From: Pelagibius sp.
GTDB taxonomy: Bacteria; Pseudomonadota; Alphaproteobacteria; Kiloniellales; Kiloniellaceae
Length of the DNA stretch: 24,000 nt
Assembly: GCF_028289705.1 (NCBI RefSeq)
Contig: NZ_JANQOI010000176.1
Location: 1-24,000, forward strand
Direction of reading: 5' to 3'
The position numbers and the translations under genes were made by a program. Below the pieces are notes generated by a model. The model searched no databases. It saw nothing but the letters and a program-made list of their open reading frames with translations, and was not told the origin of the DNA. Position 1 is the first letter of the stretch. Every line of letters begins with the position of its first letter. This document shows, piece by piece, positions 1 through 24,000 of this stretch.

Positions 1-38
1 TGCTTAGACGGAAACACTCTCGTGTTTGCGTCTAAGCA
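1..38. repeat. Inverted repeat (hairpin) at the window edge: 17-nt arms with one mismatch and a 4-nt loop
   Basis: 1-17 tgcttagacggaaacac, loop 18-21 tctc, 22-38 gtgtttgcgtctaagca. The reverse complement of arm 1 is gtgtttCcgtctaagca, giving one G-G mismatch. It lies just downstream of the stop (64-66) of a possible minus-strand ORF, so it could be that ORF's terminator. The flank beyond position 1 is not visible. Confidence 0.5.
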
Positions 39-63
39 TGTGAATCCGCTCTACACTTAAGAA

Positions 64-393
64 TTAGAGCAGATTCACCAGGCTCGATGGATCGCTCCCG
101 CGATTCCATCGCGCCAGGATCTGCTCTAGGCGGTTGCCGAATGCTCTGCAGAGCGCTGCGTCGTGCAGCTCTGCTACCTGTTCGCCGGCGTTACAGATCG
201 ATGTTGCTGCCGGATTTGTGGCGCAAGGCTTTGACTCATCGGTTAGTTGTCGGCTGTTGCCCGGAAATCCGCTGTAACGCCTGCGGACGAAGTGCCGGTG
301 GGAGGAAAAAGTGAAGGCTTCGAAATCAAGTGCTTGGCAGCTTGGCGTGGTCCTTGCTTGCGATTCACTGTTGAGGAGATCGCCGTCTGTCAT
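64..393 (-). CDS. Hypothetical small protein (weak call)
   Basis: This is the C-terminal part of track ORF 64..708 starting from the internal ATG at 393 (MTDGDLLNSES...RLEQILARWNRGSDPSSLVNLL). Third-position GC over the last ~40 codons is about 70%, above the local GC. A hairpin follows the stop. I recognised no family motif, and the start is uncertain. Confidence 0.2.
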   Translation of the reverse strand: MTDGDLLNSESQARTTPSCQALDFEAFTFSSHRHFVRRRYSGFPGNSRQLTDESKPCATNPAATSICNAGEQVAELHDAALCRAFGNRLEQILARWNRGSDPSSLVNLL

Positions 394-420
394 GGCGTCT
401 CGCTGATTAGGTGTCTGGTC

Positions 421-792
421 GTGCAGAACCAAGACCCTCAATGGCTCCAAGCTTTGCGCCGCCGCGGGCGCGCGGCGACCGCAGGGCTCGCCCTTTTCCT
501 GTTCGCATTTGCCGTCGCGCAGCCTGCTTTTGCGGACCCTCTCCCACGAATTCTGGAAGGCAGCGGTGACGACGCCCTGGCGAAGGTTCTTGCCGACGAA
601 GAGCTGGCAGGGGTGCGCGGGCGAGGGTTGGAAGGGGGAGACCTTACAGCGGTTGGGATGGGGCCCATCGCGGTCATTCTCTGGGATGAACTGACGGAAA
701 CTCAGCAAGGCAAGCTACAGGGGCCCCAGATCTCCCACAGCACAGGCATGGGCAATGGGCAGTCGAACAGTCTGGTCACCCATCAGCAATAG
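421..792 (+). CDS. Small Sec-secreted protein ending in a single Fap-type repeat; first gene of the Fap-like cluster
   Basis: In frame with track ORF 247..792. GTG at 421 is preceded by AGGTG (409-413); TTG at 454 is an alternative start. Signal peptide RRRGRAATAGLALFLFAFAVAQPAFA|DP. The C-terminus ISHSTGMGNGQSNSLVT (730-780) aligns with FapB-like repeat 1, INQSAGDGNLQSNTAFI, at 8 of 17 identical positions. Confidence 0.6.
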   Translation: MQNQDPQWLQALRRRGRAATAGLALFLFAFAVAQPAFADPLPRILEGSGDDALAKVLADEELAGVRGRGLEGGDLTAVGMGPIAVILWDELTETQQGKLQGPQISHSTGMGNGQSNSLVTHQQ

Positions 793-1348
793 GGAGCGAT
801 TCGTCCCGGCGTTCCGCTGCCGGCTGTTATCACCGCTTGCTGTTGCCTTGGCCCTGCTCGCCGTGGCCGCCCCTGAGCTCGATGCGCAGGAGAGCGAACT
901 GCGCGAGCCCGGCGTGATCGTGCTGAGGGAGGTTCCGCCACGTATTGCCGTCAGACCAGCTCTGCCGGCGCCGCCCTTCCTGGTGAGGACGGCGCCTGAG
1001 ATCGACGTCTCGGCGATGAGCCGCATCAGCCCTGCCCTGATGTCCGCCCTCCCGATTGCCAGGGGTGAGCTGCTGAGCGATCTGGAAGCCGCAACCATCG
1101 CCCCCGACATGCCAATCCTGTCCGGCACGGCCCGCCTCGTCACCGCCGGCAGTGGCAGCCTGGTCTCGCCGGCTCTGGCCGGGGGCTCCCGGCAAGCGGG
1201 TGTCCGGCCTGTCGCGGACGGCATCCGCTCGAGCCTGGCGGCAGCGGGGCTGCTCTCGCGGTCGACCGTCAATGGCAGTGATGGCGCCGTCCAGCAAGCG
1301 ACGCGCGGACTGGGCACGACCATCCGCAATGCGCTTGTCCCAAGATGA
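755..1348 (+). CDS. Secreted Ala/Ser/Pro/Arg/Gly-rich protein occupying the fapA position
   Basis: ATG at 755 overlaps the upstream gene by 38 nt. The hydrophobic signal-like segment is LLSPLAVALALLAVAAPELDA|QE. Third-position GC is high in this frame. Composition is low-complexity and probably disordered. I recognised no family motif; the FapA analogy is positional only. Confidence 0.55.
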   Translation: MGSRTVWSPISNRERFVPAFRCRLLSPLAVALALLAVAAPELDAQESELREPGVIVLREVPPRIAVRPALPAPPFLVRTAPEIDVSAMSRISPALMSALPIARGELLSDLEAATIAPDMPILSGTARLVTAGSGSLVSPALAGGSRQAGVRPVADGIRSSLAAAGLLSRSTVNGSDGAVQQATRGLGTTIRNALVPR

Positions 1349-1367
1349 GCGTCCGGAGCAAGGCACG

Positions 1368-1982
1368 ATGACCGATCGGATCGGATGGAGACTTGCAAGC
1401 GCCCTTGCGGTCCTGGCCGTGGCGCTCTGCCCCGCGGCGGCCTTTGCCGAGGAGCTGTTCGGCCGGACGATCATAGACGACGAGGCCCTGCGAGACTTCA
1501 CAGGGGCCGCCCTGATCAATCAGTCGGCCGGTGACGGGAACCTGCAGTCCAACACCGCCTTCATTGCCACAAACGCCGAGGCGCAGGCGCGGGTGCGTAT
1601 CTCGACGGTCCAGCTTTCGGCCGCCACTCCCGACGAAACGGTTCTCGATGCCTTCGCGTTGATCGAAGGTGATGCCTTTGCCGATGCACAGGGCGTGCTT
1701 CTGGTGACTCAGGGCGCGGGGCGAAACAATCTGCAGATCAATCACCTCGCGGCGGCCCTGGGTTTGGAAGGAGAGGTCCTTGTGGAGTCCGAGCTCAGCC
1801 AGAGCCGGGCCAATGCCCTCTCGCCGCTAGCCGAAGAGCGGGAAGGAAACCGGCTCGCCCATGTCGGGCCGGGGGCCTTCCGCGATGCCGGCGGTGTCAT
1901 CCAGGTCAACCAGGTCGCGGGGCAGGAGAACGCGACCTTCAACCGCTTTGTGCTGGGCGTATCCTCGAACGCGCTGCCCTAG
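1368..1982 (+). CDS. fapB: FapB-like amyloid subunit with three imperfect Asn/Gln/Gly/Ala repeats
   Basis: Internal ATG of track ORF 1152..1982, with GGAG 9 nt upstream. Signal peptide WRLASALAVLAVALCPAAAFA|EE. Repeats: FTGAALINQSAGDGNLQSNTAFIA (1497-1568), FADAQGVLLVTQGAGRNNLQINHLAAAL (1674-1757) and FRDAGGVIQVNQVAGQENATFNRFVLGV (1878-1961). It lies directly upstream of the FapC-like gene. Confidence 0.7.
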   Translation: MTDRIGWRLASALAVLAVALCPAAAFAEELFGRTIIDDEALRDFTGAALINQSAGDGNLQSNTAFIATNAEAQARVRISTVQLSAATPDETVLDAFALIEGDAFADAQGVLLVTQGAGRNNLQINHLAAALGLEGEVLVESELSQSRANALSPLAEEREGNRLAHVGPGAFRDAGGVIQVNQVAGQENATFNRFVLGVSSNALP

Positions 1983-2340
1983 GGGCTTTCGTGTTTTGAC
2001 GGCACCAGCCCGCTTCCCCTCCTACGACCAGACCTCTCGCCGGATTTCGGCAGCGCGTGATGCCGCGCACTGTCCGGCGGCGTTACAGCCGCACGCAAAA
2101 CTCAAAAGACCGCGCGTCTTCAGGTCTTTGACGGCAGGGGGGCGGGATTCGTGTAACGGCGGCGGACAGTGGTTGTCCTCGGGCTCTTTGCCGCCGCGGG
2201 AAAAGTCCGATCCAATTCAAAGGTTTCCGAGATTGGCACCGATCTTGCGTATTAGGGAGCAGGGGAAGCCTGCTGCAGCAGTTGGCGCGTGTGCCCCGCC
2301 AGCGACCCTTACGGGTCGAGGAACAACAGGAGATTGAGCA

Positions 2341-3195
2341 ATGAACACCAGATTGGGTTTGTTTGCCATGATCGCCGTCGGGGTATCCGCGCTCGTCGCT
2401 GTACCCATGGGCGCCTTGGCGCAATCGACCAGTGTCACCTTGACCAAGTCCTACGATGAAGACGTCGATGTCGACTACGACAACACCATCGATGTTGACA
2501 TCACCAAGGACATCGATGTCGAGAAGGACCTGAACTACACCGGAACCGTGGTGATCTCCGGTAACCTCAACGTCTCCGAGGCCGCCTTGTCGCTGATCGA
2601 CAACAAGCAGATCATCGATGACAACCTCGTCGAACCGCGGGGCGACGATCCCAGCATCACCAACATCACCGTGATCGATGGGACCGTGCTGAATGCGGCA
2701 CAGGGCAACATCGGTCTCAACGTGGCGGTTGGCGACAACCTGCTGCAAGAGAATGCGGCGGCTCTGTCGGCGATCGGCACCACCTCGGCTGCGGGATCGA
2801 GCGACGCCGAGATCTTCAGCATCCAGAAGACGATCAACAACGATTTCGACGAGAGTGAGGGCGATTCAGAGGTCCTCAACCAGATCCAGTTGTTGGGCGA
2901 CGTTCTGGGTGGGGCCTCGGGCAACGCCGGCGTGAACGTCGCAGCGGGTGCCTTCAATGCCCAGAAGAATGCCCTGGCGCTTGCTGCGGTGACCGGCACG
3001 GCCACCTTGTCGGAGGCGACGGCTGCGGTCCTGCAGGAATCGACCTTCAACGATACCTGGCACGCGCAGACCACCAACGACGTGAAGTTGGGCGATCAGG
3101 TCGCGGCCGGCTTCGTTGGCAACATCGGCATCAATCTGACGTCCGGTACCAACAATCTCCAACAGAACGCGATGTCCATCTCATCGGTTCAGTAG
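2341..3195 (+). CDS. fapC: FapC-like major functional-amyloid subunit
   Basis: Strong RBS AGGAGA (2328-2333). Signal peptide LFAMIAVGVSALVAVPMGALA|QS. It has three 30-aa imperfect repeats with the G-N-x-G-[LVI]-N-[VL]-[AT]-x-G-x-x-N-x-Q-x-N-A core that I remember from Pseudomonas FapC (GVNVAAG...N.Q.N). The protein is rich in N, Q, G and A and contains no Cys. Confidence 0.8.
   Translation: MNTRLGLFAMIAVGVSALVAVPMGALAQSTSVTLTKSYDEDVDVDYDNTIDVDITKDIDVEKDLNYTGTVVISGNLNVSEAALSLIDNKQIIDDNLVEPRGDDPSITNITVIDGTVLNAAQGNIGLNVAVGDNLLQENAAALSAIGTTSAAGSSDAEIFSIQKTINNDFDESEGDSEVLNQIQLLGDVLGGASGNAGVNVAAGAFNAQKNALALAAVTGTATLSEATAAVLQESTFNDTWHAQTTNDVKLGDQVAAGFVGNIGINLTSGTNNLQQNAMSISSVQ
2686..3189 (+). repeat. 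Three imperfect 30-aa coding repeats (R1-R3) within the FapC-like gene, separated by 42-aa and 36-aa linkers
   Basis: R1 2686-2775 VLNAAQGNIGLNVAVGDNLLQENAAALSAI. R2 2902-2991 VLGGASGNAGVNVAAGAFNAQKNALALAAV. R3 3100-3189 VAAGFVGNIGINLTSGTNNLQQNAMSISSV. Confidence 0.85.
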
Positions 3196-3217
3196 TCACG
3201 GTCATTGCTTACGGTCT

Positions 3218-3268
3218 GAGGGGGCTCCGGCCAAATCCATTGGTCTGAGCCTCCTCTTTCTTCCTCTT
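3218..3268 (+). terminator. Intrinsic-terminator-like hairpin immediately after the FapC-like stop codon
   Basis: 5' arm GAGGGGGCTCCGGCCAA (3218-3234), loop atcca, 3' arm TTGGTCTGAGCCTCCTC (3240-3256). That gives 17 positions with 14 Watson-Crick pairs, 2 G-U pairs and 1 mismatch, followed by the T-rich tract TTTCTTCCTCTT (3257-3268). Confidence 0.6.
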
Positions 3269-3290
3269 GGCAGGCCCGGGGGGCGCAACG

Positions 3291-4013
3291 ATGAGCGACA
3301 GATCCTCTTGGATATCTTGGATCGCAGTCGGCTTTGCCCTGGCCATCCTGGTTGGCTTCGCTCAAGCCGGTCGCGCGGGAGAGATCCGCTTTGGCGGGGT
3401 CCTGCCGGGCGGCGGTGTCATCAACAAGCCGGTGGTCAGTCTGCGCGAAGCCAGGTACGAGGGCCTGGTGCCGCAGGAGACCGACTTCAGTTGCGGTGCG
3501 GCCTCGGTGGCGACCATCCTGAAGTACGCCTACGGGAAGCCCACCAACGAATTTGAAGTTCTGAAGGCCATGCTTGCGGTCAGTGACGAGGAGACCGTCT
3601 TGCGCAGGGGCTTCTCGCTGCTCGATATCAAGCGCTATGTGGAATCCATCGGCATGAATGCCGTGGGGTTCAGGATCGCTCCCGAGAATCTGGACAAGAT
3701 CAAGATCCCCTCCATCGTCCTTCTGGATATCAGGGGCTATCGCCACTTCGTCGTCCTCAAGAAATCGACCAACGGCAAGGTCTACGTGGCCGACCCCGCC
3801 CTGGGAAACAAGGTCCTGCGCAAGGAGGATTTTGTCGCGTCCTGGAACGGGGTGGTCCTGGCGATCGTCGCGGAGGGCTATCAGGCCGATACCGCCCTGG
3901 CACAGGCGCAGGACCCGGTGAGTGCCAAGCGCCTGCTTGGCAGCCGGGCGCCGATCGTCAACGCCGACACCTTCGATTTCGGGACCCTTCATTCGGACCT
4001 GCACCGCTTCTGA
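3291..4013 (+). CDS. fapD: FapD-like periplasmic C39-family cysteine peptidase
   Basis: ATG at 3291 (the track ORF starts at 3267). N-terminal signal or anchor WISWIAVGFALAILVGFAQA. C39 signature: Q-x5-C in PQETDFSCGAAS (Cys codon 3492-3494), His in RGYRHFVVLKK (3744-3746), Asp in VYVADPALG (3792-3794). The position after the FapC-like gene matches fap operon order. Confidence 0.8.
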   Translation: MSDRSSWISWIAVGFALAILVGFAQAGRAGEIRFGGVLPGGGVINKPVVSLREARYEGLVPQETDFSCGAASVATILKYAYGKPTNEFEVLKAMLAVSDEETVLRRGFSLLDIKRYVESIGMNAVGFRIAPENLDKIKIPSIVLLDIRGYRHFVVLKKSTNGKVYVADPALGNKVLRKEDFVASWNGVVLAIVAEGYQADTALAQAQDPVSAKRLLGSRAPIVNADTFDFGTLHSDLHRF

Positions 4014-4323
4014 CCGCCCGCCCTAAGGTCCGGCCGGATCCGGAGGCCGGCTGGCGGAGGGAGTTTGACGGCCCTTGCGCGGTCCCGCAGGGCAGCTCCT
4101 TGTCGTGACAGTCACAGGTCCCGCATAGGGGGAATCCCCTATGGGGTTTCCCTTATTTACGGGCAGTCATTCCTGTGTCGACAATGACCGCTCTACTCCA
4201 GATGCAATCAAGTGCCTTTCGGCTTGAAGTTTGAAGGTGTCCGCGGCGCAGGCAGCGGGCGAGGGGCTGTCGACGGCCTGAGTTTCGGCTCTTGCCGTCG
4301 TCGGGACAGCAAAGGAGGGGCCG

Positions 4324-5259
4324 GTGAGACGTTTGGCCGGAAGTCCAAGCTGTACGCGCCTGCCGGCCCGGGTTTGCCGTCCCTTTACTCCAGGAAACCT
4401 GACGTCATTGATCCTGCTGCTGGCGGTCCTTCTGATGCTTGGCCCGGCGGCGAGCGGCTCGTCTTATCCCGATCTCAGCGCTTTTGAGAACGCCGCCGTG
4501 GTTCCGGACTCGGAACTGGCTGAGATGCGTGGGCGCTTCGTCGAAGGGGGTGAAGTCCAGCACTTCGGTATTCAGATGTTCACCGCCTGGCAGACCGGTG
4601 ACGGCGTGGTCCTCACCACCGGCCTGGAGTGGTCGGCCGACACTGCGGGTAACGCTCAGACGCCCACCATCAGCCTGCTTCAGTCACTGCCGGACGGCAC
4701 CATCGTCGATCCGGGAGCGGGACAAGGCCCGATATCGATCGATCCGCTGGAAGGGCTTGGCGGGGTGAATCCGGACATCGTCGAGGGACCGCCCCCTGTG
4801 CCTCTGCTCCTGACAGCCAATGCGGGCGGGCTGGAGACCGCCAGCGGTGTTGTCCAGAGCGTTCAGGCTGCGGGCGATGCGAACAGCATCGGCAACGACA
4901 TGCGCTTCAACGTCACCGAGGGGCAGGTCGCCGTCTCCTTTGCCCCGCCCCCGACGCCGCTCGGTCAACCCCTATCCCTGCTGGAGACGACGACGGTCGA
5001 GTTCGACGACGGAACGAGGGCCACCGCCTTCATTGAGCCGAACTCCATCGGCTACGTGGTCAGGATCGACGACTTCGGCACGGTCCTGCAGGAGGTGCGT
5101 GGCGGTGTCGGGCGGGTGGCCCAGCACGCAAACATTCGAAGTGACCTGAACGTCATCCGCAACACGGTGAACATCAACTTTGGACTGGCTCCCAGCGTCA
5201 ATGTGCTGCGGGCAAACGTCCGTTCGGTCTTCAACTTGACAAGGGATCTGCGCCGGTGA
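4324..5259 (+). CDS. FapE-like secreted protein (assigned by position plus one Fap-type repeat)
   Basis: GTG start at 4324 with strong RBS AAAGGAGGGG (4311-4320). Signal peptide LTSLILLLAVLLMLGPAASG|SS. The internal segment GVVQSVQAAGDANSIGN (from 4846) aligns with FapB-like R3, GVIQVNQVAGQENATFN, at 8 of 17 identical positions. It lies between the C39 peptidase gene and the channel gene. Confidence 0.55.
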   Translation: MRRLAGSPSCTRLPARVCRPFTPGNLTSLILLLAVLLMLGPAASGSSYPDLSAFENAAVVPDSELAEMRGRFVEGGEVQHFGIQMFTAWQTGDGVVLTTGLEWSADTAGNAQTPTISLLQSLPDGTIVDPGAGQGPISIDPLEGLGGVNPDIVEGPPPVPLLLTANAGGLETASGVVQSVQAAGDANSIGNDMRFNVTEGQVAVSFAPPPTPLGQPLSLLETTTVEFDDGTRATAFIEPNSIGYVVRIDDFGTVLQEVRGGVGRVAQHANIRSDLNVIRNTVNINFGLAPSVNVLRANVRSVFNLTRDLRR

Positions 5260-5377
5260 CGGAGCCTTGCCGAAGCGTCCGAAGCCGTCAGGCGATGCCG
5301 CCATTCCTTCCGTTGGCGGCCGGCCCCGACGCCGTCGACGGCAAGCCGCACAGCGCCGAATGGGGAGATGAGACGGC

Positions 5378-5980
5378 ATGATCTTCGCTTCACCCTGGCC
5401 GATTGGCCTCTGCGCCCTGATCCTTCTGGGTCTCGCCCCGGCGCCTGTCAGCGCCGCCGATGCCAATGGACAGTTTGCCACAAAGGGCATCGGCGTTCTG
5501 AGTTGCGGTGTATTCGTCGAAGCCCGTTCGCAAGGCGCGGCGACGGCTTCACGCTTGAAGGACTGGCTTGATGGTTACCTCACAGCAACCAATCGTTACG
5601 AGCCGAACACCTTCGATGTTGCCCCTTGGGGGCCCAGTGAGGTGTTCGCGATCATCATTGAGAACCATTGCCGGCAGAATCCCGATGAAGGTTTCGCCCA
5701 GGCAGCGCAGCGGCTGGTTCTCTCGATCGGCAATGATCGGCTGGCCCGGCGCTCGCCGTTGCGCACCGTGACGGCGAACGGAGCTAACACGCAGATCTAT
5801 GACGAGGTGCTCCGGCGCGTGCAAGCGCAGTTGGCCGAGCGCGGTCTCTACAACGGGCAGCCCGACGGTGTGTTTGGGCCCCGAACGCGGGATGCGATCG
5901 CCACCTTCCAGATCAGCGAAGGCATGGACGGTACCGGGCTTCCCGATCCGCTGACGGTCTGGAAGCTGGTCCAGCCCTGA
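5378..5980 (+). CDS. Secreted protein with a C-terminal peptidoglycan-binding (PG_binding_1-like) domain
   Basis: Signal peptide PIGLCALILLGLAPAPVSA|AD. The C-terminus QAQLAERGLYNGQPDGVFGPRTRDAIATFQISEGMDGTGLPDPLTVWKL matches the classic PGB1 pattern (G.Y.G..DG.FG..T..A...FQ...GL...G). I did not recognise the N-terminal domain. Confidence 0.75.
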   Translation: MIFASPWPIGLCALILLGLAPAPVSAADANGQFATKGIGVLSCGVFVEARSQGAATASRLKDWLDGYLTATNRYEPNTFDVAPWGPSEVFAIIIENHCRQNPDEGFAQAAQRLVLSIGNDRLARRSPLRTVTANGANTQIYDEVLRRVQAQLAERGLYNGQPDGVFGPRTRDAIATFQISEGMDGTGLPDPLTVWKLVQP

Positions 5981-6038
5981 GACGGCGCCGGGGTAGCCGT
6001 TCGGAAGACAGGAGTCGATTGGTCTGTTGAGGACGCCT

Positions 6039-7313
6039 ATGAGAATTGTCGCAGCGGTCTTGGGTGTTTGTCTGGCGGGGCTCCTCTGCCCCGCTGAAAC
6101 GCCTGCGCAGGAAACCGAGGTCGAGGTCCTGCGGCGCCAGGTCGAGCGGATGAGCAAGACCATCGAAACGCAAAATCGGGCCCTTCTGAACCTGGAAAGG
6201 CGCCTGCGCACCATTGAACAAGCGGCCCCGGCACCGCCGGCACCCACGCCGCCGGCTCAGCCGGCACCTCCCTTGGCGCCCGCGCCGCAGCAGCAGGATG
6301 CACCGCCTGCCCAGCCGCCGACGGCGGACGCCGAGGAAGAACCGGTAAAACGGGAAGCCGAGGCTCCCCGCTCGCTCGAGGTGGTCGCCGGCGAGGCTCA
6401 GGGCTTCTTCGGCGAACGCTTCACCATCGAGCCCTCCGTGACCTACACGCGGACCGACCGCTCGCAGATCGTGCTCAACGGCTTCCTGGCCCTCGACGCC
6501 ATCTTCCTGGGAAACATCAGCGTCGACGAGGTGGAGTCCGACATCGTGACTTTCGATATCACTGGGCGGATGGGGATCGGCGAAGACCTTCAGGTGGATG
6601 TCAACGTGCCCTACATCTACCGAATGTCGAACTTCATTTCCGGGGGAGCGGGCGGCGGCTCGGCGAGCCAGATCGAGAAGGCCATCAGCTCCGACAACCT
6701 CGGAGACATCAGCTTCGGCGCGAATTATCGCATCATCAACGAGACCGAGAACATACCGGACGTAGTGTTGAACCTGAGAGGCCGGGCGCCGACCGGCAAA
6801 CACCCCTTCGGCATCGAGGTGAGAGAGGTCGAGGGAAGCTCGGGGAACCTGACGGTTCCCGAGGAGCTGCCGACCGGCAACGGTGTCTGGCAGATATCCG
6901 GGGGCGCGTCGGTCCTGAAGACAATCGATCCGGCGCTGGTCTTCGCCAACTTCGACTATTTCTACAACTTCGAAAGGGATTTCAGCGATATCGGCTCTTC
7001 GCCCGGCGATCAGCCCGGCACGGTGGACGTCGGTGACTCCTTTCAGGTCGGCTTTGGCGTGGCTTACGCGCTGAACGAGGATTTCAGCCTCAGTCTCTCC
7101 TACTCGCAGCGCTGGTTCGAGGAGACGCGGACCAAGCTCGACGGTGGCGACTTTCAGGACGTCATCGGCAGCGACGCCAACGTGGCCCGGCTGAATACCG
7201 GCATGACCTACGCCCTCAACGACTACTTCACCCTCGTCACCAACGTCTCGGCCGGTCTGACGGAGGATGCGCCGGATGTGGAGGTGCGGGTGGGCTTCCC
7301 CATCAACTTCTGA
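6039..7313 (+). CDS. fapF: FapF-like outer-membrane amyloid secretion channel (coiled coil, Pro-rich linker, beta-barrel)
   Basis: ATG at 6039 with GAGGA 5 nt upstream (the track ORF starts at TTG 6027). Signal peptide RIVAAVLGVCLAGLLCPAETPA|QE. Heptad-like helix ETEVEVLRRQVERMSKTIETQNRALLNLERRLRTIEQ (6111-6221). Pro/Ala linker (6222-6344). The remainder shows alternating beta-strand patterns and ends VRVGFPINF with a terminal Phe, which is an OMP beta-signal. Confidence 0.8.
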   Translation: MRIVAAVLGVCLAGLLCPAETPAQETEVEVLRRQVERMSKTIETQNRALLNLERRLRTIEQAAPAPPAPTPPAQPAPPLAPAPQQQDAPPAQPPTADAEEEPVKREAEAPRSLEVVAGEAQGFFGERFTIEPSVTYTRTDRSQIVLNGFLALDAIFLGNISVDEVESDIVTFDITGRMGIGEDLQVDVNVPYIYRMSNFISGGAGGGSASQIEKAISSDNLGDISFGANYRIINETENIPDVVLNLRGRAPTGKHPFGIEVREVEGSSGNLTVPEELPTGNGVWQISGGASVLKTIDPALVFANFDYFYNFERDFSDIGSSPGDQPGTVDVGDSFQVGFGVAYALNEDFSLSLSYSQRWFEETRTKLDGGDFQDVIGSDANVARLNTGMTYALNDYFTLVTNVSAGLTEDAPDVEVRVGFPINF

Positions 7314-7342
7314 CGCCGGCGCCACCGCAGCCGATCCGACAG

Positions 7343-7360
7343 CCAAGCGGAACCGCTTGG
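7343..7360. terminator. Hairpin between convergent genes (the FapF-like gene and the response regulator gene)
   Basis: CCAAGCGG aa CCGCTTGG forms a perfect 8-nt inverted repeat. There is no U-tract on either strand, so terminator function is uncertain. Confidence 0.35.
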
Positions 7361-7378
7361 ACGTCAGTCGAAAACGCT

Positions 7379-7990
7379 CTAGGTGCCGATGCCCGCGGTC
7401 AGCGCAATGCGCACGAGATGGGCGAGGTTGCGGGCCTGCAGCTTTTCCATGACACGGGCCCGGTGGATTTCCACCGTCCGGGGGCTGATGCCCAGGTCAA
7501 AAGCGATCGACTTGTTGGACTGCCCGGCCACCAGTTGCTCCAGGACCTCCCGCTCGCGCGAGGTCAGGCGGGCGAAGCCACTGGGCAATGGCCTTTCCGC
7601 GCGGGCTGTTGAAGAGGTCTTCTTCCCGCGGAGAAGGGCACGCTCCACGCTCTCCAGCACCGTATCGCCGCTCAACGGTTTCTGGATGAAGTCCACCGCA
7701 CCCAACTGCATTGCACTGACAGCGCTGCGCACATCGCCCTTTCCGGTGATCATGATCACCGGCAGATCGTGGCGCCCATCCTTCAGCCGAGCCTGAACCT
7801 CCAGGCCGTTCAGGTCGGGCAGGTTGAGGTCAAGCAGCAGACAATCGCCAGAGGGCGCTCCTCCGCCGTCGAGCAGCGCCGTCCCGGATCCGTAGGTCTG
7901 CACCGCGAACCCGGCGGTTTCCAAAGTCATCCTCAAGGAGTCGAGAACTCCCTCGTCGTCATCGACCACAAGGACGGTCGACTTGCTCAT
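7379..7990 (-). CDS. FixJ/NarL-family response regulator (receiver domain plus LuxR-type HTH)
   Basis: The internal ATG at 7990 of track ORF 7379..8185 gives MSKSTVLVVDDDEGVL. Receiver motifs: DDD, LLLDLNLPD and FIQKP. The C-terminal LuxR HTH is LTSREREVLEQLVAGQSNKSIAFDLGISPRTVEIHRARVMEKL. Confidence 0.9.
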   Translation of the reverse strand: MSKSTVLVVDDDEGVLDSLRMTLETAGFAVQTYGSGTALLDGGGAPSGDCLLLDLNLPDLNGLEVQARLKDGRHDLPVIMITGKGDVRSAVSAMQLGAVDFIQKPLSGDTVLESVERALLRGKKTSSTARAERPLPSGFARLTSREREVLEQLVAGQSNKSIAFDLGISPRTVEIHRARVMEKLQARNLAHLVRIALTAGIGT

Positions 7991-8861
7991 CCATCGCCTC
8001 GCCTGTTGGAAGAAGGATATGGAAATCGGTCCCCTTACCCGGTTGTGAGCTTGCCGAAAGCCGTCCGCCATGCGCGGAGACGATGGCGTGGCAAATCGAC
8101 AGCCCGACCCCCATGCCGTCGGGCTTGTGACTGCGGATCGGCTTAAAGGTCCGCCTTGCGATCTGCGGAGGGAGGCCCGGTCCATTGTCAGAAATGATCA
8201 CTGCGACCAGATCATCGGCCTTCAGGTTGGTCCTTATGGCGATCGATCCGTTTTGACGGTCTCGCAGGGCTTCGATGCTGTTCCTGATCAGGTTGGCGAT
8301 GGCGAGCTGCACCTGGATTCTATCGATCTGCAGGAACGGCAAGGACCGGTCCAGCGCCAGTTCCAGCTTCACCGCATGCTCGCGCGCCATTGGGGACAGC
8401 TCGGCACTGCTCCGCTCGACGATGGCGTTGATGTCCTCGGCCGTGCGCTCCAGGTCCTCGTGATCCATGAGGGATCGCAGCCTGTGGAAGACCTGGGAGG
8501 CACGCGCAGATTCCTCGATCGCTTTCTCGATGCACTCGAGAGCTCTGTCGGGCACCTCCCCGCCGTGGGACACAAGGGTTGTGCGGCAGGCCTGAACGTA
8601 GTTGGCGATGGCGGACAGAGGTTGCGCCAACTCGTGCGCAAACACCGAAGCGGCATCAAGCTCCGCGGACCTGGCCTGCGCTCCAAGGCGGACTGCAGTG
8701 AAGTCCGCTAGCGCGCTGGAGCGCTCGTTGCGCTGCAGTGAGTAAGGCTCGCCGGAGGGTCGGGCTGATCCATTGGCCTTGCGGCGTGTGTCCGGCGGCG
8801 GGTGCGGTGGAACAGCCTGGCCACAGTCTTCCTCTGCGTATGGTCTGCGATCCATGCTCAT
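7959..8861 (-). CDS. Cytoplasmic histidine kinase (DHp plus HATPase) with no recognisable sensor or TM domain
   Basis: RBS GGGGGGAA lies upstream of the ATG at 8861. H-box FAHELAQPLSAI. N/G boxes LIRNSIEAL, DNGPGL and GMGVGLSI. Only about 75 low-complexity residues precede the H-box. The 3' end overlaps the response regulator start by 32 nt. Confidence 0.85.
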   Translation of the reverse strand: MSMDRRPYAEEDCGQAVPPHPPPDTRRKANGSARPSGEPYSLQRNERSSALADFTAVRLGAQARSAELDAASVFAHELAQPLSAIANYVQACRTTLVSHGGEVPDRALECIEKAIEESARASQVFHRLRSLMDHEDLERTAEDINAIVERSSAELSPMAREHAVKLELALDRSLPFLQIDRIQVQLAIANLIRNSIEALRDRQNGSIAIRTNLKADDLVAVIISDNGPGLPPQIARRTFKPIRSHKPDGMGVGLSICHAIVSAHGGRLSASSQPGKGTDFHILLPTGEAMDEQVDRPCGR

Positions 8862-9650
8862 CTTGAGTTCCCCCCTGTTGGGGTCCGAGACAAGACAGTT
8901 CTGGGCATGCAGTGCAGGGAAGCGACGTGGTGCGACCGGGCATCGCAGGGATCAGGTCAAAATACTGTCGCCATCTTCTTGCACGCCTCTCCCTCGGCCT
9001 GGCGCAGTCGTGGGAGCGTTTCGTTCGCTCGTCCGGGATTGCGCTATGCACCTGACCGTTGCTGCAAGATTCTGAAGCCGCCCGCCGGATTGGATTGCTG
9101 TTGCGCTCGTCCGAGCGGGCAAACCTCCCACTGAATCATCTATAACATTCAAGCAAGACGGACTGATGTCAGACGGGTTGGCTCTCCTCCGCTCTTTTGC
9201 GCCTTTGTGTACTCAGGGCGCCGGTTCAAATCGCGAAGCTGCGTCGACACTCACGTGTCAATCGTCCCGACCGTCCATGGCGCCGTCATGGGACCGCACC
9301 GACCGATTCGACAGGCTCGCCGTCAGAACCAGTTTCTCTGCCTCAAGGGGTATGGAACAGGAGACCTAAAAATTCAGCCGTACCCACCAATACAATCATG
9401 GTGAGAATTCGAACAATCTAAAGTACGCCTGTCAGTTAACCATATCACGCTGGCGAACTCAATCAGGGGGACAAGACAGACTCCTCAAAATCACTAGATC
9501 TCTGTGACAAATTGGTGGCCTGAGGTCGTTGAGGGCATTTAGGAGCGCTCCAAAGCGGGAGACGTCAGTCAAAGGCCTCAGACAGGCACGTCCCTGGCGC
9601 TCGCCGAGACCTTGAAACCCGGTATTCGATGGCCCACGACCGTATGCAAG

Positions 9651-9678
9651 GGCGGCATTCCTGAATGCGTCCGTTTTT
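9651..9678 (+). terminator. Terminator-like hairpin plus T5 inside the ORF-free spacer
   Basis: GGCGGCATTC ct GAATGCGTCC, where 8 of 10 arm positions pair around a 2-nt internal bubble, followed directly by GTTTTT (T-run 9674-9678). No annotated gene ends here. Confidence 0.35.
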
Positions 9679-10089
9679 GGAGCAGTCTATAAGCGATGCC
9701 AGTGATCCGAAAGGACCATTTCCCTATCAGTACCGCCAATGTCAAAGGTCAGCCGGGCGAGGCCCTCACCGTCCTCATCACTCGGCCGTTAAAGCGCAAT
9801 AGGTGGGTCTCTTGATCGAGATTGCGTCTTCAGGTTGTAGATCAATGGGGAAGTGGGGTGCCCGCGCTGGATCCTGAACGAATGCTGACCTGCCGCGGAG
9901 CCGCGGGAAGGCCGGCACGGCGATCCCGCCGCAACCGGCTATGCCATGGTCAGATGCCCCAACCGGCCCACGGAAGAGTGCGACGGTTCTCTCCCCCGCC
10001 GGCAGTGATTATAGTCCCCGGGAACGGGCGCGTGCCGCAGCGGCGCAGCTCTTGAAGACTCCACCCGAGGACCTGAAAGGCTCTCTGCA

Positions 10090-10848
10090 ATGGATCCTCT
10101 GTCCGATGCCGGCAAGACTCGGCGCCCCGGCGATCTGGGCTCTCCCCCGATGAAAGAGGCGGAGAGCCTCAGCGACTACGTCTACCGCGTTTTGAAGAAC
10201 GAGATCCTGTTGTGCCGGCTGGCGCCCGGTGCGGAAATCTCCGAGGCGCAGCTCGCCGAACGCTACGGATTCAGCAAGGCGCCGCTGCGCAGCGCGCTGA
10301 CCCGCCTGCGCCAGGAAAAGCTGGTGATGACCCGCGGACGCCTGGGCAACATCGTCGCCCCGATCACCGTTCAGGACGTCCACGAGGTCTTTCAGCTCCG
10401 TCTTCTGCTTGAGGTGGAGGCAACGCGTCTGGCGGCCGGACGGATCGAGCCCGAACGATTGAAGCGCCTGGACAAGCGTGTGCGCGAATGCCATGCGGCG
10501 CGCGGTCACGCGACGAGCGAGGCCTACCGCGAGGCCAACCTCGAGTTCCACCGCTACATCGTCGAGGCGTCGGGGAACAGCCGGTTGGCCGAGATGGTGA
10601 TCGCGCTCATCGAACAGCACGAGCGGATCGTCCACTTCAGCCTGACCCTGCACAAGCGGGACAACGAATTCCACCATGTCCACGACAATCTCGTCGAAGC
10701 CCTGTTGGCGGGTGAGGGCACGCGTGCCGCGGAGATCGCGCAGAAGGCCATACGCGGCAGTCAGGACAAGGTCATCGGCTCCTTCGCCTCCAATGCCTCG
10801 CAGCTCTACCTCTCCCCGGCGCCGAGCGCGGAGAGCCGAGAGAACTAG
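10090..10848 (+). CDS. GntR-family transcriptional regulator (FadR/FCD-type C-terminal domain)
   Basis: Winged-helix region VYRVLKNEILLCRLAPGAEISEAQLAERYGFSKAPLRSALTRLRQEKLV, followed by an all-helical C-terminal domain (FQLRLLLEVEATRLAA...NLEFHRYIVEASGN). ATG at 10150 is an alternative start. Confidence 0.85.
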   Translation: MDPLSDAGKTRRPGDLGSPPMKEAESLSDYVYRVLKNEILLCRLAPGAEISEAQLAERYGFSKAPLRSALTRLRQEKLVMTRGRLGNIVAPITVQDVHEVFQLRLLLEVEATRLAAGRIEPERLKRLDKRVRECHAARGHATSEAYREANLEFHRYIVEASGNSRLAEMVIALIEQHERIVHFSLTLHKRDNEFHHVHDNLVEALLAGEGTRAAEIAQKAIRGSQDKVIGSFASNASQLYLSPAPSAESREN

Positions 10849-11666
10849 CCCGCCGCTGCTGCGGCGAAGTGCTGCTTTGGAAAGTCGCTGTAGGCGGCGA
10901 CCTTGTGGCGGACGTCCAGGTCGTGGAAGACCGTGCCGCGGGGCGCGATCCGCCAGGTCCAGCTCTCCTCGAAGGGCGGCAGCACGAGTCCGCCCAGGAT
11001 GTTCTTTCGGCAGAGCGTGCCGTCGCTCCCCTGTTCCTCGCGCTTATAGTCCGTGATCAGGGCGACCCGCCCGGCAAAGCGCGCAAGCCAGCGAAGATGG
11101 GTCTCGACGATCTGCCGCTCGAACCGCTCCAGGTCGTCGCGCGGCAAGGAGGGCCGTTTGGCGCGCAGGTAACTGCAGGGAATGAACGCCAACTGCGAGA
11201 GCAGGTTCACCGAGGCGACAAGATCGATGTCCTGATCGAGAAAGTGGTCCGGATTGCCGTGCGGCAGGGCGCCGCGGCGGCCCTTTCGCACGTAGTCGAA
11301 GACCGGTCTGGCGATGTCGGTGATGTCGACCTGGACCAGTTCGACGTTGCCGTAGCCGCGGGCTTGTTTGCGGGTATGCCTCGGATGGACGATATCGGCG
11401 AGGATCACCCGCTCGAAGGAGCGGCTGAGGTGGGCCAGGGGCACGTCCAGCAACAGGCCGGAGCCGACGAGAAGGACAGTCTTGCGGCGCGCGCAAGCTT
11501 GCGCAGCCGTCTCGATCACCTGCTTGGTCGCCTCCAGGTGGGGGTGCCACGACTCCCGGCACTGCGCCGCGCGGCCGGCGATCCCGGAGATTTCCCGCCG
11601 ATAGCCCATAGGCGCCAAATGCCAGGCAGCGGCCCCCGCGAAGGGCCCTAGCAGCTGCCTGAGCAT
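10845..11666 (-). CDS. Conserved hypothetical protein with a Rossmann / class I methyltransferase-like pattern
   Basis: Full-length ORF with high third-position GC. Beta-strand/Gly-loop pattern KTVLLVGSGLLLDVP, then VILADIV, VQVDIT and DLVASVNLLSQL, resembling SAM-MTase motifs I-IV. The function is not recognised. Its 3' end overlaps the convergent GntR gene by 4 nt. Confidence 0.5.
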   Translation of the reverse strand: MLRQLLGPFAGAAAWHLAPMGYRREISGIAGRAAQCRESWHPHLEATKQVIETAAQACARRKTVLLVGSGLLLDVPLAHLSRSFERVILADIVHPRHTRKQARGYGNVELVQVDITDIARPVFDYVRKGRRGALPHGNPDHFLDQDIDLVASVNLLSQLAFIPCSYLRAKRPSLPRDDLERFERQIVETHLRWLARFAGRVALITDYKREEQGSDGTLCRKNILGGLVLPPFEESWTWRIAPRGTVFHDLDVRHKVAAYSDFPKQHFAAAAAG

Positions 11667-11681
11667 GGCTCAGCCGTCTCT

Positions 11682-11716
11682 TGACATGTCACACGACATT
11701 TTATAGAACATGTCAC
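11682..11716. promoter_or_regulatory. Palindrome-rich candidate operator overlapping a sigma70-like promoter of the DUF1007/NicO operon
   Basis: TTGACA (11681-11686) and TATAGA (11702-11707) with a 15-nt spacer. Perfect 10-bp palindrome TGACATGTCA (11682-11691). ACATGTCAC occurs twice (11684-11692 and 11708-11716). GACATTTTATAGAACATGTC (11695-11714) is a 20-bp imperfect palindrome that matches its own reverse complement at 16 of 20 positions. Confidence 0.5.
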
Positions 11717-11728
11717 GAGGAAATGCAA

Positions 11729-12397
11729 ATGGTCTTGTCATCACCAGCAAAGCGGAGATCCGGCCGCCCGCGCTTGCTTTGTTGCGGGGCTGGGCTGGCG
11801 GGCGCGTGGAGAATTCCGAGGGTGTGGCCGGCGGTGTTCTTATGCCTCGCTCTGGCCTTCGCTGCGCCGGCGGCTCAGGCGAATCCCGACATCTGGGTCA
11901 AGTCGAAGATCATCTACCGCCTGCAGAACGAGTCGGTTGTTGGGCTGGCGCTGGAGTGGCAGTTCGACCGCTACTTCAGCTCCCGCACCATCGACACCGT
12001 CGATGCGGACGGCGACGGCGTCTTCAGCGAAAGCGAGGCCGCGCGCCTGAGGCAGGAGATCTTCGATCCCCTGTCCGAGAGTCACTATCACCTTCACGTT
12101 CTCTCCGACGGTGCACCGCGGGACTTCTCGGTCGCCACCTTCGAACCCGGCATAGAGAACGAGCGTCTGCTCTTTCGCTTCGCCGTCGAGTTCGGCCCGC
12201 CGGTCCCCTACACGCGCGAAGCGCTGGTGGTCAGCCAGTTCGATGAGCGGATCGTCTTCGACTTCGCGTTCATGGAGCAGGGTTTCCTGCTGGTCGAGGG
12301 CCCCCTGGCGGCCGGCTGCAAGTTTCGCATTGGCCGGGGCAAGGGGCCGTTGAAGGGGCACGACAAGACCATCGCTTTGATTTGTGAGGACCAGTGA
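11729..12397 (+). CDS. DUF1007-family periplasmic protein (partner of NicO-type metal transporters)
   Basis: ATG at 11729 lies 7 nt after GAGGAA (the track ORF starts at TTG 11681, inside the promoter-like sequence). Signal peptide VWPAVFLCLALAFAAPAAQA|NPD. The mature N-terminus NPDIWVKSKIIYRL...LALEWQFDRYFS is as I remember DUF1007. It is translationally coupled (TGATG) to the transporter gene. Confidence 0.65.
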   Translation: MVLSSPAKRRSGRPRLLCCGAGLAGAWRIPRVWPAVFLCLALAFAAPAAQANPDIWVKSKIIYRLQNESVVGLALEWQFDRYFSSRTIDTVDADGDGVFSESEAARLRQEIFDPLSESHYHLHVLSDGAPRDFSVATFEPGIENERLLFRFAVEFGPPVPYTREALVVSQFDERIVFDFAFMEQGFLLVEGPLAAGCKFRIGRGKGPLKGHDKTIALICEDQ

Positions 12398-13431
12398 TGA
12401 AACGCCTGCCGCTGAACCTAAGCCGCTCTCTCGGTTTCTGCCTGTCTCTGGCGATGGCCCTTGTCGCCGCCGCCGCCCTGGCGAGCGCTCCGCTGGCCCA
12501 GGAGAGCGGTCAGTCCGGCACCGGCACGGCGACGGCGCCGATGATCGAATTCGCCGAGGACGACCGCGGCCTCTGGGAGCGTTGGACCCAGTTCATCATC
12601 GAATTCCAGCGCCAGGCGAACGCCGAGGTCGCCGAACACATGAATGCCGTGAACAGCGGCGAAGACCTCAGTGCCTTCTTCCTGGGGCTGGGAATCGCCT
12701 TCCTCTACGGCATCTTCCATGCCTTCGGGCCGGGGCACGGCAAGTTCATCATCGTTTCCTATTTCCTCGGCCGGGAGGTGCAGGTCGGCCGCGGCGTGCT
12801 GATGGCGGTGCAGGTCGCCATCGTCCATGTCATCGCCGCCATCGTGATCGTCTGGCTGGCCGACACAGTCCTGAAGGTCGGCTTCGGTGTCGGCCTGGCG
12901 GAGATCCCCGGGGTGCGGGCCGGCAGTTTCCTGATCATTGCCGCGATCGGTCTTTACATGCTCTTCCAGGCCTTCCGCGCCGCGCTCGGCTACGTCGATC
13001 TCAGCGAACTGGGCCATAGCCACAGTCACGGGCACAGCCACGGGCATAGCCATGGGCATGCCCACTCTCATGGCCACGGGGGTGGTCAGAAGGCGAGCAA
13101 GCTGGAGGGTGGGCTCATGGCCTTCGCCGCGGGTGTCGTGCCTTGTCCCGGCGCCGTGCTCATCATGCTCTATGCCGTGGCCAACGACATGATCTATCCC
13201 GGCTTCATTCTGGTCGCCGCCATGTCGGCGGGCATCGGGCTGACCATCTGTACCCTCGGCGTCGGCGCCATCGTCGCCCGCAAGACCGCCGTGAAACTGG
13301 TGGAAGGCGCCGGCGGAGGGGCGGGTGGCGTCGCGCTGTTGCGCCACTCCATGAACTTCGGCGGGGCCATCGTCGTGACCGTGATCGGCCTCGTCTCCTT
13401 CGTCGCCTTCCTGGACATCCCCCTGGGCTAG
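12397..13431 (+). CDS. NicO/RcnA-like nickel/cobalt transporter family membrane protein with a His-rich loop
   Basis: ATG at 12397 overlaps the upstream stop, with GAGGA 6 nt upstream. It has multiple TM segments and the signature HAFGPGHGK. The cytoplasmic-type His-rich loop is HSHSHGHSHGHSHGHAHSHGH (13015-13077). Confidence 0.75.
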   Translation: MKRLPLNLSRSLGFCLSLAMALVAAAALASAPLAQESGQSGTGTATAPMIEFAEDDRGLWERWTQFIIEFQRQANAEVAEHMNAVNSGEDLSAFFLGLGIAFLYGIFHAFGPGHGKFIIVSYFLGREVQVGRGVLMAVQVAIVHVIAAIVIVWLADTVLKVGFGVGLAEIPGVRAGSFLIIAAIGLYMLFQAFRAALGYVDLSELGHSHSHGHSHGHSHGHAHSHGHGGGQKASKLEGGLMAFAAGVVPCPGAVLIMLYAVANDMIYPGFILVAAMSAGIGLTICTLGVGAIVARKTAVKLVEGAGGGAGGVALLRHSMNFGGAIVVTVIGLVSFVAFLDIPLG

Positions 13432-13454
13432 AACACTCCCCGACCCGGGCTGCC

Positions 13455-14138
13455 CTATCCCTCGTGGAGCGCCTTGAAGAGTCGCTGCTGGCTCTCGAAG
13501 ATGTGGTTGCGGATCGCGAAGCCCAGGCCGATGGGGTCTTCCACGTCGATGCGCCGGACCACCTCGTCGACCTCGTCGTGGACCGCGTTGATGGTGTCTT
13601 CCCAGGGGATCGAGCGGAGCAGCAGCAGCCACATGCGCGAGGTCTGAAAGAAGAGATTGCATTGCATCTCCCGCAGGGTCTTGTTGGCGGCCAGGTCCAT
13701 CAGCCCGACGAAGTAGCGGATGTTGGTCTCGGCAAAGCCGATCTCGTCCCCCTGCTGCAAGGCGAGAAATTCCTCGCCGCAGCGGACGAAGAACTCCCGC
13801 GTGCCCTCGGCAAAGGGGGTTTCGATGAAGGGGCCCATGGCCTCGGCCAGGATCATGCGCACCGCATAGACATCGGCCAGCAGCTCCGGCTCGATCCGCG
13901 TCACCAGGGTCCCGATGCCGTGCTTGATTTCCACCAGCCCCTCGTGCTCCAGCATGGAGAAGACCCGGCGGATCGGCGAGCGGCTGACCGAATACTCCCT
14001 GGCCAGTTCCTCCTCGCGCAACAGCGTATCCGGCGGGTAGCGGTTGGTGCAGATGCGGTAGCGGATTTCCTGATAGATCGCGGCGATCCGCTGCTGGGGA
14101 GCGGTCCGGGCGGCGGTTTGATTGAGGGCGGGGATCAT
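13455..14138 (-). CDS. GntR-family regulator, last gene of the ehuBCD transcription unit (EhuR-like by context)
   Basis: HTH region IYQEIRYRICTNRYPPDTLLREEELAREYSVSRSPIRRVFSMLEHEGLVEI with a helical effector domain. ATG at 14138; the alternative TTG at 14153 would overlap the ehuD stop. Confidence 0.8.
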   Translation of the reverse strand: MIPALNQTAARTAPQQRIAAIYQEIRYRICTNRYPPDTLLREEELAREYSVSRSPIRRVFSMLEHEGLVEIKHGIGTLVTRIEPELLADVYAVRMILAEAMGPFIETPFAEGTREFFVRCGEEFLALQQGDEIGFAETNIRYFVGLMDLAANKTLREMQCNLFFQTSRMWLLLLRSIPWEDTINAVHDEVDEVVRRIDVEDPIGLGFAIRNHIFESQQRLFKALHEG

Positions 14139-14149
14139 CGAGGTCTGTC

Positions 14150-14818
14150 TCAAAACTCCTGCAGGCCCGGCAGGGCGAACTTCCGGTTCACGACCCGGGT
14201 GAGCTTCGCGGCCGCGAGGCTGAGGATCAGGAAGAAAACGCCGGCCAGGGTGATGGGCTCGGTATAGCGGAAGGTATCATTGCCGATGATCCGGGCCGTG
14301 GCGACCAGCTCGATCACCGTGATCGCCAAAAGAACCGGCGTTTCCTTGAACATGGTGACCAGATAGTTGCCGAGCGGCAGGATGATCGGCGGGATCGCCT
14401 GGGGCAGAATGACGCGCCTCAGCGTTCGCGCGGTGGAGAGATTGATGGCCTTGGCCGCTTCCCATTGGCCGCGGTCGACCTGGGCGAATCCGGAGCGGTA
14501 GACCTCGGCGCAGTAGGCAGAATAGTGCATGCCCAGGGTCAGGACGCCGCAGACCATGGCGGGTAGGATCACCCCCGCCAGCGGCAGGAAGTAGTACATG
14601 GCGAAGAGCTGGATCAGCACCGGCGTGGTGCGGATGAACTCGACCCAGAGCCGCACCACGAAACTGAGGACGGGGATCTCCAACAGGCTGATGATGGCCC
14701 AGAGCAGCCCAAGCACCGCCGCCAGGGCAAAGCCCATCACCGTCGCCTGCAGGGTGACCAGCGAGGCCTCCGCCATCTGCGGCAGGATCTCCAGGGTATA
14801 GGCCCAGTCCCAGTTCAT
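14150..14818 (-). CDS. ehuD: Ectoine/hydroxyectoine (polar amino acid type) ABC transporter permease EhuD
   Basis: Multi-TM protein with a His/Glu/Gln/Arg/opine-family permease pattern (EAAKAINLSTARTLRRVILPQAIPPILPLGN). It overlaps ehuC by 4 nt. The name is assigned from order and eut context. Confidence 0.8.
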   Translation of the reverse strand: MNWDWAYTLEILPQMAEASLVTLQATVMGFALAAVLGLLWAIISLLEIPVLSFVVRLWVEFIRTTPVLIQLFAMYYFLPLAGVILPAMVCGVLTLGMHYSAYCAEVYRSGFAQVDRGQWEAAKAINLSTARTLRRVILPQAIPPIILPLGNYLVTMFKETPVLLAITVIELVATARIIGNDTFRYTEPITLAGVFFLILSLAAAKLTRVVNRKFALPGLQEF

Positions 14819-15543
14819 CGGGCGTCACCCAGCCGGATGCCGCGGGAGTAGTGCTTCTCCAGGAGCTTCATGCCGATGGTGATGGAAAGGCCGATGGCGA
14901 AGTACATGAAGAGGACGATGGTGAAGACCTCGACAGTCAGATAGGTGGTCTGGTTGAGCTGGTAGGCCGTGTAGGTCAGATCGGAGATGCCGATGAAGGA
15001 AACCAGGGCGGTCAGCTTGAAGAGCTGTATGGCCAGATTGCCGAAGGGCGGGATCATGATGCGGATCGCCTGCGGCAAAATGATCCGGCGCATGCGGTTG
15101 AAGCTGCTCATGTTGAGGGCGATGGCCGCCTCGTACTGCGCCTTGGGAACGGCGCGGATTGAGGCCTCCACCACGATTGCCGCATAAGCACCCACGTTCA
15201 GGGAGACGCCCAGGACCCCGGCCGTGAAGGGGTCGATCTTCGGCCCAAAGAGCGGCAGCACATAGAACAGCCAGAACAGTTGGACGAGGGCCGATGTCCC
15301 TCTGAAGATCTCAACGTAGCTGATGCAGAGCCAGCGCACCGGTGTCCAGGGCGAGAGCCGGCCGATGCCTGTCGCAAAGGCGATGATGACCGTCAGAATC
15401 ATCGAGACGACGACGATCTTGAGGGTCATCTCGGCGGCTTCGAGAAACACCAGCGCGCTGTCGACGAAGGGAGACCGCAGGAAATAGACCGCGCCCGCGA
15501 AGATGGTCACACAGAGGGTGACGATAAGCGCGCGGATGGACAT
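14815..15543 (-). CDS. ehuC: Ectoine/hydroxyectoine ABC transporter permease EhuC
   Basis: Multi-TM protein with permease EAA-loop EAAIALNMSSFNRMRRIILPQAIRIMIPPFGN. It lies between the binding-protein gene and the second permease gene. Confidence 0.8.
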   Translation of the reverse strand: MSIRALIVTLCVTIFAGAVYFLRSPFVDSALVFLEAAEMTLKIVVVSMILTVIIAFATGIGRLSPWTPVRWLCISYVEIFRGTSALVQLFWLFYVLPLFGPKIDPFTAGVLGVSLNVGAYAAIVVEASIRAVPKAQYEAAIALNMSSFNRMRRIILPQAIRIMIPPFGNLAIQLFKLTALVSFIGISDLTYTAYQLNQTTYLTVEVFTIVLFMYFAIGLSITIGMKLLEKHYSRGIRLGDAR

Positions 15544-15594
15544 AGGGCGGTCTCGAAAGGGTTTGTCGTGGCTGCCGTGCGGAAGCGGGCCGGC

Positions 15595-15621
15595 CCCGTA
15601 GCGATCTTAGACCGCTACGGG
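15595..15621 (-). other. Intercistronic stem-loop between ehuB and ehuC
   Basis: CCCGTAGCG (15595-15603), 9-nt loop atcttagac, CGCTACGGG (15613-15621): a perfect 9-bp stem inside the 92-nt ehuB-ehuC gap. Confidence 0.55.
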
Positions 15622-15635
15622 TGCCCCTTGCAGCC

Positions 15636-16535
15636 TTAGAGACCGGCGCCGCAGAGTTCCTTCATGCTCTTGGTGGGGGCGTCCGCGGGCCCGAACCCCC
15701 AGGCCGAGGCCATCTTGGCGTAGTTGCCGCTTTCGACGTAGTTGGCCAGCTCGGCCTGGAAGGCGTCGCGGAAGGCCATGTTGGCTTTCAACTCGTCGCC
15801 ATCGCCCTTGGGGAAGCCGATGGCGCCGTGGCCCTGGTAGATCTCGCCTGCAATCTCGGTGATGGAGCCCGAGCTTTCCATGTTGATGAGATCGCCGGCG
15901 GTGCGGACGATGTCGTTGATGGCGAAGGCGGAGAGGGCGAAGCCGTCCGCGCGCCCGGAGATCACCGCTGAGATGCCGGCGGCCTTGTCGCTGACCTTCA
16001 GCAGCTTTTCGTCGGGCACGCCGTCCTTCTTGGCCAGGGTCTCTTCCGTGCCGCCGGCCAGCACCGCGAGCTTGGCCCCGTCGGTCTTGGCGATGTCTTT
16101 GAAGTTATGCAGGCTCTTGGGGTTGCCCTTCTTCACGAGGTAGGCGGCACCCTGGCCCCAGGTGGGCTCGGCGAAGAGAATCTGCTCGCAACGCTTCGGG
16201 CGGATGTAGATTCCTGCCGCGCCCATGTCGATCCGGCGGGCGACCAGCGAGGGGATCAGAGCGCCGAAATCCATGGCCACGAACTCGAGCTTGGTGATCC
16301 CCATTGCCCCGAGGACGTGCTTGACGATCTCCACCTGTTCGCCGGTGAAGCTGCCGTCGGCCTGCTTGTATCCATAGGGCGCGTAGCCTGCGATGCCGAT
16401 GGTCGCGCCCTCGGCGCGGTATTTCTCGAGCAACGGATTGTCGGCCGCGACGGCGGCTGTCGGCATGAGGGTGGTCGCCAGGAGGAGGGCGGCGACGAGG
16501 CTGACGGCTCCCCCGATTTTGCTGATGAAGTTCAT
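15636..16535 (-). CDS. ehuB: Ectoine/hydroxyectoine ABC transporter substrate-binding protein EhuB
   Basis: The internal ATG at 16535 of track ORF 15636..16625, with RBS GGAGGCG. Signal peptide MNFISKIGGAVSLVAALLLATTLMPTAAVA|AD. Type-II periplasmic binding-protein fold pattern. It is adjacent to the permease genes and eut genes. Confidence 0.8.
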   Translation of the reverse strand: MNFISKIGGAVSLVAALLLATTLMPTAAVAADNPLLEKYRAEGATIGIAGYAPYGYKQADGSFTGEQVEIVKHVLGAMGITKLEFVAMDFGALIPSLVARRIDMGAAGIYIRPKRCEQILFAEPTWGQGAAYLVKKGNPKSLHNFKDIAKTDGAKLAVLAGGTEETLAKKDGVPDEKLLKVSDKAAGISAVISGRADGFALSAFAINDIVRTAGDLINMESSGSITEIAGEIYQGHGAIGFPKGDGDELKANMAFRDAFQAELANYVESGNYAKMASAWGFGPADAPTKSMKELCGAGL

Positions 16536-16732
16536 TTTTTCGCCTCCGGGTTTCGAGAGGTTCTGGCCTCTCAAGGATGCAAGACCGTTCTCCCGACGGT
16601 CGGTCAGATCGGAACAGAAAACCACTAGATGGATACAACAACGAAGTAAACTCGATCAAGAATGCCTTTTCAAGGCGAAATTTTTGTGAAAAGTATATAG
16701 ATGTGTACGTCTTGGGAAATCTGAGGTGTCGG
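16536..16732. promoter_or_regulatory. AT-richer divergent intergenic region between ehuB and the MOSC fusion gene
   Basis: 197 nt with locally low GC (aaatttttgtgaaaagtatatagatgtgtacg). Hairpin GAGAGG ttctgg CCTCTC (16555-16572) sits in the ehuB leader. Promoters and operators were not resolved by eye. Confidence 0.4.
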
Positions 16733-18484
16733 ATGCAGGCGGACCCGCCATCCTGCGGCCTTGTCCGGGCCATCTATACAGGCCGCAAGCGCGAGGCCCT
16801 GATCAACGGCCGGAGGGAGCCGACCGCCTACCTGCGCAGCTGCCAGAACGGTCCCCTCCGGCTCGGCCGGCAGGGCTTGGCTGGCGACACCCTGGGGACG
16901 GCGCGGCGCCTGGGCCGGGAGAACCACGCGGTCTATCTCTTTGCCGAACGTCACTACGCCCATTTCGAAGCGGTGCTGGGCCGACCGATTCCGCGCGGTG
17001 CCTTCTCCGAGAACGTCCTCTATGTGGGCCCCGATGAAACGGAGCTTCGGATCGGGGATCGTCTGCGGGCCGGCGATGCTTTGGTCGAGATCGTCTCGCC
17101 CCGGGTTCCCTGCTACAAGCTGGCGCACTTTCTGGGCGCCGAGCCCGGCTTCCCCAGCCGCTTTTCCGCATCCGGCCGCACCGGCGTCTACGGCCGGGTG
17201 ATCGAGCCGGGCAGCCTATCTGCGGGTAGCGCGCTGGAACGGCTGGAAAGCGATGCGCGGAACGCGACCCTGGCGGAACTCAACGAGGTGCTGACGGCCG
17301 GCCGGCCCGGTGCCGATGCCCTTGCCCGCGTCCTGGCCTCTCCGGCCCTGCTGCCGGCAGTGCGCCAGGTCGTGGAAGAGCGGATAGATAACCTCTCCCT
17401 CCCGGCGGCTGCCGCGCCGCAGACGGTGCGCATCGCCGAGCGGGTGCAGGAGACGCCGGGGGTGATATCGCTTTCGTTCGAGATGGCGCTGGCGCCGGGC
17501 GAACGCCCGAAACCGGGCCAGTTCGTCACCTTCGGCATCACCGACGATGCCGGCCGTCAACACTTCCGCTGTTATTCCCTGACCGACGGCCCTTTTCCGG
17601 GACGGAACGGGCGGCCCTGCCGGATCTCCGTCAAGCGCGAAGCCGGGGACGGCGAGGCGGCGGACGCCTTTTCGGTGTCGTCATGGCTGCACGAGCGCAT
17701 CGGCGTCGGTGCCGAATGCATCGCCTATCCGCCCGCCGGGGCGTTCTGCCTGCCGGAGGGGCTCTCGGGACCGCTGGCGTTCTATGCCGGCGGCATCGGG
17801 ATCACCCCTGTCTTCTCGCAGATCCGGGCCCTGGCCGAGGCGCGCTATCCTGACCCGGTGACCCTGATCTACGTCTCCAAAAGTGTGGCGGAACTTGCGT
17901 TTCTCAACGAACTTTCCGACTTGGCCGGACGCTGGGACCGCTTCGCGCTGAGACTCTTCGTGACCGGTGCGGAAACGCCATTGGCGGAGTTGCCGGCGCC
18001 GGTCCGCAAGGGGCGGCCCGATCTCGAACGGGAGGTCGCCGCGATGGACGGCTCGACGCATGTCTTCGTCTGCGGCCCGCTCGCCATGACCGAGGCGGTC
18101 CGCGCCGCGCATGCCACCCTCGGGCGCGCCAACGACCGGCTGCATTTCGAGCTCTTCTCCGATGCGGTCGTCCTGGATGAGTCCATGGAGCCGGCGCCGC
18201 ACGCGGAGATCACGATCTCGCCGGAGGCCTATCGCGCCGCCTGGCAGCGCGGCGACGGCTCGCTGCTGGCATGGATCGAGCGCCATACGGATCACCGCCC
18301 GCCTGCCGCCTGCCGTTCCGGCATCTGCCGCACCTGCGCCGCGCCCCTGCTGCGGGGACAGGTCGTCTATCCGGCGACCGTGGCGCCGCCGCCCTCGACC
18401 GAGGTGTTGCTGTGTTGCGCCATGCCGGCGACGGACGTCGAAATAGGGCTGGCCGGCGATCTACTTGGAAAGGCGGTAGGGTAA
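16733..18484 (+). CDS. MOSC domain / 3-alpha / FNR-like FAD-NAD reductase / [2Fe-2S] ferredoxin fusion oxidoreductase
   Basis: ATG at 16733 after GAGGTG (the track ORF starts at 16577). YiiM-type MOSC motif SPRVPCYKL. FAD motif RCYSL. NAD-binding YAGGIGITP. C-terminal plant-type ferredoxin cysteines CRSGICRTC...LLCC. Confidence 0.8.
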   Translation: MQADPPSCGLVRAIYTGRKREALINGRREPTAYLRSCQNGPLRLGRQGLAGDTLGTARRLGRENHAVYLFAERHYAHFEAVLGRPIPRGAFSENVLYVGPDETELRIGDRLRAGDALVEIVSPRVPCYKLAHFLGAEPGFPSRFSASGRTGVYGRVIEPGSLSAGSALERLESDARNATLAELNEVLTAGRPGADALARVLASPALLPAVRQVVEERIDNLSLPAAAAPQTVRIAERVQETPGVISLSFEMALAPGERPKPGQFVTFGITDDAGRQHFRCYSLTDGPFPGRNGRPCRISVKREAGDGEAADAFSVSSWLHERIGVGAECIAYPPAGAFCLPEGLSGPLAFYAGGIGITPVFSQIRALAEARYPDPVTLIYVSKSVAELAFLNELSDLAGRWDRFALRLFVTGAETPLAELPAPVRKGRPDLEREVAAMDGSTHVFVCGPLAMTEAVRAAHATLGRANDRLHFELFSDAVVLDESMEPAPHAEITISPEAYRAAWQRGDGSLLAWIERHTDHRPPAACRSGICRTCAAPLLRGQVVYPATVAPPPSTEVLLCCAMPATDVEIGLAGDLLGKAVG

Positions 18485-18538
18485 GCTTGCGGGGAAACCG
18501 GCCCGGACCCAGAGGCCGGAGAGAAGGGAGACAGGACG

Positions 18539-19357
18539 ATGCGCGATGAGGTTTCTCGCTACCCGCTTCGGCTCGCCGACGAAGGGGCGCCCATGGTGCG
18601 CCTTGCGAACGTCTCCAAGCGCTATGGCGAACTGACGGTTCTCGACGGCCTGGACCTGGATATCGCCGAGGGGGAGATGGTGAGCATCATCGGCCCCTCC
18701 GGCTCCGGCAAGACCACGGTGCTGCGCGTCCTCATGACCCTGGAGAGCATCGACGACGGCGTCATCTACGTCGACGGCAGCCCCCTGACCCACATGGAAA
18801 AGAACGGCGCCCTTGTGCCTTCCAACCCCCAGCATCTGCGCGCCATGCGCCAGAACATCGGTATGTGCTTCCAGCATTTCAATCTGTTCCCCCACATGAC
18901 CGCGCTGGAGAACTGCATGGAGGGTCCGGTCTATTCGCTGGGCATGAGCAAGCGCGACGCCCGGGAGCGTGCCGAGGAACTGCTCGACCTGGTGGGGGTC
19001 GCCGACAAGCGCGATCAGCACCCTTCGCGCCTCTCCGGTGGCCAGCAGCAGCGCGTGGCCATTGCCCGCGCCCTGGCCATGCGCCCCAAGGTGATGCTGT
19101 TCGACGAGGTGACCTCGGCCCTCGACCCGGAGGTCATCGGCGAGGTCACCAACGTCATCCGAAAGCTCGTCACCGATCTGAACCTGACCATGCTGATGGT
19201 GACCCATCAGATGGGCTTCGCCCGCGACATCTCCGACCGGGTGTGTTTCTTCTACGCCGGCAAGATCGAGGAGCAGGGGGCTCCCGACGAGGTTTTCGGC
19301 AGCCCGCGCAAGGAGCGCACCCAGCAGTTCCTGAGCGCGGTCAAGGAAGCCCGATGA
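18539..19357 (+). CDS. ehuA: Ectoine/hydroxyectoine (polar amino acid) ABC transporter ATP-binding protein EhuA
   Basis: Walker A GPSGSGKT, signature LSGGQQQRVAIARAL, Walker B VMLFDE. ATG at 18593 (MVRLANV) is an alternative start. The stop overlaps the eutB start (ATGA). Confidence 0.8.
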   Translation: MRDEVSRYPLRLADEGAPMVRLANVSKRYGELTVLDGLDLDIAEGEMVSIIGPSGSGKTTVLRVLMTLESIDDGVIYVDGSPLTHMEKNGALVPSNPQHLRAMRQNIGMCFQHFNLFPHMTALENCMEGPVYSLGMSKRDARERAEELLDLVGVADKRDQHPSRLSGGQQQRVAIARALAMRPKVMLFDEVTSALDPEVIGEVTNVIRKLVTDLNLTMLMVTHQMGFARDISDRVCFFYAGKIEEQGAPDEVFGSPRKERTQQFLSAVKEAR

Positions 19358-20376
19358 CCGCGGCGATCCTGCCCCGCGCCGTGTACCGGGCGCGCCAACG
19401 GATCCGGCCGTGGATCCGGTCCACCCCGCTGGTTGCCTCGCCGGCCCTGTCCGCAGGCTCCGGCGGCGAGGTCCATTTGAAGCTGGAGCACCTGCAGGCG
19501 ACGGGAAGCTTCAAGCTGCGCGGTGCCGCCAATGCGATCCTCGCCTTGTCCGAGGACCAGCGCCGCAAGGGCGTGGTCGGCGTCTCCACCGGCAACCATG
19601 GCCGCGGCCTCGCCCATGCCGCCGCCCAGGCAGGCGTCGGCTGCACCATCTACATGTCCGCCCTGGTGCCCGCGAACAAGGTGGAGGCGATCCGGGCGCT
19701 CGGCGCCGAGGTGCGGATCGTCGGCCGGTCCCAGGACGATGCCCAGGTGGAGGTCGACCGTCTGGTCGCCGAGGAGGGCAAGGTCATGCTGCCGCCCTTC
19801 GACCATCCGGACATCATCGCCGGCCAGGGAACGCTGGGCCTGGAAATCCTCGAGGCGCTGCCGGCCGTGGAGACGGTGCTGGTGCCGCTCTCCGGCGGCG
19901 GCCTGATCGCCGGCATTGCCCTGGTGCTGAAGGCCGCCGATCCGGCCATCCGGGTGATCGGCGTTTCCATGGAGCGCGGCGCGGCCATGATCGCATGTCA
20001 GCGTGCCGGCCGGCCGGTTTCTGTGGAGGAACTGCCGACGCTGGCCGATGCCCTGGGCGGCGGTATCGGCATGGACAACCGCTACACCTTCCGCATGGTC
20101 CGCGATCTGGTGGACGACTTCGTCACCGTCACCGAGGCGGAGATCGCCGCTGCCGTGCGCCACGCCTACTGGTCGGAACACCAGGTCGTCGAAGGCTCCG
20201 GCAGCGTCGGGATCGCCGCCCTCCTCGCGGGCAAGGTCCGCGATGCCGGCGTGACGCTGGCTCTGGTCAGCGGCGGCAACATCGACACCAAGCTGCACAA
20301 ACGCATCATCGATGGCGAGGACGTCGACGTCCTGGCGGAACGCGAAGGGGAGGCGCCAATCCGTGCCGCAGATTAA
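19354..20376 (+). CDS. eutB: Hydroxyectoine utilization dehydratase EutB (PLP-dependent threonine-dehydratase family)
   Basis: Internal ATG of track ORF 18865..20376. PLP-lysine motif LQATGSFKLRGA, with GVSTGNHG and SGGGLIAG loops. The context is ehuA-eutB-eutC-doeA-doeB. Confidence 0.85.
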   Translation: MTAAILPRAVYRARQRIRPWIRSTPLVASPALSAGSGGEVHLKLEHLQATGSFKLRGAANAILALSEDQRRKGVVGVSTGNHGRGLAHAAAQAGVGCTIYMSALVPANKVEAIRALGAEVRIVGRSQDDAQVEVDRLVAEEGKVMLPPFDHPDIIAGQGTLGLEILEALPAVETVLVPLSGGGLIAGIALVLKAADPAIRVIGVSMERGAAMIACQRAGRPVSVEELPTLADALGGGIGMDNRYTFRMVRDLVDDFVTVTEAEIAAAVRHAYWSEHQVVEGSGSVGIAALLAGKVRDAGVTLALVSGGNIDTKLHKRIIDGEDVDVLAEREGEAPIRAAD

Positions 20377-21358
20377 CATTTTCAAGGAAAGCGATCTGCA
20401 GATGGCGGTGCCCCTGGACCCGGCCGCGGTCGATTGCGTGGAGGCGGCCTTCCGGACCCTCGCGACGAAGGACGTCGTGATGCCGCCGATCATGAGCTTG
20501 CACATCCCCGAGCACAACGGGGAGGTCGACGTGAAGACCGCCTATGTGCCGGGGGTGGACTCCTTTGCCATCAAGATGAGCCCCGGGTTCTTCGATAACC
20601 CCAAACGGGGGTTGCCGAGCATCAACGGTCTGATGGTTCTGTTCTCCGCCGAGACCGGCCTGGTGGAAGCGCTGCTACTCGACAACGGCTATCTGACCGA
20701 CGTGCGCACCGCTGCCGCCGGCGCCGTTGCCGCCAGGTGGCTCGCCCGCACCGATGCGACGGCGGCCGGGATCATCGGCAGCGGCACCCAGGCCCGCCTG
20801 CAGCTCAAGGCGCTGACGCTGGTCCGCGGTATCCGCACTGCCGTGATCTGGGGACGCGACCCCGACAAGGCCCGCGCCTGCGCGGCGGACTGCTCTGCGG
20901 AAACCGGGATCGCTGTCACCGCCGCTGCCAGCGTCGCCGAAGTCATGGCCCGGAGCGACATCGTCGTCACGACCACGCCCTCGCCGGAACCCCTGGTCCA
21001 TGCCGCGGACCTGCGGCCCGGCCAGCACGTCACCGCCATGGGCTCAGACGCGGACTACAAGACCGAGCTGGCGCCGCAGGTGCTGGCCCGTGCCGACCTC
21101 TATGTCTGCGACAGCCATGCCCAGTGTCTCAGGCAGGGGGAGCTGCGCGCCGCCGTCGCCGCCGGTGCCGTCGGCCCGGACCTCGACCATGCGGAGCTCG
21201 GCGCGGTGATCGCCGGCCGGCAGTCGGGCCGGTCCTCGGAGCGCCAGATCACGGTCTGCGATCTGACCGGCACCGGGGTTCAGGACACGGCCATAGCGGC
21301 CTTCGCCAAGGCGCGGGCCGCGGCGGCAGGGGCCGGTTTCCTGTTCGACAGCGCGTGA
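20363..21358 (+). CDS. eutC: Ectoine utilization protein EutC (ornithine cyclodeaminase / mu-crystallin family)
   Basis: GTG at 20363, 8 nt after GAAGGGGAGG (the track ORF starts at 20312). OCD motifs LTDVRTAAAGAVAARWLA, GSGTQARLQ and VTAMGSD. Confidence 0.8.
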   Translation: MPQINIFKESDLQMAVPLDPAAVDCVEAAFRTLATKDVVMPPIMSLHIPEHNGEVDVKTAYVPGVDSFAIKMSPGFFDNPKRGLPSINGLMVLFSAETGLVEALLLDNGYLTDVRTAAAGAVAARWLARTDATAAGIIGSGTQARLQLKALTLVRGIRTAVIWGRDPDKARACAADCSAETGIAVTAAASVAEVMARSDIVVTTTPSPEPLVHAADLRPGQHVTAMGSDADYKTELAPQVLARADLYVCDSHAQCLRQGELRAAVAAGAVGPDLDHAELGAVIAGRQSGRSSERQITVCDLTGTGVQDTAIAAFAKARAAAAGAGFLFDSA

Positions 21359-21374
21359 GCGGGACGACAGAGCG

Positions 21375-22556
21375 ATGCCCGAAGTAGAACTTCCCTTCAG
21401 CCGTGCCGAGTATGCCGAACGAATCGGCAAGGTCCGCCGCGCCATGGCGGCGAAAGGCATCGAACTGCTGGTGGTCTCCGACCCCTCCAACATGGCCTGG
21501 CTGACGGGCTATGATGGCTGGTCGTTCTACGTGCACCAGTGTGTGCTTCTGGCGCTCGACGGCGCGCCGCTCTGGTACGGCCGGAGGCAGGATGCCAACG
21601 GCGCGCGGCGTACGGTACACATGGACGAGGCCAACATTCTGTCCTACCCGGACCACTACGTGCAGTCGGCCGAGCGCCACCCCATGGACCACCTGAGCGG
21701 GATTATCGCCGACCGCGGCTGGAGCGGGCTGCGTTTCGGGGTGGAGATGGACAACTACTATTTCTCCGCCGCGGCCCATAAGTCGCTGGAAAGGAATCTG
21801 CCGAACGCCCGCTTCGAGGACGCCACCGGGCTGGTGAACTGGTGCCGGGCGGTAAAGTCGGAGCAGGAACTCGTCTACATGCGCCGGGCCGGGCGCATCG
21901 TCGAGGCTATGCACGCGCGCATCTTCGAGACCATCGAGCCCGGCATGCGCAAGAGCGATCTGGTGGCGGAGATCTACGACGTCGGCATCCGCGGTGCCGA
22001 CGGATACGGCGGCGACTATCCGGCGATCGTGCCCCTGCTGCCGTCCGGGCCCGACGCCGGCGCGCCGCATCTGACTTGGGACGACCGGCCGATGAAGGCG
22101 GGAGAGGGGACCTTCTTCGAGATCGCCGGCTGCTATCGCCGCTATCACGTGCCCCTGTCGCGGACGGTCTTTCTCGGCCGGCCGCCAGAGGCCTACCGCG
22201 ATGCCGACAAGGCGGTGCGGGAGGGCATCGAGGCGGGCCTGGAGATGGCGCGTCCGGGCAGGCGCTGCGAGGACATCGCCTTGGCGTTCTTCGGTGTTCT
22301 CAAGAGATACGGAATCGCCAAGGACAGCCGCGCGGGCTATGGCATCGGCATCAGCTATCCTCCGGACTGGGGCGAGCGCACCATGAGCCTGCGCAGCGGC
22401 GACAAGACCGAGCTTCTGCCCGGCATGACCTTCCACTTCATGCCGGGGCTGTGGATGGACGACTGGGGCATGGAGACGACGGAAAGCATCGTCATCACCG
22501 AGGGCGCGCCGGAATGCCTGGCATCGGTCCCCCGCGAGCTCTTTGTGAAGGCCTGA
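21375..22556 (+). CDS. doeA: Ectoine hydrolase DoeA/EutD (M24 creatinase/prolidase fold)
   Basis: 393 aa. The N-terminal creatinase-like domain begins ELPFSRAEYAERIGKVRRAM, and the C-terminal pita-bread domain contains FFEIAGCYRRYH and GMTFHFMPG. It lies immediately upstream of the deacetylase gene. Confidence 0.85.
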   Translation: MPEVELPFSRAEYAERIGKVRRAMAAKGIELLVVSDPSNMAWLTGYDGWSFYVHQCVLLALDGAPLWYGRRQDANGARRTVHMDEANILSYPDHYVQSAERHPMDHLSGIIADRGWSGLRFGVEMDNYYFSAAAHKSLERNLPNARFEDATGLVNWCRAVKSEQELVYMRRAGRIVEAMHARIFETIEPGMRKSDLVAEIYDVGIRGADGYGGDYPAIVPLLPSGPDAGAPHLTWDDRPMKAGEGTFFEIAGCYRRYHVPLSRTVFLGRPPEAYRDADKAVREGIEAGLEMARPGRRCEDIALAFFGVLKRYGIAKDSRAGYGIGISYPPDWGERTMSLRSGDKTELLPGMTFHFMPGLWMDDWGMETTESIVITEGAPECLASVPRELFVKA

Positions 22557-22559
22557 GTC

Positions 22560-23549
22560 ATGCCCGTGAGTCCTATAACGGCGACCGTGGACTTCGAGCG
22601 TGATGGCGTGCAGCACGGCTTTCTCAAGCTGCCCCATTCCCACGACGGTTCCGCCTGGGGCTCGATCATGATTCCCCTCACCGTCGCGCGCAGGGGCGCG
22701 GGGCCGACGGTGCTGCTGACCGGCGGCAACCACGGCGACGAGTATGAGGGGCCGGTGGCGCTCTTCGACCTGGCGCGGACCATCGGGGAGGAGGATTTCA
22801 CCGGCCGGGTCATCATCGTCCCGGCCATGAACTATCCCGCTTTCCGGGCCGCGACGCGGACCTCCCCCATCGACGGCGGCAACCTGAACCGGGCCTTTCC
22901 CGGCGATCCCGCGGGCACGGTCACCGAGAAGATCGCAGACTATTTTCAAACCTGCCTGCTGCCCATGGCGGACTATGTGATCGATTTCCATTCCGGCGGA
23001 AAGACCCTGTCGTTCGTGCCCTTCTGCGCGGCCCATGTGCTCGAGGACAAGGCCCATCAGCAGCGCTGTGTCGCGGCCATGCGGGCCTTCAATGCACCCT
23101 ACTCGCTGATGCTCCTGGAAATCGATAGCACGGGCATGTACGACACTGCGGCGGAGGCCATGGGCAAGGTGTTCATCTCCACCGAACTGGGCGGAGGCGG
23201 GACCGCGGGCGTGCAGACTGTCGCCATCGCCAAGCGCGGCCTGCGCAACGTCCTGAAGCACGCGAGCATCCTGGAAGGCCCCCTCGACCGGCGGGAAACC
23301 ACCGGCCTGGACATGCCAGACGGCCGTTGCTTCGTGACGTCGGAGACCTCGGGACTGCTCGAACTCTGTGTCGAACTGGGCGCGCCTGTCTCCGCCGGCC
23401 AGGTGGTGGCCCGCGTTCACGACATTGACCGCACCGGCCGGCAGCCGACAGACTATCGCAGCGCCCTGGACGGCATTCTCATCGGCCGGCATTTTCCCGG
23501 GCTGGTGGCCATGGGCGACGTGATCGGAGTCGTCGCCGTGGCGGCCTGA
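22560..23549 (+). CDS. doeB: N-alpha-acetyl-L-2,4-diaminobutyrate deacetylase DoeB/EutE (AstE/AspA zinc hydrolase family)
   Basis: Zinc-ligand motif GGNHGDEYEG and the second motif DFHSGG. 329 aa. It is paired with doeA. Confidence 0.85.
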   Translation: MPVSPITATVDFERDGVQHGFLKLPHSHDGSAWGSIMIPLTVARRGAGPTVLLTGGNHGDEYEGPVALFDLARTIGEEDFTGRVIIVPAMNYPAFRAATRTSPIDGGNLNRAFPGDPAGTVTEKIADYFQTCLLPMADYVIDFHSGGKTLSFVPFCAAHVLEDKAHQQRCVAAMRAFNAPYSLMLLEIDSTGMYDTAAEAMGKVFISTELGGGGTAGVQTVAIAKRGLRNVLKHASILEGPLDRRETTGLDMPDGRCFVTSETSGLLELCVELGAPVSAGQVVARVHDIDRTGRQPTDYRSALDGILIGRHFPGLVAMGDVIGVVAVAA

Positions 23550-23580
23550 CCGCAGAGCTTTGCGAGACCCGTTGGAGACC

Positions 23581-24000
23581 ATGATCAAACTGGATGACCG
23601 TGATCTCAAGCTGCTTTCGGTCCTTCAGAGGGAGGGCCGGATCACCAAGAACGATCTGGCCAAGCGCATCAACCTGTCGCCGACGGCATGCTGGGAACGG
23701 CTGAAGCGGCTGGAGGACAACGGTGTCATCGAGGGCTATGGCGCAAGACTCTCGTCGGCGGCCTTCGGCCCGGTTTCGACCGTCATCATGCAGGCCGAAC
23801 TGGGCAGTCACCGCTCCTCGGATTTCCTGCGCTTCGAGGCCGCCATCGCCGAGATCCCGGAGATCGTGGACTGCTGGGCCGTCGGCGGCGGTGTCGACTA
23901 CTTTCTGAAGTTCGTTTGCCGGGACGTCGATTCTTACCAGCGCCTCGTGGACCGTATGCTCGATGCCGATATCGGGCTCAAGCGCTACTACAGCTACGTG
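23581..24000 (+). CDS. Lrp/AsnC-family transcriptional regulator (DoeX-like by context), truncated at the window end
   Basis: ATG at 23581 after GGAGACC. MIKLDDRDLKLLSVLQREGRITKNDLAKRINLSPTACWERLKRLEDNGVIEGY is a canonical AsnC HTH, followed by a RAM-type domain. The frame stays open to position 24000. It is absent from the ORF track because no stop lies within the window. Confidence 0.85.
   Translation, partial: MIKLDDRDLKLLSVLQREGRITKNDLAKRINLSPTACWERLKRLEDNGVIEGYGARLSSAAFGPVSTVIMQAELGSHRSSDFLRFEAAIAEIPEIVDCWAVGGGVDYFLKFVCRDVDSYQRLVDRMLDADIGLKRYYSYV

Follow-up and report, generated by a model that had tools for sequence, protein, structure and literature searches.

The stretch of DNA analyzed here (the window) comprises 24,000 nucleotides of a contig from Pelagibius sp. 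(GCF_028289705.1, NZ_JANQOI010000176.1:1-24000). The question it raises is whether eight consecutive genes within it constitute a functional-amyloid (Fap) system of the type known from Pseudomonas, and what the genes additional to the Pseudomonas set may do there. An earlier note on the same DNA had read the locus as a remote relative of fapABCDEF with extra content and had judged its surroundings alphaproteobacterial; the source is indeed a member of the Alphaproteobacteria. The note also held that Fap occurs mainly in Beta-, Gamma- and Deltaproteobacteria. This is true of the 2013 survey (PMC3792158), but it has been superseded by the GTDB-wide screens of 2025, in which 1172-1602 clusters were found in many Pseudomonadota families and in other phyla; therefore, a Fap cluster outside these three classes is no surprise in itself.

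An eight-gene Fap cluster

We conclude, with a probability of about 85%, that window positions 421-7313 are a complete Fap functional-amyloid biogenesis cluster of a subtype confined, in our comparison, to alphaproteobacterial-type loci; accessory roles of g1 and g7 and sigma-54-dependent transcription are proposed as parts of this reading. The Fap identity of the cluster is firm; what g7 and g1 do in it is inferred. The genes are as follows:

421..792, + strand: g1, small secreted protein of 123 aa, its N-terminal motif resembling that of FapE
755..1348, + strand: g2, divergent FapA (iterated FapA HMM, E 1.5e-8)
1368..1982, + strand: FapB homologue (minor/nucleator subunit; NCBIfam NF058557), three imperfect repeats
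2341..3195, + strand: FapC homologue (major fibre subunit; NCBIfam NF058558), three imperfect repeats
3267..4013, + strand: FapD homologue, periplasmic C39 cysteine peptidase (Q70/C76/H160/D176)
4324..5259, + strand: FapE homologue (minor fibre-associated protein; NCBIfam FapE, E 2.9e-25)
5378..5980, + strand: g7, periplasmic protein with an HdeA/HdeB-like domain and PG_binding_1
6027..7313, + strand: FapF homologue, outer-membrane secretion channel (NCBIfam FapF, E 3.4e-132)

All eight co-oriented ORFs are present where the earlier note had placed them, and the same genes were called by independent gene callers in public copies of the contig. In a heuristic reading of the translations, each product has a basic n-region and a hydrophobic stretch followed by an AxA-like site, i.e., all eight are of the secreted type. 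The gene order is g1-fapA-fapB-fapC-fapD-fapE-g7-fapF. Profile searches, which the note had proposed as a check, returned NCBIfam matches to FapB, FapC, FapD, FapE and FapF; profile matches and sequence matches to solved structures identify six products as divergent homologues of FapA through FapF, and the Fap-type reading is thereby borne out. Six profile matches in the canonical Fap order are far beyond chance. It should be noted that all NCBIfam Fap matches of the window products are below the equivalog cutoff; thus, function is extrapolated from relatives at 30-50% identity, and the amyloid, secretion and binding properties of the products are predictions from sequence.

FapA and the fibre subunits

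The note had counted two upstream genes in place of a single fapA. Only g1 is extra, because g2, which overlaps g1 by 38 nt, is a divergent FapA. The FapA HMM was iterated from the bona fide FapA of locus L011 (NCBIfam FapA, 142.9 bits versus a cutoff of 110), with the window clade left out, and it matched residues 21-196 of g2. The motif GVIVLREVPPR is common to g2 and FapA. A direct NCBIfam FapA match of g2 was not found, and the link to FapA runs through relatives; by this divergent homology, g2 would be the disordered periplasmic chaperone of FapB and FapC.

The two adjacent repeat genes were found as described, with three imperfect repeats in each translation. The FapB-like product matches NF058557 with E 1.6e-27 (96 bits; equivalog cutoff 190), and its repeat cores are at residues ~46-66 (GAALINQSAGDGNLQSN), 110-123 and 177-190. 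The FapC-like product matches NF058558 (E 2.2e-22) and, repeat by repeat, the solved FapC fibrils 9nqd/9u4u (phmmer E 1e-12); its repeats are centered on GNIGLNVAVG (121-130), GNAGVNVAAG (193-202) and GNIGINLTSG (259-268). The published FapC repeat consensus (PMC12392863) fits the repeats of both proteins. The N-terminal region of the FapC-like product is acidic and D-rich, and its translation (2341-3195) has zero Cys. The lack of cysteine was correctly observed before, but it is not a non-canonical trait: among the loci compared, a C-terminal CxxC is nearly confined to FapC of Pseudomonas and close relatives, is missing even in some of these, and FapC without Cys is ordinary outside Pseudomonas.

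FapD and its putative clients

The peptidase gene product matches NCBIfam FapD (E 4.2e-77) and Pfam Peptidase_C39 (8e-22). Its Q70, C76, H160 and D176 align to the double-glycine protease LahT150 (6mpz), and these catalytic columns are invariant in 75-76 of 78 FapD ORFs, confirming the intact C39 motifs that had been reported. FapE (311 aa in the public gene call; its start, GTG 4324, is preceded at 7 nt by the Shine-Dalgarno-like AAGGAGG) contains the single repeat-like unit noticed earlier (GVVQSVQAAGDANSIGN) and the conserved N-terminal motif VVPDSELAEMRGRF.

A related motif, LADEELAGVRGRG, lies near the N-terminus of g1, followed by the conserved block VILWDE and, at the C-terminus, by GNGQSNSLVT. 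The g1 start is GTG 421, with an identical 123-aa product in the public gene call (P0190). No Pfam or NCBIfam match to g1 was found in the two profile sets, and its AF2 model (pLDDT 47) is uninformative. Alignment of g1 to the FapE family with hhalign gave a probability of 93.7% and E 1.9e-7 over the 26-column motif; we take g1 as a second protein with the FapE-type N-terminal motif. With an iterated HMM, 23 small g1-like ORFs were detected ahead of fapA/fapB in further Fap loci, including those of Halomonas, Methylotenera, Methylophilaceae, Sulfuriflexus and Bryobacterales.

The leaders of double-glycine type follow the consensus LS..EL..I.GG. Compared with the leaders cleaved by C39 peptidases (bacteriocin/PCAT, LahT150), for which FapD is the aligned peptidase counterpart here, the FapE/g1 motif has in common the hydrophobic residues at -12, -7 and -4 and Gly at -2, and the FapE motif also has Glu at -8. 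Unlike in these leaders, position -1 is Arg or Lys rather than Gly, and the motif follows a Sec signal peptide and is periplasmic, whereas double-glycine leaders start cytoplasmic precursors. Since the motif is in register with the leaders, the best candidates for FapD clients are FapE and g1, with putative cleavage at the motif.

g7, a predicted peptidoglycan-binding protein before fapF

In the 200-aa g7 product (public gene call), an HdeA/HdeB-like four-helix domain (~27-120), in which C43 and C98 are invariant, is followed by a beta-hairpin and then, at the C-terminus, by PG_binding_1 (142-198; 45.1 bits versus the Pfam threshold of 23, E 1.1e-11), in agreement with the previous annotation as a PG-binding protein. 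The AF2 model is a helical bundle (pLDDT 90.6), for which Foldseek gave weak matches to YmgD and HdeA (E 0.45-2.9). In favor of an HdeA link, 23 of the 55 g7 family members match Pfam HdeA, and two of the matches seen exceed the gathering score (24.1 and 25.8 bits versus 22); the window g7 itself has no match to Pfam HdeA and is linked to it through relatives. By Foldseek and hhalign, the similarity to HdeA is weak: in an hhalign comparison to a single HdeA sequence, both Cys were in register, but at a probability of 3%. With HdeA/HdeB (PF06411) and YmgD, the N-domain shares a small helical periplasmic build; its two conserved Cys correspond to the disulfide positions of HdeA, and a GY/GF..A.N motif is common to both. 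The differences from HdeA/HdeB are the marginal sequence match, the fusion to PG_binding_1, and a context of matrix/surface protein export rather than acid resistance.

The earlier note had treated g7 as an extra insertion. Its position between fapE and fapF holds, but it is not a one-off: g7 is directly upstream of fapF in 13 of 14 alphaproteobacterial-type Fap loci, i.e., in 12 genomes of Rhodospirillales or Sphingomonadales type and in a metagenome contig clustering with these, with FapF identity down to ~42%. The g7 N-domain HMM found nothing, even at E 10, in ~65 beta/gamma/Acidobacteria Fap loci. Another g7-like gene is found in a Fap cluster whose FapF bears a SPOR peptidoglycan-binding domain. 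Outside Fap loci, eight contexts of g7 relatives were examined, and in 7 of these the relative comes directly after a gene for an exported protein (PEP-CTERM proteins, LTD/nuclease-phosphatase, 5'-nucleotidase, large secreted proteins); this fits the proposed role of g7 in export.

FapF and the downstream genes

The FapF product matches the solved FapF 5o65 over residues 107-427 (phmmer E 1e-87) and is 100% identical to WP_299625059.1; NCBI uses the start ATG 6039 (424 aa). The 6027-7313 product has a signal peptide, a heptad-rich coiled coil (28-66), a linker (67-106) with 68% Pro+Ala, and a plug and 12-strand-barrel region (107-428) with a PTG motif at 255 and C-terminal Phe, as had been described. 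Two genes convergent to the cluster follow (gene calls and Pfam):

7379-7990, - strand: LuxR/GerE-type response regulator
7959-8861, - strand: histidine kinase

The same pair is found after fapF in loci L002 and L003, and in L001 fapF is followed by a GerE-type regulator; by this association, the pair is a possible regulator of the cluster.

Promoter-like motifs

The following elements precede the cluster or lie in its large gaps, fapB-fapC (358 nt, 1983-2340) and fapD-fapE (310 nt, 4014-4323), both of which were confirmed:

343..358, + strand: sigma-54-type (-24/-12) promoter-like motif TGGCGTGGTCCTTGCT, TGGC-N7-TTGC, ending 63 nt before g1
2234..2249, + strand: sigma-54-type promoter-like motif TGGCACCGATCTTGCG, whose end is 92 nt upstream of the fapC ATG
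4124-4143, + strand: palindrome CATAGGGG-GAAT-CCCCTATG, inside the 310-nt gap
4132-4144, + strand: conserved 13-mer GAATCCCCTATGG, overlapping the palindrome, before fapE

The motif at 343..358 fits 10 of 12 consensus positions. TGGC-N7-TTGC has two matches in the window, both on the + strand and upstream of cluster genes; the expected number is 1.24, so that the count alone is not above chance, and a promoter function is suggested by position and conservation. The motif ahead of fapC is conserved in three loci: it is found in L002 (6099), and in L005 it precedes each of five fapC paralogues, fapD and g7. The 13-mer (<=1 mismatch) is restricted, among the loci compared, to the window, its duplicate contig L088 and the fapD-fapE gap of L002. 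In P. fluorescens, fapA is under control of an enhancer-binding protein (PMC13101488). Transcription of the cluster is probably sigma-54-dependent, with a separate putative promoter boosting fapC.

Alternative explanations

A canonical fapABCDEF in which g1 and g7 are passengers without part in amyloid biogenesis is unlikely, although several observations fit it. The g7 family has ~1000 representative clusters, mostly without a Fap link, so that g7 is no dedicated Fap component by origin; the rearranged Fap cluster of the alphaproteobacterial Sphingomonas hankyongi (L056) has no g7 within 10 kb, and hence g7 may be dispensable. The Pseudomonas system works with six genes, or five without fapA (PMC6173800), and g1 has neither a recognizable domain nor a confident predicted fold. 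However, the g7 slot, on the same strand between fapE and fapF, is kept across two orders, despite only 24-45% identity of the flanking Fap proteins, and in the family tree the g7 genes linked to Fap fall on branches of their own. The g1-like slot is kept in Gammaproteobacteria, Betaproteobacteria and one Acidobacteriota MAG, and g1 carries the FapE-specific motif.

It is still less probable that g7 protects or inhibits in the manner of small helical immunity proteins of the periplasm, for instance by shielding peptidoglycan or periplasmic enzymes from a neighboring exported protein. Non-Fap g7 relatives do lie after secreted hydrolases, such as nuclease/phosphatase-like proteins and a 5'-nucleotidase, a position typical of inhibitor or immunity genes, and one family member has a faint match to the Rap1a immunity protein (E 0.14). 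Against this, neither Fap substrates nor PEP-CTERM proteins are enzymes, HdeA matches 23 members and Rap1a one, and the only catalytic neighbor in the Fap cluster that could need inhibiting is FapD. A non-amyloid exporter of a wider FapD/FapF-type system (C39 peptidase with a COG4313-like barrel), such as the putative FilB/FilC pilus, is highly improbable. The window products do match pilus_FilB (4.3e-34) and pilus_FilC (6.7e-17), and fapD/fapF homologues co-localize without other fap genes in other phyla (PMC6173800); but the Fap models score far higher for both the peptidase (258 versus 118 bits) and the barrel (441 versus 62 bits), the locus also has homologues of FapA, FapB, FapC and FapE, arranged in the canonical way, and the FapC-like product follows the solved fibrils in each repeat.

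Proposed pathway and comparison with other Fap systems

By analogy to Pseudomonas (PMC5557850, PMC6173800), the Fap cluster would work as follows: the Sec route brings all products into the periplasm, disordered FapA prevents the aggregation of FapB and FapC, secretion is licensed by the proteolytic action of FapD, and trimeric FapF would be the outer-membrane path for unfolded FapB, FapC and FapE, with FapC forming an extracellular cross-beta fibre of three repeats, one layer per repeat. At the FapF end, g7 may be a peptidoglycan-tethered, HdeA-like holder or adaptor in the periplasm that either keeps unfolded substrates near the channel or fixes the periplasmic assembly of FapF to the wall. 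The small factors CsgE, CsgF and CsgC of E. coli curli (type VIII secretion), a comparison drawn in PMC5557850, which act in the periplasm or at the surface, also hold or guide unfolded amyloid subunits at an outer-membrane channel; this is an analogy only, as neither sequence nor fold revealed a relationship, and the Csg factors do not bind peptidoglycan.

The six protein families and their order are those of Pseudomonas sp. UK4 and P. aeruginosa PAO1, as are the N/Q/G/A-rich imperfect repeats (three each in FapB and FapC), the periplasmic C39 peptidase with catalytic Cys, the N-terminal FapE motif, and the FapF build of coiled coil, disordered linker and plugged barrel with PTG. In contrast to Pseudomonas, identity is ~30-50%, g1 is added upstream of fapA and the HdeA-like/PG-binding gene in the fapE-fapF interval, FapC lacks the C-terminal CxxC and has the acidic N-terminal region, and the long fapB-fapC gap has its own promoter-like motif. 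The Halomonas, Methylotenera and Methylophilaceae loci (L054, L040, L021, L025 and others) resemble the window in the g1-like ORF and in FapC without CxxC; unlike the window, they have no g7-type gene, and their FapC is longer, with Gly-rich C-termini. Thus, Pelagibius, a marine alphaproteobacterium, has a biofilm-amyloid cluster of Pseudomonas-like build to which two conserved genes are added; one of them, the cell-wall-binding, chaperone-like g7, marks the alphaproteobacterial versions of the Fap system in the loci compared.

Identity and layout of the Fap cluster

Eight plus-strand open reading frames occupy positions 421-7313 of the window, at the coordinates given in the earlier note, and they are matched by independent public gene calls from copies of this contig. 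Numbered g1 to g8 in order of position, they are as follows:

421-792, plus strand: g1, no family match in Pfam or NCBIfam
755-1348, plus strand: g2, FapA, no direct NCBIfam family match
1368-1982, plus strand: g3, NCBIfam FapB, E 1.6e-27
2341-3195, plus strand: g4, NCBIfam FapC, E 2.2e-22
3267-4013, plus strand: g5, NCBIfam FapD, E 4.2e-77
4324-5259, plus strand: g6, NCBIfam FapE, E 2.9e-25
5378-5980, plus strand: g7, C-terminal PG_binding_1 domain in Pfam
6027-7313, plus strand: g8, NCBIfam FapF, E 3.4e-132

The earlier note had read this region as a remote Fap cluster, and the profile-HMM comparison bears out that core reading: the FapB, FapC, FapD, FapE and FapF profiles are matched in canonical order, and the E values for FapB (1.6e-27), FapC (2.2e-22) and FapF (3.4e-132) are all significant. 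The A-B-C-D-E-F order is kept within a single co-oriented cluster, with g1 added ahead of fapA and g7 placed between fapE and fapF. Because the scores of all five matched products are below the NCBIfam equivalog cutoffs, we regard g3-g6 and g8 as divergent Fap homologues. A reading of the cluster as a Fil pilus system was rejected in the NCBIfam comparison. The genus Pelagibius belongs to the Alphaproteobacteria (Rhodospirillales), and on sequence grounds we regard positions 421-7313 with confidence as a true Fap cluster that is complete and belongs to an alphaproteobacterial subtype; its products would be expected to form amyloid.

A heuristic reading of the translations gave Sec-type N-termini in all eight cluster products. 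The GC content (0.60-0.67) is even over the cluster and its flanks, and tRNA and Rfam scans of the window returned no matches. Well outside the cluster, at about 13500-16500, GC skew and AT skew show local rises (to at most +0.13 and +0.22, respectively) that cover a run of minus-strand open reading frames.

Core components

The g8 product, which the earlier note had placed at 6039-7313 and described as FapF-like, is related to the solved Pseudomonas FapF, a trimeric outer-membrane channel with a plugged 12-stranded barrel (5o65; phmmer E 1e-87, residues 107-427), and it matches the NCBIfam FapF profile end to end, with 441 bits against an equivalog cutoff of 700. The layout ascribed to it was also read, with a heptad-rich coiled coil at residues 28-66, a linker of 68% Pro/Ala at 67-106, and also a PTG motif and Phe as the last residue. 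The protein is 100% identical to RefSeq WP_299625059.1 from Pelagibius sp., which is labelled only "transporter".

FapC, the putative major subunit, aligns repeat by repeat with FapC chains of solved fibrils (9nqd and 9u4u; E 1e-12), and its three imperfect repeats fit the published consensus gasGNxGxNxaaGxgNqQN; the GNxGxNxAAGxxNxQxN core is a published feature of FapC repeats (PMC12392863). The FapB product, a shorter paralogue whose gene directly precedes fapC, also carries three repeats and covers 180 of the 190 NCBIfam profile positions at its E value of 1.6e-27. The lack of cysteines in FapC, which had been listed among the non-canonical traits of the cluster, is real but not distinguishing: among the compared loci the C-terminal CxxC is nearly confined to Pseudomonas and its closest kin, and Halomonas, Methylotenera, Polaromonas and all alphaproteobacterial-type copies lack it. 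Residues about 39-65 of FapC (window 2455-2535) form an acidic, periodic N-terminal stretch, DEDVDVDYDNTIDVDITKDIDVEKDLN, which is kept in the FapC paralogues of locus L005 (an Alphaproteobacteria MAG); similar D-rich stretches are seen in Halomonas FapC.

FapD aligns with the LahT150 double-glycine protease and scores 77.9 bits against the Pfam C39 model (cutoff 22). Of 78 FapD open reading frames, 75-76 share its Q70, C76, H160 and D176, in agreement with the C39 peptidase with intact Q/C/H/D motifs proposed before. FapE of known systems is a minor secreted protein whose N-terminus is conserved and whose C-terminal unit is rich in N/Q, and the g6 product agrees with this description.

Known FapA proteins are small, disordered chaperones whose gene stands at the head of the operon and is optional in many lineages. 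Although g2 has no direct family match in NCBIfam, an HMM iterated from bona fide FapA, and built without the window clade, matches almost all of it at E 1.5e-8; we therefore assign g2 to FapA and reject it as a novel gene. The orthologues of g2 in L005 and in L002, a metagenome contig that groups with the alphaproteobacterial loci, match FapA models as well. Thus, of the two upstream secreted genes that were thought to replace a single fapA, one is fapA itself, and only g1 is additional.

Intergenic regions and putative regulation

The sequence TGGC-N7-TTGC has two matches in the window, both on the plus strand, at 343-358 and 2234-2249, a count that is not above chance by itself. The match at 343 precedes g1, and that at 2234, TGGCACCGATCTTGC, ends about 92 nt before the fapC ATG. 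Sigma-54-type motifs were also found before fapC in L002 (at 6099) and before seven genes in L005 (at 1326, 2486, 3667, 4788, 5900, 7084 and 9044), where they precede each of five fapC paralogues, fapD and g7. The sites have the GG and GC elements spaced as TGGCAC-N5-TTGC, lie upstream of gene starts and are conserved, which is the definition of a sigma-54 site that we used. This pattern is consistent with sigma-54 control of the window cluster. A VpsR-like sigma-54 activator adjoins the Fap cluster of L002; a gene for such an activator was not seen in the window. Control of fapA by the enhancer-binding protein BrfA is known from P. fluorescens (PMC13101488). A sigma-70 promoter scan returned no sites. 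The terminator scan gave a single site, within fapC on the minus strand; by chance more would be expected.

The large internal gaps pointed out in the earlier note have content of their own. In addition to the sigma-54-type motif before fapC, the 310-nt gap between fapD and fapE holds, at 4124-4144, a perfect 8-bp palindrome, CATAGGGG-GAAT-CCCCTATG, which overlaps the 13-mer GAATCCCCTATGG. This 13-mer is kept only in the fapD-fapE gaps of the window and of L002 (8000-8012), and TATTTAC follows it in both. After fapF, the window, L002 and the Fap locus L003 share a LuxR-type response regulator and a histidine kinase in convergent orientation.

Distribution of g7 among Fap loci

Using one genome per GTDB species, a FapF scan detected more than 534 relatives, of which the best 80 were retained for comparison; an alignment query was needed, as a single-protein FapF query of genome contigs returned none. 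Among these best 80, g7, including its N-terminal domain, lies directly upstream of fapF in 13 loci. Twelve of them belong to genomes with alphaproteobacterial names, from Kiloniellaceae, Rhodospirillales, an Alphaproteobacteria MAG, four Erythrobacter, Allosphingosinicella, Sphingomonadales, Erythrobacteraceae, Alteraurantiacibacter and the window itself, and the thirteenth is L002. The gene is missing from all beta, gamma and Bryobacterales Fap loci among the best 80 (about 65 loci), and an HMM of the N-terminal domain detected nothing further in the same loci even at E 10. The sole alphaproteobacterial locus of this set without g7 is that of Sphingomonas hankyongi, in which the Fap cluster is rearranged. 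A crude NJ tree places the alphaproteobacterial FapFs apart from all others. Consequently, the extra peptidoglycan-binding gene between fapE and fapF, noted earlier as a peculiarity of this cluster, is present but is not peculiar to the window, as 13 loci share the slot.

Arrangements differ among the other Fap loci. In a Gammaproteobacteria MAG (L009, 8725-9821), the position between fapE and fapF that is taken by g7 in alphaproteobacterial-type loci holds PAS-like and GGDEF-like open reading frames, as read from the translation; these are possibly one split diguanylate cyclase gene. Five tandem fapC paralogues of 279-285 aa follow fapB in L001/L005 (1440-6880 of the MAG locus, on a 7.3-Mb contig), with gaps of roughly 270-330 nt and a sigma-54-type motif each; published surveys give exactly two fapB/C genes for 94.5% of Fap clusters. 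Halomonas sp. NO4 (L040) has tandem Fap gene sets at 1014-4839 and 5273-9750, the first without its own fapF, and P. frederiksbergensis (L071/L073) has two separate Fap loci on one contig.

Domains and wider family of g7

The only Pfam match of g7 is the C-terminal PG_binding_1 domain (PF01471; residues 145-194, 45.1 bits against a cutoff of 23), which is matched by all 55 g7 relatives. Two cysteines of the N-terminal domain, C43 and C98, are invariant in the alignment of these 55 sequences, and the domain carries the motif GYLTA.NRYEP.TFD..PW. The AF2 model (pLDDT 90.6) predicts a four-helix domain (helices at 43-116), a hairpin and a three-helix peptidoglycan-binding domain.

Several comparisons point to a possible relationship of the N-terminal domain to the HdeA chaperone family. 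The full Pfam HdeA/HdeB profile (PF06411) is matched by 23 of the 55 relatives at E up to 5, and two individual relatives, P0173 (24.1 bits) and P0206 (25.8 bits), exceed its gathering score of 22; it should be noted that the Pfam model takes in the signal peptide, and the scores of g7 relatives may be inflated. Foldseek returned weak matches of the g7 model to YmgD and HdeA (TM-scores of about 0.6 on the target, E 0.45-2.9), and in an hhalign comparison with E. coli HdeA, C43 and C98 align with both HdeA cysteines. The g7 of the window itself has no Pfam HdeA match, and a g7-family profile searched against PDB sequences retrieved peptidoglycan-binding domains only. Since the PDB profile search missed HdeA, the link is drawn from the Pfam matches in relatives and the weak fold matches, and we consider the N-terminal domain HdeA-like with moderate confidence. 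A protein of this architecture may act as a holder or tether in Fap export.

Outside Fap clusters the g7 family is large. A word-indexed search had suggested a tiny family of 64 clusters, an estimate that was rejected when an exhaustive search with the N-terminal domain gave about 1000 representative clusters, mostly of ~200-aa proteins. In the family tree, the Fap-linked copies fall on branches of their own. Non-Fap relatives (L084, L085, L086/L087, L089, L090, L092 and L093) lie directly 3' of genes for exported proteins, namely two PEP-CTERM proteins, two LTD/Exo_endo_phos proteins, a 5'-nucleotidase, a Choice_anch_L protein and a 1666-aa protein; one non-Fap relative sits amid transposases. 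This placement suggests a general partner role of the family for exported proteins. On a contig of JGI metagenome 3300043331, the context of the g7 relative P0155, a Fap cluster carries a g7-like gene with an insertion (238 aa), and its FapF, of 542 aa, carries a SPOR peptidoglycan-binding domain. This predicted domain is a second, independent link of FapF to the cell wall.

g1 and the N-terminal motif shared with FapE

A word-indexed search with g1 returned only five close relatives. When an HMM was iterated on small open reading frames, 23 g1-like frames were detected upstream of fapA/fapB in Halomonas and relatives, Methylotenera, Methylophilaceae, Methylophaga, Sulfuriflexus, a Gamma MAG and L002, with a marginal match in Bryobacterales (E 1.6e-4); unrestricted iteration drifted into FapE and FapB. 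The AF2 model of g1, built on a four-sequence alignment, has a pLDDT of 47, and its fold is not readable. The conservation of both g7 and g1 in related loci is firm.

The hhalign comparison of g1 with the FapE family detected a 26-column N-terminal motif (probability 93.7%, E 1.9e-7), at residues about 56-72 of FapE (4324-5259) and about 53-69 of g1 (421-792); it was also read in the FapE of loci L004-L083. In 61 of 74 FapE open reading frames, the N-terminal motif consists of hydrophobic residues at -12 and -4, D at -10, E at -8 and L at -7, and, after position -4, R-G-(R/K) followed by Y/F. Leaders of the double-glycine type, which are substrates of C39 peptidases, have hydrophobic residues at -4, -7 and -12, Glu at -8, and Gly-Gly or Gly-Ala/Ser at -2/-1. 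The FapE/g1 motif is in register with these leaders, except at position -1. Position -12 is L/V/I in 61/61 FapE motifs and L/I/V in 16/16 g1 motifs, Leu at -7 is found in 58/61 and 16/16, and position -4 is hydrophobic in 57/61 (L/M/V/I) and 16/16 (I/V/M). Glu at -8, present in 56/61 FapE motifs and only 2/16 g1 motifs, is the sole FapE motif position that the g1 family does not keep. Gly occupies -2 in all motifs of both families (61/61 and 16/16), and -1 is Arg/Lys in 61/61 and 13/16, respectively; neither family as a whole shows the Gly-Gly (or Gly-Ala/Ser) pair.

The Fap literature states that no FapD target has been identified and that only FapE is shortened, by ~70 residues at its N-terminus (PMC5557850, PMC6173800). 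Because the motif matches the leader register and FapE alone loses its N-terminus, we propose FapE and g1 as candidate FapD clients and the motif as a candidate FapD recognition site, at which FapD may process both proteins.

Discussion

The 2013 survey found Fap limited to Beta-, Gamma- and Deltaproteobacteria (PMC3792158). The occurrence of Fap outside the usual classes, which the earlier note had stressed, contradicts that survey and is consistent with the GTDB-wide screens of 2025. These screens counted six HMM families only (PMC12392863) and, for this reason, would not register g7 or g1. Our literature search, of incomplete coverage, returned nothing on alphaproteobacterial Fap clusters, on a peptidoglycan-binding Fap gene, or on g1.

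The most far-reaching proposal has two parts. In the first, g7 would be a peptidoglycan-anchored, HdeA-like periplasmic holdase that is required for Fap export and links the cell wall with unfolded subunits or with the FapF coiled coil. In the second, the N-terminal motif common to FapE and g1 would be the recognition and cleavage site of FapD across Fap systems. The joint claim, i.e., an alphaproteobacterial Fap machine of seven or eight components in which g7 is required, together with the motif as the FapD site generally, has in our estimate a probability of about one in four.

Bacterial functional amyloid has two model systems, of which Fap is one, and mechanistic work on Fap has been done almost entirely in Pseudomonas. 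Clusters like that of the window may go unnamed in automatic annotation, because the RefSeq label of its FapF is "transporter" and all Fap matches are below the equivalog cutoffs. The leader-like motif in FapE, duplicated in g1, offers a specific, testable site for the question of the FapD substrate. The step in which unfolded amyloid subunits cross the periplasm to FapF is still poorly understood, and a lineage-specific, cell-wall-binding, chaperone-like component would be a natural experiment on this transit. As members of the g7 family are also encoded beside exported matrix and surface proteins of other kinds, the family may be a partner in envelope export more generally.

Follow-up and report, generated by a model that had tools for sequence, protein, structure and literature searches.

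FapE and the product of a small first gene, two secreted proteins encoded by a divergent Fap amyloid operon in a 24,000-nucleotide stretch of Pelagibius sp. DNA (the whole stretch analyzed, referred to here as the window), share a short, universally conserved N-terminal motif that looks like the recognition leader of FapD, the C39 peptidase of the same operon. The motif provides a concrete, testable candidate cut site for FapD, which is essential for Fap amyloid secretion, whose substrate has been unknown since 2013 and which, according to reviews up to December 2025, is still only "thought to process" FapE. The initial annotation had pointed out the shared segment and had proposed that it is a periplasmic pro-segment removed by FapD at the E-G-G with which it ends. 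We found that the observation itself is real, while its interpretation was only partly supported: the motif does look like a recognition and cleavage signal for FapD, a reading in which we have moderate confidence, but the proposed register and cut site were not supported.

The window encodes, in this order, the small gene, fapA, B, C, D and E, a gene for a peptidoglycan-binding protein and fapF, as detailed in the table. Homologues of FapB, FapC, FapD, FapE and FapF were thus present in one operon in the expected order, but all five scored below the NCBIfam equivalog cut-offs (96/190, 80/195, 258/330, 89/250 and 441/700 bits, respectively), this being a divergent alphaproteobacterial branch whose nearest genome loci are two alphaproteobacterial loci, L001 and L002.

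Table. Features of the fap operon, with positions given in the window
Positions	Strand	Feature	Basis and remarks
454..792	+	Small first gene ("FapX"): Sec signal peptide (MRRRGRAATAGLALFLFAFAVAQPAFA, followed by DP), leader-like motif, invariant I-L-W-D-E box, G-x-G-N-x-Q tail; start at TTG 454 or GTG 421	5 close orthologues; no Pfam or NCBIfam family matches
589..630	+	Leader-like motif of the small protein, L-A-D-E-E-L-A-G-V-R-G-R-G-L; invariant Gly (proposed P2) at 619-621, Arg (proposed P1) at 622-624	L(-5) and G(0) invariant across 20 family members; +1 is K, R, Q or T
631..639	+	E-G-G of the small protein, taken as the cut site by the initial annotation	Not conserved: EEG in one orthologue, EGL in another; most distant members have no GG here
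755..1348	+	FapA-like gene	Second position in the operon; GVIVLREVPPR resembles Pseudomonas FapA GIIIIKRDVQVR; no NCBIfam hit at E<0.01
1070-1105	+	Leader-like helix motif without the Gly in the FapA-like gene (LLSDLEAATIAP)	Pseudomonas FapA conserves NELSDGDFANVASGAG
1368..1982	+	FapB-like amyloid subunit	NCBIfam FapB E 1.7e-27
1473-1514	+	Head of FapB repeat 1 (IDDEALRDFTGAAL), the weaker relative named by the initial annotation; Gly at 1503-1505	Aligns with FapB repeat heads of other loci
2341..3195	+	FapC-like major amyloid subunit	NCBIfam FapC E 2.2e-22; repeat cores of the type GNIGLNVAVGDN
3267..4013	+	FapD-like periplasmic C39 cysteine peptidase; catalytic Cys76 codon at 3492-3494	Pfam Peptidase_C39 E 8e-22; NCBIfam C39_FapD E 4e-77 (4.2e-77)
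4324..5259	+	FapE-like protein	NCBIfam FapE E 2.9e-25; 8 close homologues; 372 family representatives at E<1e-3
4501..4542	+	Conserved leader-like motif of FapE, V-P-D-S-E-L-A-E-M-R-G-R-F-V; invariant Gly70 (proposed P2) at 4531-4533, Arg71 (proposed P1) at 4534-4536, Phe72 (proposed P1') at 4537-4539	Position statistics over 147 representatives; alignment with divergent systems
4543..4551	+	E-G-G of FapE, taken as the cut site by the initial annotation	Non-conserved loop between the leader and the first beta-strand
5378..5980	+	Peptidoglycan-binding-domain protein between fapE and fapF; does not carry the motif	Pfam PG_binding_1 E 1e-11; homologous gene at the same place in L001 and L002
6027..7313	+	FapF-like outer-membrane secretion channel	NCBIfam FapF E 3e-132 (3.4e-132)

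To examine whether the similarity exceeds chance, we first translated the segments concerned. Positions 4507-4551 encode DSELAEMRGRFVEGG and positions 595-639 encode DEELAGVRGRGLEGG, which share 10 of 15 identical positions, while the weaker relative proposed at the FapB N-terminus (1476-1511) reads DDEALRDFTGAA. BLASTP of the two whole ORFs gave a single 27-residue local match (13/27 identical, E 9e-5 for the pair) and nothing else, and a profile-profile comparison of 8 FapE-like proteins against 5 small-protein orthologues gave E 6.6e-6 over 31 columns. With 140 against 20 sequences the E value was 1.7e-8, but this alignment includes the signal peptides. A skeleton regex run over all six frames of the window hit only these three sites and one antisense junk ORF. 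Chance resemblance between two Gly/Arg/Glu-rich secreted proteins of a GC-rich genome, which the shortness of the segments and their common residues (G, R, E, L, A) might suggest, is refuted by the orthologue conservation across two families and more than 70 genomes described below, and these values also speak against it. The FapE-like motif ends 31 residues after the predicted signal peptide cleavage (AASG/SS, the slash marking a cleavage position), as the initial annotation had stated, while for the small protein (PAFA/DP) we counted 35 residues instead of 37. The claim that the flanking sequences are unrelated holds at sequence level, since both profile alignments stop a few residues after the motif. 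However, the motif is not private to these two proteins, but is a family-wide feature of FapE and is related to the head of Fap repeats. The description of two otherwise unrelated proteins is also too strong, as the motif skeleton recurs at the FapB N-terminus and, without the Gly, in FapA.

Alignment of orthologues, which had been named beforehand as a test, revealed that the conserved unit is not E-G-G but Φ-x-D-x-E-L-x-x-Φ-R-G-[R/K]-[F/Y], with Φ standing for a hydrophobic residue. In 147 FapE representatives from clusters at 50% identity, numbered from the invariant Gly as 0, we observed G(0) in 147/147, R103/K44 at +1, R139 at -1, M110/L19 at -2, L141 at -5, E79/D13 at -6, D139 at -8 and V/L/I 141 at -10. 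The motif was present in 76/76 fap loci that have sequence downstream of fapD. In contrast, a GG five or six residues after the invariant Gly, at the place of the E-G-G, occurred in only 17/147 representatives, and a GG anywhere within +1 to +9 in 18/147. Among the 8 closest FapE homologues this position reads GG, DG, AG or SG, in small-protein orthologues it is replaced by EG or GL, and in Pseudomonas FapE, for which N-terminal loss was observed, the corresponding sequence is V-M-P-G-R. The loop that contains it varies in length.

Cleavage at the downstream E-G-G, after G76 in FapE (4549-4551) and after the matching GG in the small protein (637-639), is therefore unlikely. It remains true that both window proteins have E-G-G at the same offset, that V73 would be a hydrophobic P4 and L65 a hydrophobic P12 in that register, that Croceicoccus has a second GG (PGG) in the same loop, and that the GG lies in the predicted flexible linker just before the folded domain, where a cut would be sterically easy. 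However, positions -7 and -8 would then be Gly and Arg instead of Leu and Glu.

The invariant element is R-G-[R/K], five residues upstream of the E-G-G, and with its Gly placed at -2 (P2) every canonical determinant of C39 leaders fits except P1. The published consensus is Leu-12/Glu-8/Leu-7, with hydrophobic residues at -4, -7 and -12, an acidic residue at -8 and Gly at -2 (PMC6363468). In this register FapE has M68(-4), L65(-7), E64(-8) and V60(-12), and the small protein has V, L, E and L at the same positions, with the Gly at -2 found in 147/147 FapE representatives and 20/20 small-protein members. The strict regex [LIVMF]xxxELxx[LIVMF]xG hit 69/155 FapE representatives against about 1 expected from shuffles, and in 854 kb of six-frame background 67 of its 77 hits were FapE motifs themselves. 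At -1, where such leaders have Gly, Ala or Ser, both window proteins have Arg. The pocket of solved C39 domains narrows at the cleavage site, which is said to explain the small residues there, and we found no acidic residue near the FapD active site that tracks systems with R/K as opposed to G-G; only a C-terminal tail column (LLDFGF) differed. In addition, F/Y at the position two residues after the Gly (146/147) and V/I at the third are as conserved as the leader, which is unusual for P' positions of C39 substrates and could mean that the whole segment is structural. Scanning the leader peptides against NCBIfam at E<=10 returned only the FapE model and no bacteriocin-leader model.

In six distant FapD/FapF-like operons (31-42% FapD identity) the homologous position is a true double glycine in that register. 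The gene following the peptidase reads ELATMRGGIRLP in Polymorphobacter, VLARQRGGIRLP in Croceicoccus, EMSSLRGGFV and EMSAIRGGFS in two Photobacterium, SLEEYRGGFQ in Vibrio and RLEESRGGFD in Cupriavidus. Both MAFFT and a FapE profile aligned this R-G-G to the R-G-[R/K] of Fap systems, the background rate of [LM]xxxRGG being 7.8e-5 per residue, and the outer-membrane partners hit the FapF model at E 1e-31 to 1e-49. In two Sphingomonadales operons the small upstream protein has A-G-K or A-G-R while the protein at the FapE position has R-G-G, all beside one peptidase. However, the FapE profile scored these divergent proteins at only 4-13 bits, so that homology beyond the motif is not established by sequence and rests on synteny plus the motif. 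A Neisseria locus with a FapD-like gene showed no obvious motif-bearing neighbour.

Other stand-alone C39 genes with signal peptides are located next to Sec-exported proteins with classical leaders, including the hemocin structural protein (LSQKEMSEVKGG/A), Acinetobacter (LSNQEMKDTQGA) and Tistrella (ITGA). The hemocin locus of Avibacterium paragallinarum plasmid p250 (HmcD, stand-alone C39 peptidase, hemocin structural protein), in which a Sec signal peptide is followed by a leader (VLSQKEMSEVKGG/A), is a precedent for post-Sec, periplasmic double-glycine processing, but it has a classical G-G, its cargo is a small Cys-rich bacteriocin, HmcD did not hit the FapF model and it is not an amyloid system. 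In the Acinetobacter Fil system, FilB (C39 peptidase) is 38% identical to FapD, the FapF-like FilC is above the NCBIfam cut-off, and the mature N-terminus of FilA (MQSMDDAALSAATGQDG) has D(-8), L(-5), G(0) and Q(+1) like small-protein variants. This single example is a weaker match, with Ala at -6 and -2, and lacks Fap repeats. In curli, the N22 segment of CsgA likewise is an N-terminal segment directing a secreted amyloid subunit to its outer-membrane channel, but it is not known to be removed by a dedicated peptidase, curli is not known to have a C39 enzyme and no sequence similarity is known.

The closest solved structure to the FapD of the window is LahT150 (6MPZ, E 7e-10), with Gln70, Cys76, His160 and Asp176 aligned to its Gln21, Cys27, His101 and Asp117. 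With the double-glycine leaders cut by the C39 domains of AMS/PCAT ABC transporters (LahT150, ComA, PCAT1) the motif shares the hydrophobic residues at -12, -7 and -4, Glu at -8, Gly at -2 and a cognate C39 peptidase with Gln/Cys/His/Asp encoded alongside. It differs in its P1 Arg or Lys, and in that the leader is not at the extreme N-terminus of a cytoplasmic precursor processed by a transporter-fused domain, but follows a Sec signal peptide and would be processed in the periplasm by a free-standing peptidase of 248 residues with its own signal peptide. The cargo is a folded protein of about 235 residues rather than a small peptide, and export is through an outer-membrane barrel (FapF) rather than an ABC transporter. 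Residues -11 to -4 of such leaders form a short helix, and in this region an AlphaFold2 model of FapE (140-sequence alignment, pLDDT 78) has a predicted helix at residues 62-67 (-10 to -5), though at a pLDDT of about 69 and in a monomer only, followed by a coil at 68-77 (pLDDT 65-69) and a confident beta domain from residue 78. A Foldseek search of this model against the PDB found no match with E<0.001, so the fold gives no functional hint.

In Pseudomonas sp. UK4, FapD acts in the periplasm, its catalytic Cys is required for secretion and the FapE N-terminus is missing in cells (Rouse et al. 2017, PMC5557850). Pseudomonas FapE carries the same motif (ELKDQELANLRGRYV), at about residues 27-41 of the precursor, and the first UK4 FapE peptide seen by mass spectrometry starts at residue 72 (Supplementary Data 6 of that study), with none from the leader. 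This is consistent with removal of the motif but not site-specific, as the gap is compatible with a cut anywhere before residue 72 and the tryptic peptides after the motif are too short or too long to be seen. Rouse et al. stated that Fap proteins lack canonical C39 sequences and pointed to GG/GA pairs further inside FapE and in the FapF linker without defining a site, and our literature searches found no defined FapD cleavage site. Compared to the UK4 operon, that of the window is alphaproteobacterial and has two extra genes.

We interpret the shared segment as the core of a double-glycine-type leader, Φ(-12)-x-D-x-E(-8)-L(-7)-x-x-Φ(-4)-R-G(-2)-[R/K](-1), located directly behind the Sec signal peptide of FapE and of the small protein and recognized by FapD. 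In this view residues -11 to -4 would form a short amphipathic helix lying in the hydrophobic groove of FapD, which would cut at or next to G70-R71/F72 in FapE (4534-4536/4537; the site is spanned by AVVPDSELAEMRGRFVEGGEVQ and by AVVPDSELAEMRGRFVEGGEVQHF) and after R-G-R in the small protein (622-624). The leader of roughly 26 residues would be released, probably as the substrate is handed to the FapF channel, and the E-G-G would be an incidental turn. Conservation of the motif, its register match to published C39 determinants, the G-G at the homologous position in distant systems and the intact FapD catalytic triad are established by our comparisons, while binding of the motif by FapD, cleavage there, the exact scissile bond and coupling to FapF are inferred from comparative evidence alone. 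If correct, this reading extends double-glycine leader recognition to the periplasm, to folded cargo and to a basic P1 residue, and links Fap, Fil and several unnamed C39/FapF-like operons into one secretion logic. It would also explain why trypsin-based mapping failed, since a cut after Arg or Lys looks like a tryptic end, reduces the question of the FapD substrate to a one-peptide experiment and offers a defined target for blocking Pseudomonas biofilm amyloid.

Alternatively, the motif might be an uncleaved docking or targeting signal by which FapE and the small protein bind the periplasmic domain of FapF, FapD acting as a chaperone, or FapA, with the N-terminal loss of FapE due to another event. 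We consider this doubtful. The motif co-occurs with both FapD-like and FapF-like genes, so that its partner cannot be assigned from synteny alone, C39-like domains can bind substrates without cutting them (PMC6363468), FapA carries a similar helix without the Gly and is not processed, Arg or Lys at P1 fits poorly with a narrow S1 pocket, and Rouse et al. proposed a FapF-targeting role for the FapE N-terminus. On the other hand, the requirement for the FapD catalytic Cys means that some substrate must be cut, the invariant Gly and the true G-G in distant systems point at a scissile site rather than a mere handle, and leader-region peptides of FapE are absent in vivo.

The skeleton also resembles the head of Fap repeats, and common ancestry with a beta-strand element is possible. 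The 289 FapB/C repeat heads examined share Φ(-10), D/G/S(-8), L/F(-5), R/S(-1), G(0) and Φ(+2), in Methylotenera and Polaromonas FapB repeat 1 begins with VLSHVRGRFAVNMTAGD, a FapE-type motif fused to a repeat core, FapE has one true repeat in its middle (LETARGVVQSVQAAGD) and FapE is found in fibrils. The motif could thus be an orphan repeat head that lets FapE and the small protein pair with FapB/FapC repeats to nucleate, cap or anchor fibrils, without relation to the peptidase, but this appears unlikely. After the Gly, FapE reads RFVEGGEVQHFG and the small protein RGLEGGDLTAVG, with no Asn at +5 and no A-G-x-x-N core, and they fail the minimal pattern X15-G-X4-N-X3-G-X6-N-X7 (Dueholm 2013). 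Position -2 from the invariant Gly (C39 P4) is hydrophobic in 134/147 FapE representatives but A/G/S/T in 269/289 repeat heads, which sets the leader class apart from ordinary repeat heads. Furthermore, AlphaFold predicts a helix rather than a strand there, the region is missing from cellular FapE, and the same motif occurs in bacteriocin-like, non-amyloid neighbours of stand-alone C39 peptidases.

A more far-reaching possibility, which we regard as tentative, is that FapD-type periplasmic C39 peptidases and FapF-type barrels form a widespread, Sec-dependent, leader-guided outer-membrane export route in which every substrate carries a double-glycine-type leader behind its signal peptide. Classical Fap systems would have switched P1 from Gly to Arg/Lys, FapE and FapX would be the true FapD substrates, and FapA, with an uncleavable copy of the leader helix, would act as a pseudo-substrate regulator.

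The small first gene belongs to a previously undescribed Fap-associated family that annotation pipelines currently leave unnamed. Its identification as FapA was rejected, since the next gene resembles Pseudomonas FapA and the operons of Halomonas, Methylotenera and Acidiferrobacterales have both genes. An AlphaFold2 model built with its 5 close orthologues was uninformative (pLDDT 44.6), and profile comparison of its tail with Fap repeat cores gave only a weak resemblance (E 0.0024, probability 12%), too weak to call it a repeat. The same family is the first gene of 15 non-Pseudomonas fap loci.

To establish whether the resemblance described in the initial annotation was genuine, we first translated the three segments that it had singled out, and the two principal segments, located in the small first gene product and the FapE-like protein, were indeed found where they had been placed (see the table of coordinates) and shared 10 of 15 identical residues. 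BLASTP of the two whole ORFs found a single 27-residue local match (13/27 identical, E 9e-5) and nothing else, while profile-profile comparison of the two orthologue sets gave E 6.6e-6 over 31 columns. A skeleton regex run over all six frames of the window hit only these three sites and one antisense junk ORF. The observation therefore held, and the resemblance is real and local.

Coordinates of the features in the window and in the compared loci (L numbers denote the genome and plasmid loci retrieved around FapD or FapD-like genes)
Locus	Feature	Coordinates	Remark
Window	Small gene	454-792
Window	Segment in the small gene product	595-639	DEELAGVRGRGLEGG
Window	Proposed cut in the small protein	after 622-624
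Window	FapA-like gene	755-1348
Window	Leader-like helix in the FapA-like protein	1070-1105	LLSDLEAATIAP
Window	FapB-like gene	1368-1982
Window	Third segment, in the FapB-like protein	1476-1511	DDEALRDFTGAA
Window	FapC-like gene	2341-3195
Window	FapD C39 peptidase gene	3267-4013
Window	FapD Cys76 codon	3492-3494
Window	FapE-like gene	4324-5259
Window	Segment in the FapE-like protein	4507-4551	DSELAEMRGRFVEGG
Window	Proposed cut in the FapE-like protein, R71|F72	4536|4537
Window	Peptidoglycan-binding gene	5378-5980
Window	FapF gene	6027-7313
Window	LuxR/FixJ-type response regulator ORF	7379-8185	minus strand
Window	Histidine-kinase-like ORF	7959-8861	minus strand
L001	Three tandem FapC paralogues	3556-6662
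L001	Peptidoglycan-binding gene	8879-9571
L002	Peptidoglycan-binding gene	5480-6139
L003	Small gene	4828-5244
L005	Small gene	4000-4380
L005	FapB with FapE-type motif in repeat 1	4972-5598
L006	FapB with FapE-type motif in repeat 1	~5172
L007	Small gene	4023-4445
L022	Pseudomonas FapA	4574-5008
L028 (Halomonas sp. NO4)	Two copies of the small gene and of fapE	~100-3000 and 4179-8700
L082 (Sphingomonadales)	Proteins upstream and downstream of the peptidase	6652-6966 and 7648-8331
L085 (Sphingomonadales)	Proteins upstream and downstream of the peptidase	5600-5995 and 6693-7409
L094 (Avibacterium plasmid p250)	Hemocin structural protein	3626-3928

Bases 1-7313 of the window hold a divergent fap operon in which the best NCBIfam hits are the Fap models, but all five Fap homologues scored below the equivalog cut-offs, so that automatic annotation would leave the operon largely hypothetical. 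Pfam recognized only the C39, PG-binding and barrel domains. The nearest genome loci are alphaproteobacterial (L001 and L002), which lies outside the Beta/Gamma/Delta range reported for the Fap system in 2013, and in L001, the closest genome relative of the operon, the three tandem FapC paralogues are nearly identical. The peptidoglycan-binding-domain protein is inserted between fapE and fapF in the alphaproteobacterial operons only and is not part of the canonical fapABCDEF. FapD of the window aligned to LahT150 (6MPZ, E 7e-10) with Gln70, Cys76, His160 and Asp176 on the catalytic residues, and the Cys codon named in the initial annotation is correct. Immediately downstream of fapF, the response regulator and histidine-kinase-like ORFs lie on the opposite strand and may regulate the operon.

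A profile search returned 372 FapE family representatives, of which 147 could be anchored on the motif. Numbering the Gly of R-G-R as 0, these 147 representatives carried V/L/I at -10 (141), D at -8 (139), E (79) or D (13) at -6, L at -5 (141), A/G/S at -4 (136), M (110) or L (19) at -2, R at -1 (139), G at 0 (147), R (103) or K (44) at +1, F (105) or Y (41) at +2 and V/I at +3 (110). Among 80 fap loci fetched around FapD, 73 matched a regex for the motif in the gene after fapD and three more carried a variant, ..EQQLSEIRGKFI, while the other four end before that gene, which makes 76 of 76 loci with sequence there. Pseudomonas reads ELKDQELANLRGRYVMPGR and Halomonas reads LSDSELRQMRGRFVDKGS. 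Chance as an explanation is excluded.

In contrast, the E-G-G that had been taken as the double glycine is not the conserved part. GG at +5/+6 occurred in 17/147 representatives and GG anywhere in +1..+9 in 18/147, the eight closest homologues read GG, DG, GG, AG, AG, AG, SG and GG, and the loop between the motif and the next conserved block (V-x-Y-F-G-V-x-M) varies in length. In the orthologues of the small protein the pair becomes EG or GL. The interpretation offered in the initial annotation, a pro-segment removed by the FapD-like peptidase after E-G-G, is thus supported only in part, since a cut after E-G-G is unlikely on conservation grounds.

The small protein is not FapA, since the next gene resembles Pseudomonas FapA (GVIVLREVPPR against GIIIIKRDVQVR) and the operons of Halomonas, Methylotenera and Acidiferrobacterales have both genes. 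Its family is the first gene in 15 of the non-Pseudomonas loci (L003, L005, L007 and 12 more) and was found in none of the Pseudomonas loci. The architecture comprises a signal peptide, 20-45 variable residues, the motif Φ-x-D-x-x-L-x-x-Φ-x-G-[K/R/Q]-[G/Y/F], 10-15 variable residues, an invariant I-L-W-D-E box, a polar linker and a [S/T]-G-x-G-N-x-Q tail, and no Pfam or NCBIfam model covers it. In Halomonas sp. NO4 (L028), the two copies of the small gene and of fapE lie about 5 kb apart, which suggests tandem or duplicated fap operons in one genome.

To investigate the register of the motif, we compared it with double-glycine leaders, for which the reported consensus is Leu-12/Glu-8/Leu-7. 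In the LahT150-leader crystal structure, residues -4 to -11 form a two-turn helix, -3 tolerates Lys and the pocket narrows at the Gly pair (PMC6363468). With the invariant Gly placed at -2, FapE has V60 at -12, E64 at -8, L65 at -7, M68 at -4, R69 at -3, G70 at -2 and R71 at -1, and every determinant fits except P1, whereas in the register of the initial annotation (G75/G76) positions -7 and -8 would be Gly and Arg. The strict regex [LIVMF]xxxELxx[LIVMF]xG hit 69/155 FapE representatives against about one expected from shuffles, and in 854 kb of six-frame background 67 of 77 hits were the FapE motifs themselves.

A tblastn search of FapD against the plasmid/chromid collection found FapD-like genes at 31-42% identity, and their neighbourhoods were read. 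After its signal peptide, the product of the gene directly following the peptidase begins with ITDYELATMRGGIRLPDG in Polymorphobacter, LSEEVLARQRGGIRLPGG in Croceicoccus, LTDDEMSSLRGGFVSIND in Photobacterium DA100, MTKSEMSAIRGGFSAEG in Photobacterium GJ3, LSNSSLEEYRGGFQITD in Vibrio and SVDELDRSVGRLLLPDG in Indioceanicola, while Cupriavidus has RLEESRGGFDVAG, but far into a longer protein. An unsupervised MAFFT alignment put R-G-G in the columns of R-G-[R/K], and a Fap-FapE profile did the same, though with weak scores (conditional E 1e-5 to 5e-3). The pattern [LM]xxxRGG occurs at 7.8e-5 per residue in background. The outer-membrane partners of four of these loci hit the FapF model (E 1e-31 to 1e-49), and the Acinetobacter one is FilC. 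Small genes upstream of the peptidase carry the motif too (..YETRGG, ..THSRGG, ..DDVRGG, ..GEVAGK and ..QATAGR). In the two Sphingomonadales operons (L082 and L085) the small upstream protein has A-G-K or A-G-R while the downstream protein has R-G-G at the same motif position, so that G-G and G-[K/R] coexist beside one peptidase, which seems to face both kinds of P1. Further free-standing C39 genes sit beside Sec-exported proteins with near-classical leaders, namely hemocin (VLSQKEMSEVKGG|A), an Acinetobacter plasmid protein (LSNQEMKDTQGA), Tistrella (..NITGA) and Deinococcus (LSDAELDEVKGE). Among these the hemocin structural protein (L094), with a Sec signal peptide followed by a classical double-glycine leader, is an apparent periplasmic analogue of PCAT processing.

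AlphaFold2 on a 140-sequence FapE alignment (mean pLDDT 78) predicted a helix at residues 62-67, a coil at 68-77 (pLDDT 65-69) and a confident beta domain from residue 78. The motif is thus modelled as an appendage ahead of the fold, with the predicted helix covering -10 to -5. In whole-cell digests of Pseudomonas UK4 the first FapE peptide starts at residue 72, while FapA to FapD are covered from their N-termini (Rouse 2017). Judging from a Pseudomonas sequence, the only well-sized tryptic peptides before that point are the two in the leader, and R-G-R is followed by a 6-mer and then a peptide of about 50 residues. The published data therefore fit a cut at the motif but do not locate it, and a cut after Arg or Lys would be indistinguishable from a tryptic end.

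Based on these data we propose that, after Sec export and signal-peptide removal, FapE and the small protein would expose a leader of about 20-35 residues whose helix would dock in the groove of FapD with the invariant Gly at S2, that the chain would be cut at or next to G-[R/K], and that the cargo would then pass to FapF. The conservation of the motif, its register, the equivalence with G-G and the intact catalytic residues rest directly on the analyses presented here, whereas binding by FapD, cleavage, the exact bond and coupling to FapF are inferred. The main difficulty is a basic P1, as no compensating acidic residue was found in the R/K-type FapD, and an uncleaved docking or targeting signal remains possible. 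FapD of the R/K-type (classical Fap) systems, including that of the window and of L001-L080, ends within its C-terminal ~25 residues in a conserved tail, P-L-T-x-x-x-L-L-D-F-G-F-x-H-x-D-L-F, while the G-G-type FapD-like peptidases (L082-L085) have a different tail; the conserved tail may make contact with FapF or with the P1 residue. Rouse 2017 stated that Fap proteins lack canonical C39 sequences and pointed to other GG/GA pairs, and the later papers and reviews that could be searched, which did not extend to subscription journals, give no site. Within that literature, the motif, its register and the small-protein family are undescribed, and the proposed leader would be a double-glycine-type leader used after Sec export, with Arg or Lys at P1.

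The motif is also related to the Fap repeats. A total of 289 FapB/C repeat heads share a skeleton of Φ(-10), D/G/S(-8), L/F(-5), S/R(-1), G(0), Φ(+2), followed by G-Φ-N-x-x-A-G-x-x-N. FapB repeat 1 of the window (IIDDEALRDFTGAALINQ) and of Methylotenera and Polaromonas (VLSHVRGRFAVNM) are intermediates, and the FapB segment that the initial annotation had called a weaker relative is a real relative. In Methylotenera, Polaromonas and Methylophaga (L005, L006, L010, L017, L019 and L029) the first FapB repeat begins with the full FapE-type motif (..VLSHVRGRFAVNMTAGD), and FapB may therefore also be a peptidase substrate in those lineages. However, the FapE and small-protein motif lacks the repeat core, and position -2 is hydrophobic in 134/147 FapE representatives but A/G/S/T in 269/289 repeat heads. 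We therefore treat it as a separate class. An orphan repeat head used for fibril pairing is also possible, but the AlphaFold model and the bacteriocin-like examples argue against it. FapA, in the window as well as in Pseudomonas (L022 and 18 other loci), where it reads NELSDGDFANVASGAG, carries a conserved leader-like helix with the acidic and hydrophobic spacing of the FapE motif but without the invariant Gly. It could be an uncleavable pseudo-substrate of FapD, and FapA is reported to be unprocessed.
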